The notes below the pieces were generated by a model. The model saw nothing but the letters and a program-made list of their open reading frames with translations, had not been told where the DNA came from and did not search any database. A stretch of DNA of 64,000 nucleotides, taken from positions 1 through 64,000 of the forward strand of contig QPMI01000607.1 in NCBI GenBank assembly GCA_004431415.1, read 5' to 3'. This document shows, piece by piece, positions 1 to 64,000 of this stretch. This stretch comes from Cyanophora paradoxa CCMP329 (lineage: Eukaryota > Plantae > Glaucophyta). The position numbers were made by a program, and so were the translations under genes. How positions within the stretch are numbered: the first letter of the stretch is position 1; each line of letters begins with the position of its first letter.

Positions 1-689
1 TAGACTGCACCACCACCTTAGCGGGGCTGCATCCCCCCCCTCCTGCGGCCTCCCCGGGCTGCGGCCCCCTGCGCCCCGCCTTCTCTCTCTGTTCAGCGCT
101 CTGTCGGTTAGAGCGCGTAGCTCGCCAGCGTCCTGAGATCTTGATAATGAGATCGGCGATTCTCGAGAAACCTGCCCCCTGCGCCGTCTGGGCCAGCGAG
201 CGCTCTGTTAAGCATGCAGAATGCTGTAAAATGCATATACATGATGTATATCTCGCTTCCCGGGCGCTGTATGCAACCGGCGCGGCGCGAGAATCGTCCT
301 GGGGGCATGTGGGGCCCAAGTTGCAGTGGATTTTGAATTCGGATCCAGGCTTAAATCGGCGGCCTTCGGTACCACCACCATCGTCTTCAGCACCCTCGAA
401 AACCCCCGGGGACGTGAAATCACCGCTGCTGAGTGAGTAGATGCTTCAATAAGGCATCATGAGCAGGTCGGTGTGGCATTTTGGAACTTGAAAACTAGAA
501 AGTACCAGAGAGGGTCCTACGAGTAAAGCTCGAAACACCGGTGGGGCCCAAAAACACTTCGGATCACCCTGTATCTTGGAGCAGTGATATAACTACATGT
601 GATAATGATTGTGGCTCAAAGAGCGGGCCGCTGGGGCCAGCCCGTCGCCCAGAAACTCACTAGCTCTCACTAGCTCACTGACTGTGATC

Positions 690-1010
690 AAGCGATCTCC
701 GCTAAGGATGCACCCCTCCGGGCCGCGATGCATACGCACATGCTCTATCAAGGTGTGCATCAATCTGCGCTAGCAGCGGCCCAGCGCACCCTTGCTGTGT
801 GGAGCGAAATCAAATCGCGCAGGTGCCCCCACCCCAAGCCTTCTGGAGAAGCAGGCGATCTCCGCTGCGGATGCATGCGCCGGGGCCGCGCTCCAGCTGC
901 GCATGCTCTTTTAAATTGTGCATCGATCTGCGTTAGCGTCGGCCCGGCGGCCCTCGCAGTAAGCAGCGAAATCGAATCTCCCAGGTGCCACCCCCCCACT
1001 GGAGCAGGTG
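690..1010. repeat. Degenerate two-copy tandem duplication, ~163-bp period
   Basis: GCGATCTCCGCT..GGATGCA at ~692 and ~855; GTGCATC.ATCTGCG.TAGC...AGCGAAATC.AATC...CAGGTGCC at ~755 and ~918. Confidence 0.7.
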
Positions 1011-1789
1011 CCGCTGGCGGCGGGGGTGCGTGCCGCCGCCCGTACGCGGGCTCTGCGCGTGCTCTAGATGTCCCTAATGGCGCTAGACATCTCAGCCCGC
1101 ACCGCCCCGCCGTCGCAGCCATGCCATCTGGAACCGCATGACATGCTTGATTGCACACGAGCGCGCATCTGCCTGAGGCGCGGCAGGACACGCAGGCGGG
1201 GCGTTCGCGGCCTAAGCGATGCGGGCGAGCGGTGAGCGGCTCTCGCGACGGCTAAAGATGCCTCGGCGGCGCAGGGCCTGCGAGCGGCGGGTCGGTCAGG
1301 GCGCGGAGTGTGCGAGCTCGAGGGGGGCCGCGCAGGGCTTCACCACGCACTCATTAGTGATGCCTGCACTAGCTATGATCGGCACGATCGATGCGAGGCT
1401 CGCGGCGGGCGGCCGGCCGGCCCCGCGGGCGGCCGAAGGTGCTCGTCGCCTGCCGACGGTCCGAAGCTCACACGGCTCGCCCGGGGACGCGGCAAGGTGC
1501 GATCCCGACCTTATCTAACACGCTGAGAACGTTGGTCGCGCTTGCGAGCGACCTGGCTGCGCGAAAGTCACAAGACGGGGCACGCGAGATGGGTCGCGCG
1601 CCGCGAGCTAGCGAAAAGCCGTCACAGGTGCTGCCACTATGCTACCGGGGGCTAGGAGCGCGTCGGCGGGCCGCGCAGAGCGCTGCTGTCGGCGAGAGGC
1701 GGACCTCAGGCGGTGCTTGTGTATCACAAGCCGGCTAGTTGCAACGTTTTGAGCAGAGAATTTTTTCCGGCCCGGCGGCGAGCAGTGAC

Positions 1790-4700
1790 GGATCGATTCC
1801 GGTATTTATACGTATACCACGGTTCGATCGCAAAACCCCAAAAAGTGGGACCCGGTCCCGCCCGGTCCCGCGACGAAAGCGCGCCAGGGACACCCCAGTG
1901 CAATGCAGAACGACAGAGCAGGGCGCGCGCATCGCTGCAAGCTCGATTTCGGCCGCCGTCGACGCTCCAGTGCGAAGAGTCGGCCGAAAATCTGATCCTG
2001 CCAGTTCCGTCCGGTCCCGCGGCGCGCGCATTCGATGCGTACTGGCGCGCATAGACATAGCAGGGCCTGCGCATCCCAGATATCCGCTTTTCGGAGCCGG
2101 GCCAGCTCAGGAAGGTACCCGATGGCGAAAATTCGATCCTGCACACCCCCGGACATCTTTCCGCGCGCCGACGCCGCGGCGCATGCGCGGATCAATAGCA
2201 TATGCATTTGAGATGTAGAAGAGGCCTTCCGCGCGCTCTGCAGATGCGCCGGACCGCGAGGACCCAGCCGACCCCGAAAATTCGATCCTGGACGGACCTG
2301 CGCATCTTTCCACACGCCCTCGCGTCCTCACCCATGCCCGTCGCTACAGTATGTATTTAACATCTTTTCAAAGCCTTTCACAAGCTCTGCGGACGCGACA
2401 GAGCATGATATCCCAGCCAACGCCAAATTTTCGATCCTGGACAGGCCTGCATGTATTTGCGCGCCCTCGCCTCCGTAGCCCTGCATGCGCACATCGATCC
2501 TCTACGCATTCGAGATTCTGTTTAAGCAATTCACAAGCTCTACGCATGCGCCTGGCCGCGAGATTCTCAATCCTCCCCTCAACACTCTCCTGTCAATTTC
2601 CTCAGCGCCTCCAGGTCAACTACAGCTAGCTGGTTGGCAGCACCTTCCCTCCCCTCGTTATATTCTCTCAGCCCCAGCAATATTAATTCCCCTGATTACA
2701 TAATTATATTCTCTGAGCACAACTCCTCTCAGGACAACTCCTCCCCTAATTATATATATATATTCGCTCTCAGGATCCCTCCCCTCCCCTTTAATTTCAT
2801 CGCCCCGCCAGGCCCCACCCTACCCCACCCGGCCCAGCTACGACGGCCCGCGATAAATAAGGGGACCGGGACGGGGACCGCGGCGACTCATGAAATAAAT
2901 ACGGGCGGGGCCGCGACGGGCCGCGATGAATAAGGGGGACGCGAAGGGGGCGGCAGAGGCTTCGCCCGATGTTTGGGACCCGCAGGGGCCCAGGGCTTGT
3001 CGGGCGAAGCCTCTTCGGGCGAAGCCTCTTCCGTAGATCGATGGTGAACGTGCCCATTTATTTTTTTCCAGTCGAGTCCGATTGGTCCGAGCGTCGAGGT
3101 TGACAACCTCCACAATGAAGGCGAACGGTCTCCGACGTCACTTGGCTCGACACGGACGTTACACTTATTTTGGACTCGTGGCTCCCCTCAAATTCGATCT
3201 GCACTCCTGGGTCCTCGCACGAAAAATCGAATTTCCCTCTCGATCAATTCCAATACTTATACCTGGCGCGATCGCGAAATCCCAAAAAGTGGGACCCGGT
3301 CCCGCGCCAGCGACGCCCAAAACGGTACAGAATGAGAGCCGAGGCGTGCGCATCGCCACAAGCTCGATTTCGCCGCCGCCAACGCTCCAATCGAAAGAGT
3401 CGGCCGAACTTTTGATCCTGCCGGTTCCGGCCGTACCCGCAACGCGCGCAATCGATGCGTACTGGCGCGCATAGACATAGCACGGCCTGCGCACTCCAGA
3501 TACCCGCTTTTCGGAGCCGGAACAGCGCAGGAAGGTGCCCGACGGCAGAAATTCGATCCTCCACGGCCCCGGGCAACTTTCCGCACGCCCAGGCCGCGGC
3601 GCATGCGCGGATCAATAGTATACGCATTTGAGATGTAGAAGAAGCCTTTCGCACGGTCTCTAAATGCGCCGGGCCGCGAGGACCCAGCCGACCCCGAAAA
3701 TTCGATCCTGGACGGACCTGCGCATCTTTCCGCGCGCCCTCCGCAGCCCTGGACATCGATCATGTATGCATTGAAGATTCTGTTTAAGCGATTTATAAGC
3801 TCTGTGCATGCGCCTGGCCGCGACAACCTCGCCCGTCCCCTCGACAATCTCCTCTCAATTTCCTCAGGGCCTCGAGCTCAACTACAGCTAGCTGATTGGC
3901 AGCACCACCCTCCCCTCATTATATTCAAATGATTCTCTCTCAGCTGCAGCAATTCCCCTGATTACAAAATTATATTCTCTCAGGACAACTCCTCTCAGGA
4001 CAACTCCTCCCATATTATATTCCCTCTCACCAGCCCTCCCCTCCCCTCTCCCTCTACTGACAGCCGCGACGGGCCGCGATAAATAATTAAAGGGGGACGC
4101 GTACTGCTCCCCTATTTATATTTCCTCTCACCAGCCCTCCCCTCCCCTCTCCCTGCCCCACGGACCCACCGACAGCCGCGACGGGCCGCGATGATAAAGG
4201 GGGGCGCGAGGAGGGCGGCTGAGGCTTCGCCCGACCTTTGGGACCCGCAGGGGCCCAGGGCTTGTCCGTAGGTCGATGGTGAACGCCCGATTCTATTTTT
4301 TTTCCACTCGAATGCGATTGGTCCGAGCGTCCTGATTCGCGACCTCCGCAATGAAGGCGAACGATCTCCGACGTCACACAGAGTTACACGGCTCCATTGA
4401 TCTATTTTCGCACTCATAGCTCCCCTAGAATTTACCCAAGATGATCGCTCTCCCGTGGCCCAGTGGGCATCGGACGAAAATCGAATTTCCCTCCAGGATC
4501 GCTCTCCCGTGGGCATCGGACGAAAATCGAATTTCCCTCCAGGATCGATTCCGGTATTTATACCACGGTTCGATCGCGAAATCCCAAAAAGTGGGACCCG
4601 GTCCCGCGCCAGCGACGCCCCAAAACGGTACAGAATGAGAGCCGAGGGCGTGCGCATCGCCACAAGCTCGATTTCGGCCGCCGCCAACGCTCCAGTCGAA

Positions 4701-7700
4701 AGAGTCGGCCGAACTTTTGATCCTGCCGGTTCCGGCCGGTACCGCGACGCGCGCAATCGATGCGTACTGGCGCGCATAGACATAGCACGGCCTGCGCACT
4801 CCAGATACCCGCTTTTCGGAGCCGGAACAGCGCAGGAAGGTGCCCGACGGCAGAAATTCGATCCTCCACGGCCCCGGGCAACTTTCCGCACGCCCAGGCC
4901 GCGGCGCATGCGCGGATCAATAGTATACGCATTTGAGATGTAGAAGAAGCCTTTCGCACGGTCTCTAAATGCGCCGGGCCGCGAGGACCCAGCCGACCCC
5001 GAAAATTCGATCCTGGACGGACCTGCGCATCTTTCCGCGCGCCCTCCGCAGCCCTGGACATCGATCATGTATGCATTGAAGATTCTGTTTAAGCGATTTA
5101 TAAGCTCTGTGCATGCGCCTGGCCGCGACAACCTCGCCCGTCCCCTCGACAATCTCCTCTCAATTTCCTCAGGGCCTCGAGCTCAACTAACAGCTAGCTG
5201 ATTGGCAGCACCACCCTCCCCTCATTATATTCAAATGATTCTCTCTCAGCTGCAGCAATTCCCCTGATTACAAAATTATATTCTCTCAGGACAACTCCTC
5301 TCAGGACAACTCCTCCCATATTATATTCCCTCTCACCAGCCTCCCCTCCCTCTCCCTCTACTGACAGCCGCGACGGGCCGCGATAAATAATTAAAGGGGA
5401 CGCGTACTGCTCCCCTATTTATATTTCCTCTCACCAGCCCTCCCCTCCCCTCTCCTGCCCCACGGACCCACCGACAGCCGCGACGGGCCGCGATGATAAA
5501 GGGGGGCGCGAGGAGGGCGGCTGAGGCTTCGCCCGACCTTTGGGACCCGCAGGGGCCCAGGGCTTGTCCGTAGGTCGATGGTGAACGCCCGATTCTATTT
5601 TTTTTCACTCGAATGCGATTGGTCCGAGCGTCCTGATTCGCGACCTCCGCAATGAAGGCGAACGATCTCCGACGTCACACAGAGTTACACGGCTCCATTG
5701 ATCTATTTTCGCACTCATAGCTCCCCTAGAATTTACCCAAGATGATCGCTCTCCCGTGGCCCAGTGGGCATCGGACGAAAATCGAATTTCCCTCCAGGAT
5801 CGCTCTCCCGTGGGCATCGGACGAAAATCGAATTTCCCTCCAGGATCGATTCCGGTATTTATACCACGGTTCGATCGCGAAACCGCAAAAAGTGGGACCT
5901 GGTCCCGCCCGGTCCCGCGACGAAAGCGCGCCAGGGACGCCCCAGACCGCTTCAGAATGAGAGTCAAGGGCGCGCGCACCGCTGCAAGCTCGATTTCGGC
6001 CGCCGCCGACGCTCCAGTCCGAAGAGTCGGCCCAAACTTTGAGCCAGCCGGTTCCGCCGGTCCCCGACACGCACATTCGATGCGTACTGGCGCGCATAGA
6101 CATAGCAGGGCCTGCGCACTCCAGATATCCGCTTTTCGGAGCCGGAACAGCGCAGGAAGGTGCCCGATGGCAGAAATTCGATCCTGCACAGCCCCGGGCA
6201 ACTTTCCGCGCGCCCACGCCGAGGCGCGCGCGCGCATCAATAGTACAAGCATTTGAGATGTAGAAGAAGCATTCCGCGCGCTTTGCAGATGCGCCGGGCC
6301 GCGAGGACCCAGCCGACCCCGAAAATTCGATCCTGGACGGACCTGTGCATCTTTCCGCGCGCCATCGCATCCCCACGCACGCCCATCGCTACAGTAATCA
6401 TTTGAGCTCTTTTCAAAGCCTTTTCCAAGCTCTGTGCCGGCGAGAGAGCACCAGAACCCAGCCGACGCCAAATTTCGATCCTGCACAGGCCTACACATAT
6501 TTCTGCCCGCCCTCGCCTCTGCAGCTCTGCACCTGGAAATCGATGGTGTATGCATCCGAGATTCTGCTCAAGCGATTCATAAGCTCTGCGCATGCGCCTG
6601 GCCGCGAGATTCTCAGTCCTCCCCTCGACACTCTCCTGTCAATTTCCTCCGCGCCTTCGAGGCTCCAGGTCAACAACATCTAGCTGATTGGCAGCACCAC
6701 CCCTCCCCTCATTATATTCTCTCAGCCCCAGCAACATTAATTCCCCTAATTACATAATCATATTCTCTGAGCACATCTCCTCTCAGAACAACTCCTCCCC
6801 TAATTATATTCCCTCTCAGGATCCCTCCCCTCCGCGGCCGCCAGGCCCCACCATACCCCACGTGCACCCAGCCACCGAGAGCCACGACGGCCCGCGATAA
6901 ATAAGGGGACCGGGACGGGGACTTGGGGCAAAGGGAGGGGCGGGCCGCGACGGGCCGCGATGAACAAGGGGGACGCCAAGGGGGCGACGGAGGCTTCGCC
7001 CGATGTTTGGGACCCGCAGGGGCCCAGGGCTTGTCGGGCGAAGCCTCTTCCGTAGGTCGATGGTGAACGCCCGATTCTATTTTTTTTCCAATCGAGTCCG
7101 ATTCGTCCGAGCGTCCAGATTCGCAACCTCCGCAATGAAGGCGAACGGTCTCCGACGTCACACAGAGTTACACGGCTCCATTGATCTATTTTCGCACTCA
7201 TAGCTCCCCTAGAATTTACCCAAGACGATCGCTCTCCCGTGGGCATCGCGCGAAAATCGAATTTCCCTCACGGATCGATTCCGGTATTTATACCACGGTT
7301 CGATCGCGAAACCCCAAAAAGTGGGACCCGGTCCGCCCGGTCCCGCGACGAAAGCGCGCCAGGGACGCCCCAGTGCAATGCAGAACGACAGAGCAGGGCG
7401 CGCGCATCGCTGCAAGCTCGATTTCGGCCGCCGTCGACGCTCCAGTGCGAAGAGTCGGCCGAAAATCTGATCCTGCCAGTTCCGTCCGGTCCCGCGGCGC
7501 GCGCATTCGATGCGTTCTGGCGCGCATAGACATAGCAGGGCCTGCGCATCCCAGATATCCGCTTTTCGGAGCCGGGCCAGCTCAGGAAGGTACCCGATGG
7601 CGAAAATTCGATCCTGCACACCCCCGGACATCTTTCCGCGCGCCGACACCGCGGCGCATGCGCGGATCAATAGCATATGCATTTGAGATGTAGAAGAGGC

Positions 7701-10700
7701 CTTCCGCGCGCTCTGCAGATGCGCCGGACCGCGAGGACCCAGCCGACCCCGAAAATTCGATCCTGGACGGACCTGCGCATCTTTCCACGCGCCCTCGCGT
7801 CCTCACCCATGCCCGTCGCTACAGTATGTATTTAACATCTTTTCAAAGCCTTTCACAAGCTCTGCGGACGCGACAGAGCATGATATCCCAGCCAACGCCA
7901 AATTTTCGATCCTGGACAGGCCTGCATGTATTTGCGCGCCCTCGCCTCCGTAGCCCTGCATGCGCACATCGATCCTCTACGCATTCGAGATTCTGTTTAA
8001 GCAATTCACAAGCTCTACGCATGCGCCTGGCCGCGAGATTCTCAATCCTCCCCTCAACACTCTCCTGTCAATTTCCTCAGCGCCTCCAGGTCAACTACAG
8101 CTAGCTGGTTGGCAGCACCTTCCCTCCCTCGTTATATTCTCTCAGCCCCAGCAATATTAATTCCCCTGATTACATAATTATATTCTCTGAGCACAACTCC
8201 TCTCAGGACAACTCCTCCCCTAATTATATATATATATTCGCTCTCAGGATCCCTCCCCTCCCCTTAAATTTCATCGCCCCGCCAGGCCCCACCCTACCCC
8301 ACCCGGCCCAGCTACGACGGCCCGCGATAAATAAGGGGACCGGGACGGGGACCGTGGCGACTCATGAAATAAATACGGGCGGGGCCGCGACGGGCCGCGA
8401 TGAATAAGGGGGACGCGAAGGGGGCGGCAGAGGCTTCGCCCGATGGTTGGGACCCGCAGGGGCCCAGGGCTTGTCGGGCGAAGCCTCTTCCGTAGGTCAA
8501 TGGTGAACGCCCGATTCTATTTTTTTTCCACTGCTCCGCGATTCGTCCGAGCGTCCAGATTCGCGACCTCCGCAATGAAGGCGAACGATCTCCGACGTCA
8601 CACAGAGTTACACGCCTCCATTGATCTATTTTCGCACCCATAGCTCCCCTTGAATTTACCCAAGACGATTTGATCGCTCTCCCGTGAGCGTCGCGCGAAA
8701 ATCGAATTTCCCTCACGGATCAATTCCGGTATTTATACCCCGGTTCGATCGCGAAACTCCAAAAAGTGGGACCCGGTCCCGCCCGGTGCTGCGACGAAAG
8801 CGCGCCAGGGATGTGCCAGAGCGGTCACAATGACAGCCAAGGGCGCGCACACCGCTGCGAGCTCGATTTCGGCCGCCACCAACGCTCCAGTCCGAAGAGT
8901 CGGCCGAAATTTTGATCCTGCCAGTTCCGTCCGGTCCCCCGACGCGCGCATTCGACGCGTACCGGCGCGCATAGACATAGCAGGGCCTGCGCACTCCAGA
9001 TATCTGCTTTTCGGAGCCGGAACAGCGCAGGAAGGTGCCCGATGGCAAAAATTCGATCCTGCACAGGCCCGGACATCTTTCCGCGCGCCCACGCCGCGGC
9101 GCATGCGCGGATCAATAGCATAAGCATTTGAGATGTATACGAAGCCTTTTGCACGGTCTCCAAATGCGCCGGGCCGCGAGGACCCAGCCGCACGGGGAGG
9201 AGGAGGCCGCGACGGGCCGCGATGAACAAGGGGGACGCGAAGGGGGCGGCAAGGGCTTTGCCCGATGTTTGGGACCCGCAGGGGCCCAGGGCTTGTCGGA
9301 AATCCAGATCGGGCGAAGCCTCTTCCGTAGGTCAATGGTGAACGCCCGATTCTATTTTTTTCCACTGCTCCGCGATTCATCCGAGCGTCCAGGTTCGCAA
9401 CCTCCGCAATGAAGGCGAACGATCTCCGACGTCACACAGAGTTACACGCCTCCATTGATCTATTTCGCACCCATAGCTCCCTAGAATTTACCCAAGACGA
9501 TTTGATCGCTCTCCCGTGAGCGTCGCGCGAAAATCGAATTTCCCTCACGGATCAATTCCGGTATTTATACCCGGTTCGATCGCGAAACTCCAAAAAGTGG
9601 GACCCGGTCCCGCGACGAAAGCGCGCCAGGGATGTGCCAGAGCGGTCACAATGACAGCCAAGGGCGCGCGCACCGCTGCGAGCTCGATTTCGGCCGCCAC
9701 CAACGCTCCAGTCCGAAGAGTCGGCCGAAATTTTGATCCTGCCAGTTCCGTCCGGTCCCCCGACGCGCGCATTCGACGCGTACCGGCGCGCATAGACATA
9801 GCAGGGACTGCGCACTCCAGATATCTGCTTTTCGGAGCCAGAACAGCGCAGGAAGGTGCCCGATGGCAAAACTTCGATCCTGCACAGGCCCGGACATCTT
9901 TCCGCGCGCCCACGCCGCGGCGCATGCGCGGATCAATAGCATAAGCATTTGAGATGTATACGAAGCCTTTTGCACGGTCTCCAAATGCGCCGGGCCGCGA
10001 GGACCCAGCCGCACGGGGAGGAGGAGGCCGCGACGGGCCGCGATGAACAAGGGGGACGCCAAGGGGGCGGCAAGGGCTTCGCCCGATGTTTGGGACCCGC
10101 AGGGGCCCAGGGCTTGTCGGGCGAAGCCTCTTCCGTAGGTCGATGGTGAACGCCCGATTCTATTTTTTTTCCAATCGAGTCCGATTCGTCCGAGCGTCCA
10201 GATTCGCCACCTCCGCAATGAAGGCGAACGGTCTCCGACGTCACACAGAGTTACACGGCTCCATTGATCTATTTTCGCACTCATAGCTCCCCTAGAATTT
10301 ACCCAAGACGATCGCTCTCCCGTGGGCATCGCGCGAAAATCGAATTTCCCTCACGGATCGATTCCGGTATTTATACCACGGTTCGATCGCGAAACCCCAA
10401 AAAGTGGGACCCGGTCCCGCCCGGTCCCGCGACGAAAGCGCGCCAGGGACGCCCCAGTGCAATGCAGAACGACAGAGCAGGGCGCGCGCATCGCTGCAAG
10501 CTCGATTTCGGCCGCCGTCGACGCTCCAGTGCGAAGAGTCGGCCGAAAATCTGATCCTGCCAGTTCCGTCCGGTCCCGCGGCGCGCGCATTCGATGCGTA
10601 CTGGCGCGCATAGACATAGCAGGGCCTGCGCATCCCAGATATCCGCTTTTCGGAGCCGGGCCAGCTCAGGAAGGTACCCGATGGCGAAAATTCGATCCTG

Positions 10701-13700
10701 CACACCCCCGGACATCTTTCCGCGCGCCGACGCCGCGGCGCATGCGCGGATCAATAGCATATGCATTTGAGATGTAGAAGAGGCCTTCCGCGCGCTCTGC
10801 AGATGCGCCGGACCGCGAGGACCCAGCCGACCCCGAAAATTCGATCCTGGACGGACCTGCGCATCTTTCCACACGCCCTCGCGTCCTCACCCATGCTCGT
10901 CGCTACAGTATGTATTTAACATCTTTTCAAAGCCTTTCACAAGCTCTGCGGACGCGACAGAGCATGATATCCCAGCCAACGCCAAATTTTCGATCCTGGA
11001 CAGGCCTGCATGTATTTGCGCGCCCTCGCCTCCGTAGCCCTGCATGCGCACATCGATCCTCTACGCATTCGAGATTCTGTTTAAGCAATTCACAAGCTCT
11101 ACGCATGCGCCTGGCCGCGAGATTCTCAATCCTCCCCTCAACACTCTCCTGTCAATTTCCTCAGCGCCTCCAGGTCAACTACAGCTAGCTGGTTGGCAGC
11201 ACCTTCCCTCCCCTCGTTATATTCTCTCAGCCCCAGCAATATTAATTCCCCTGATTACATAATTATATTCTCTGAGCACAACTCCTCTCAGGACAACTCC
11301 TCCCCTAATTATATATATTCGCTCTCAGGATCCCTCCCCTCCCCTTTCATTTCATCGCCCCGCCAGGCGCCACCCTACCCCACTCGGCCCAGCTACGACG
11401 GCCCGCGATAAATAAGGGGACCGGGACGGGGACCGCGGCGACTCATGAAATAAATACGGGCGGGGCCGCGACGGGCCGCGATGAATAAGGGGGACGCGAA
11501 GGGGGCGGCAGAGGCTTCGCCCGATGGTTGGGACCCGCAGGGGCCCAGGGCTTGTCGGGCGAAGCCTCTTCCGTAGGTCGATGGTGAACGGGCGAAATTA
11601 TTTTTTTTCCACTCGAATCCGATTGGTCCGAGCGTCGAGCTTGACAACCTCCACGATGAAGGCGAACGGTCTCCGACGTTACATAGCTGAACACGGACAT
11701 TACACTTATTTTTGGACTCGTGGCTCCCCTCAAATTCCGTCCGGACTCCTGGGTCCCCGCGCGAAAATCGAATTTCGCTCCTGGATCGATTCCGGTATTT
11801 ATACCCCCGGTTCGATCGCGAAGCGCCAAAAAGTGGGACCCGGTCCCGCCCGGTCCCGCGACGAAAGCGCGCCAGGGATGTCCCAGAACGGTCACAATGA
11901 CAGCCAAGAGCGCGCGCATTGTGGCAAGCTCGATTTCGGCCGCCGCCGACGCTCCACTCCAGAGAGTCGGCCGAAATTTTGATCCTGCCGGTTCCGCCCG
12001 GTCCCCCGACGCGCGCAATCGATGCGTACTGGCGCGCATAGACATAGCAGGGCCTGCGCACTCCAGATATCCGCTTTTCGCAGCCGGAACAGCGCAGGAA
12101 TGTGCCCGATGGCAAAAATTCGATCCTGCACGGCCCCGGACATCTTTCCGCGCGCCGACGTCGCGGCGCATGCGCGGATCAATAGTATAAGCATTGGAGA
12201 TGTAGAAAATGCATTCTCCATGCTTAACTGATGCGCCGGGCCGCCAGGATCCAGCCGACCCCAAAATTTGATCCTGGACGGACCTGCGCATCTTTCCGCA
12301 CGCCCTCGCGTCCTCACCCATGCCCATCGCTACAGTATTTATTAAACATCTTTTCAAAGCGTTTCGCAAGCTCTGCGGACGCGACGGAGCACGAGAACCC
12401 AGCCGACGCCAAATTCCCCATCCTGGACAGGCCTGCATGTATTTTCGCGCGCCCTCGCCTCCGTATCCCTGGACATCGATCATGTATGTATCCGAGAGTC
12501 TGTTTAAACGATTCACAAGCTCTACGCATGCGCCTGGCCGCGAGATTCTCAATCCTCCCGTCAACGCTCTCCTGTCAATTTCCTCAGCGCCTGCATGTAT
12601 TTTCGCGCGCCCTCGCCTCCGTAGCCCTGCACATCGACAGAGAGCGCATTCCAGATTCTGTTTAAGCAATTCACAAGCTCTACGCATGCGCCTCGCCGCG
12701 AGATTCTCAATCCTCCCATCCGCGAGATTCTGTTTAAGAGATGCATGAACTCTGTGCATGCGCCTGCAGCTGGCCGCGAGAACCTCGCCCCTCCCCTCAA
12801 CACTCTCCTGTCAATTTCCTCAGCGCCTCCAGGTCAACTACAGCTAGCTGATTGGCAGCACCATCCCTCCCCTCATTATATTCTCTCAGCCCCAGCAATA
12901 TTAATTCCCCTGATTACATAATTATATTCTCTGAGCACAACTCCTCTCAGGACAACTCCTCCCCTAATTATATATATTCGCTCTCAGGATCCCTCCCCTC
13001 CCCTTTCATTTCATCGCCCCGCCAGGCGCCACCCTACCCCACTCGGCCCAGCTACGACGGCCCGCGATAAATAAGGGGACCGGGACGGGGACCGCGGCGA
13101 CTCATGAAATAAATACGGGCGGGGCCGCGACGGGCCGCGATGAATAAGGGGGACGCGAAGGGGGCGGCAGAGGCTTCGCCCGATGGTTGGGACCCGCAGG
13201 GGCCCAGGGCTTGTCGGGCGAAGCCTCTTCCGTAGGTCGATGGTGAACGGGCGAAATTATTTTTTTTCCACTCGAATCCGATTGGTCCGAGCGTCGAGCT
13301 TGACAACCTCCACGATGAAGGCGAACGGTCTCCGACGTTACATAGCTGAACACGGACATTACACTTATTTTTGGACTCGTGGCTCCCCTCAAATTCCGTC
13401 CGGACTCCTGGGTCCCCGCGCGAAAATCGAATTTCGCTCCTGGATCGATTCCGGTATTTATACCCCCGGTTCGATCGCGAAGCGCCAAAAAGTGGGACCC
13501 GGTCCCGCCCGGTCCCGCGACGAAAGCGCGCCAGGGATGTCCCAGAACGGTCACAATGACAGCCAAGAGCGCGCGCATTGTGGCAAGCTCGATTTCGGCC
13601 GCCGCCGACGCTCCACTCCAGAGAGTCGGCCGAAATTTTGATCCTGCCGGTTCCGCCCGGTCCCCCGACGCGCGCAATCGATGCGTACTGGCGCGCATAG

Positions 13701-13793
13701 ACATAGCAGGGCCTGCGCACTCCAGATATCCGCTTTTCGCAGCCGGAACAGCGCAGGAATGTGCCCGATGGCAAAAATTCGATCCTGCACGGC
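1790..13793. repeat. Complex GC-rich macrosatellite array, left part (units ~0.8-1.7 kb, several subtypes)
   Basis: Marker GGGACCCGCAGGGGCCCAGGGC recurs at ~2975, 4240, 5542, 7010, 8449, 9270, 10091, 11530 and 13189. Near-identical blocks include ~1790-2930 = ~7272-8400 = ~10355-11470. ORFs shift frame between copies, so the array is non-coding. Confidence 0.95.
13779..13793 (+). repeat. Target-site duplication, left copy
   Basis: TCGATCCTGCACGGC, identical to 22315-22329. Confidence 0.95.
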
Positions 13794-16700
13794 GAAAATC
13801 TCTTGCATTAGCACACAACACAACTACAATGAGTTTCACATCGCCCAATAAATCTCTCCGACTAGATACTATCGAGGACCGTCGTATGCTGTGCTTTAGA
13901 AAGTACAAAATGAACGAAAGGTTTGAAGGTTTCGTGTCTAGATATCTAGCTAAGGAGGTTTCTAACTAATACTAATGATGTGGAAGCTAGCTGTATCGAT
14001 TTCTAAACCAACCTAAACTCCCGGCTACGAGGTCCTATCTCTACAAAAGACTCCCAATCATGGTATGTCCGCCGCCAGCGCTGCCAAGGGCCTCGCCGCG
14101 CCGTGTGCCAGGCTCCTCGCCAGCCCCAGTAGATTGGGCTACTGGCCGCCTCCTGCCGTCGCCTCCGCCGCCTCCATTTGTTGGTGTTGCGTCCTCCGGC
14201 CCCGCCCCCAGACCGCAATCCCCCAGTGTCTCCCTCTAGCGCGGGCGCGCCCTCTGTGTGCCCACGCCCCAAGCATACCTGTTCGTATGGTCGTATACTT
14301 GCATGGCCGCTGAAGCCCGGACCCAGCCGTAGTCGTCTGGCGGGCAGCTCAGGTGTGAGAGGGCTAGGGTTTCCCCGCCTTGGTGGCGGGACTCGAGGGC
14401 ACCGCACTCCCTGCAGCGTTCCCGCTGCCGGGGCTCCGGATCCGCGCGCTTCCTGCGAGCGTTGCCAGCCGTATCGTCAGGCGGCGCGTCGGCCTCGCGC
14501 CCGCGCGCCTCAGTGCGCTTCGCCTTGGCGCGACGTTCTTTCATGACCTTCGTGATCCCGCACGCCTTCTCCCACTCCGCGTACGCCTGGCATCTGGCGG
14601 CCCACGTTTTATGGGCCTGCTCGCCTATGGCCGTCGTCAGCTTGCGCACGACCTGGGCAGCTTTCTTGGCGTCCGTGACGGTCTCGCGAATCATATCGGT
14701 GAGGCCCGCCGGGGGCAGCCCCCGTAGCACGCACATCTGCGCCTGCCGTTCAGCTGCCGTGAGCGTCGGGTCGTTTACTCTCGTGACCTTCAGGGAGCTG
14801 GAGAGCGCGTGTGGCACTGACCGCTTCTGCGCGCCTTCGAGGGCCTCGCTGACCGTCGCTGCGATGCGTGCTTCCGCAGCGGTGCGCGCCTCCGTCGCCA
14901 CCGCGCTGGGGCAGGTGAGGACGTGCTCCAGCGTCTCCTCGGGCCCAGTCACAAGCTGGGGCCGGCCGTCGCCATCGATTTCCCGTGTGCTGCAGAGCGC
15001 ACAGAGTCCTGCCGGGTTCACTTCGCTGTAGAGCTCGGGCGCGTCTCGCTTGCGGACGAGGGCCGTCGCCACCGTACCCAAAACGAGTTTCATGTGCGTA
15101 CCCCGGAAGCAGTTGCTCTCTCGGCTCACTCCGACTCGGCGGGGCCCCATAGCCATCTGATCGTATACTGCGCCGTGATCCACTGGCAGCCGTAGCCACT
15201 CCCCGGCCTTGAGCTGGTTCGCCCACGCGAAGTGCGTGTGGTGCGCGTGAAGCACAGCGGCGTGCCGCCGAGGGTCGCCTTCGACTCGCCTGACTATCCC
15301 GGTCGGTCCCTCGATCGTCAGCACTGCCGGCATGCTGAACTCGGGCGGCAGGAAGATGTTCTCGTCCAGTTCCTCCTGTTCCAGGTGCGCGCCTTGATCG
15401 GCCGCTCTGTCGGCGGCGTCGTTTAGCTCGTGCATATCCTCGTCGCTGTGCGCCTTGACCTTGATAACCGCAGCCGGCCGCTGCCGATCCCGTCCCATCA
15501 CCAGGGCGCGGAACTTGGACCACGCGTACAGCTCAGCGCTGCACGTGTTCCGGATGTAGTCTCGCATGTGCATATCGTGCGCATTCAGCACGAACTTATC
15601 GAACCACGTGCAGACGTTCTGACTGTCCGTGTGCAGGCGCACCCCTGCGCCGCGAGCACGTCGGCGACGATCGCAGCCTGGAGCTCAGCCTTGTTGTTCT
15701 CTTGAAGCCCGCGCAGCCTGCCAACGTACGTGCCTGCCCATTCCGGGTGGTTCGCCACGGTCCCGTCCGGGAACTCAGCCGGGCTCACGACGCCGAGGCC
15801 CGCGTGCGCCCCTTCCGTTTGACCCTTCTTCAGGCTCCCGTCCGTCCATATCCACTGCTCGAGTTTCCCCGGGCGACGGCCGAGCTTCGCGAGTTCCGCC
15901 TCTTCGATCTGCTCCCAATTTGCCAGCATGTGCTGCCAGTAAACGGTGAGGGTGACCCCTTCCTGCGCCGCCCGGGAGTCCCAGTGGCGCGGCGCTCCGC
16001 CCGCGTAGTAGAGTTCGCTCTGCTCTGCTGAATCTGACACAGGTTGTGCCTCGTCCCGCGGCTCGGCGCCCGGCGTCGCCGCCGCAGCCACTTCCAGCGC
16101 GGCCTGCAGCTCAGCCTCGGCCTCCGGGCTCAGCTGTTCGCGGAGGAAGCGCTCGTCACCATCCTGTACGGCTTTCACGCGGGCCTGGAGAAGCAGCGCC
16201 CTGCGTTTCTCGTCGTCTTGCGTGCGCAGGCCCGGGTCGTAGTACTCCAAGGTCGGTCGCAGGGCGACCTGCTTGCGCCCGCGCTTCGACTTCGTCTCCT
16301 GACCCGCCGCTACCGCCGGCGTCTCCTCCGTCGGTTCGCCTTCCAAGGCGAGGAGGGTATCCTCCTCCTCCCACCAGCCCTTCCCGTGCGTCCACGAGCC
16401 GTCGCACTGACTCATTTCGGGGCAGCGCGATGGAGCATTGCGCGTGCACCGGTCGTCATGGTGCCAGTACTGCTTCCCTGTCCCCTGCACCGCCGTGTAC
16501 GTGCTCGTCCGCCCCTCTATTTCGGGGTGCCGGCAGTGACCGTCGCACCGGCAGTAGAGTCCCTCTTTCTCCGCGTCGGGGTCCGCGCCCTTTGGCACCG
16601 GCACCCAGTGCTCCAGCAGGTACTCCGACGCTAATATGCTGCCCGTCTCGGATTTGAACGTAACGACTCGCCCCACGTGGGGCTCGGCAGATTCATCGTG

Positions 16701-19700
16701 CAGTTGCTCCGCCTCAAATACGGCTACGAACGCGTCCTTTGCCCACTTCACCTTCCGGGCCCCGCCAGGGAGCGAGGCCATGGCTGACGCGCGCTCTCCT
16801 GCCCGCCGCATCGGGTGCCGCAGCTGCTTCCCATCAACCGCGAGCGCGTTCGCTACCTCACGCCACCACGCAGGCTCGCTCTTCTGCAGCGTTCCCTTGG
16901 GCGCGCCCATGTACAGGTCCTGCCAGGTTCGCAGGGTCTCGCCGTCCGCTGCCGTCACCGCGTCCATGGTCGTCACGCCCGCCCCGTACAGGGCAGGGGC
17001 CGCGACGCTGAAGACGGATCTTGGGATGTGCATTGCCACGACGTAGCGCCGGTCGAGGCGCTCCGGGTCAGGCCAAGGCTCCGCCCCGGGCAAGGTGCGG
17101 AACGCCGCATAGCGCGCGTGATTCGACATCAGCCGGTACTTACGGCGCTGCATTTGCGGCATGATCGCCGCCAGGGAGTTCCCGCGGGCGAGTTCGCTGG
17201 AGATGGGCGCGTTTAGGAACTCGGTCGGGAGCAGAGGCACCCCAAGCTTCTCCTGCAGTGCGCGCACCCGGTGCCGTACCCCCCGAGCCAGCAGCGAGCC
17301 CTCGGGCGCGCAGAGCCGGATCTGAGCCTCTGTGATTTGCGCCTCCGCTTGCAGGTGGGCTGTTCGTTTGAGGCTGTACCCCCCGTGGCTCCAGATTGCG
17401 TAATTCGTCGTCGAGGCGGCGAGGTTCCCGTGGTGCTTGACGACCCTCATCCAAATACGATCGAGTTCCTGGCACTGACTCTCGCTCAGGGTCATGAGCT
17501 TCAGGCCGTACGAGATGCGGGCCTGCACTACGGCCTCGACAAGGTAGCAGGCCTCGTTCGCGGTGAGCTTCTTGCGTTCTATCAGCGCGACTGCGCCCCG
17601 CGCCTGATCGCAGATGTACTGCCACTGACGATCCCAGTTCAGGTTTGCGCTCATGTATACCCGAGGAGCTTGAAGTGCTCTTGGGGCTGGCGGACAAGTC
17701 CGACGGGGGTACCGTTGATCTTCGGCGGGGAGGGCTGCTTCTCCTTCTTCTTCGCGGCGGGGTGGGCCCCAGGTTTGCTCTCAACTTCGCGACGTGCGTT
17801 GTTCCACGTGAAGATCGTCTTCTTCGCGTTGACCTCGATATCGTGCAGGCGGAAGAACTCGCCGGCCACGTCGGCCTGGGCCTGTAGCCCCCGCATGCTT
17901 CCGCTCATCCACTTCGTGTCATCGGCGTACGCCACGCCGCTGACGCGGGCCCGGCCCTCGCGTTCCGCAGCATCGGTCTCCCTCGGGTTCCCCATCACGT
18001 ACGCCGTGCCCGGCTCCTCCCAGCTCTCGGGGTGGGCATAGTGCTCTATCGTCTTTGCCGTCTTCTTTCCGTGCTGGCGCTCGTGCTGATCCAGGCGCTC
18101 TTGCGCGCAGAGGAGGGCATCGTAGAAGATCAGCCAGTGCAGCGGCGACTCGACACCGCCCTGCGGCAGCCCGCACTCGAGCTCGAACTCGTCGGAGAGG
18201 CCGTGACCGGAGATTGCCCGCGCCCTGCGGCGCCGGAATATGTTCCTGTGGAGCTCGATGTACCCCTCGGGTACGTTCAGCCTCCGCATCGAGAGCTCCA
18301 TGCTCTCCCACGAGACGGAGTCGTACGCTCGCCTGATATCCTGCAGCAGGATGTACAGGGCTTCTTGAACTCCTTCGCGTCCTCGAGGACTGCGTTAAAG
18401 ACGTGGAGGGCGTCGTCCGTCGAGCAACCAGGTCTGAAGCCGTAGTTGGCCCCTTTCAGGAGCCCGTTCTGATGGATTGTCCGGGACAGGCGCGCGTTCA
18501 GGAGGCCAGTGGTCAGCTTCAAGGCCACCTCCTGCAGGGTGATCGGTCGCAGGTTATTTTCGATATCCCCGTCCCACTCCCGGCTCTTAGTAATGCCGAG
18601 AATGTTGCCCTGACACACGGCATCCGGCAGGTCCCGGAGGCGGATCGCTTCAGCCACCAGCGAGAGCAGCAGCTTCCGGTCCCAGTGTACGGGCTCCTCT
18701 TCCGTGGCCTCCTCGGCGCTCTCGTCGGCTGGGCTCGGGCCCTCCGGCGCTGGGCCACCGGCCTCGTCGCCCTTACCGTCTTTGGGCTTCGGCTTGGGCA
18801 CCGGCGCCCATAGGAACTTTACCATAGCATACGAGAAGTTCGACGGCCCGGCTGCCGTGTTTCTTAGCGTTTTAATGTAGTCGCCGAGCTCGCCTTCGCT
18901 CGGCACCGACATGTCGTTTCGGAATAGTTCAGGATCCGCGTATGCTTTTGGCTCGTATTCCAACCTCCAGAAGTCGAGCAGTTCTTTCCCCATGCTATCC
19001 TTCAGCGCGCTTTCCGGTATTGTCTCTGGGGTGCAGCCCACGCGTGGGCGTCGGCGCCGGCACCATTTCCGCCAGTGCTCTTTTAGGAGTCGTTTCACTT
19101 CCTCAGGCTCCGTGTAGATTTCATACGTTTTTCCGTCCTTGGACACACGCGTGATGTGCATGATCGGGCGGTTTCGCGGCTTTTCTAGCACCGCGGCTAT
19201 ATAGGATCCGAGCTGGCGGCCGTCCATGAACTTGTCTAGCCTCTCTTTTAATGCCCTCTCGACGTCCTCCGCCTGGAGCGCCCGGCGGATTTTCTGCAGG
19301 TCGTGCCGCGTCCGGTTTCGCCATACTTTCAGCTCCCGGAAGAAGGTCGCCCAGTCTTCTTTGAGCTGCCGCCGGTGCACCTCGGCCCAGTCCTCTTCCT
19401 GATCAGCCGGGGGGGTACCTGGGGACCGGGGTACGGCTGGGACCGGCGCGGGGCTACCGCTGCGCGAGCCTTGTGAGCTGTGCGAGCTCGAGTGCGCATG
19501 TGGGGATCCGGGCGGCGGTGAGCCTTGCTCAGCCCTTGCTTGGCGCCGTTCAGCCGGACGGAGCGGGAAGGGTCGGAGGCCTTCCCTGGCGGTCACGTAG
19601 TGCAGCAGCTTCTCGATCGCCTGGACCGTCAGCTCCGACGGGATCCCGCCTGGTTCCTTCCTCCAAGCAGCGAGAATGCGGGCGACTCTGGCGTCGGCCT

Positions 19701-22314
19701 TCGCCTGCCACGGCAGGTTGCGCGGCTTGGTCGGCTTCCCCCTCGGCCCCTCATGCATAGATGTTCCTTTGCCACCTCCTGAACAAGGCTCGCGCACGCA
19801 GCGTGGATGCGGCTCAGTCGTTCGAGACGCTCTTCCGGCGTGCCCTCGCCGACGGCGTCAAGGTCCGCCCCGACAGCTTCGCCGAGCTGCCTGTTTAGCT
19901 CTCTTTTCAGCTCATCTTTCTCGTTTTGTGTGCGCTTCAGGCCGTCCGGGTCAAATACTGGTGGCCCGGGTTTCGGTTCTGGCTTCGGTCCCACCGGCGC
20001 TGTCATGCCCGCCTCCTTCAGGTCGAAGTCCGCGAACGCTGGATAGTGGTCCGAGTCGTGCGGCGCATCGACCCACGCGGGGCACGTGTGCGCGCTGAGG
20101 AGCACGTGATCCAGTGATTCCGAGACCAGCACTGCATCGATGCGCGCCGCGTGCCAGAGCGCATCTTTTGGTAGGTCAGCCGGCGTTTCCTCCTCTGCTT
20201 CGCGTTCCGCGTCCTCTGACTCGTCTACGCCGTCTGACGGCACAGGTGCCGCCGCCGCCCCGACCGACGCCCCTTGGCCCTTGCTTCCGTGCGGGGTGCG
20301 GTGCGTGATCTCGCGTGCTCCGCAGAGAGTTCCGTCATCATGTTTCGCCGCGTGGGACATCCCGGCGTCGCGCAGGTCCCACGAGTCGATCATCGTGTGC
20401 CACCACTTCCGTTCGGCTTTGTGGCTCTGGGCCAGGGCGCCGTTTCGGATGCGCGAGCTCGACGGGACCGGGACCGAGTTCCAGTCTCCCAGGAGCAGCA
20501 GGTGCGCGTTTTCACGCTCGTAGAAGTCGTCGTACATCTTCGTCAGTTCTTCGACGACCTTCTCCTGATCCTGGCGATGCGCAGCTTTGCTCTCGGACGC
20601 GGGCATGTACACGCTCGCCACGAAGAGCTGGAGGTTCCCTTTGAAGCGGAGCTCGAATCCGATCAGCCGGCCCTGGACCTCGTACTTCGTCGTGAGGTGC
20701 TTGACCCATTGCGGCGCGACCCAGAGAGCGGCGCCGCTCCCTCGCGTTCCGTCTCCTGATTTTAGCGTGTACAGGAGCTTTCCGTGCGTTATCGCGCCTT
20801 CCGGCTGGAGCGGGTCCTCCCCTCTCGACCTCAGGGCGGCGGCCATCTGGGGCCTTGTCATCGACAGCTCCTGCACGCCCGCTACATCGACGTCCCAGCG
20901 GCAGCAGAATTCTTCTAGCTGCTGCAGCTTGTAGGCGCTGGACCCTCTCGTGTTGAAGGTCATGGTCCTCAGCACCCCGTCCGGTTTCTGCTTCCTGATA
21001 GCCGGCTCGTCCCCTATGAAGTCGCCACCTTCGGGGAACAGTCTGGGGGGAAAGACATTCTCCAGACGGAGCGTCGCAGCCGCCGCGGGTCCCGCGCCCC
21101 CGGCCTTCTTGTTCAGCTGCAGCTTGGTTGCATTTTGTTTCTTTTGGCCCGTCGGCTTGCTGCCGGACGCCTTTGTAGGTGGGGCTGCTTTTGCCGCGGC
21201 GGGGGCCGCGGCCGCAGATTTAGTTTTCTTTTTCATTTAGTAACATTAGATGCGTGGACTTTTTGCATCCCAGTGCCCCCGCGGATGTGCACGGGAAAGC
21301 TATGACCTGCGGGGCAGATACCGGTGGTGCGGTTGACAAGGCCTGAGCGGGGAGGTTACAGGCAAGCTTAAGCCTGCTAGAAGTGAAGGGATTCTCATTG
21401 TCAGAGCACAGAGCACAGAGGGAGCACAAAGGGCGGTGGCTAGCGATGCTCATGATCAAATCTAGACGCCGGCTAGCGCTGCGGCAACGGCCGCTTGCTG
21501 GGGGCACGCGCATATGCAGCCGGGCGGAGCGCGGGGCCAGCGACGAGGTCAAAAGGGCTTCCTCGGACAAGTCTTCGACTTGCAGGTCGTACTGGCTATG
21601 GTCTGATAGCGACGCATGCGCAGCTGGGCTGCTCTGCGCAACGAAGACGTGAACGTCAACGTGCAATCTCGAGGGCAGCAGGGATTCGTCGGCAGCACTT
21701 CTTTCAGAGACTAAGGCGGCATCCGGGGCGCGGCGTGGTCGCCGGCAGGAACTGGCATGGATCGTTTGCACTGCGGGCACGACTGAGTCGCCGGAGCTTG
21801 ACCCGGGGCCGGGAAAAGCTCGATCGGCGAAGAGACATTCCGAATCACGACTCGAAAGTCGGAGATCAAATTCCGTGGGCGCCCGGCGGGCCACCGAGCA
21901 ACAAGCGAAATCCCGGCGGGCCGAACGGACGTACGCGGCGGCGGCGGGGATCTAAGTCTATGTTTTAGAGGGTCTGGGCATGTGCACGCCGCCGCGAGGG
22001 AGCTTGCGCAGGCAGCGGGGGCACGAGAACTATTCAAATTTCGGGAACATGGCGCGCGCCAGAGGGCTTCCCCTGACTGAGAACAACTTCTATTCCATGG
22101 ATTTGGTGGCGAAAGGTCCGATTTTAGAGCGAAACGCGAGAGGACGGCCGGCATACCTCCATCTCCGGAATTCCGTTGATGTCGATACCACCGGGCGCGC
22201 CAGGGGCTACCGAATGCTTCTACGCTAGCCGCTGGTCCCGCCGCGCTTTTGCACGAGCAGGAAAGACGTTTTCAGGAAGCCCCCTTTTTTTGGGGTACAC
22301 GAAAAACTCTGACC
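13794..22314 (-). mobile_element. Non-LTR retrotransposon (L1/Proto1-like, APE-RT-RNase H-CCHC), ~8.5 kb, inserted in the satellite
   Basis: Flanked by the perfect 15-bp direct repeat TCGATCCTGCACGGC (13779-13793 and 22315-22329). The satellite resumes in register after the element. Confidence 0.95.
14236..21236 (-). CDS. Retrotransposon polyprotein (~2330 aa when joined), split by four 1-bp frameshifts (~19760, ~18358, ~17660, ~15645)
   Basis: APE motifs: TFNTRG, VAGVQE, GDWN, RIDAVL, SDHYP. RT motifs: LRPITL, NYGFRPG, QDIRRAYDSV (after frameshift), GLPQGGVESP, AYADD. RNase H motifs: WTDGS, NNKAEL, HTDSQ, KVKAHS, NDAAD. C-terminal CALC..ETLEHVLTC zinc knuckle. Confidence 0.9.
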
Positions 22315-22329
22315 TCGATCCTGCACGGC
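22315..22329 (+). repeat. Target-site duplication, right copy
   Basis: TCGATCCTGCACGGC, identical to 13779-13793. Confidence 0.95.
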
Positions 22330-25300
22330 CCCGGACATCTTTCCGCGCGCCGACGTCGCGGCGCATGCGCGGATCAATAGTATAAGCATTGGAGATGTAG
22401 AAAATGCATTCTCCATGCTTAACTGATGCGCCGGGCCGCCAGGATCCAGCCGACCCCAAAATTTGATCCTGGACGGACCTGCGCATCTTTCCGCACGCCC
22501 TCGCGTCCTCACCCATGCCCATCGCTACAGTATTTATTAAACATCTTTTCAAAGCGTTTCGCAAGCTCTGCGGACGCGACGGAGCACGAGAACCCAGCCG
22601 ACGCCAAATTCCCCATCCTGGACAGGCCTGCATGTATTTTCGCGCGCCCTCGCCTCCGTATCCCTGGACATCGATCATGTATGTATCCGAGAGTCTGTTT
22701 AAACGATTCACAAGCTCTACGCATGCGCCTGGCCGCGAGATTCTCAATCCTCCCGTCAACGCTCTCCTGTCAATTTCCTCAGCGCCTGCATGTATTTTCG
22801 CGCGCCCTCGCCTCCGTAGCCCTGCACATCGACAGAGAGCGCATTCCAGATTCTGTTTAAGCAATTCACAAGCTCTACGCATGCGCCTCGCCGCGAGATT
22901 CTCAATCCTCCCATCCGCGAGATTCTGTTTAAGAGATGCATGAACTCTGTGCATGCGCCTGCAGCTGGCCGCGAGAACCTCGCCCCTCCCCTCAACACTC
23001 TCCTGTCAATTTCCTCAGCGCCTCCAGGTCAACTACAGCTAGCTGATTGGCAGCACCATCCCTCCCCTCATTATATTCTCTCAGCCCCAGCAATATTAAT
23101 TCCCCTAATTACATAATTATATTCTCTGAACACAACTCCTCTCAGGACAACTCCTCCCCTAATTCTGCTCCCTCTCAGGATCCCTCCCCTCCCCTTTAAT
23201 TTCATCGCCCCGCCAGACCCCACCCTACCCCACCCGGCCCAGCCACGACGGCCCGCGATAAATAAGGGGACCGGGATGGGGACCGCGGCGACTCATGATT
23301 TAAATAGGGCATGGCGAGGGGCGGGCCGCGACGGGCCGCGATGAACAAGGGGGACGCAAAGGGGGCGGCAAGGGCTTCGCCCGATGGTTGGGACCCGCAG
23401 GGGCCCAGGGCTTGTCGGAAATCCAGATCGGAAATCCATATATTCCCTCTCAGGATCCCTCCCCTCCGCGGCCGCCAGGCCCCACCATACCCCACGTGCA
23501 CCCAGCCACCGAGAGCCACGACGGCCCGCGATAAATAAGGGACCGGGACGGGGACTTGGGGCAAAGGGAGGGGCGGGCCGCGACGGGCCGCGATGAACAA
23601 GGGGACGCCAAGGGGGCGACGGAGGCTTCGCCCGATGTTTGGGACCCGCAGGGGCCCAGGGCATGTCGGGCGAAGCCTCTTCCGTAGGTCGATGGTGAAC
23701 GGGCGAAATTATTTTTTTCCACTCGAATCCGATTGGTCCGAGCGTCGAGCTTGACAACCTCCACGATGAAGGCGAACAGTCTCCGACGTTACATAGCTGA
23801 ACACGGACATTACACTTATTTTTGGACTCGTGGCTCCCCTCAAATTCCGTCCGGACTCCTGGGTCCCCGCGCGAAAATCGAATTTCGCTCCTGGATCGAT
23901 TCCGGTATTTATACCCCCGGTTCGATCCATTACACTTATTTTTGGACTCGTGGCTCCCCTCAAATTCCGTCCGGACTCCTGGGTCCCCGCGCGAAAATCG
24001 AATTTCGCTCCTGGATCGATTCCGGTATTTATACCCCCGGTTCGATCGCGAAGCGCCAAAAAGTGGGACCCGGTCCCGCCCGGTCCCGCGACGAAAGCGC
24101 GCCAGGGATGTCCCAGAACGGTCACAATGACAGCCAAGAGCGCGCGCATTGTGGCAAGCCCGATTTCGGCCGCCGCCGACGCTCCACTCCAGAGAGTCGG
24201 CCGAAATTTTGATCCTGCCGGTTCCGCCCGGTCCCCCGACGCGCGCAATCGATGCGTACTGGCGCGCATAGACATAGCAGGGCCTGCGCACTCCAGATAT
24301 CCGCTTTTCGCAGCCGGAACAGCGCAGGAATGTGCCCGATGGCAAAAATTCGATCCTGCACGGCCCCGGACATCTTTCCGCGCGCCGACGTCGCGGCGCA
24401 TGCACGGATCAATAGTATAAGCATTGGAGATGTAGAAATGCATTCTCCATGCTTAACTGATGCGCCGGGCCGCCAGGATCCAGCCGACCCCAAAATTTGA
24501 TCCTGGACGGACCTGCGCATCTTTCCGCACGCCCTCGCGTCCTCACCCATGCCCATCGCTACAGTATTTATTAAACATCTTTTCAAAGCGTTTCGCAAGC
24601 TCTGCGGACGCGACGGAGCACGAGAACCCAGCCGACGCCAAATTCCCCATCTTGGACAGGCCTGCATGTATTTTCGCGCGCCCTCGCCTCCGTATCCCTG
24701 GACATCGATCATGTATGTATCCGAGAGTCTGTTTAAACGATTCACAAGCTCTACGCATGCGCCTGGCCGCGAGATTCTCAATCCTCCCGTCAACGCTCTC
24801 CTGTCAATTTCCTCAGCGCCTGCATGTATTTTCGCGCGCCCTCGCCTCCGTAGCCCTGCACATCGACAGAGAGCGCATTCCAGATTCTGTTTAAGCAATT
24901 CACAAGCTCTACGCATGCGCCTCGCCGCGAGATTCTCAATCCTCCCGTCAACGCTCTCCTGTCAATTTCCTCAGCGCCTCCAGGTCAACTACAGCTAGCT
25001 GATTGGCAGCACCATCCCTCCCCTCATTATATTCGATCTCTCAGCCCCAGCAATATTAATTCCCCTAATTACATAATTATATTCTCTGAACACAACTCCT
25101 CTCAGGACAACTCCTCCCCTAATTCTGCTCCCTCTCAGGATCCCTCCCCTCCCCTTTAATTTCATCGCCCCGCCAGACCCCACCCTACCCCACCCGGCCC
25201 AGCCACGACGGTCCGCGATAAATAAGGGGACCGGGACGGGGACCGCGGCGACTCATGAAATCAATATGGCACGGGAAGGGGCGGGCCGCGACGGGCCGCG

Positions 25301-27795
25301 ATGAACAAGGGGGACGCAAAGGGGGCGGCAAGGGCTTCGCCCGATGTTTGGGACCCGCAGGGGCCCAGGGCTTGTCGGGCGAAGCCTCTTCCGTATGTCA
25401 ATGGTGAACGGGCGGATCTATTTGTTTTCCACTCGAGTCCGATTGGTCCGAGTGTCCAGAGTCGCAACCTCCGCAATGAAGGCGAACGGTCTCCGACGTG
25501 ACACAGTAGAACTGACAGGCGGCCAACCTCCACTGATTTATTTTCGCAGTCATAGCTCCCCTAAAATTCCGCCCGTGAGCGTCGCGCGAAAATCGCATTT
25601 CCCTCACGGATCAATTCCGGTATTTATACCCCGGCTCGATCGCGAAACCCCAAAAAGTGGGACCCGGTCCCGCCCGGTCCCGCGACGAAAGGCCGCCATA
25701 GACGCCCCAGAGCGATGCAGAGTTACAGATTAGAGCGCGCACATCACCATGAGCTCGATTTCGGCCGCCGTCGATGCTCCAGTGCGAAGAGTCGGCCGAA
25801 ATTTCGACCCAGCCGATCCCGCCCGGTCCCACGACGCGCGCAATCGATGCATTCTCGCGCGCATAGACATAGCACGGCCTGCGCACTCCAGGAATCCGCT
25901 TCTCGGAGCCGGAACAGTGCAGGAAGGTACCCAGCGGCAACAATTCGATCCTGCACAGTCCCGGGCAACTTTCCGCGCGCCGACGCCGCGGCGCATGCGC
26001 GGAACAATAGCATATGCATTCGAGATGTAGACGAAGCCTTTTGCACGGGCTCCAAATGCGCCGGGCCGCGAGGACCCAGCCGACCCGAAAATTCGATCCT
26101 GCACGAACCTGCACATCTTTTCGCGCGCCCTCGCAGCCCCACGCATGCCCATCGCTACAGTATTCATTTAACATCTTTTCAAAGCCTTCTCCAAGCTCTG
26201 CGGACGCGACGAAGCACGAGAACCCAGTCGACACGAAAATTTCGATCCTGGACAGGCCTGCACATATTTCAACGCGCCCTCGCCTCTGCAGCCCTGCACA
26301 TCGATCCTTTATACATTCGAGATTCTGTTTAACCGATCTGCAAGCTCTACGCATGCGCCCGGCGGCCTGCACGCCACAATCTCGCCTCTCCTCTCAACAC
26401 TCTCCCCTCAATTGCTGGAATTGCCCCAATTGCAATCACAGCTATAACTACCTGCAGCTGATTGGCAGCACCATTCCTCCCCTCATTATATTCTCTCTCG
26501 ATCCGCCCCACCAATTTCCCTAATACCATAATTATATTCTCCCAGGACACCTGCTCTCAGGACAACGCCTTCCCTTATTATATTTCCTCTCACAAGCCCT
26601 CCCTACGAATCCCCTCTCACTCCCAGCCCCACCCATGCATGGCCATCCACTGAGAGCCACGACGGGCCACGATAAATAAGGGGCCGGGACGGGGACCGGG
26701 GCGAGTCATGATTTAGATAGAGCACAGCGAGGGCGGGCCGCGACGGGCCGCGATGAAAAAGGGGGACGCGAAGGGGGCGGCAAGGGCTTCGCCCGATGTT
26801 TGGGACCCGCAGGGGCCCAGGGCTTGTCGGAAATCCAGATCGGCGACCGAAATTCCTGTAACGTCCGAGAAACGTCCGTCCCACGTGTTCGCCCCGAACT
26901 CGTCCTGGATCAATTCACGCACTCACCTCAACAGTGACATGATGCACTGACATCACGCAACTACCCATCCAATTCCTCTCATGGATCAAATCTCCGGCTT
27001 GCATGCCGCCATATCCAGAATCAATTTCGATCCTGGCTCCCCTAAGACGATCGCTCTCCCTCCTGGATCGATTCCAGTATATCATAGTATATACCACGGT
27101 TCGATCGCGAAACTCCAAAAAGTGGGACCCGGTCCCGCCCGGTCCCGCGACGAAAGCACGCCAGGGACGCCCCAGAGCGGTATAGAATGAGAGCGGAGGG
27201 CGCGCGCACCGCTGCAAGCTCGATCTCGGCCGCCGTCGACGCTCCAGCCCGAACCTTTTTAAGAGTCGACCGAAAATTTGATCCAGCCGGTTCCGAATGG
27301 TCCCACGACGCGCGCAATCGATACGTACTGGTGCGCATAGACATAGTAGCACCTGCGCACTCCAGGAATCCGCTTTTCGAAGCGGAACAGCGCAGCAAGG
27401 TGCCCGGCGGCAAACATTCGATCCTGCCCAGCCCCGGACATCTTTCCCCGCGCCCACGCCGCGGCGCATGCGCGGAACAATAGTATATGCATTTCAGATG
27501 AAGATAAAGCAATCTGCATGCTTTACAGATGCGCCGGGCCGCGAGGACCCAACCGACCCCGAAAATTCGATCCTTGACGAACGTGTCCATCTTTCTGCGC
27601 GCCCTCGCATCCTCCCGCATGCCCATCGCTACAGTATGCATTTGAGAGCTTTTCCAAGCTTTGCGCAAGCTCTCTGGGGGCGAAAGAGCACCAGAACCCA
27701 GCCGACACCAACTTGGCAAATTTTCGATCCTGGACAGGCCTGGACATATTTCCGTGCGCCCTCGCGAGCGAGCTCGCCTCCGCAGCCCTGCATGC
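22315..27795. repeat. Macrosatellite array, continuation (more diverged distal units)
   Basis: Same unit markers at ~23390, 23640, 25349 and 26801. Internal 120-bp duplication at ~23808-24047. Confidence 0.93.
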
Positions 27796-28761
27796 AGCTA
27801 CACATATACAACGCCCGGCTTTTAGACCTCGGCTAATTTAAATTGATATCGTTAGTATATAACCTGTATTTATAATATATCTATCGTGAATATGTGTGTG
27901 ATTTATCGGTGATTTGTATTTATGTTTTCGTGGGTTATAGCTTCTTTTTAATAAAATATGTGAAATATGTATAGTTTCTTTGATCTTTATGTATATTCTC
28001 GATGAGTAGACTTATATGTATCGTGAGTTTCATTATAGTATAGGTGTGACTCAACTTAGTTTAATTATAACTTGCCTCAGTCTAAAAGCTGGGCGTTGTA
28101 TATGTGTGTTGTTCTGAATTTTCAATATAAAAGCGACGATCACGCGCCGTTTCATCAAAAACAACTACTATGTGCTGCATGAAACGTTCGCGCGCACCAG
28201 TTTCGCACGTAAATGTATGAGTTTCGCACCGAAATCGATCGACGACGCACCGAAACTACGCAATTTACCGCAACTACTCAAAGAAACTACGCAATTTAAT
28301 ACCGGGAACTACTGAAAAGATACCAAAACTACGCAACTACGCAACTTTCTGAAAAAGTCTGAAATTCGGGGTGGGAAAAATTTAGAAAAGTGTAAAACTT
28401 GCGTAGTTGCGTAGTTTTGGTTTCGTTTGCGTAGTTTTGGTTTCGAAATGCGTAGTTTTTCAGGGAAGGTTGAGTAGTTTCAAGTAGTTTATATATTATA
28501 AAGTAGTTTCTTATTAATATCAATATGATTCTATGATATATACCATGATTTCACTACTGAAAAGAGCGCCGGCATAGCTACGCGAGAGTTTCGCACTGTG
28601 CCACACAGTGGTTTCGCATGGGCACCGATACTTTCTCACTGAAATGCGCGCGGGCGATCGGAGACTACGCAACTTAATTAACTACGCATGGAAACTACGC
28701 AATCTGATCGCTTTTAATACCGAAAACTACGCATTTAATACCAAAACTACGCAACTACGCA
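27796..28761 (+). mobile_element. AT-rich Polinton-like terminal module, copy 1 (truncated by the duplication junction)
   Basis: 28-bp inverted repeat at 27800-27827 / 28080-28107, homologous to 46129-46155 / 46399-46425. Downstream motif AAAACAACTACTATGTGCTGCATG and AACTACGC iteron palindrome. Confidence 0.7.
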
Positions 28762-28801
28762 TCTTTCCGCACGCCCTTCGCATCTTTTCCGCATCATCTA
28801 C

Positions 28802-31800
28802 GATCCTGGACGGACCTGCGCATCTTTCCGCACGCCCTCGCGTCCTCACCCATGCCCATCGCTACAGTATTTATTAAACATCTTTTCAAAGCGTTTCGCA
28901 AGCTCTGCGGACGCGACGGAGCACGAGAACCCAGCCGACGCCAAATTCCCCATCCTGGACAGGCCTGCATGTATTTTCGCGCGCCCTCGCCTCCGTATCC
29001 CTGGACATCGATCATGTATGTATCCGAGAGTCTGTTTAAACGATTCACAAGCTCTACGCATGCGCCTGGCCGCGAGATTCTCAATCCTCCCGTCAACGCT
29101 CTCCTGTCAATTTCCTCAGCGCCTGCATGTATTTTCGCGCGCCCTCGCCTCCGTAGCCCTGCACATCGACAGAGAGCGCATTCCAGATTCTGTTTAAGCA
29201 ATTCACAAGCTCTACGCATGCGCCTCGCCGCGAGATTCTCAATCCTCCCATCCGCGAGATTCTGTTTAAGAGATGCATGAACTCTGTGCATGCGCCTGCA
29301 GCTGGCCGCGAGAACCTCGCCCCTCCCTCAACACTCTCCTGTCAATTTCCTCAGCGCCTCCAGGTCAACTACAGCTAGCTGATTGGCAGCACCATCCCTC
29401 CCCTCATTATATTCTCTCAGCCCCAGCAATATTAATTCCCCTAATTACATAATTATATTCTCTGAACACAACTCCTCTCAGGACAACTCCTCCCCTAATT
29501 CTGCTCCCTCTCAGGATCCCTCCCCTCCCCTTTAATTTCATCGCCCCGCCAGACCCCACCCTACCCCACCCGGCCCAGCCACGACGGCCCGCGATAAATA
29601 AGGGGACCGGGATGGGGACCGCGGCGACTCATGATTTAAATAGGGCATGGCGAGGGGCGGGCCGCGACGGGCCGCGATGAACAAGGGGGACGCAAAGGGG
29701 GCGGCAAGGGCTTCGCCCGATGGTTGGGACCCGCAGGGGCCCAGGGCTTGTCGGAAATCCAGATCGGAAATCCATATATTCCCTCTCAGGATCCCTCCCC
29801 TCCGCGGCCGCCAGGCCCCACCATACCCCACGTGCACCCAGCCACCGAGAGCCACGACGGCCCGCGATAAATAAGGGGACCGGGACGGGGACTTGGGGCA
29901 AAGGGAGGGGCGGGCCGCGACGGGCCGCGATGAACAAGGGGGACGCCAAGGGGGCGACGGAGGCTTCGCCCGATGTTTGGGACCCGCAGGGGCCCAGGGC
30001 ATGTCGGGCGAAGCCTCTTCCGTAGGTCGATGGTGAACGGGCGAAATTATTTTTTTCCACTCGAATCCGATTGGTCCGAGCGTCGAGCTTGACAACCTCC
30101 ACGATGAAGGCGAACAGTCTCCGACGTTACATAGCTGAACACGGACATTACACTTATTTTTGGACTCGTGGCTCCCCTCAAATTCCGTCCGGACTCCTGG
30201 GTCCCCGCGCGAAAATCGAATTTCGCTCCTGGATCGATTCCGGTATTTATACCCCCGGTTCGATCCATTACACTTATTTTTGGACTCGTGGCTCCCCTCA
30301 AATTCCGTCCGGACTCCTGGGTCCCCGCGCGAAAATCGAATTTCGCTCCTGGATCGATTCCGGTATTTATACCCCCGGTTCGATCGCGAAGCGCCAAAAA
30401 GTGGGACCCGGTCCCGCCCGGTCCCGCGACGAAAGCGCGCCAGGGATGTCCCAGAACGGTCACAATGACAGCCAAGAGCGCGCGCATTGTGGCAAGCCCG
30501 ATTTCGGCCGCCGCCGACGCTCCACTCCAGAGAGTCGGCCGAAATTTTGATCCTGCCGGTTCCGCCCGGTCCCCCGACGCGCGCAATCGATGCGTACTGG
30601 CGCGCATAGACATAGCAGGGCCTGCGCACTCCAGATATCCGCTTTTCGCAGCCGGAACAGCGCAGGAATGTGCCCGATGGCAAAAATTCGATCCTGCACG
30701 GCCCCGGACATCTTTCCGCGCGCCGACGTCGCGGCGCATGCACGGATCAATAGTATAAGCATTGGAGATGTAGAAATGCATTCTCCATGCTTAACTGATG
30801 CGCCGGGCCGCCAGGATCCAGCCGACCCCAAAATTTGATCCTGGACGGACCTGCGCATCTTTCCGCACGCCCTCGCGTCCTCACCCATGCCCATCGCTAC
30901 AGTATTTATTAAACATCTTTTCAAAGCGTTTCGCAAGCTCTGCGGACGCGACGGAGCACGAGAACCCAGCCGACGCCAAATTCCCCATCTTGGACAGGCC
31001 TGCATGTATTTTCGCGCGCCCTCGCCTCCGTATCCCTGGACATCGATCATGTATGTATCCGAGAGTCTGTTTAAACGATTCACAAGCTCTACGCATGCGC
31101 CTGGCCGCGAGATTCTCAATCCTCCCGTCAACGCTCTCCTGTCAATTTCCTCAGCGCCTGCATGTATTTTCGCGCGCCCTCGCCTCCGTAGCCCTGCACA
31201 TCGACAGAGAGCGCATTCCAGATTCTGTTTAAGCAATTCACAAGCTCTACGCATGCGCCTCGCCGCGAGATTCTCAATCCTCCCGTCAACGCTCTCCTGT
31301 CAATTTCCTCAGCGCCTCCAGGTCAACTACAGCTAGCTGATTGGCAGCACCATCCCTCCCCTCATTATATTCGATCTCTCAGCCCCAGCAATATTAATTC
31401 CCCTAATTACATAATTATATTCTCTGAACACAACTCCTCTCAGGACAACTCCTCCCCTAATTCTGCTCCCTCTCAGGATCCCTCCCCTCCCCTTTAATTT
31501 CATCGCCCCGCCAGACCCCACCCTACCCCACCCGGCCCAGCCACGACGGTCCGCGATAAATAAGGGGACCGGGACGGGGACCGCGGCGACTCATGAAATC
31601 AATATGGCACGGGAAGGGGCGGGCCGCGACGGGCCGCGATGAACAAGGGGGACGCAAAGGGGGCGGCAAGGGCTTCGCCCGATGTTTGGGACCCGCAGGG
31701 GCCCAGGGCTTGTCGGGCGAAGCCTCTTCCGTATGTCAATGGTGAACGGGCGGATCTATTTGTTTTCCACTCGAGTCCGATTGGTCCGAGTGTCCAGAGT

Positions 31801-34137
31801 CGCAACCTCCGCAATGAAGGCGAACGGTCTCCGACGTGACACAGTAGAACTGACAGGCGGCCAACCTCCACTGATTTATTTTCGCAGTCATAGCTCCCCT
31901 AAAATTCCGCCCGTGAGCGTCGCGCGAAAATCGCATTTCCCTCACGGATCAATTCCGGTATTTATACCCCGGCTCGATCGCGAAACCCCAAAAAGTGGGA
32001 CCCGGTCCCGCCCGGTCCCGCGACGAAAGGCCGCCATAGACGCCCCAGAGCGATGCAGAGTTACAGATTAGAGCGCGCACATCACCATGAGCTCGATTTC
32101 GGCCGCCGTCGATGCTCCAGTGCGAAGAGTCGGCCGAAATTTCGACCCAGCCGATCCCGCCCGGTCCCACGACGCGCGCAATCGATGCATTCTCGCGCGC
32201 ATAGACATAGCACGGCCTGCGCACTCCAGGAATCCGCTTCTCGGAGCCGGAACAGTGCAGGAAGGTACCCAGCGGCAACAATTCGATCCTGCACAGTCCC
32301 GGGCAACTTTCCGCGCGCCGACGCCGCGGCGCATGCGCGGAACAATAGCATATGCATTCGAGATGTAGACGAAGCCTTTTGCACGGGCTCCAAATGCGCC
32401 GGGCCGCGAGGACCCAGCCGACCCCGAAAATTCGATCCTGCACGAACCTGCACATCTTTTCGCGCGCCCTCGCAGCCCCACGCATGCCCATCGCTACAGT
32501 ATTCATTTAACATCTTTTCAAAGCCTTCTCCAAGCTCTGCGGACGCGACGAAGCACGAGAACCCAGTCGACACGAAAATTTCGATCCTGGACAGGCCTGC
32601 ACATATTTCAACGCGCCCTCGCCTCTGCAGCCCTGCACATCGATCCTTTATACATTCGAGATTCTGTTTAACCGATCTGCAAGCTCTACGCATGCGCCCG
32701 GCGGCCTGCACGCCACAATCTCGCCTCTCCTCTCAACACTCTCCCCTCAATTGCTGGAATTGCCCCAATTGCAATCACAGCTATAACTACCTGCAGCTGA
32801 TTGGCAGCACCATTCCTCCCCTCATTATATTCTCTCTCGATCCGCCCCACCAATTTCCCTAATACCATAATTATATTCTCCCAGGACACCTGCTCTCAGG
32901 ACAACGCCTTCCCTTATTATATTTCCTCTCACAAGCCCTCCCCTACGAATCCCCTCTCACTCCCAGCCCCACCCATGCATGGCCATCCACTGAGAGCCAC
33001 GACGGGCCACGATAAATAAGGGGGCCGGGACGGGGACCGGGGCGAGTCATGATTTAGATAGAGCACAGCGAGGGGCGGGCCGCGACGGGCCGCGATGAAA
33101 AAGGGGGACGCGAAGGGGGCGGCAAGGGCTTCGCCCGATGTTTGGGACCCGCAGGGGCCCAGGGCTTGTCGGAAATCCAGATCGGCGACCGAAATTCCTG
33201 TAACGTCCGAGAAACGTCCGTCCCACGTGTTCGCCCCGAACTCGTCCTGGATCAATTCACGCACTCACCTCAACAGTGACATGATGCACTGACATCACGC
33301 AACTACCCATCCAATTCCTCTCATGGATCAAATCTCCGGCTTGCATGCCGCCATATCCAGAATCAATTTCGATCCTGGCTCCCCTAAGACGATCGCTCTC
33401 CCTCCTGGATCGATTCCAGTATATCATAGTATATACCACGGTTCGATCGCGAAACTCCAAAAAGTGGGACCCGGTCCCGCCCGGTCCCGCGACGAAAGCA
33501 CGCCAGGGACGCCCCAGAGCGGTATAGAATGAGAGCGGAGGGCGCGCGCACCGCTGCAAGCTCGATCTCGGCCGCCGTCGACGCTCCAGCCCGAACCTTT
33601 TTAAGAGTCGACCGAAAATTTGATCCAGCCGGTTCCGAATGGTCCCACGACGCGCGCAATCGATACGTACTGGTGCGCATAGACATAGTAGCACCTGCGC
33701 ACTCCAGGAATCCGCTTTTCGAAGCGGAACAGCGCAGCAAGGTGCCCGGCGGCAAACATTCGATCCTGCCCAGCCCCGGACATCTTTCCCCGCGCCCACG
33801 CCGCGGCGCATGCGCGGAACAATAGTATATGCATTTCAGATGAAGATAAAGCAATCTGCATGCTTTACAGATGCGCCGGGCCGCGAGGACCCAACCGACC
33901 CCGAAAATTCGATCCTTGACGAACGTGTCCATCTTTCTGCGCGCCCTCGCATCCTCCCGCATGCCCATCGCTACAGTATGCATTTGAGAGCTTTTCCAAG
34001 CTTTGCGCAAGCTCTCTGGGGGCGAAAGAGCACCAGAACCCAGCCGACACCAACTTGGCAAATTTTCGATCCTGGACAGGCCTGGACATATTTCCGTGCG
34101 CCCTCGCGAGCGAGCTCGCCTCCGCAGCCCTGCATGC
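28802..34137. repeat. Macrosatellite array within the second duplication copy
   Basis: Copy of 22465-27795. Confidence 0.93.
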
Positions 34138-35230
34138 AGCTACACATATACAACGCCCGGCTTTTAGACCTCGGCTAATTTAAATTGATATCGTTAGTAT
34201 ATAACCTGTATTTATAATATATCTATCGTGAATATGTGTGTGATTTATCGGTGATTTGTATTTATGTTTTCGTGGGTTATAGCTTCTTTTTAATAAAATA
34301 TGTGAAATATGTATAGTTTCTTTGATCTTTATGTATATTCTCGATGAGTAGACTTATATGTATCGTGAGTTTCATTATAGTATAGGTGTGACTCAACTTA
34401 GTTTAATTATAACTTGCCTCAGTCTAAAAGCTGGGCGTTGTATATGTGTGTTGTTCTGAATTTTCAATATAAAAGCGACGATCACGCGCCGTTTCATCAA
34501 AAACAACTACTATGTGCTGCATGAAACGTTCGCGCGCACCAGTTTCGCACGTAAATGTATGAGTTTCGCACCGAAATCGATCGACGACGCACCGAAACTA
34601 CGCAATTTACCGCAACTACTCAAAGAAACTACGCAATTTAATACCGGGAACTACTGAAAAGATACCAAAACTACGCAACTACGCAACTTTCTGAAAAAGT
34701 CTGAAATTCGGGGTGGGAAAAATTTAGAAAAGTGTAAAACTTGCGTAGTTGCGTAGTTTTGGTTTCGTTTGCGTAGTTTTGGTTTCGAAATGCGTAGTTT
34801 TTCAGGGAAGGTTGAGTAGTTTCAAGTAGTTTATATATTATAAAGTAGTTTCTTATTAATATCAATATGATTCTATGATATATACCATGATTTCACTACT
34901 GAAAAGAGCGCCGGCATAGCTACGCGAGAGTTTCGCACTGTGCCACACAGTGGTTTCGCATGGGCACCGATACTTTCTCACTGAAATGCGCGCGGGCGAT
35001 CGGAGACTACGCAACTTAATTAACTACGCATGGAAACTACGCAATCTGATCGCTTTTAATACCGAAAACTACGCATTTAATACCAAAACTACGCAACTAC
35101 GCAACTTTCTGAAAAAGTTTAGAAGTTGGCGGGGAAAAAAATTAGAAAAGTGAAAAACTTGCGTAGTTGCGTAGTTTTGGTATTAAATGCGTAGTTTCCG
35201 GTATTAAGTTGCGTAGTTTAACATAGGTAG
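34138..35230 (+). mobile_element. AT-rich Polinton-like terminal module, copy 2 (two iteron palindromes)
   Basis: Inverted repeat at 34142-34169 / 34422-34449. AACTACGC arrays face GCGTAGTT arrays at ~34595-34800 and ~35005-35220. Confidence 0.7.
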
Positions 35231-35547
35231 TTGAGTAGCCTTTTGCTTTTCTGTTTTGGAAATTTAGAGGGCCGACCGGCACCGCACCTCTTTTGCATCC
35301 GAGTGTTTCATGCATGCACTAACTGCATTTGCGTGTTGGTGCGGCGCGAACCCAAATTATCGAGGTTGCCGCCCCCAGCCATTTCCATACATGGCCAAGT
35401 TTGGATTTTTTATGGTGGCGTGGCAAGCTCGCTCATGATGCAGCATTGAAAGGGGTATGTCCCCGTATGTACACTCGCGCGGCGGGCTCTGCTCCTGCAC
35501 CCGTCGCGCTCGGGGCGGGCAGGTCGCGGCCGGCGTCCGGCACGCTC

Positions 35548-36475
35548 TCACTCGTCCGCCCCGCGGATCTTTTTGCGGAGCTGCATATCCTTGGGCTGGA
35601 TTGTGATGCTGCGCGCCCTCGGCGGTTACGTGCCCCTGTACGGGGCGCTACAGAGTTTTGGAGGGGGGAGAAGGGGCGGCACACCGCTTGGCATGGATCG
35701 CGAGGAGGTTGCTCCCCTCGAAAGTCTCGATGGTGTAGCTGCGTCTCGACGATCAGTTGCAGAGCTCAGCATTTTGTATACTTGTAAATCTCGCGCACTG
35801 CTCGGTGGCCTCGCGGAGAGCAAGGACGGCCTGCCGGCACCAGCGGAGAGCGGGAGTGTCGGTCAGCCTTGCCTCACGAAGCTCTTTCAGGACATCTTCG
35901 GTGATCTCCTTGACGGTGCGGGTGAATGGGGCCAGCGCAATGATGGGTTCGGTTCGCTTCTGCCACTTGCGAATCTCTCTGCGAGCGACGGAGCATCGGA
36001 TTAATATTCACTGAGCCTCCTACACTTTAAACTTAGACAACGTCATGATCAATTGCAACGTACCGGAGGGCAACCGTGCCTCCGCAAAGGCGTGCGCGGT
36101 TATAAACAAATCAGATATATAGAGATCTAGAAACATTAAGAATGATAGTCACTTTAAAATAGCTATAGTAAGAGATCTAGATCTAGAATGATATCGATCA
36201 TGATACGATGACAGTTGAATCACTTATAGTCACTTTTAATTAATTTAGCCCTTTTGGGTTCAACGGTTACAAGGCTCGCATACTGATCATGATCATGATC
36301 ATGAACATGAACTCGGACCTGGACGGTAACGGTGAGGCTTCTTGACGCCTCCTGCGGCAGGAGCCGCTTTACGGGCCGCCTTTGACGCGAGCTTCCGCTC
36401 GCCTATGTTTGCGAATCGCTTCCGCGGGGCCTTGCCCCCCGTGCTCTTTTGCGCCGTGTGCTTCGTCCGTGCCAT
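35548..36475 (-). CDS. Divergent histone H3 variant, 155 aa, 4 exons (36475-36319, 35994-35799, 35738-35685, 35608-35548), CenH3-like histone fold
   Basis: Manual splice gives [155 protein letters not shown]. Introns 2 and 3 (60 and 76 nt) are GT..GCAG with matching phases. The intron 1 acceptor reads AT, not AG. Confidence 0.88.
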
Positions 36476-36610
36476 CTGGCTAGAGCTTGCTTGGGCCGAA
36501 AGGCCCTGCGGCCTCACCGGTGTGTGCACGCGTGGGTGCTCTTATTTATATATTCGTATACACACGGATTGTTTTTTTTGCGTCGTGCATTTCAACTCAG
36601 AACCAAGAAA

Positions 36611-37247
36611 TCAAGGGGCGTCGGACTCGGATTTCGAGCCGTCGGCGTCCGAGGCCCCGGCGGCCTTGATGCGAAAGACGTTCTTCGGCATGCGAACGAG
36701 CGGCTCGCCCTTGCTGTCGACGAGCTTCCTCACGCGCTCGTCGAGCCGCTTCTCGATCTCCTCGAGCGCCGCCTCGTCGGCGCGCTGCAGGTTGGGGAGA
36801 AAGGCGACAAAGTCCGCCGGGCTGACTCCGTCGCCCACCACGCGCGCGAGGCCCGGGAGGCGCTGCAGGACGCGGGCGCAGGCCGCCAGGTCCGAGTAGG
36901 CCTTGGCGCACACCGAGCGCTCCTCGAGGCGGAGGCCGCAGGCCTCGAGGATGTGGTTGTAGCGCGGCTCGACGCGGTCCCGCCGAAAGTAGCCCCAGCT
37001 GCGGGGGTTCCGCCCGTTGGCCTCGACGTAGCGCTCGTACGCGCCGAGGATGCCCGTCGAGGCGAGGAGGAGGCAGCGTATCCGCTCCCGCCCCGCGTGC
37101 TGGGCCCGCAGGAGGAGGGCCCGCCGCGCCGCGGGGTCCCCGTCGAGCTGGATCCCGACGAGGGCGGCGTCGACGCCGCGCCGCAGCCCCCGCTCGAGCT
37201 CGCGGAGGGAGAGCGTCCCCTCGCTCCTCTCCGAGACCGCCTCTTCC

Positions 37248-37285
<38 letters not shown>

Positions 37286-38634
37286 CTCGTGCTCCGCGTC
37301 CGCGTCCGAGCCCGAGTCCGACGTCTCCTCGCCGTCCCGATCCCGATCGGCCGCCTCGAGCTGGGTCTCGAACTCGGCCCGCTTCTGCTCCTCCCACTCG
37401 TTCATCGGCCCGTCCTCGCCGGTGGGCTCGCCTCCGGATCCACCTCCGCCGCCGCCCGCGCCGGGGGCCTCGGTCTCCTCGCCCGCGCCCTCGCCCGCGC
37501 CCTCCTCGTCCTCCTCCTCGTCAAAGTCCTCGCGCTTGCACGTGTAGGCGTCGTAGAGGATGCGCTGCAGCTTCTCGCTCTCCCACGGCGGCCGCCGCTC
37601 CGACGAGGCGGGGCGGCGCTGCCGCTTGGCCGGCGGGCCCTTGGGCGCCTCGATGGCCAGCGGCGGCTCCTCGTCCTCGAGCTCGTCCTTGTCCTCGGCG
37701 GCCGCGGGGGCCATGCGCCTCGCGCGCGTCGCCCGGGCCGCCGGTGCCGGCGCCGGCGCCGGAGCTCCCCCGGCCGCCGCCGCAGAGCTCCCCTCGGGCG
37801 CCGTCGAGGCCTGCGAGGCCCCGGCGCGCCCCGAGCGGCGGGGCGTCGACGCGTTCGAGTCGGTCCCGCCCTTGCGCGCGGGCGCGGGCTGGGCGGCCGC
37901 GGGGAGCCCCCGGCGGGAGGCTCCTGGGAGGCAGACTCGGCCGCGGGCGCCGCCGGTCCCTGGACGAAGAGGGCCCCGCCCCGCCGCTCGTCGGGGGCGC
38001 GCGGCGGCACGAGGCCAGCGCGGCGAGCTGGATCGCGCGCGAGACGCCCTCGGCCGCCGTCCAGGACTCGGGGCGCTCGGCCTCGTGGACAAAGGCGCGG
38101 TAGGCGAGGTAGCCGTCGACGCGCGACGAGGGGACGAGCGCGGAGAGCGTCGGGTGCGGCTCGCTGCACGCGTTCTGGAGCATGGGGCACTCGACCTCGC
38201 CCTCTTCGTCCCCGGCCGCACCCGTGGGCGCCAGAACCTGCGCAGAAGGGGGCGTTGGGCGGGGGGGGAGGGGGGGGGGTACGGTGGGGGTACGGGCGCG
38301 GGGCCGGCACCTTGGGGACGCAGGCGAGGCACACGAGGCCGTGGCGCTGGAGCAGGTGGCCCGTCGGCTCGTCGTTGAGGTCGATCGCGCGGTCGAGGTC
38401 GCCCCCGCCGGCGAGCTCGGCGATGCTCCTGGCCAGGCATGCCGGCACGTACGCCGGCGGGAGGAGCCGCTCCGCGGCGCAGACGCTGCACCGGGGGCGC
38501 ACGTCGAGCTCCAGCCAGGCCGAGATGTACTTGGGGCGGGCGATCCGCACGGGCCGCGCGTCGATCGGCGGGGCCCCCGATGCTGCATCCTCCTGGGAGG
38601 ACGCCGCCTGCTTGCCCTTGGCCTTGGCCCCCAT
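36611..38634 (-). CDS. Unknown protein, spliced: N-terminal CxxC pairs, acidic/low-complexity middle, helical C-terminal domain; paralogue of 41468-44107
   Basis: ATG at 38634 (MGAKAKGKQ..RCSVCA..GLVCLACVPK), intron 38310-38238 (GTGCCG..GCGCAG), and coding-like C-terminal ORF 36611-38491. The middle junction is unresolved. Confidence 0.6.
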
Positions 38635-39343
38635 CGAGACCGCGGGACCCGTGTTCCCGGTACCCCCCGCTCGAGCCGAGGGGGGTACGCGGGCTCTTTC
38701 AATCCTGCACGCGGGAATGAGAATCCGTGGGGGTGGACTGCAGCTCTTTATGAATTTCCTCTGCGCGGGGATCGGCACCTGGGGGCGGGGGGAGGCCGCT
38801 GTACCCCTCCCCCGCGCCGCATGTGGTTCCACGGGGGGCTGCATGCCGGTCAGGGGGCGTTGAAGGGGGTACGGTGGGCGATGAAGTGAGAGAGGGGGTA
38901 CCGAGCTCTAGGGGGAAGGGCTGACCGCGATGCAACCGATCGCCCCACTAAAGAGTGCAGGGGCCCCTCCCTCTGCGCAGCATTTCGACGTACCCTGTCG
39001 CCGCTTTGATCAGCCCCCCCCTCCCCCCTCGCGCGGCCGGCGGGCCGGGGCCGCGCGCGCAAGAGTCGGACCCGCGCACCGCGAGATGCAAGGCCGGGCG
39101 GAGAGCGTGCCGTCGGCGGCGCGGGGGGAGAGGCCGGGGCTCGCAAAGTCGGGCGCGTGGGGTGCGGCTTGTACCCCTCTCTTGCCTCTACTGGCCCTCT
39201 CCTAGCCCCTGGAGCGGCTGCATGACGGCCAAGGGGCGAGGAGGGGAGGGAGGGGGGGAGGGGGGGGGGGGGGGGAGGAGGGGGGAGTGAGGGGCAGGTC
39301 TACGAGTTTGGAGAAGAAAGAGGGTACCGGGAAATCTTTCGAC

Positions 39344-40210
39344 GCGTGACCGCGATCCAGCCGGTTGCCGTACTCACTGCGCGGCGGGAAAACGCCGCCG
39401 TACCCCCCACCAGCCCTCGCCTCCTCCGGCCCTCTCCTAACCCCGGGAGCGGCTGCATGGTGGTCAGAGGGGGAGAGAGGGGGAGCGAGCAAGGTGGGGC
39501 TACAAGGTTTCAAGGGTAGAAAACAAGGGTACCGGGCGATCTTTTCAATGCGTGACCGCGATGCAGCCGGTTGCCGTACTTAACGCGCGGCTGGGGAACG
39601 CCGCCGTACCCCCCCTCCCGCCAGCCCTCGCCTCCTCCGGCCCTCTCCTAACCCCGGGAGCGGCTGCATGGTGGTCAGAGGGGGAGAGAGGGGGAGCGAG
39701 CAAGGTGGGGCTACAAGGTTTCAAGGGTAGAAAACAAGGGTACCGGGCGATCTTTTGTGACCGCGATGCAGCCGGTTGCCGTACTTGAACGCGCGGCTGG
39801 GGGACGCCGCCGTACCCTCCCGCCAGCCCTCGCCTCCTCCGGCCCTCTCCTAACCCCGGGAGCGGCTGCATGGTGGTCAGAGGGGGAGAGAGGGGGAGCG
39901 AGCAAGGTGGGGCTACAAGGTTTCAAGGGTAGAAAACAAGGGTACCGGGCGATCTTTTCAATGCGTGACCGCGATGCAGCCGGTTGCCGTACTTAACGCG
40001 CGGCTGGGGAACGCCGCCGTACCCCCCCTCCCGCCAGCCCTCGCCTCCTCCGGCCCTCTCCTAACCCCGGGAGCGGCTGCATGGAGGTCAAAGGGGGAGC
40101 GAGCAGGGCAGGGCTACGAGGTTCAAGGACAAAAAAAGGGTACCGGGCCGTATGTCGATGCGCGGCCGCGATGCAGCCGCCTGCCGTACTTGCTGTACGG
40201 CGGAAAGGCG
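39344..40210. repeat. ~207-bp tandem repeat (4 copies plus degenerate flanks), each with an internal imperfect inverted repeat
   Basis: GTGACCGCGAT(G/C)CAGCCGGTTGCCGTAC at ~39345, 39552, 39757 and 39965. Inverted partner CGGCTGCATGGTGGTCA within the units. Confidence 0.92.
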
Positions 40211-41467
40211 CCGCCGGACCCCCCTCTGTTTCAACCCCACCCCCGCCGGCCCTCTCCCGACCCCGCGAGCGGCTGCACGACGGTCAGGCGGGGAGAGAGC
40301 CGGGCAGGGTACGGGAGCGCGGACGAAGTTCTCCCCACGTACCCCCGCGTGACGGCACCTGCTGCGGGCGGCGTTTCGCGCCGGCGGCCGGCGTCGGGCC
40401 GGCGCAGCGCTAGAGGTGCGCCGCGAACCGTCGCACGCGTCCGCCTCGCGTCTCCTCTACCCCCGGGATCCCTCCCCCTGCGGGCGGGAGACGGCTGCAT
40501 CGCGGTCAGACGGGCGGGCGAGCGGGAGGTCGGGGCGGGGGGAAAGACGGGGGAGCGCACGGCGCGGCCCGCAGAGCTCGAGGCGGCCGACCCGGTGCGA
40601 CCCGAAAGCGGCCGACCCGGGACGAGGGCGCGGGGGATGGGGGGAGGGAGGGGGCGGGCGGGGGCGCGCTTGGAACCGTACCCCCCGCGCTCCATCGCAC
40701 GCCGCCTTGATCCGCCCGACGGCCGCATCCTGGCCAGAGGGATCAGATCCAGAGGGCGCGGCGGGACGGGAATCGGGGGCGGGACGCACGGGTACGACCC
40801 GCTGCGCCGCCACCAAGCGTAAGGCGGCTCGGCGGCTCGACGAGCGCCGACCGGCGCGCCGCGCGGCGGGCCCGCTCACGCCTCTCGCAGCCCCGCCGCG
40901 GTCCGAGCAAGGGCTGGACTGCGGTCAGCGCACCCCGCGCGCGCGGGGAAACGGGGACGCGCGCGGCGAGAGCGCACACGCACTAGTACTCGGGTCCCGG
41001 GGGGCGGGGCGCGTGCGCCGGCCACGATGCAGCCGATCGCGGGACGACGATGCCGAGAGCTGGCTGCAGCGATGATGCGCAGGCGCAGGCGGCGCTGGAG
41101 CCGGGCGGCCAAGCTCAAGGATCGGCAGCGGCTCGGATCGCCAGCAGGATCGCAGCGAGGGCGCCGGTGAAGAGCTAGAGGACACCTGCCGTGCGCAAGA
41201 AGCCGATGCCCTCCGGCCGCTCGCCCGCCTCGAGCGAGGCCTCGGGCCGAAGACGCGCGGGGGCGGCGAGCGGCGAAAAGCTCGACCTGCCGCGAGGTTC
41301 CTCGCGCACGCGACGCGCCCCAGGACGCGCAACCTCCTCGCCACGCGCACCCGAGAACGCCCCAAGCCGACCCGGCTAGGCTCAATGCGTACCCCTTTTT
41401 GCGCCGGCCAGCGGCGGCTTGCGGCTAGCCCGGCTTGAGGACTCGTCGAGCGCTCAACGAGTCCTCG

Positions 41468-43015
41468 ATGGAGGTTAGCGTTCCAATCGAGTTCAACACG
41501 GTCGGCAAGTGCATCTTTGAGATTGCAACCGCCCTGGAAGCCGCCGGCTGGGCGGGGGCCTGCGCAGTCTGCCGGCGTAACAGCGAAAAGCCCGTCGTCT
41601 GCCCCTGCATCGAAGCCGAGCTGGAGACGCTGCTAGGGCGGCCGGACGAGCGGTGCAGCGGAGCCGGCGGAGAGCGGCCAGCGCCGGCCGTGGAAGCGGC
41701 CCTGAAACTCAGCCTCGATGCGCTGCGGTGCTCCAGCTGCGCCACGGGATCTGGCGCGGCGGATCACGAGCACTCGGCGCTGTACGAGAAGCTCCGGGAG
41801 GTTCTAAAGACGGGCGCCGGCTTGCGGTGCCTCGGCTGCATCGGCCAGGAAGCCAGCATAGCGCTCGGTGCGTGTCCCCCGCGCCGCGTGCCGGCGCGTC
41901 GGCGGAGCGCGCTCCCGCGCATTAGCTATAGGGCGCTGCCGGCGCAGCCAGCGTTAGCTCGCGACGCCCGCTGCCGGCCGGCCGCCGACCTCGCCTTTTG
42001 CGCAGACCAGGGCAGGAACCCTACCGGCGTCCAGTGCGATAGGTGTCAGAAAACGAGGGACGTGGGCGAGTTTGTGCACTGCTCCCTGCTGGAGGCGTGC
42101 CTCTGGGCGCGGCGCTTCATCGGCAAGGAGCCCCCGGAGCCCCCCGTCTGCAGGCCCGTTCTGGAAGTCTTCCGCGAACTTTGCATCGGGAGCTACATGG
42201 GTGTCGCACCGGGCGGGGCCACGGGTAAGGCCTTGCCAACCCCTTGCCGCGTCGCGCCGCGGACCGAGTCGCGCCGCTCACTCTCTTCCGCGCCCGCGCG
42301 CCGCGCGCCGCGCGTGCAGAGCGCCCTTGCCTCGGAGACGGGTCGTCCGAGGGTGCGCCGCGCGCGCTCCTCCGGCTTACCCTTCTATCAATTCACTCGC
42401 GCGCGCTCAGGGGAGGCCTGCGCGGCGCTCGAGGGGCGAGGGGGCGAGCCGGGGAGCCCGGAAGCATCGGACGAAGAGGGCGGTGCGCGCTCCGCCCCAC
42501 GCCCGGCCGCGGCCTCGAGCGCGTGCCTAGAAGAATCGAGGCGAAAGGGGGGAGGGGGGAACCAACGGTGGGCCCCGCCACGCACGCGCGCAGATGCCCC
42601 GGCCGTCCCGGAGCCCCACACGGGTACGCCGCTCCGCTCACCCACGCCCTCCCCACCTACCCCCAAGCCGCGCCCATGTACCCCGGGCTCTGCGTGCGCC
42701 GACGTCGAGCGCAACGCAGAGCCGCCCAATGCACCCGGAGAGGGGGCCGGCGTGGGGAGCTCGGGGGGCGACAGGGGTGCGCCCGACGGCAAGGGGGGTA
42801 CGGGCTTCCCGCCCCACGCCAACTCGCCGCGCCTTGCCAACCCTGCGCTCGATTTTGAAGCCGCCCCAGCGCCCGAAGAAGCACCCCTTGTCGAAGACGG
42901 GAGCGACGGAGACGACGAGGCCGGCGAGGAGGGCGGGGGCGGCGAGAGAGGAGCGCCCACGGCAGGCCCCAGCTCTGCCGAGCAGCGCGGCAACGGCGGC
43001 GGCGTTGGCAGCGGC

Positions 43016-43046
<31 letters not shown>

Positions 43047-44107
43047 GCAGCGGCGGCAGCGGCCGCCCGAAGAGGGGCGCGGCGGCGGCGGCGGCGGCGG
43101 CAGCAGCAGCAGCAGCAGCAACAGCGGCGGCGGCGGAGGCGGCGGCACCTGCCGCCGCCGCAGAGGGCGGAGAGGCGGGGGGCGGAAAGGGGTCGCAAAG
43201 CAAGAAGAAGAAGAAGAGCGGAGCCGGCAGCGGCAAGCCCGCCCCCAAGAAGAGCGGAGCCGACGAGGCGGGGCCCTCCGGTGCCGAGGACGACGACGTG
43301 GGGCGCTCCCTGCAGCTGGTGGACAACGACTACGACGAGGAGCGGCCCCGCAAGGGCCCGCGATCCCTCGCCGAGCGGCTGCGGAACCCAAAGGTGGTCG
43401 AGGTGCTCCGGAAGGCGTTCGCGGAGCCCAGCCCCGCCGCCGACGGCTCGGGGGCCCCGGGCCCGAGCAGCGGCAACAAGGGCAAGGCCGCGGCCGGCTC
43501 GAAGCGGGAAAGGGGCGCGGAGGCCGGCGCAGAGGCGGAGCCGGATCCGGGGCGCCAGCAGCTCGAGCAGCTCGACCTGGACCTTCGGGGCGGCAAGCGG
43601 GCCGCCGTCGAGACGGTCGGCGAGCAGGTATGCGAGACCAAGGCCGTCCTCGAGGCGCTGGAGCGCAGGTTCGGGGGGGCGGAGGAGCAGCGCATGCGGG
43701 GCGGCTTCCTCGTCGCGGCGGGCGTTCTGCACCTCGCGGAGAAAAAGTTGGGAGGGGGCAGGCGAGGGCGCTACGATCGCCTGAAGGGGCTCCGCGGCGG
43801 CGACAAGAACGGCCTCGGCTGCCACTGGCCGGCGATCCAGAAGGAGGTGGAGGGCAAGTTCGGAGACGCGCTGCGGGCGGGGCACTTTCTCGTCGACCAG
43901 CGGACGTTTAGCGCCCTGCTGAGTGTAGGCGCCCTCGTCCGCGAGCGCCCGGCCTACGCCAACGTAGTGGGCCCCGTCCGCGCCCTCGAGTTTTTCCGCT
44001 GCCTCGCCATCGTGGCCAAGGCGGGTGAAGACGAGCTGCGCGAGCTGCGGGCGAGCCTCGGGCCCAATTGCAAATTGTCCGCCGAGCTCTTTTTCGCCAA
44101 CAAGTAG
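41468..44107 (+). CDS. Unknown protein (ORF 890 aa, probably with retained introns): CxxC motifs, Gly/Ala tracts, helical C-terminal domain; paralogue of 36611-38634
   Basis: Long ORF with CAVC..CPC, RCSSCA, GLRCLGC and CDRC. Probable intron at ~41868-42005 (GTGCGT..GCGCAG). The C-terminus aligns by eye with the 36611 protein. Confidence 0.65.
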
Positions 44108-44255
44108 AGCAGCTGCGGCCCCCTTGATTCCACCCCCACCCGCGCGCTGAGTATACGTAGCCCGAATGAACACTGCAAACTTTTCAAAGTTCTCATTGCG
44201 GCGGGCGGGAATAAATTGGAACATGCCTCGCATTAATACACAGATCAATTAAAGT

Positions 44256-46008
44256 CTAGGATGGGGAAATAGATGGCGGGATCGATATCGAGGCGGGCGC
44301 CCCGAACAGGCTGCTGGGGAGGTCGTCAAAGGACCACGTGGCCGCCCAGCGCCGCTCCAGACCGTCGTCCCGCGTCAGCATCCAGAGCATCTCGGCCGCC
44401 GCTCTTTGCGGCGGCGGCAAGGAAGGGGAGGGGCGCAGGGGCGCCGCTGCGGGGGCCCGGGGGGTCGGGACTGAGACGGGCGCCCCGAACAGGCTGCTGG
44501 GGAGGTCGTCAAAGGACCACGTGGCCGCCCAGCGCCGCTCCAGACCGTCGTCCCGCGTCAGCATCGAGACAATCTCGGCCAACGGCGACAGCTTCTGCCG
44601 CCGCCGGCGGCGGCTGCCGCTGCTGCCGGCGCCGGCGGCCGAGCCCGGGGCGCGCCGCTTCTTCGACTTTGCGCCGCTGCCCTTGCGCTTCGAAGTCGCC
44701 CTCAGGACGGGCGGGCTGTCCCACCACTCGCCGAAACGCGGGTCGAGGGGAAAGGGCTCGGGAGGGGCCGGCCCGTCGCCGTGAGCGGCGCGCTTCGGCG
44801 CCCCGCCGTCCGAGCGGCCCAGCCGTCGCTTTGTGTGCTCCGACTCGAGCACCTCGTCGCGGCTGCACGTCCCGAGCCTGGACTCTTCCAGCGCCTCGAA
44901 CAGCCGCGGAAAGTAGCCGCCGCCTGCGGCCGGTCCGGATCAGATCGTCCCACAGCGAGGCGGGAGAGGCGGCGGCGGCGGGGGGCGATACCGTAGCTGG
45001 ACAGGAGGATCTGCGGCGGACGGAAGAAGCCGACGTCAGCCGCCGGCAGCCGCCGAGGCCGCGACAGGCACGATGCGCACCTCTTGGCCGTGCCGAATGG
45101 ATTTGGTGGCGCGGACGGTGACCGTCTTCCTCCTGGTGTCGGCCGAGAACCTGGCGTTGGCCCTTGACCGGACGGGATACGCGCAGTTGAGGAAGCGCCC
45201 CGTAAAGTTCTCCAGCGCCGCATCGATGTAGTGGCAGGAATCGATTTTGAAGCAGTAGCTGCGCCCGCCGGGCCCCGCGCAGGTCGTGAGAGATGGTTGG
45301 GGCGAGCCGGACGGCGGACGCCCAGGCGCTCCGGCGGGGCGCAAGGGTGGGGAGCTTACACCCAGTCCCCGGTCCCCTCCATCTGGTCGAGCACGTGAGG
45401 GTCCGGGTTGCACAGCAGGATCCTGCGCGAGAGGCTCGGGGGGCGAGCTTGCAGGGGCGGAGACGGAGCAGCGCCCGCGCGGGGACCGGCGCACCCGTCG
45501 TACGGGCAGATAAAGTAGCGCGCGCTCGGTCCAAAGACCTCGACCTCTTCCGGCCTCTTTCCGAGGGCCGCCGCCGCCGCCAGCGCCTCGGGCGACGCCA
45601 CCGCGAACAGTCCCTCGCCGTCGCACACCGTGGATCGGCCGATCCGAAGCTGTTTTGGGCGGATTCGCTCTCAGAAAAGGAAACAAAAACAGATTTTGGC
45701 CAGGCCGGCCCGCCGCCGCGCACCCCACACTGGGCGAGGTGCTCCGCGCATAGCGGCGTCTTCTTTGTGAGCGCGGTGCAGCCCTTCCGCGCGCATCTCC
45801 GCAGATGAGACTCTTCGGACAGCCGTAGTCGGAGCTTCTCGCACTGCCCGCGGTCGTACTTTGCAAGGCGCTCCTGCACGAGCTGCAGCTGGACCCGCGC
45901 CTGATCAGCGCTCTGCCGCGGGGTCTTCTTCGGACGCGGCGGTGGGATCGATATGCATTGTGTGATCCGGAACTGTCGCAGGGCGCGTGAGGCCTCGCGG
46001 GAAGGCAT
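44256..46008 (-). CDS. Spliced SET-domain protein (putative lysine methyltransferase), ~6 exons
   Basis: Joining GT..CAG introns (e.g. 45723-45650) gives ..CARKGCTALTKKTPLCAEHLAQCG-LRIGRSTVCDGEGLFA..ICPYDG-..GDWV-YCFKIDSCHYIDAALENFTGRFLNCA..ANARF..VTVRATKSIRHGQE-ILLSSY-GGGYF. This contains SET motifs GxGLFA, RFxN and GxE..Y. Confidence 0.82.
44293..44565. repeat. ~90-bp direct repeat in the 3' exon of the SET gene
   Basis: Encodes MLTRDDGLERRWAATWSFDDLPSSLFGAP twice. Confidence 0.9.
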
Positions 46009-46128
46009 GGCCCATGCCGCGCGTCGCGTGCGTGTCTACCCCCAGCTTGGCGGCAGCGCCGCGCGTTTAAAAACGTAGAACCGCTGCAGCTCGCCCCGGG
46101 GGCAAGGATGGACGCCACGAATGCAGCG

Positions 46129-46425
46129 ACACATAGACAATGCCCGCGTTTTATCCCTCGGCTAAGTTTAATTATAATTTGTTTATAATTTACCTATATT
46201 TCTTGCATATTTAACGTTAATTTATGTGTATTTTATCCTTTATTCTTGTCTTTTATGTGCGTATTTCATATATAATACTAACGTATCCCTTACTGAAATT
46301 TAATGTATTCGTATCTCCGATGTATTTTACCTCTATCTCTCGTAATCACTTGTATTTGAGGTGGATTTTAAACTTAGATAAATTATATCACGCCTCCTGA
46401 TAAAACGCGGGCATTGTCTATGTGT
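46129..46425. repeat. Perfect 27-bp inverted repeat enclosing ~240 bp of T-rich DNA at the element end
   Basis: ACACATAGACAATGCCCGCGTTTTATC (46129-46155) and its exact reverse complement (46399-46425). Confidence 0.95.
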
Positions 46426-46770
46426 GATATTACGCATTATCGTGTATAATGATATGGAAATAATATGTGTATGCATTGTGAATGAATAATATGTAAAATA
46501 TGTAAAATGTATCAAAAGAAATATGTATGAAATTCTAACGGAATTCCGTCGAAAAATAATAAAATGTACTTTCTCGATTAAATGCGTAGCATATATGGAG
46601 CGGATATGGCGCCGCGATTGTGTTAAAACAGCTACAATGTGCTGTATGGAGCGCGGGGTGTATAATACAACAAGGATAATATATGATACTTGATGATACT
46701 TTATGATTACTTATAGTATTTTATGACTGATATTATGTTATTTTAATGGGTTCTTACTGATAATGGTATG

Positions 46771-46860
46771 TGTTACAGGTGTTACAGGTTCATCCCAAAC
46801 TTTCCCTAGGAGGAGGTCGGCGGCTTGGAACTTTGGGATTGACCTGTAACACCTGTAACA
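46771..46860. promoter_or_regulatory. Palindromic iteron pair (9-bp GTTACAGGT x2 facing ACCTGTAAC x2), origin-like
   Basis: TGTTACAGGTGTTACAGGTTCATCCCAAA ... TTTGGGATTGACCTGTAACACCTGTAACA. Confidence 0.6.
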
Positions 46861-46910
46861 CCACACTGAAAAACAATTAATTAACCTGTTACATCTTCTT
46901 TTACCACTTA

Positions 46911-47367
46911 TTACCGTGTCGGAAATCTCGATACTTTATGTCTCTCCGTATTAGGAGATCCACCAAAGATACCTATTATCCTCTCTTCTATTAACGATGA
47001 TATATTACATGTCTTTCCCTCCGCGTCCCTTCCGCAACTGAATATATCGATGGCTAACATGCCCTCGTCTGAGTAACAATGAGCGGTGCAATGACTCTCA
47101 TCTAATAGGAGAACTAATGTAAAACCCGGAGGTGAAAGACCACCATCGAAAATCTCGTAATGCTTGTGAACTACTCGTATACCTTGTTCTTGTATAATAT
47201 CTTGTAAAAAGTGCATTAACCATTTTGTTGTGGTCTCTAAGTTGTCCACTCCCGTAATTAGAAGAAGAAGAGTATGTATAAGACACGCCCAAGCCGGTTG
47301 TGCGGTTTTTAATTAGCGGACTCGAAAACTTGTAATCTAACATCACATGGAAGCCCCGATGGTTCAT
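46911..47367 (-). CDS. speD: S-adenosylmethionine decarboxylase proenzyme (small prokaryotic/viral type), one frameshift near 47270
   Basis: N-terminal GFHVMLD, then F..PPGFTLVLLLDESHCTAHCYSDEGMLAIDIFSCG, which contains the ESH autocleavage site and the DIFxCG motif. Confidence 0.88.
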
Positions 47368-47411
47368 TTATGAATTATATAGAAAAATTAAATTACGGAA
47401 ATAAGGTAAAG

Positions 47412-48812
47412 ATGCCGTCAGCACAGATAGGATTAAGACCCACTCCAAAGATCGTAAAGAAGAGCATGAAAGAAGATCAGGGTAACATGCTACCTATAAC
47501 CATTCCGATAGAACAGAAAAACACACGAATTTTAAAGAAGTCTGAGATAGTTAAAGAACTGATCCCGGAGGCATTGCCTACTGATACTGTAACGAAAGAA
47601 TCTAAGATTGCTAAGAAGTTTTACGATCCGCGCACCGGATACAAGGGTTTCGGAGCTATGAGGAAGGAGTTACCAGATGAAGACTATAAGAAGATGAAAG
47701 AATGGTATGATAAACAGGAAGTCGTTCAGATTAACGCGCCTACCCTTTCAAGAAAGAGAGACCCGATGATACCAATTAGGCAACCTCTCGATACCTATGT
47801 TATAGATCTTCTGTTTTTCCCGGCTTATAAGAAGCAAAATGACGGATACGATACGTTTATGTCCGCGATGGAATCAACGCTTAGAACAGGTTATATTATT
47901 CCGATGAGAGATAAGAGCGCTATTACGACTCTTGCCGCTTTCGAACAGCTACAAAAGAGAGTCCCTCGACCTATCGCACGCGTCCAAAGTGATAGCGGGA
48001 GCGAATTTACGAATACGGTGTTCACTAACTACCTTGCTAAGAAGTTCATCGATCATCAGATTAGCGATGTCGCAGATCATCGTAGTCAGGGTAGAATTGA
48101 AGCGTTTAACAAGCAGATCAAGCGGCTTATTACGAACTATTGCATAGCAAACAACACAGCGCGATTTTTCGATGTATTGGGTGACATTGAGTATAATTAT
48201 AATCATACTGTTCATTCAGCGACTAAGAGAAAACCCGCAGAAACCACAGATGAGCATTATAGAGAGATCATAGGTTTAGAAGACGAGAAGTTTAAGAAGT
48301 CGATGGCTTACTTAGACGGTATTCAAAAGGGTATGTTTGTGCGGGTGAGAATAGAAAAGAACCCATTCGCTAAACAGGGTGTCAATTGGTCGCGGATCGT
48401 TTATACTGTCGAGGGTAGGGAGGGTTTTAAGTTTCGGTTACGAAATCCGAATGGTGAATTGGTCGATGGAAGGTTTGCTTTCCACGAACTGTTACCTATC
48501 AAAGGTGTAGAGTATCATGAGGCGCCCACAGGTGATGCATTAGAACAAGCCAAAGAAGAAGCGCGTGTGGATGCGGCGATACGAAAGGAAGGCATCGAAA
48601 AAGCGGATGATGTCCCAGAAGAACCGCTAACACAAGCCAGAACTAAGAAGAAAGGGAAGGCGGAGCGTGAAATTAAGAAGTTGGTCATAGCAGGAACCCA
48701 GAAGCTATCAGAGGTCAACAGCCAGAGATGGTATACAGACTTCCAGACCTCAAAAGAGACATATACAGCACCTCAAACCCGGGTAAATCTACGATCCAGT
48801 TCCCGGAAGTAG
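47412..48812 (+). CDS. Retroviral-type (rve, DDE) integrase of the Polinton class
   Basis: FYDPRTGYKG; IDL (D), QSDSGSEF (D), GRIEAFNKQIK (E); YNHTVHSATKRKP; C-terminal G..VRV..F.K..NWS..Y.V..GRF..HEL block. No chromodomain is evident. Confidence 0.93.
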   Translation: MPSAQIGLRPTPKIVKKSMKEDQGNMLPITIPIEQKNTRILKKSEIVKELIPEALPTDTVTKESKIAKKFYDPRTGYKGFGAMRKELPDEDYKKMKEWYDKQEVVQINAPTLSRKRDPMIPIRQPLDTYVIDLLFFPAYKKQNDGYDTFMSAMESTLRTGYIIPMRDKSAITTLAAFEQLQKRVPRPIARVQSDSGSEFTNTVFTNYLAKKFIDHQISDVADHRSQGRIEAFNKQIKRLITNYCIANNTARFFDVLGDIEYNYNHTVHSATKRKPAETTDEHYREIIGLEDEKFKKSMAYLDGIQKGMFVRVRIEKNPFAKQGVNWSRIVYTVEGREGFKFRLRNPNGELVDGRFAFHELLPIKGVEYHEAPTGDALEQAKEEARVDAAIRKEGIEKADDVPEEPLTQARTKKKGKAEREIKKLVIAGTQKLSEVNSQRWYTDFQTSKETYTAPQTRVNLRSSSRK

Positions 48813-48938
48813 CTTAGATGCGTAGAGGATGAAAAGAGGATTCCGGCGATGGTCGCGGTTTTGAAAGGCGATCAGTTGGTGAAGAGTTATAGCAGTTTGT
48901 ATGAATTTCTTGGAATTTTTGGTTTCTTTGGGTTTCTT

Positions 48939-49062
48939 CCCCCATCGTTCTGACTATTTCCCCCATTGTTCTGACTATTTCCCCCATTGTTCTGAAACCA
49001 TCCCCCATCGTCCTGAAACCATCCCCCATTGTCCTGAAATCATCCCCCCATCGTCCTGAAAT
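48939..49062. repeat. 21-bp tandem repeat, ~6 copies, between convergent genes
   Basis: CCCCCAT(C/T)GT(T/C)CTGA..... repeated. Confidence 0.9.
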
Positions 49063-49360
49063 GTCCGAAATTCCCACGACATATATACACCATATATACA
49101 CGACATATTTACACTATATATACCAAAACCTCCGTAATGCCGTTTGACCGAGAACAAAATGTTTGGAAAAAATAATAAATAATATTATTATATATACATA
49201 TACATATATATAATCAAAAAATCGGAAAAAAACCCCTCGTTTTTCTACCGTATAAATGCGCCCGTAACATCGACTCTCATAGTCGGAGCATTTATATATA
49301 CCAAAGGATAAATACGTATATATCGTGTTCTCAATGGATAACCTATGTAAAATACATCAT

Positions 49361-50779
49361 TTACCGAAAGTGGGAACCCCATAGCATATGATACATCCCA
49401 GAGTTATTAGCATTATTTATATTCTCACATACAAACATTCTATTTACACCCTCATATTTGATAAATGACCATGTTATATCATCTTGCGATGTCGCAACAT
49501 TGAAAGTCTTAATAAACGCAGTTGTTATACCTGAACCATATGCAATTATAGAAGCGACCTCAAATGTATATGGGAAGGCTATTTGCAAATATTCAGTAGG
49601 CGTTTCCCATACTCCGTTAATTGCGGATGCATTCGCTTCCCATCCAGTTAATGATGGGCGGGCTTTAAATGCCTCTTTTCCGAATTTTGCAGAAGAAGCG
49701 GTAAACGCATTATCTGATAGAAGATACCAGTTAGCATCGATAGGAGGTATGTTATTAAGGGTGGATGATACATAGGATCTTACAGGGTTCTTAATCTCAT
49801 AGTTTGTAACAAGTAACTCACAGAGTCGATCTATCATGGCGTCGTTTGCTTGTATATACGTTTCAGTCGCCGCGATCATGTCTGGAATCTTAGAAGTATC
49901 ATCGAGGGAGTTTAAGATATCTTTCGGAAGCGGCACAGAGATACGGTAGTATCGCGCGTATCCTTGGTCATCATTATATGGTAAAAACTCTTGCATCTTT
50001 TCAAGAGCCGATAATTCACTTGCAGCCATTAGCATATTGATTAATGGACTCCCTGAGGTGGAAGCAATCCATGAAAGAATACCCCAGGTATTCACACTTT
50101 CGTAAGAGTAACCCACATTTGGTGCGTCGGTTTCGTTAACCTCACCACATGATATGCTAATAACTATAATATCGTCATCGTTATCATAAATCTTTTTTGC
50201 GTGACTATAACCACAAACACTTGGGTTATTGTTACCTGATATAGCACCATCAATTAGACACATGCCGTTGTAATCGACAGGAGCAAAATATGTAGGAGCG
50301 GCGGAAGTAGAACGTGCCGCTATTTTACTTGGTATAGTCTTGTAATCATTATCATTTGCTATGAAAATTGGTTTCATGCTTACAGTGTCGAACGTCGTAA
50401 TAACCACATCTTTTAGTGAATCTTTTATGAGAGCTTCCCCAGTCACAGAGAAAATAGCGGTTTCTAATGGTGATACATCATATTTAGTATTGAAAAGTGC
50501 ATTCTCTATGATATTCCGCGGATTCGCAAAGATGAGAGGAAGATGATATAGGTAAGTATTGTGAAGGTCGGTAGCTGTTAATTTAGGTTCATCGGGAAAT
50601 TCGGGATTTTTCACATTGAGACCGATAGCGATAATACCGCCTGTGGACGTTCCACTTACAAGATCGACCAAATCAATAACGCGTTTACCCGTTCTTGTTT
50701 CTATTTCTTTTAACAACCTTGTTATGATAATACCACGTGCGCCGCCGCCGGACAATGCTAAAACTACGCGTAAGGGCAT
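49361..50779 (-). CDS. Patatin-like phospholipase fused to a C-terminal F5/8 type C (discoidin)-like domain
   Basis: Patatin motifs LSGGGARG, GTSTG, SAAPTYF and DGA..NNP. The C-terminal FTASS..A..AR...W...EYLQI......I...G.....KTF.V..S.D...W......F pattern fits F5/8C. Confidence 0.88.
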   Translation of the reverse strand: MPLRVVLALSGGGARGIIITRLLKEIETRTGKRVIDLVDLVSGTSTGGIIAIGLNVKNPEFPDEPKLTATDLHNTYLYHLPLIFANPRNIIENALFNTKYDVSPLETAIFSVTGEALIKDSLKDVVITTFDTVSMKPIFIANDNDYKTIPSKIAARSTSAAPTYFAPVDYNGMCLIDGAISGNNNPSVCGYSHAKKIYDNDDDIIVISISCGEVNETDAPNVGYSYESVNTWGILSWIASTSGSPLINMLMAASELSALEKMQEFLPYNDDQGYARYYRISVPLPKDILNSLDDTSKIPDMIAATETYIQANDAMIDRLCELLVTNYEIKNPVRSYVSSTLNNIPPIDANWYLLSDNAFTASSAKFGKEAFKARPSLTGWEANASAINGVWETPTEYLQIAFPYTFEVASIIAYGSGITTAFIKTFNVATSQDDITWSFIKYEGVNRMFVCENINNANNSGMYHMLWGSHFR

Positions 50780-50828
50780 CTTTACTTTATTGAAATTTAA
50801 TAAATCTCTATTATTAGAGTAACCAGGG

Positions 50829-53800
50829 ATGAGTTTCAATTATCCAGCAAATTTACAAACCATAACAGGTAGTGGTAAAGGAAACACTAAACATGTTAAC
50901 TTTGATAATATCACCATTAAAGGGTCGGCGTCAATTGATCAGAGCGCCGATAAACCCAGTAAGACGCATCCCAGAATTCATGCTTTAACAGTGAATCAAA
51001 CAGACCCAGAAAAAGAAGATGTAAGTATAGCTTTCAGTTTGGGGAATGTAAAAAAAAACGCGGTTGCGGAGATCAAGGCAACAAGAAGGAGACCACGGAA
51101 ACTTAAAGCAAGTGGAACGCATCCCGATATTCCCACACGTTATGATAGCGGACGTTTGGTTTTTAATGTCCAGGATGAGAAGGGAGTTCATCGTAGCGGT
51201 TTGAGAATCTATAATGAAGGATCAAATGCGATTACACAAATCCCTCAGATATTACAGGTAGCCCCACATGGTGAAGAGAATCAGATTCGCTACACCAATA
51301 ATATTTACCCACAGGACATTGTCACCAATTCAAACACTAATGCACTGTTTGGTTTCACTCTTCCACCGGATACTTCCAAAGAAAAAGATTCGATCACTGT
51401 CGACAGTAGTCCCAGTCAACCAGTAGCTATACATTTACATCCCGATCTTGTCGAAATGGATCGGCATTTACTACCTTTGGTAACCAATACGAAAGACCTT
51501 GGTATTAGAACCCGACAATGGCGAAATATTCATGGTAGTAATGTTTATGCAAATGGGGAACGGCTCGTTAGTGAGAAAACCATAAGAGAGATCATAGAGC
51601 ATTACGGACCTACTCCGGTTCCCTTTCCACTTCCATGGGATCCACCAGATCTTACACCAAAGAAACAACCAGGAAGAGAATACACAGCGGATGAAACGGT
51701 TGCGTTTGGGCAGCATTTTGTTAGTTGGGAAAAAGTCCATAATAAACCAGTTTTTAAAGATTACAAACCGCCCGCTGAGGAACTCTTAGCACCAGATATT
51801 AATGTTATACCTCTCGAACATAAAGAATGTGAAGACGTGGAAGAATTGCCGGATGGATTTGATCCTAACCATATGTTATATGATCGTTACGAACCTTACG
51901 ACGAACAACTTTTACCACATGGATTAAATCCACCTAACATAGATTACGAACAGCCGCATATACCAGATGAAGAGTTATTACCAGATGGATTACAGCCGGG
52001 ATTTTTCGATTTTACCGTAGATTGGAGGGATATTATTAACAAACCCGACACATTCCCACCAGATCCCCACGAACACGAATGGGAAGACATTTTAAACAAA
52101 CCGGAAAGATTCCCACCGACAGAGCATAGGCACGATTGGGAAGATTTAGATAACATACCTACTGAATTTCCACCAGCAGATCATAGGCATAATTGGGACG
52201 AAATCGATGAGCAACCTACTTTCGCATCCGCAGGAAATGTATTAACAGATTTCCAACATGGCGTAAGTCTTTATAGAAATATTAACATAGAAGAAAGATT
52301 ACAATTAAATGACCACTACCTTAATCGCATGGGAATAGAGGCAGGCACAGGAATGGAAGCCGAATTATACATTAGACCACCCAGAAGAGAAGGCATTTTA
52401 CCAATTAGTGGTAATTTTGGTCTGTATGAGACGAAACCCGGAATTTATTTAACAAGCTACTATCCTGAGGATATCGAGATGACAAATGTATTACCTCCGC
52501 TACCGTCACTTCCATTAGATCCAAATAGTTGCGATAACAAAGACGCAGCAATACAAATTAATGTAACAGATGTTAGCGACTTTGACCAATCGAGACCCAA
52601 ATTAGTATTTAGTCGGCAGCGTCTTTTACCTAATACTTTTATAGGAGATCGAGATGATTATAGAAGATGTGAGGTAGCATGGATAAAAACAAATTATAAT
52701 GGCGGAGTTGGTGAAGGTTTATTAGAAATCAATCAAAGAGCAAGCGCCAAAAATATACACAATGAAGATATTTCAAGAGTGGTAACGGAAGATTATTTAG
52801 AAGAACAGGGATACATTGATGAAGGCGAACTTACTAATATTCTTTCACTATTCGTGATAAAAAATGATACAAACCTTACAGTCACAAGTAACATTTATAC
52901 AAGTAACATTTCAGCAAGTAACATATGGGCAAGTAACATATGGACAAGTAACATATGGGCAAGTAATATTTATGGAAGTAACATTTACACCAGTAACCTT
53001 TGGGCAAGTAATCTTTATTCCAGCAACTTAGTCGTCGATTATTTGACTGTGAATATAGAAGCAAACCTACCACATCATCCCACTTCTAATGTTGTTTTAG
53101 ATTGGATAGCAAACCACACCCATACCAAAGATGAGATCGAGGATTTTGCCCATAGGCACATGTGGAGCGAAATAGATGACCAGCCTAAGTTTGCATCAGC
53201 AGGTGATGTATTCGACACCACACATGGTGTTACTCTCTATCAAAGTAATACCATACCAGAGAGATTAAGATTAGATGAATATTATGTGAATCGAAAAGGA
53301 ATAGATGCAGGCACCACAATGGAAGGCGAATTATACATTAGACCCCCCACAAGAATGCAGATGATTGCAGCAGGCGGAAATTTCGGTTTGATGGACACCA
53401 AACCAGGTATCTATCTGACAAGCTACTATGCTGATGACATCCCAATGACAGATAGTTTAATATTATCGCTTCCATCTGATCCAGCAAACTATGATGACAA
53501 AGATGCAGCAATCCAAATTAATGTTACTGATGTAAGTGACTTAGATAGTTCAAGACCCAAATTAATATTCACCAGAGAGAGATTGTTACCAAATGCTCTT
53601 ATTGGAAATCGAGATGACTACAAGAGATGCGAGATATCATGGATAAAAACAAATTATAATGATGGAGTTGGTGAGGGTCTCTTAGAAATCAATCAGAGAG
53701 CCTCAGCGAAAAACATCCACAATGAAACAATTTCAAGAATTGTTACAGAAGATTACCTACAAGCCCAGAACTACATAGATGAAACAGAACTTGATACAAT

Positions 53801-55019
53801 CATTGCAGGTATAAATATTGGTGTAACAGGTGATTACCTTCCGCTAACAGGTGGGATTATTGATGGAACAGTAACGGCATGTAACTTTTTTGTCCATACT
53901 GAATGTAATCAAACCTTCCCTGTGGTTCATCCAGGAGGTGAGTATGTGATACCTGACGATCCAGCTATTATGCCTATAAAGATTGATCTACCATCTGATT
54001 ATGTAGGAAGGGGAGAGCTAAAAACCATTTCTTTCACAGGAGACTACAATGATCTAATTAATAAACCCACCGCAGCAAATCTACATCCTGTTGCATTTTC
54101 AGGTAGTTTCCTCGACCTTAATAATAGATCACACACCCATACAAAGGCAGAAATCACAGATTTTGCACACACTCACACCAAATCCCAAATCACAGATTTT
54201 GCACACACCCATACCCGAGCAGATATTACTAATTTCGCTCACACTCATGTTAAATCAGAGATATTAGATCTCGGAAATGTTGCTTATGTAGGTCACACCC
54301 ACACTAAGGCAGAGATTACAGATCTTGGAAATGTTGCGTATGTAGGTCACACCCACACAAAGGCAGAGATTACAGATTTTGCACACACTCATGATTGGAA
54401 TACAGATATTTATAACAAACCAGCGATTTTTTCGGGCAACTACAATGACCTGACCAATAAACCAACTCTTGATCCATTCACAGCTACCACCATCAGAGCG
54501 AACAACACAATGTATGTAGGATCAGGTCAGATTGTAGAACCAGCAGGACCTATGTTTGAAGAAACATGGTTCTTCCACAATTCGCAAAATTACTTTGATA
54601 AGACCTTACTTGTTCGTGGAAATGCCTATGCAAGAAACTTTTATGCTATGAACCCTTCAAATAATCAGACTATCAGTAGATGCATTACAGAAGCGGATCT
54701 ATCCAGTCAACTCAATGCGTATTTTAATGGGAAAATAAAAGCAGGAAAGTATGTTTACACTACTCCTGTTTTGAACTACAATAATTTATATGTGTTCAAT
54801 CTTACCATCTATTTCAGTAGTGCCTTTGCTTCTCCTCCTGTTGTGACAGCAACAGTAAGGCATGAAGGACAGGCAAATGCTACAACACCAGTCATATTTA
54901 CTGTGAACCTGTTAAATGTTTACAGTGACTATTTCACATGTGAACTTTTCACTGATCCATATGCAATGGACAATACAGCCAAAACTGTAACAATCCATTA
55001 CATTGCTGTCGCAATTTAA
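50829..55019 (+). CDS. 1396-aa fibre/spike-like structural protein with phage tail-fibre-type repeats
   Basis: H.H.W..I..KP and HTHTKAEITDF repeats, FSGNYNDLTNKP motifs, and (T/A)SNI(W/Y) pentapeptide repeats. ~200-aa internal duplication. C-terminal F...F..PP.V domain (H-type lectin/gp53-like). Confidence 0.8.
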   Translation: MSFNYPANLQTITGSGKGNTKHVNFDNITIKGSASIDQSADKPSKTHPRIHALTVNQTDPEKEDVSIAFSLGNVKKNAVAEIKATRRRPRKLKASGTHPDIPTRYDSGRLVFNVQDEKGVHRSGLRIYNEGSNAITQIPQILQVAPHGEENQIRYTNNIYPQDIVTNSNTNALFGFTLPPDTSKEKDSITVDSSPSQPVAIHLHPDLVEMDRHLLPLVTNTKDLGIRTRQWRNIHGSNVYANGERLVSEKTIREIIEHYGPTPVPFPLPWDPPDLTPKKQPGREYTADETVAFGQHFVSWEKVHNKPVFKDYKPPAEELLAPDINVIPLEHKECEDVEELPDGFDPNHMLYDRYEPYDEQLLPHGLNPPNIDYEQPHIPDEELLPDGLQPGFFDFTVDWRDIINKPDTFPPDPHEHEWEDILNKPERFPPTEHRHDWEDLDNIPTEFPPADHRHNWDEIDEQPTFASAGNVLTDFQHGVSLYRNINIEERLQLNDHYLNRMGIEAGTGMEAELYIRPPRREGILPISGNFGLYETKPGIYLTSYYPEDIEMTNVLPPLPSLPLDPNSCDNKDAAIQINVTDVSDFDQSRPKLVFSRQRLLPNTFIGDRDDYRRCEVAWIKTNYNGGVGEGLLEINQRASAKNIHNEDISRVVTEDYLEEQGYIDEGELTNILSLFVIKNDTNLTVTSNIYTSNISASNIWASNIWTSNIWASNIYGSNIYTSNLWASNLYSSNLVVDYLTVNIEANLPHHPTSNVVLDWIANHTHTKDEIEDFAHRHMWSEIDDQPKFASAGDVFDTTHGVTLYQSNTIPERLRLDEYYVNRKGIDAGTTMEGELYIRPPTRMQMIAAGGNFGLMDTKPGIYLTSYYADDIPMTDSLILSLPSDPANYDDKDAAIQINVTDVSDLDSSRPKLIFTRERLLPNALIGNRDDYKRCEISWIKTNYNDGVGEGLLEINQRASAKNIHNETISRIVTEDYLQAQNYIDETELDTIIAGINIGVTGDYLPLTGGIIDGTVTACNFFVHTECNQTFPVVHPGGEYVIPDDPAIMPIKIDLPSDYVGRGELKTISFTGDYNDLINKPTAANLHPVAFSGSFLDLNNRSHTHTKAEITDFAHTHTKSQITDFAHTHTRADITNFAHTHVKSEILDLGNVAYVGHTHTKAEITDLGNVAYVGHTHTKAEITDFAHTHDWNTDIYNKPAIFSGNYNDLTNKPTLDPFTATTIRANNTMYVGSGQIVEPAGPMFEETWFFHNSQNYFDKTLLVRGNAYARNFYAMNPSNNQTISRCITEADLSSQLNAYFNGKIKAGKYVYTTPVLNYNNLYVFNLTIYFSSAFASPPVVTATVRHEGQANATTPVIFTVNLLNVYSDYFTCELFTDPYAMDNTAKTVTIHYIAVAI

Positions 55020-55038
55020 CTATTTCGTAATTATAAAG

Positions 55039-56108
55039 ATGACCTCTCTATTAGAAATCCCAAACTATGAACTCGCCGCAAAATCACTTCACAGCACCTC
55101 TCATGGAGTAGTTGATTCAACCCCTGGGTATATTTCCACAGAAACTTCAAGCAATACCTCTTTCACAGAGAATAGTATACTCAGAGTCAAAGAAATTCGA
55201 TGTGATCGAAATGGAGGCAAGATTAGAACCACAGGCATTATAATCTCGAATAAAAATCAAGTTCAAGCAGGGCAGGTAGTCCCCGATTCAGCAATATATG
55301 ATAATGTGGGTGGATTCACCACAGCAAAGATAGTTACTTTTGATAACACAAGTAATAACTCGGCTCTTGTGGTCAAGAGTGGAGGGGCATACATTGGTGA
55401 TGGAGCAATTGTGGTGGCGACTGTCATAGCAAATCAATTTAATGTGAATGGAACAAGTTCATTTACAGGATTGATGACCTTCAATGGTGGACTCTCGGGA
55501 ACTGTTAGCGTTGAAACTCGAAAAGCAACCACAAGAGTTCAAACACCTGAGATAGACAATGGGACAAATGTGAATATGAATTACAAACGAAACGGAAATA
55601 CCATTTTCACTCTCGAAAAGACAATAACAGATCTGAATGTAATCACAATCCCGGAAAATAGTGGTCTGAAACGAACCTATTGCCCAAGAATGAATATATC
55701 AAGACAAGCTCCTAGTTTGACAGGGACAGTAATACTTAACAATGCAACAGCATTTTCCTTTACAGGTGGAGCTTATCTTGTAAACAATGAAGGAAACTTT
55801 TCATCCACAAAATTTACAGCTCCTGTTTCCGGAGTATATAGGGTGTTCTTTGCATGCATGAGAGCTGGCACAACCTCTTATACTCATATTGCTACCAGCA
55901 TTTATTTAAATGGAAATCCTACAACCCTCCAAACAAGGGTTTCAATGCCGTCCGCGGGATTTCTAATACATTTGTAACTCCAATTTCATTTGAAGTTTTA
56001 CTTTCTCTTATTCAAGGTGACTCCTTTGATATGCGCAATAGTTCTGGTGCCACTCTTCAATTTGATATCAGATACTATCTTTCTTGTGATCTTGTTAGTG
56101 CTACATAA
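55039..56108 (+). CDS. Fibre-family paralogue 1 with C-terminal C1q/TNF-like head (frameshift ~55960)
   Basis: Shared N-domain RVKEIRCDRNGG..RTT..SGGAYIGDG; C1q signature FTAPVSGVY. Confidence 0.78.
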
Positions 56109-56130
56109 TATTATCTGTATAGTATAAAGA

Positions 56131-57149
56131 ATGTCTACACAAATTGCTGTTCCTGTTTTCTGTTATGCCGCCCCAAAAATACATCAACTGAACCATACAG
56201 TAACAGATGCAACACCTGGGTTTATTTGCACAGAAACAACAGGGGCTGATTCGTTTTCACAGAACTCTGTGATTAGATGTAAAGAAATTCGATGTGATCG
56301 CAATGGGGAAAAGTGAGAACCACAGGTCTCATTGTATCTAACAAGAACCAAGTCCAATCAGGTCAAATTGTTTCAGATACAGCAATTTATGACAATGTGG
56401 GAGGGTTCACCACACCCAAAATAGTTACTTTTGATAATACAATTAATAATGCTGCTCTTTCAGTTAGAAGTGGAGGGGCATATATTGGAGATGGGGCAAG
56501 GATTGATGGAACTCTAACAGCCAATCAAGTGAACATTACAGGAACAAGCACATTTACAGGTTCAGTAACAGCCCATGGAGGCATAAGTATTCCAGAAACA
56601 ACACAATCGATAATAACAGCAACTTCCAAGGTGGTTACACCTGAGATCGATACAGGAGCAAATGTGAATCTTGTTTTGAAACGCAACAGTGATATTGTGG
56701 CTACTCTGGAAACCAATCGCTTGACAATTAATACAAATTGTTATTTAAAATATGACTATCAGCCTCGATTTTCTGTTCAACTTAATTATCCTCATGTTGC
56801 TACCAGTGAAACTGCACTTATCAATTGGGAGTAGTGTTTCTGAATAATAGGGATGGATTCAATGTGACTAATGGAAGGTTCACAGCTCCTGTTGCGGGTC
56901 ATTACAGATTTACAGCATATACCCACTCAACATCAAGTAATCCAATAAGTCTCTCTTTAAAAGTAAATGACCAAGACCCAGGGGTCAAAGTATTATAACA
57001 CAAAATAACTCCACTCTCACGAATAAACCGCTTTACATTAGTGTAATTCTCAACATTGCTATGGGTGAGTATGTAACACTTGTAACAAATAATGGGGTAG
57101 CTACACAAATCGAACAACATTCACAGGTGAGCTTCTCAGTCTCACATAA
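56131..57149 (+). CDS. Fibre-family paralogue 2 with C1q-like head (several frameshifts)
   Basis: Closely similar to paralogue 1. After the frameshift at ~56830 it reads GRFTAPVAGHYRF and ends FTGELLSLT*. Confidence 0.72.
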
Positions 57150-57170
57150 TTTTCTCTCTATAAAATAGGA

Positions 57171-57437
57171 ATGTCGAATATATACCAAGTGGCTCTCTCA
57201 GATATTGAAAAGTTGGGAATGGAATATTGCGCTGCTTCTGTTCAGGATTGGATTGATAATGTTGTTCATAACAGGGCAAGAATCGCAATCGATGATATTG
57301 TTCAAAAAGAAATTCAATCTTGCATCTCATCAGGAGTTCAGATACCAACCTCTAAGGAAGCGATTGTATTACAGGCATTCCAAAGGGGAACTGTAAAGAA
57401 AGGCATCGAGTATAACAATGTCACAGAAGAGCAATGA
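57171..57437 (+). CDS. 88-aa hypothetical protein resembling small phage tail-fibre-associated proteins
   Basis: Clean ORF. QDWIDNVVHNRARIAIDDIV..GVQIP..E.IV..AF.RG resembles marine-phage hypotheticals, from recall only. Confidence 0.65.
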   Translation: MSNIYQVALSDIEKLGMEYCAASVQDWIDNVVHNRARIAIDDIVQKEIQSCISSGVQIPTSKEAIVLQAFQRGTVKKGIEYNNVTEEQ

Positions 57438-57472
57438 ACATTATTTTTCTTTCCTTCTTAGTAAAAGAAGCA

Positions 57473-58314
57473 ATGGGTGAATATAATCGTGTGCAATTAC
57501 CTGTTTACGCATTGGGATCGCCCGCGGTTCACTTTCGACAACATGAGGTAGCCGACGAAATCCGCGGTGTGGAATCGACGGAACGCGCTAATTCCGCGAA
57601 TGCATTCGATAAAAACAGCATGATACGTGTTAAAGAACTACGAGCCGACAAGAATTCGGGAGTGGTTAAAACGACTCAACTTCTTGTAACAAATGCGAAT
57701 TTTAACGCGGGTATTGGGCAACCTGACGCATGGGTGTGGATATTAGAACGTTAGATTTTGACGGAGAACGTGCCGCCGCTGTTGTCCGATCAGGAGGCGC
57801 TGTTATTGGCGGCGGTTGTCGTGTGTCGGGTATGCTTGCATCCTCCGTTGCCGTTACCGATATTCCCGATACTCTACCTGAGCATGCGGACAATCCGCAA
57901 CGTATCCGTATGTATACTCCGTGTGGAGACTATCCGTATGTGTTTGGAATGGTCAGAGTTGGGGTAGATAACGTAAATGCAACACAACCCGATGGAATTA
58001 TGGGAAATTGGTTACTACCAAATATTGCTATTCCTAAATCTATTGAGTCTATATGTCGTTCACAAAATGGTATTATCGGACCGGCTTATACTTTCTTTGT
58101 TCAGGGAATCGGACGCGGTAGAGGTTGGGTGGAATTTGATAACCAGAACCCCGCAACGTTCAATGTTTGGACAACAGAAGTAGGAGGTTACGATATTCTC
58201 ATTTTCGGAATGCGAACAGATCCAGCGGCTGTGGCGGCTACACGTGGTCTCAATCCCGATAACAACCTAAATAACTTCTACGATGATCCGTTCCCAGGTG
58301 ATCCCACACCATAA
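57473..58314 (+). CDS. Fibre-family paralogue 3 (frameshift ~57735), different C-terminal head
   Basis: RVKELRADKNSGVVKTT..LVTNANFNA, RSGGAVIGGG, RIRMYTP. Confidence 0.72.
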
Positions 58315-58333
58315 TTATGTTTTAATATATTAA

Positions 58334-59179
58334 ATGGCGGCACCCGCACCTCCTGAGCGTATTTTAACAGCGCAACTTTCATTAGCCGCGCCGGCAAATC
58401 ACGTATTACAACATGCCGTTATCGATAATGTCGATGGTTTAGAATCTACCGAACTTGCACCTACTCTTAATACTTTTGGTGATACACACAAATTGCGACT
58501 GAAAGAGTTAAGATGTGATAAAAACAATGGCATCGTGAAAACTACGAAACTCCTTGTAACAAATGCAAACTTTAACGCTTTTTATGGAGATCCCGATAGT
58601 TACAATGATGATAACAAGGTAACAAACTTTGCTTATGAATCGAGAAACGGAGCAATTAAATGTAGATCGGGAGGCGCTTACATTGGTGATGGTCTCCGAG
58701 TTGGTGGTATCGTGGGAGCGCCTCTTTTGGTTAATGATCAGCCAAACCCCGATGATGAGAACACACGAATTAGGACATATTGCCCAGGTATGAATGAGCC
58801 TTACCTTATTAAGATTTATACGATTATTATTAGTTTACAAACAGCGGTAGCCGATGTATTAGAACCCTTAGGAAATCATTATAGATATAGAGACACGATA
58901 CCAGAGGACATTTACGCATTATGTAGAAGAACCGACGGAGCAAGACCACGCCTTACGATACATATTATCCCCATAGATAATTTCGGTCAGGCGTTCCACT
59001 CAATACCTCTTTTAGATACGCAAGATAACCAATTTATAATAAGAGCTACACAACTCGGAAATTATAGAGTTATTATGTATGCCGAAAGAAACGACGCAAT
59101 CGCAACAGCTAACCGATTCGGTCAATATCTAAACACCAATCTATACAATCCCGTCGGCGGTAGCGATCCGCTACCATAA
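58334..59179 (+). CDS. Fibre-family paralogue 4 (intact, 281 aa)
   Basis: RLKELRCDKNNGIVKTT..LVTNANFNA, RSGGAYIGDG, RIRTYCP. Confidence 0.8.
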   Translation: MAAPAPPERILTAQLSLAAPANHVLQHAVIDNVDGLESTELAPTLNTFGDTHKLRLKELRCDKNNGIVKTTKLLVTNANFNAFYGDPDSYNDDNKVTNFAYESRNGAIKCRSGGAYIGDGLRVGGIVGAPLLVNDQPNPDDENTRIRTYCPGMNEPYLIKIYTIIISLQTAVADVLEPLGNHYRYRDTIPEDIYALCRRTDGARPRLTIHIIPIDNFGQAFHSIPLLDTQDNQFIIRATQLGNYRVIMYAERNDAIATANRFGQYLNTNLYNPVGGSDPLP

Positions 59180-59199
59180 ATCTAAGGTATATATAGGGA

Positions 59200-59472
59200 A
59201 TGGATGAAAAAACAAGAAAGTTTATAGATACCGCTATGTCAGTCCATGGTAAGGATAAATTTGATTATACCGACACTGTTTATAAGAAAGCACAAGAAAA
59301 GGTATCTGTGAGATGCCTACAATGTAATAAAACGTTCCAAACCTACGGATTTAACCATATTAAGGGGTCAGGTTGCCGACAGTGTTCTAAGAAACACTCT
59401 CACGCATACAGAAAAAGGACAACATGGGGAATAGTCATAGAAGAGAAACCCATTATGTTGTATTTTGATTAA
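59200..59472 (+). CDS. Small zinc-ribbon protein (DUF723-like module seen in viral/phage endonucleases)
   Basis: KFI..A..VHG.DKFDY..T.Y.....KV...CxxC...F......H..G.GCxxC. Confidence 0.7.
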   Translation: MDEKTRKFIDTAMSVHGKDKFDYTDTVYKKAQEKVSVRCLQCNKTFQTYGFNHIKGSGCRQCSKKHSHAYRKRTTWGIVIEEKPIMLYFD

Positions 59473-59802
59473 ATTTTAGACATACAAATAAGAATTTTTC
59501 CACATTTACCTTTGGTGATTATACGAGTATCAAAGCAATTCGGACACGTCTTATGATAATGGATCATTATGATATCGACAAGTTCATACGGGAATACTTT
59601 CGCTAAGATGGTGCGCATCCTACTTAATCTCTGATATATTTATAATGGACGACCCAGTATGGAAAGAGAACCCCATACCTAATTTCTACGAAATTGACCC
59701 AAAAGATCCATTTCAAAAATGTATATGGTTATTACATATCCTCCGAGGTATATTACTTTTAGGAGACCGAAAAAATAAAAAGAGAAGTATAGATACAGTG
59801 TA

Positions 59803-62800
59803 TCAGACACCAAATGGGACACTGTGAATGCCGTCGTTTGATATCTTCCTTTTGCTATCGATTTGGTTTAGCGCCACCCTTCTGCTCTCCAAATCATATA
59901 GGCTGTGGTCTTGCCGTCGCTTGTTTCTTACTGTTACTGTTTTGGTGATACCTTCGAATAGACATTTCTTAAAATCGTCAAAATGGACTTCCTTAGATGC
60001 TGTGCCGGACATCTTTATTTTTCATAGGTTTCAGTTCTGAAAGCGTAAAGTTTCGATCTCAAACCCACATATTCTAAGATCTTTGCATTTGGGAATTCGT
60101 TTTTATACTTCCCCGGAGTCAATCGATTCGACAAACTATATAATGGATGATCACGATTATAATTACTCCTATCGAGGTGTTCACCGATAGCTTTCATGTC
60201 CGCATTTAGATTATTGGTTTTCAGTAGTAGACAGAACGAATCGGTATCGTGGAATAGTAGCTTAGCCGTTTCCCATTTCTTTTTAACCACCTCATAAAAG
60301 AATTGATAATTATGTAACTTTGCAAAATCCAAAACGAAAGCACCAATAGCTACGGGTTTATCTAAGTTTACATGTTTCGAATACATTTCAAACGCTACGG
60401 CGTTTTCGTTTAATACATTGGTTGCTTTGATAAGTGGACTTGCGGCATATTTCTTACATAGTTTCTCACTGTTGGCGATCTTTACAGAAGAGCGACCCTA
60501 CAAGATTCTAAGCATTTTCCATATATCGCATTGTTCATGAGTTTAAAAAAGTCGCTTTCGAATCTATTCCTGATTCGTGTCTTAGTCTTGTATTCAGAGC
60601 TATGTAAGATTTCATGAAAGAAGAAGTAGCGAATGAGATCACCTTATGAATCGCCTTTATGACTACACCCTTTTTAACGAGATAGATAAGTAGAGGTTGT
60701 GATATGACATAGTTAGTCTTTGGTGTAAATGTTGCTGTAAGTCGTGGATCTTTGGTTAATTTTTCGCCTGTCATATATAATAGGTTTTGTTGGTATTCAC
60801 CTAACATATCTGTCGTGATAACTTCTTTATTCACAATAAGTGGGAAATCATAATGATCTTCGAGGGAAATAGGATATTCTAAATCGACCTCAATAAATGC
60901 ATTTCGTCCTTCTACTTCTTTCAGTGCCTCTGTGGTTTCTTCCCATCGATAATCACCAATAGGTAAAGGTTGGCTGAGTGCATAACCATAAAGATTATTT
61001 GCGTCCAATAAAACAATATGATCATCGGGATTTTCTACCTTTGCATATCGTGTGGGCATAGTGGCGAATCCACCCCTTATGGCTCTTTCAATAAATTCGT
61101 ATTTGTCGACATCATCGATAAGTGCAATCTTTGCCTTTGTATGTTTTAACATAGCATCCCAGGATAGACCCTGAGCGCTAACGTAATGACATGGATCTAA
61201 TCCATATTGAGAAAACGCCAATTTACGGAATTCTTCGAATTTAAACATAAGATCATCGACATTTGCACTTTGGAAATCCATAAAATGCGATGCATCTATG
61301 AATTTCCACATGCCCCATTGTAGCGATAGATACTGATCGAAATTTTTACTTAGAATCTCCACACGTAGCGTATCGTCTTGTTGGGCTATTTTTCGGAATA
61401 TCCCATGTCCGCATTCGTCCATTTGATCTACGACAATAGCTACCTTTGTTTGTTTAGAGATTCGCCTATGGAGGTTACAGTTTCGGCATGCTTTCCCGAT
61501 ATAATCACCCGTTTGGTGACAGTGATCGCGAACCGAAAAGTTTTCGGCTGTGAATCGTTGCAAGCAAATATAACAATGCTTTGTGGTTCTATATTCTGCC
61601 TTCTGATCTTCTGTGAGTGGATGCATGGGAATATTTCTAAATAGGGTTTGCACTACATGAGGTCTAATTTCTATGAGTTTGGCAAACAGCGAACCCAAAG
61701 GATCGGCTCCCTCAAAATGAAAAGCTACCACCTCTTCTCCTATTACCACTCTCAGTGACACAGCTTTAATTTCCCGTTTGGTTTTGTTTGCACTCACAGA
61801 TACCGAATGATCTTCGATTTTCACGTAACAGATCACAGGAAGCCATACAGTCTTTCTTAGGTGTTTTAATCCGAATTCCATGTAAGTATCGGGTTTTGGA
61901 CATTTTCCCTTACTTTCCCTCCAATCGATGCACCGATTAGCTTCTATGTGTAGGTCTAATTTCGCCTGAGATCGGAAACGTGATAGACAGGTTTCACAGT
62001 AATAAATGCGTCCATCACATGCTTTATCAAACGTGGTTTTAAGGAGGCGACTTAGAGACACAATAGCTACATAATGTCCTCTATTCTCCTCCGTATTTTC
62101 GATGAGTAAAAGGTTAATCTTATTCTTTCTACGTGGATTGCTCGACATATGTAACGGATAGAATGACTCCTTTTCGTTATCGGCACCGTAGATATTAACC
62201 GATAAGTCCGGGTTCTGTTCTTCGAATCGATCGATAACATCAGCATCGCATGCTACCGGGAATTCGATATTATTAAAGTTCAGTTCATTAAGCCATCGGC
62301 GATATTGAATGGGATCATAGCTTTTATGGCGGTTAATGTCCTTTCGGTGTAGACGAGCCAAAATAGCATATTTAAAACAATCTTGTCCGTCGATATTCTT
62401 AACGTTAACGGTTGCTTTCTTTCTTGCGATCCATTCGGGAGTAGCGAAATAGCAACCACCCACCGGTGCGTAAGACATGATAACAACCCTAAGGATCTCT
62501 AAGCGATCCAAACGATAACTATCTACTTGTTTCATTTGCTCTTGCATTTCTTGTAGAGCTTTACGCAATTCCGTATTTATATTACGGGATCGTGTGATAA
62601 CAAAGTAGTCACTGTAAATGTATTTAGTAATAAAAATGCGTTCATTACTTACTTTAACGAACCGACAAACGAATGTAAGGCGGACTTTAACGGCTCTGAG
62701 TTGTTCTAACTTCGTTCTAATTCGCTGTGGAAGGTTAGTAGCGATGCGTTCCAAATAATCGATAGTATCCACAACTATTTGATTTCTTGCGCGGTAAGAA

Positions 62801-63081
62801 TGCCACGAGTAAGCCTGATTCATTGCCTCACCATCTTCTACTTCGGGTTCAATCGCTCCTAAGCGTTGTCCTTCGTCCATAAAGTCTTCCATTCTTTGCA
62901 TGCGATTGTAGAGGTCATTAGCGATATCGGTAAGTTGTTGTAGTCGCGGCTTCCGATCTAAAATGGCGGCTTCTCTATCATATTCGGCTTCTGTGATTTC
63001 ACCGGTGACTAAAAGGGTTCCTAACAGTCCGATAATCTCATTTTTCTTTTCTTTGATAAGTCTATTAGTTTGGCGGGGCAT
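59803..63081 (-). CDS. polB: Protein-primed family B DNA polymerase with C2H2 finger and EndoVII-like insert; frameshifts at ~60570, ~60500 and ~60015
   Basis: CFKYAILA, CETC..H, CYIC..VRDHCHQTG..CNL, YGLDP, IRGG. Motif A DANNLYG, motif B FFKLMNNAIYGK (alternative frame), motif C HDTDS, then GLRSKLY and DSKR. Confidence 0.93.
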
Positions 63082-63124
63082 CTTTGCTTTATAGGAACAT
63101 TATTTTTTTCGGAAATGAAACGCG

Positions 63125-63322
63125 TTAGGCACTTTTAGGCACCTTAGGCACCTTAGGCACCTTTTTTAACTTTTTTTTAAAATTTTAAAAGTTGTGTTGT
63201 GCTTGACACAACTTTTTTGCGCGTGGGCGAAAATTAAAATTAGGTGCCTAAGGTGCCTAAGGTGCCTAACGGGTGCCTAACCTTACTATAATAGTAATAA
63301 ATAAGTGCCTATAAAGTGCCTA
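63125..63322. promoter_or_regulatory. Putative replication origin: inverted iteron arrays flanking an AT-rich spacer, directly downstream of the helicase gene
   Basis: TTAGGCAC x4, then an ~80-bp AT-rich spacer containing the 11-bp IR AAAAGTTGTGT/ACACAACTTTT, then GTGCCTAA x4 plus two further GTGCCTA. Confidence 0.7.
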
Positions 63323-63395
63323 CTCTTACTGAATCAGTAACAAATGAATAAAAACACTTGCTACTTTGTAAAAATAATTCCGATCATTCATTATA

Positions 63396-64000
63396 TTATG
63401 CTTCTATGTCATCATCTTCGAATTGGTTTGTTTGTTGAGCGACAAGCTTCACCCCTTTGAAACCACGCGAATATGAATTTCTCACCTTTACAGCGTTCTT
63501 ATCATACTTTGCACCCATCTTTTCCATGAGTGCCTTAATTCGACTTGTGGACATATTGATTTTTAGTTTTTTAAACTCTTCATCGACAGCCTTCGATGTT
63601 AGGGAGTCGCTGTTATTCTTTGTGAATTCAAAGCTCTTTTTAATTAATAACAGCTCATCGCCGCCTTCTTCACGGAAAGCTTCCGTATCTTCGGCTATCT
63701 TGCCTTCCAATTGGACAGGTTGGCTTTGGAACGCATTGAAAACTTCCCATTCAAACGCCCGAATAATATTAGGGTCTTTCAATAACACAGTTTTGATATC
63801 GTTAGATTTCAGTTTGAGGAAAGGAAGCTTTAACTCATCGATTGTTTTTTGGTCTACGAACTTGTGGGGATGCTTGAAATATAGCAGATTCTCCATAGTA
63901 TCAGCCGGTGTAACAGGGGGCATATCATTAAGGATCATCCATAGCCGACTTTGTAAAAATATGTTTTGCTCATTTGCCCAGAGAACCCGCATATTTTGCT
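63396..64000 (-). CDS. C-terminal part of a D5/SF3-like primase-helicase (5' end outside window)
   Basis: R.L......F..Q......NDMP.......HKFV pattern (SF3 motif C region), followed by a winged-helix-like tail ending RGFKGVKL. Confidence 0.7.
   Translation of the reverse strand, partial: QNMRVLWANEQNIFLQSRLWMILNDMPPVTPADTMENLLYFKHPHKFVDQKTIDELKLPFLKLKSNDIKTVLLKDPNIIRAFEWEVFNAFQSQPVQLEGKIAEDTEAFREEGGDELLLIKKSFEFTKNNSDSLTSKAVDEEFKKLKINMSTSRIKALMEKMGAKYDKNAVKVRNSYSRGFKGVKLVAQQTNQFEDDDIEA

Follow-up and report, generated by a model that had tools for sequence, protein, structure and literature searches.

Fungal Starships, KDZ transposons with TET/JBP and plant VANDAL elements with VANC exemplify variable cargo or element-encoded chromatin modifiers. 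We know of no Starship, KDZ or VANDAL element with a histone H3 variant, and all three use mobilising enzymes different from those of the Polinton-type element proposed here. The ends of Polintons and Polinton-like viruses (PLVs) start with AG. Centromeric H3 histones (CenH3, CENP-A, Cse4) are recognised by a divergent N-terminal tail, a longer loop 1, loss of Q68, replacement of F84 and of T118, and one or few gene copies. SET, PHD and chromo domain fusions to transposons, as well as histones in giant viruses, nudiviruses and polydnaviruses, are described in the available part of bioRxiv 10.1101/2021.11.30.470311, in whose main text the word ‘Polinton’ is absent. Our literature searches found no eukaryotic mobile element with a whole histone H3 variant together with likely writers.

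The window analysed here is a 64,000-nt stretch of contig tig00021338 of the glaucophyte Cyanophora paradoxa, and its block at 34138-46124 resembles these systems in part. Like the Polintons/Mavericks and PLVs covered in the available part of PMC12220804, the block has an AG-starting end, homologous to that of an adjoining PLV (PLV B), and iteron-like palindromes. It differs from them in its chromatin genes, its GC-rich and spliced composition, its lack of replication, integration and capsid genes, and the absence of a far end from view. With the systems in the available part of bioRxiv 10.1101/2021.11.30.470311 it would share a selfish element that bears histone or writer genes and a proposed evasion of silencing, and it differs from them in having separate spliced genes, an H3/CenH3 hybrid, a RING-like family and a Polinton-type end. 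The H3 variant and its RING-like neighbour (gene 2) form a repeated unit; that it is the cargo end of an old family of non-autonomous Polinton-type elements is our preferred reading, though in our judgement an even call; gene 3 and the SET gene are probably variable cargo of the copy in this window. The features are as follows.

1788..34137, + strand: complex satellite, 16-17 units, mostly 1.3-1.7 kb
13794..22314, - strand: LINE-like retrotransposon inside the satellite (Pfam Exo_endo_phos E 2e-8; RT motif YADD read directly)
27796..28767, + strand: second, truncated copy of module A, part of a 6.3-kb tandem duplicate
34138..34449, + strand: end A, an AT-rich unit of ~310 bp bounded by an AG start and an inner inverted repeat
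34564..35238, no strand: two iteron-like palindromes built of AACTACGC repeats
35548..36475, - strand: H3 variant, 155 aa (Pfam Histone E 3e-7)
36611..38634, - strand: gene 2 (tig00021338_g20368), with a predicted RING-like zinc domain, a low-complexity linker and a helical C-terminal domain
38836..40742, no strand: tandem array of ~210-bp period, nine core motifs, between the divergent genes 2 and 3
41468..44107, + strand: gene 3, distantly paralogous to gene 2; seven exons encoding 692 aa
44256..46008, - strand: SET-domain gene (tig00021338_g20370, P0001); its 455-aa product has a Cys/His cluster near the N terminus
46125..46425, + strand: end B, homologous to end A and oriented like it; forms the left end of a PLV
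46125..64000, no strand: separate AT-rich PLV (PLV B, 39% GC), continuing past the window edge

Terminal modules, satellite and adjoining virus

The sequence-only reading had placed a Polinton-like terminal module to the left of the genes, and this module (module A) is present. It starts with AG at 34138, the arms of its inner inverted repeat are at 34142-34186 and 34405-34449, and its two iteron-like palindromes (34564-34819 and 34974-35238) may be a replication origin. Homology between ends A and B extends over ~330 bp, and ATGC stands immediately before both. Because they share one orientation they are not a pair from one element, and we rejected that pairing; end B opens a separate PLV. 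The block therefore does not lie between matched Polinton-type ends, as had been proposed. No inverted outer partner of either end was found within the 64-kb window, nor was a far end or target duplication for the block.

PLV B is a separate element of a kind already reported in C. paradoxa. Its frames include an AdoMet decarboxylase, an integrase, a patatin, a PTR-PTR-H-lectin fibre and polymerase-like frames, and its integrase is of rve type (Pfam rve E 5e-4 and NCBIfam IS481-type E 2e-14, both below cut-off). The PTR-PTR-H-lectin architecture is reported for a C. paradoxa PLV in the available part of PMC12220804, and PLV B shares this fibre with it, and the presence of an integrase with Polintons and PLVs. 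Its left junction at end B is bridged by a 1620-nt contig of DNA run X1. Within the 17.9 kb that fall in the window, no capsid proteins, packaging ATPase or far end were recognised; an exact-sequence look-up of nine of its proteins returned no match, and the integrase and end motifs had no relatives in IMG/VR or JGI.

To the left, the last satellite unit is cut at 34137, exactly where the AG of end A starts, and no satellite sequence lies to the right of that point within the window. The satellite does span more than 30 kb, as first described (1788-34137), though 8.5 kb of this span are the LINE-like insertion and a further 6.3 kb are a tandem duplicate. A repeated target-like motif flanks the insertion on both sides, and a Pfam search of it gave no match to an RT domain. 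The duplicate (22465-28767 repeated at 28802-35109) is 99.87% identical, with one mismatch and seven gaps, and accounts for module A being present a second time at 27796-28767; an independent insertion there was accordingly rejected. The truncated module is rejoined to the satellite at 28767, so rearrangement is able to set module A beside unrelated DNA.

The block itself has no integrase, polymerase, capsid or packaging gene: a Pfam scan of 12 frames returned Histone and SET only, and the block is thus not an autonomous member of the Polintons or PLVs. Its genes have introns and a GC content of 54-77%, against 39% in the PLV. An Rfam search gave no match.

The hybrid histone, the RING-like pair and the SET gene

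All four spliced genes of the sequence-only reading proved real. The H3 variant has five exons (36319-36475, 36064-36079, 35799-35978, 35685-35738 and 35548-35608), four GT-AG introns and no internal stop, and judged from its sequence it is an intact hybrid of an ordinary H3 tail and a CenH3-like fold. Over its whole length the tail can be aligned with H3 (E 4e-13), apart from an 8-residue insert. The C-terminal fold scores 55.3 bits with Cse4 and 52.4 with H3, a small gap of 3 bits, and for the middle exon by itself H3 is the best match. Loop 1 is longer by 11 residues, Q68 is lost and W stands at position 84, all as in CenH3, whereas the canonical-like tail, the retained T118 and the several copies differ from it. 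For these last three reasons we did not file the protein as CenH3, and of the ‘CenH3-like H3 variant’ first described the loop 1 region stands while the tail does not fit.

The frame of gene 2 is interrupted near 37900 and again near 37957 in the window. At each of these points contigs of run X1 have one extra base; the cause is either an assembly error or a broken copy. Gene 3 was modelled from spliced contigs in runs X17 and X18 (X17, X18 and X21 being presumed RNA). The two had been described as related CxxC proteins, and distant paralogy is borne out by two domain profiles of the gene-2 family that match gene 3 at 9.1 and 13.3 bits, neither equalled in 500 local shuffles; a third, short domain profile and the full-length profile did not match it. 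The pair is predicted to carry a RING/U-box-like domain. The best 20 structural rows for the gene 2 model consist entirely of RING, SP-RING and U-box domains or E3 complexes of these, the top one at Z 6.2 (rmsd 3.0 over 90 residues), below the tool's mark of Z 8. Foldseek gave no E below 0.5 for this domain, Pfam RING had no match in the 17 proteins scanned, and the canonical C3HC4 spacing was not found. The predicted fold would be like that of the RING and U-box E3 ligase domains of RNF8, Ring1B, TRIM and CHIP, from which gene 2 differs by a long helical insert and the absence of His as the usual fourth ligand. The C-terminal domain (model pLDDT 87.5) has no recognised fold: two structure searches, one of them of BFVD with no viral relative, gave no E below 1, a third reached at best Z 5.1, a PDB profile search returned nothing and the Atlas gave only mixed matches near 0.9.

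The SET gene scores 23.8 bits with Pfam SET (cut-off 22.4), and 116 bp separate its ATG from end B, much as the ~115 bp first estimated. It has the GxG and YxG motifs and the final Tyr, with NC in place of the usual NH. The three best Atlas clusters for it have a viral share of 96-100% (score 0.94), where the taxa in a row are no sign of gene transfer, and no relatives were found in IMG/VR, JGI, phage records or PHROGs. These clusters agree with the earlier idea of a virus-derived unit, from which end B has to be taken away as part of a separate PLV. Among the contig matches listed no long piece covers the H3 or SET gene, which has no bearing on their expression.

Copies elsewhere in the genome

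The gene-2 family comprises 17 models on 16 contigs, all from C. paradoxa; no member outside this species was found among 1.84 billion representatives, nor any relative in IMG/VR or JGI. In the family tree, which omits four of the 17 models (P0002, P0005, P0010 and P0011), near-identical clusters sit within deeply split subfamilies, and gene 3 forms a long branch of unusual composition. The model P0002 is a fusion, in the same order as here, of gene 2 to an H3 variant that is 99% identical to the present one (73 of 74 residues); its contig, tig00021583, has two gene-2 copies. A gene of the H3 orthogroup (about 35 proteins), known by identifier alone and possibly ordinary H3, is present on five of the seven gene-2-family contigs listed. 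The hypergeometric P ranges from 0.002 to 2e-6 over 60 to 250 contigs, and the binomial P from 0.005 to 0.03 for a per-contig chance between 0.2 and 0.3. Clusters of three orthogroups confined to Cyanophora also occur, on contigs that overlap between them. Many members of these clusters carry gene numbers that are low or terminal for their contig, which would suit contig-end repeats spread by recombination equally well. A TFIIB-like gene adjoins family members on tig00000526 and tig00021741, and six neighbour gene identifiers on tig00000269 are in none of the orthogroup cells listed.

The H3 variant and gene 2 are therefore not the single-copy host genes that the sequence-only reading had set against its own proposal, being multi-copy and linked to each other on another contig. 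The repetition and linkage of these two agree with its four-gene mobile unit. No second close copy of the SET gene was found, however (one of 57 candidates passed, the locus at 44256-46008 itself), and so the four genes are not established as moving together. Gene 3 is absent among the eight matches of the gene-2-family search. Contigs of run X1 match gene 3 and the SET gene with no other letters; variant contigs cover the spacer and the H3 3′ end back to ~35251, and would thereby extend to ~13 bp from module A.

Possible element cargo or host duplication

Several observations favour a reading of the H3 variant and gene 2 as cargo of a Polinton-type element: the clusters of the gene-2 family, the P0002 fusion, the co-occurrence on five of seven contigs, the clustering of Cyanophora-only orthogroups, the spacer variants of run X1, the satellite cut at AG, ATGC before both ends and the viral SET clusters. 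Additionally, C. paradoxa methylates repeats and virus-like genes (PMC12344493, available part), while gene 3 has spliced contigs. This reading is weakened by the missing far end and target duplication, by the lack of a second close SET copy in the search and of gene 3 among the eight family matches, and by H3-orthogroup genes that may be ordinary. It is also weakened by observations that speak for segmental duplication of host gene families near satellites or chromosome ends, with module A a PLV remnant that a deletion brought up against the H3 gene and that has since been passively copied: in the 6.3-kb duplicate a truncated module A already abuts satellite again, the GC content and introns of the genes are host-like, the clustered orthogroup genes are often near contig ends by gene number, and no mobility gene is present. 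We consider such duplication, the main rival, somewhat unlikely, as the break in the satellite falls precisely on an AG end with homology to that of a PLV, the H3 variant, virus-like SET and TFIIB-like neighbour on two other contigs make a one-sided chromatin and transcription set, and the family is confined to C. paradoxa among the representatives searched.

The same TFIIB-like neighbour and the virus-dominated SET look-alikes, along with giant-virus insertions reported for C. paradoxa, could point to relics of an ancient giant-virus integration, its chromatin and transcription genes having acquired introns and multiplied, and PLV ends being inserted later. This is improbable in our estimate, since the block has no giant-virus core gene, the family and SET have no viral relative in IMG/VR nor the C-terminal domain in BFVD, and the H3 tail is of ordinary eukaryotic type. 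Still less probable, to the point of being a long shot, is that the H3 variant serves as the true centromeric histone of the host, in amplified form, with the satellite as a centromere. The Cse4 score, the loop 1, Q68 and W84 changes and the adjoining satellite would fit; against this stand the canonical-like tail with its insert, T118, the multiple copies, the H3-like middle exon and the small score difference, and CenH3 genes need not be sited at centromeres.

Were the H3 variant and gene 2 indeed element cargo, an rve integrase supplied by a PLV would recognise the AG end and insert the element in trans, related viruses such as the adjoining PLV B would move it, and the iterons would serve as origin. 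Over a long residence the cargo may have acquired host GC content and introns. The histone retains the main modifiable tail lysines beside its CenH3-like loop 1 region, and is therefore predicted to be loaded unlike bulk H3. The SET protein is predicted to methylate histone, and the RING-like proteins to ubiquitinate or SUMOylate chromatin factors, modifications that would keep the element expressed within silenced repeats. A bolder version is unlikely, in which giant non-autonomous Polinton-type elements are still mobile, target satellite DNA and, with their own hybrid histone, virus-type methyltransferase and RING-like ligases, build a private chromatin that competes for or seeds centromeres.

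Even under segmental duplication, a species-specific family of H3-variant and RING-like genes, linked on many contigs, appears undescribed. If the element is real, it would offer a testable case of chromatin rewriting by an element on itself, in a host where CpG methylation silences repeats. A natural H3/CenH3 hybrid would bear on the origin of centromeric histones and on the unstudied centromere of glaucophytes.

Borders of the block and its neighbouring elements

The gene block and the sequences around it are laid out along the contig as follows.

1788-34137: complex satellite, 16-17 units
13794-22314 (-): LINE-like insertion within the satellite, with an APE endonuclease and a YADD motif
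22465-28767 and 28802-35109: 6.3-kb tandem duplicate, 99.87% identity (1 mismatch and 7 gaps)
34138-35238: module A, a Polinton-type end (end A) with iteron-like palindromes
35548-36475 (-): H3 variant
36611-38634 (-): gene 2
41468-44107 (+): gene 3
44256-46008 (-): SET gene
46125: end B, where a Polinton-like virus (PLV) starts

The satellite of more than 30 kb seen in the sequence-only reading is confirmed, with the qualification that the LINE-like insertion and the tandem duplicate lie inside it. The coding region of the LINE-like element is broken into four overlapping frames. The 6.3-kb duplicate, which takes in 970 bp from the start of module A, reflects either a very recent duplication or an assembly artefact. 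An intact satellite unit near 2470 is the same as the sequence before 34138 to the last base and then stays satellite, whereas at 34138 module A starts with AG. Because the unit is cut at this AG and no satellite sequence was found in the window to the right of 34137, module A appears to have been inserted here, its other end being outside the window or lost.

Ends A and B are homologous over an alignment of about 330 bp, and each is delimited by an inner inverted repeat followed by iteron-like palindromes. The block had been proposed to lie between a pair of Polinton-type ends; this is not borne out, as A and B point in the same direction and, within the 64-kb window, both lack an outer partner in inverted orientation. 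The CpG observed/expected ratio is 1.77 in module A, compared with 1.0-1.2 elsewhere, in a host that methylates CpG. In the DNA sequencing run X1, a strong joint leads from 35238 back to 34830, which suggests other copies of module A with differing numbers of iteron units.

The element that starts at B has 39% GC, is intron-free and encodes an integrase, a patatin, an AdoMet decarboxylase and a PTR-PTR-H-lectin fibre, an architecture with one report, from a C. paradoxa PLV (PMC12220804). One X1 contig spans the junction between SET and B, and the reading that suits B best is that of a separate PLV, which inserted 116 bp upstream of SET. The S-adenosylmethionine decarboxylase (46911-47216, minus strand; Pfam E 8.5e-12) lies immediately inside the PLV end. 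Farther in are a tandem series of related fibre-like ORFs, some broken (55039-59179), a split polymerase-like coding region (60015-63081) and, between this frame and the last ORF, a third iteron-like palindrome with TTAGGCACC repeats (63087-63316).

Genes of the block

The H3 variant comprises 155 aa from five exons with GT-AG introns. Over its whole length the tail can be aligned with ordinary H3, save for an 8-residue insert, and lysines 4, 9, 14, 27 and 36 are retained; the other 11 extra residues lie in loop 1. With Cse4 the C-terminal half reaches 55.3 bits, with H3 52.4 bits, and the middle exon scores highest with H3. The proposed likeness to CenH3 holds for the longer loop 1, the loss of Q68 and W at position 84, and fails for the H3-like tail and the retained T118, so that by the usual criteria for CenH3 the variant is, as judged from its sequence, a hybrid and not a CenH3. 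The support for a centromere role is confined to these fold features and the adjacency to the satellite.

The SET protein, identified as such from the outset, clears the Pfam cut-off and retains the main motifs, with NC replacing NH. A search with one of its exons yielded a single protein among 57 candidates, P0001 (filed as C. paradoxa tig00021338_g20370), whose sequence agrees with the exons at the locus. The three top-scoring Atlas clusters for the SET protein are 96-100% viral (score 0.94), a lead towards a viral origin of the gene and not proof of it. The last exon holds a 108-bp direct repeat (44290-44397 and 44473-44580, 96%), which doubles a C-terminal peptide.

Gene 2 corresponds to tig00021338_g20368 in the C. 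paradoxa gene models. Searches with its C-terminal domain returned 9 proteins among 1.84 billion representatives and 8 matches among 7,990 scored candidates; with cluster members added, the family reaches 17 models on 16 contigs, all from C. paradoxa. N-terminal identity to the window copy falls from 99% to 22%, and near-identical clusters inside deep subfamilies of the tree suggest that the family has been copied repeatedly across a long time. The predicted N-terminal domain (pLDDT 82.7) looks RING/U-box-like: each of the top 20 structural rows is of this kind (best Z 6.2), with weak Foldseek support. The C-terminal domain has a confident predicted fold, for which no structural match was found. 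The suspected relationship between the two CxxC proteins is upheld, since gene 3 matches both gene-2 domains, weakly yet above 500 shuffles. Spliced contigs of gene 3 occur in two runs presumed to be RNA. Between the two genes lies a tandem array of about 210-bp units (38836-40742), each with a short inverted repeat; as both genes are directed away from it, it may act for the two of them as a regulatory or an origin-like element.

Linkage at other loci

The C. paradoxa genome comprises 712 contigs and about 100 Mb and is probably haploid, according to PMC6704402. Loci elsewhere in it were traced indirectly, through gene models, gene ids and contigs of sequencing runs. The sole other long match to the H3 variant (1 of 186 candidates) was P0002 on tig00021583, in which gene 2 (N-terminus 97% identical) is fused in the model to an H3 variant identical at 73 of 74 residues, in the same order as in the window. 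Recurrence of the block's genes, as the sequence-only reading had proposed to look for, was thus found for the H3 variant together with gene 2; no second close SET copy emerged among the 57 candidates.

Contig sharing was read from gene ids in an orthogroup table (PMC6374488, supplementary file 5). In its accessible portion, the H3 orthogroup has an estimated 35 or so members from C. paradoxa, judged from cell length, at least 13 of them on at least 12 contigs, and 5 of the 7 gene-2 family contigs in the listed range bear an H3-orthogroup gene. The chance of this overlap is at most 0.002 with equal contigs and up to 0.03 with generous size weighting. Three Cyanophora-only orthogroups likewise recur, by gene ids in the same portion, a few gene numbers apart and near H3 genes, as on tig00000269 (gene numbers 5, 9, 11, 14, 17 and 21). 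OG0003039, placed by gene ids only, has 6 of its 11 listed contigs in common with the gene-2 family, and is a candidate match to the family only. On two further contigs (P0017 and P0018; tig00000526 and tig00021741) a TFIIB-like gene adjoins, or is model-fused to, a gene-2 family member, and is possibly further cargo of the H3-variant/gene-2 unit. Among the X1 contigs, long ones agree with gene 3 and SET letter for letter. Others, with many differences, cover 35251-35650 and, by their distances, come within about 13 bp of module A, which suggests that further H3-variant copies are likewise joined to it.

Possible origin and significance

The likeliest explanation is a non-autonomous Polinton-type element of which the block forms the cargo end and which would be mobilised in trans. 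We give this reading about an even chance. Three observations favour it: the two ends are built alike, the satellite is cleanly cut, and the gene unit recurs at dispersed sites. Segmental duplication, which we consider less likely, stays a strong rival because no far end was seen in the window, the block lacks mobility genes and the locus shows local rearrangements. The original observation of a chromatin-gene cassette stands largely, with corrections, and its interpretation as element-borne stands in part.

Among the papers listed by the literature searches, no title or abstract opening describing the H3-variant/gene-2 unit was found; supplements could bear on its novelty and expression. Transposons fused to SET, PHD and chromo domains, as well as histones of viruses, are described in 10.1101/2021.11.30.470311. 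In C. paradoxa, CpG methylation covers repeats and virus-like genes, most of them silent, according to PMC12344493 and its preprint. For a cargo-bearing Polinton-type element residing in such CpG-methylated repeats, its own set of histone, methyltransferase and ligase, as their functions are predicted, would be of help.

Follow-up and report, generated by a model that had tools for sequence, protein, structure and literature searches.

A spliced histone H3 gene at the locus

The minus strand of the window (the whole 64-kb stretch of DNA analysed here) carries, at positions 35548-36475, a spliced gene of the histone H3 family that runs from an ATG at 36475 to a TGA at 35548-35550. Its five exons sum to a coding sequence of 468 nt, encoding 155 amino acids plus the stop codon, and the frame is open over all of them, with no stops and no frameshifts. 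All four introns are of the GT..AG type, all eight splice sites being canonical, and GC content is 57-75% in the exons versus 36-48% in introns 1-3. In a six-frame list of open reading frames (ORFs) the tail-bearing ORF at 36299-36529 is the sole part of the gene to be seen; the coding pieces downstream of it lie at 35977-35801 (59 residues), 35737-35687 (17 residues) and 35607-35548 (19 residues and the TGA). A sequence-only reading of this DNA had proposed that a full 155-residue H3 is hidden by splicing behind the tail-only ORF, and both the exon translations and the ORF list bear this out. The features of the gene, in the order of transcription, are as follows.

36543-36550, minus strand: TATA-box-like element TATAAATA, 68-75 nt 5' of the ATG, read from the sequence; putative promoter element
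36319-36475, minus strand: exon 1 (157 nt), encoding Met, the H3-type tail to P43 and the first base of the G44 codon; the donor GTCCGAGT is next
36392-36415, minus strand: 8-residue tail insertion FANIGERK, following K18, a gap in H3 alignments
36080-36318, minus strand: intron 1 (239 nt, GT..AG), 36% GC, AT-rich and of low complexity
36064-36079, minus strand: exon 2, a microexon (16 nt) that finishes G44, encodes T45-L48 and begins R49
35979-36063, minus strand: intron 2 (85 nt, GTACGT..CGCAG), which holds the AT dinucleotide at 35995-35996
35799-35978, minus strand: exon 3 (180 nt), end of alphaN, alpha1, extended alpha1/loop 1 and first half of alpha2
35921-35923, minus strand: T codon at the Q68 position (translation and alignment)
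35849-35893, minus strand: alpha1/loop-1 insertion, 15 residues versus 4 (FKTD) in canonical H3, a net gain of 11
35840-35842, minus strand: W codon at the F84 position (translation and alignment)
35739-35798, minus strand: intron 3 (60 nt, GTGCGC..CGCAG), interrupting the H98 codon; the public models P0001 and P0027 read EATE-H-Y across it
35685-35738, minus strand: exon 4 (54 nt), second half of alpha2, with S at the T107 position (35711-35713)
35609-35684, minus strand: intron 4 (76 nt, GTGTGC..GCGCAG), interrupting the R116 codon; the public models read AK-R-I across it
35548-35608, minus strand: exon 5 (61 nt), loop 2, alpha3, the acidic C-terminus GADE and the TGA at 35548-35550

Upstream, a minus-strand ORF ends at 36611, leaving an intergenic gap of 135 nt to the ATG of the H3-variant gene. 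Rfam and tRNA scans of the 64-kb window detected no histone 3' stem-loop, no other Rfam match and no tRNA. Four introns and no histone 3' stem-loop fit a variant-type histone gene. The gene is flanked on one side by an array of a 1.3-1.6 kb satellite and on the other by an island of low GC that looks foreign; exact look-up of a 1396-aa ORF from this island returned no record.

A 16-nt microexon joins the tail to the fold

The sequence-only reading had described four exons, with 35994-35979 (the 16 nt just 5' of exon 3) taken as coding and with intron 1 ending in AT at 35996-35995, which was ascribed to a pseudogenising change, a sequencing error or non-canonical splicing. The AT acceptor was forced because exon 1 had been joined to the 16 nt directly upstream of exon 3. 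We enumerated exhaustively all splice paths from exon 1 to exon 3 that use canonical AG and GT sites. Among all alternatives enumerated, no AG acceptor gives a direct exon 1-exon 3 junction that is in frame and free of stops. Sixteen canonical paths with one internal exon are possible, and a single one of them, with the 16 nt at 36079-36064, yields GTVALR, which is the G44-R49 segment of H3 and is nearly invariant in the family alignment.

Thus the gene has five exons, the microexon having been missed, and the AT at 35995-35996 falls within intron 2. The two models insert 16 nt each at this point, so that protein length is the same (155 aa), and the SVARR produced by the four-exon model in place of TVALR is roughly H3-like. 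Against that model, the AG and GT flanking the 16-nt exon restore exactly the conserved GTVALR, and the public model P0027 appears, judged from the window sequence, to use the exon-3 acceptor at 35979/35978 and not 35995. To our knowledge, GT..AT is not a recognised class of intron. The four-exon model was rejected on this enumeration, and we regard it as extremely unlikely. Since a canonical microexon removes the anomaly, nothing here points to a pseudogene or to non-canonical splicing.

An H3-type tail on an extended histone fold

The 52-residue peptide of exon 1 was compared with the Protein Data Bank (PDB) and aligned end to end with H3 residues 1-44 (E=4e-13), the alignment being interrupted once, by a gap of 8 residues after K18. 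The tail retains K4, K9, S10, K14, K18, K23, K27 and K36/37, and differs from canonical H3 by Q5H, R8Q, S28A and T32A. The alphaN segment PHRYRPGTVALREIR is present, GTVALR being restored by the microexon. The tail is 70-75% identical to canonical H3, and the fold about 50%. In the fold, 11 residues are inserted between the equivalents of D77 and L82, T, W and S stand at positions 68, 84 and 107, and three otherwise conserved residues are altered (Y54W, R63A and K64L). What had been read from the letters, namely the 11-residue loop-1 insertion with Q68T, F84W and T107S, and a tail keeping the equivalents of K4, K9, K14, K27 and K36 with R8Q, S28A and an 8-residue insertion, agrees with our translation and alignment.

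Exons were searched separately. Exon 3 scored 25.2 bits (E=2e-5) against the Pfam family PF00125 (Histone), just below the whole-protein cutoff of 26.4 because one exon only was scored. Against the PDB, exon 3 matched 175 H3 or CenH3 chains; the best matches to solved structures were yeast Cse4 chains, at 30.9 bits versus about 26 for H3. With the histone fold and an H3-type tail and alphaN both present, the predicted window protein is, by its sequence, a member of the histone H3 family. It shares with the canonical and replacement histones (H3.1/H3.3) a tail with the main modifiable lysines, the histone fold and the length of the C-terminus, and departs from them in both of its insertions and in the substitutions listed above.

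Work on the fold was carried out on P0027 as a stand-in, which differs from the window protein by one residue over exons 3-5. AlphaFold2 modelled P0027, from a 50-sequence alignment, with a mean pLDDT of 84; in the prediction alpha1 continues for about 7 residues beyond the D77 equivalent and is followed by a 12-residue loop and by normal alpha2 and alpha3 helices. The prediction for a divergent paralogue, P0009, is alike, with the helix extending to its residue 85 (pLDDT about 91 there). Judged from these two models, members of the family seem to have in common an alpha1 that is about two turns longer and a loop with about four more residues. When the PDB was searched by fold with the P0027 model, H3 chains came up at TM about 0.7; CenH3 and H3 were inseparable in this search, because all top matches were H3-fold chains with similar scores.

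Public models of the gene

In the published genome of Cyanophora paradoxa the GC content is 67.6%, genes lie close together and contain on average 9.2 short introns, and according to its authors the gene models have to be curated by hand (PMC6704402). The properties of the window fit this genome. We scanned 1.84 billion cluster representatives with exon 3 and obtained 26 matches, the best being P0001 (95 aa, 98% identity), a C. paradoxa EukProt model and the sole match above 55% identity. Like P0027 (102 aa), which falls in the same cluster, P0001 is a model of EukProt set EP00741, C. paradoxa; the contigs of both are named "tig...". Over exons 3-5 the window gene differs from P0027 by 1 residue and from P0001 by 3, both frames being open, and the exon 3/4/5 junctions of the two models are identical to those of our five-exon model. 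These comparisons indicate that the window gene is an intact nuclear gene of C. paradoxa or of a very close relative.

P0001 and P0027 are both truncated at the N-terminus, with neither the tail nor the microexon. The N-terminus of P0027, MTLSK, is encoded at an ATG within intron 2 and EIRKW comes next; read against the window, P0027 thus probably combines a donor inside intron 2 with the exon-3 acceptor at 35979/35978. A word-based search of a 5.8-billion-protein collection with P0027 found no full-length product of the window paralogue, returning P0001 and an unrelated 74-aa fragment only. Likewise, exact look-ups of the exon-1 ORF products gave no record.

A family of related variants in Cyanophora

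The sequence-only reading had implied that this architecture is unique. On the contrary, C. paradoxa has at least six paralogue types built in this way, the window gene included, and several are present at full length in the public proteome. Besides P0001/P0027, the models of the family in EukProt EP00741 are P0009/P0029, P0005/P0010, P0030/P0031, P0021, P0159/P0260/P0261 and P0020, and several types have more than one gene identifier. All types share a long loop, W84 and a residue other than Q at position 68; 10 or 11 additional residues stand before an invariant LRW in every paralogue, and W at 84 is invariant among them. The family-invariant core of the fold, REA.E ... NL.A.H..R.TI.PK with the insertion before LRW, is retained in the window gene in the alignment.

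An H3-like tail was found in four types with a usable model, counting the window gene. P0009, P0030 and P0021 have near-canonical H3 tails followed by PG(R)TVALREIRKYQ. In P0159 the tail is present, and non-histone sequence then begins exactly where the GTVALREIRKYQK segment is expected; this break looks like another annotation failure at that place. P0021 (type D) and P0159 (type E) have, as does the window gene, R8Q and a similar tail insertion, RKRFA(D/N).

In a tree built from the histone fold, all six types fall together in a single clade (support 100/99). By its tail insertion the window gene resembles types D and E, yet by its fold it falls with type B; a clade of A, D and E, the types that share the tail insertion, was not rejected by an AU test (p=0.12). 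The window type is the most divergent in fold, at 42-55% identity to its paralogues, and has the longest terminal branch of the clade (1.48 and 0.93 substitutions per site). Such a branch could reflect relaxed constraint, which raises the question of whether the gene is a redundant duplicate, decaying or unexpressed, whose frame is still open but whose function has been lost. The branch length, the changes Y54W, R63A and K64L at conserved residues, the absence of a full-length product from the 5.8-billion-protein collection and the position between satellite array and low-GC island all speak for such decay. Against it stand five exons with neither stop nor frameshift and eight canonical splice sites, including both microexon flanks, the retained invariant residues of the core fold, the near-identity and open frames of P0001 and P0027 (3 and 1 residues off over exons 3-5), and a TATA-like element at a suitable distance from the ATG. 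Loss of function is therefore improbable on this balance, and the gene is very probably a real, functional H3-variant gene of the Cyanophora family.

No relatives outside Cyanophora were found by the exon-3 cluster scan, the word-based protein search or a metagenome scan with P0027. The last of these returned 80 loci with no close relative among them; its segments of 76-77% identity are short C-terminal matches that seem to belong to ordinary H3 or CenH3 genes of other eukaryotes. P0034, which combines an H3-like tail and W84 with a loop longer by one residue, was weighed as a parallel case and set aside; it says little because it comes from metagenome contigs whose compact genes have no Pfam hits.

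Comparison with centromeric histones

CenH3 proteins are diagnosed by an extended loop 1, by the absence of the Q, F and T of canonical H3, by a highly divergent tail and by a distinct phylogenetic grouping (Drinnenberg et al. 2014, PMC4359364). Positions Q68, F84 and T107 as used here become 69, 85 and 108 when Met is counted; PMC4359364 puts the third diagnostic position at 118. The proposal that the altered fold positions of the window protein are those that diagnose CenH3 matches these criteria. Loop 1 is longer than in H3 by 11 residues, within the range of the fungal proteins (+8 to +13), and the protein has T, W and S in place of Q68, F84 and T107; like CenH3/CENP-A/Cse4 it thus combines a longer loop 1 with W84, non-Q68 and non-T107, in an intron-containing gene of variant type. 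In contrast to the divergent tails of CenH3 proteins, its tail aligns with H3 over the whole length at the 70-75% identity given above, and the earlier remark that this tail is unusually H3-like for a CenH3-type fold holds. The window gene was not filed as CenH3 because its tail, when tested, was not divergent. It is better described as an H3 variant of CenH3 type and as a candidate for a centromeric histone.

Profile searches with the family agree with a CenH3-type fold. Many of the best named matches outside Cyanophora are fungal proteins annotated 'Histone H3-like centromeric protein CSE4', and fungal Cse4 proteins are the nearest named matches. They have W84 and, at position 68, A or S, where the window protein has T. 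Among the 261 proteins collected, W84, non-Q68 and a long loop co-occur, and the canonical class has F84 and no insertion; proteins with F84 and a long loop keep Q68, and those inspected look like retained introns. After deletion of the loop and masking of positions 68 and 84, P0027 as the stand-in still scored 6.4 bits higher on a profile of the W84 class than on one of canonical H3, and members of the Cyanophora family leaned towards the W84 class by 0.4 to 8.6 bits, the controls, which were not cross-validated, giving +10 to +17 and -4 to -23 bits.

All the same, these features may belong to lineage-specific H3 variants that are not centromeric, that is, to an expansion of replacement H3 serving other chromatin states such as repeats, mobile DNA that is silenced, or a stage of the life cycle. 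The alpha1/loop-1 extension and W84 would then have arisen independently of CenH3, and the true CenH3 would have to be sought in another gene or in a single member of the family. The tail argues for this reading, being H3-like in three of the five other types (P0009, P0030 and P0021) and partly so in P0159, as do the many paralogue types and copies. So do the small size of the profile lean relative to the controls that gave +10 to +17 bits, a charged insert with a predicted helix, which looks unlike the loop sequences of fungal Cse4, and an acidic C-terminus as in H3. The tree, too, can be read in its favour. Phylogeny of the histone fold, which had been put forward as a check on the gene's identity, recovered the clade of Cyanophora paralogues and no affinity of this clade to CenH3 or to H3, the named CenH3s in the tree being mostly fungal. 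With about 100 columns of histone fold, a poorly resolved backbone is common.

Several observations count against a non-centromeric role. All four of the fold-level features that mark CenH3 are present in the window protein. Neither an exhaustive exon-3 scan nor the profile search brought up, beyond the family, a Cyanophora protein that has W84 or a long loop. Furthermore, the fungal matches P0164 and P0167 keep the motif ARKSTGG(K/Q)(A)P in their tails, therefore an H3-like tail motif does not rule out CenH3. On these comparisons, a non-centromeric role of the family is less likely than not.

The interpretation that best accommodates these results is an intact five-exon H3-variant gene whose most likely role is that of the alga's CenH3 or of one among several sub-functionalised CenH3 paralogues; the case for it, taken as a whole, is evenly balanced. 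That the Cyanophora family includes the centromeric histone is somewhat probable, and that the window paralogue itself is centromeric falls slightly short of an even chance. A centromere role for the window protein is plausible. Against such a role, the tail is better conserved than the fold, which is the reverse of the usual CenH3 pattern, and the C-terminus, GADE, is without the hydrophobic end (GLG, GIG) of the fungal CenH3 matches. At least six paralogue types would be unusual for CenH3. Several divergent CenH3-type genes per genome are known among the Cid paralogues of Drosophila and the duplicated CENH3 genes of some plants, where they suggest sub-functionalisation; these proteins differ mainly in their tails, which are not H3 tails, and their centromeric localisation has been shown. 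In Cyanophora, in contrast, the tails stay H3-like and the folds diverge.

Possible role in the nucleosome

By analogy with the nucleosomes of H3 and CENP-A, the variant would pair with H4 and, in certain nucleosomes, take the place of H3. The models predict an alpha1 longer by about two turns and a loop 1 longer by about four residues, and the inserted stretch would project from the lateral surface of the nucleosome where loop 1 of H3 and loop 2 of H4 contact DNA. In CENP-A and Cse4 the same lateral surface is read by a dedicated chaperone and by readers of the CENP-N type. Lying on this recognition surface, the insertion would thus serve as a targeting or recognition mark for a chaperone and readers. 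The tail, with K4, K9, K14, K18, K23, K27 and K36 kept, may remain open to the ordinary H3 modifying enzymes, and R8Q together with S28A would break both ARKS motifs.

Implications for the annotation of histone variants

The literature searched held no description of a CenH3, CENP-A, centromere or histone variant from Cyanophora or any glaucophyte, and Cyanophora is absent from the text of a kinetochore survey (PMC5579357). The architecture was already present in the public proteome, as unnamed models only. New here are a correct full-length model of the window paralogue and the finding that several Cyanophora paralogue types combine a CenH3-type fold with an H3-like tail.

CenH3 genes are routinely annotated by the four features of the fold together with a divergent tail. 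Across the whole Cyanophora family the fold features and the tail rule disagree, which offers a direct test of which of them track centromere function. We raise, as a speculative and rather doubtful generalisation, that glaucophyte centromeres or other specialised chromatin may be marked by a family of H3 variants, in at least six types, whose H3 tail stays fully modifiable and which stand out by a helical alpha1 extension instead of a divergent tail; alternatively, the family may be a new non-centromeric class that has converged on every fold hallmark of CenH3. If a centromeric family were confirmed, the 'divergent tail' rule for CenH3 annotation would not be universal, and one of the three lineages with primary plastids could have centromeric nucleosomes that bear ordinary marks of the H3 tail, such as methylation at K4, K9, K27 and K36. 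The tail and loop insertions would each give paralogue-specific peptides or epitopes, therefore localisation and ChIP look feasible. On the practical side, histone-variant models in the public Cyanophora annotation lose their N-terminal part because of microexons.

Small exons in the H3-variant family

We compared by eye the microexon of the H3-variant gene (exon 2, 36064-36079), which reads TVALR, with the 16 nt at the 3' end of intron 2 (35979-35994), which the sequence-only reading had taken as coding and translated as SVARR. The two stretches are identical at 10/16 positions, a likeness that may reflect chance or may be a relic of the intron's origin. Among the public C. paradoxa models of H3-variant paralogues, several (P0159, P0029 and P0005/P0010) fail at the EIRKYQ segment that follows TVALR in some family members, or slightly upstream of it, and they do so by read-through, frameshifted tails or unrelated N-termini. 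That several models break near EIRKYQ suggests that small exons around this segment may be mis-annotated across the whole Cyanophora H3-variant family. P0005/P0010 begin with an N-terminus unlike that of H3, perhaps an annotation artefact of the same kind, perhaps a genuine divergent tail.

Neighbourhood of the H3-variant gene

Two features lie upstream of the gene:
36611-38491, minus strand: open frame of 626 aa with acidic and Gly/Glu-rich stretches
39317-40313: tandem repeat of 211 bp, ~4.9 copies with 86-92% matches, within a very GC-rich region

The 626-aa frame, for which a Pfam search returned no match, probably belongs to the gene adjoining the H3-variant gene. Only 135 nt separate its end from the downstream H3-variant ATG, illustrating the tight gene spacing typical of the C. 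paradoxa genome.

On the other side, a satellite array ends ~1.5 kb from the H3-variant gene, and is itself interrupted by a GC-rich block:
1800-34000: tandem satellite, units of ~1.3-1.6 kb, some of ~0.8 kb
14000-22000: interrupting block, 63-66% GC, with long ORFs on the minus strand

The satellite comprises at least 20 copies that share 60-100% identity, displays a strongly negative GC skew and contains sub-repeats of 158 nt and 120 nt, as well as exact multi-kb duplications at spacings of 6.3 and 10.2 kb. One ORF of the interrupting block (19632-21236, minus strand) encodes an endonuclease/exonuclease/phosphatase domain, and the block is probably an insertion of a LINE-like retroelement.

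A low-GC island

At 46000-64000 GC content falls abruptly, from ~70% to 39%, and the ORFs are long and intronless, among them:
47370-48812: rve-type integrase/transposase
49361-50839: patatin-like phospholipase, also with a weak match to discoidin (F5/8 type C)
50829-55019: fibre-like protein of 1396 aa with phage-tail-repeat and H-type-lectin matches
56313-56834: bactofilin-like ORF
60535-63081: ORF of 848 aa with an endonuclease VII motif

An exact database look-up of the largest ORF (1396 aa) returned no record. The region looks like an integrated mobile element, virus-like or otherwise foreign; alternatively, it is possibly an assembly join.
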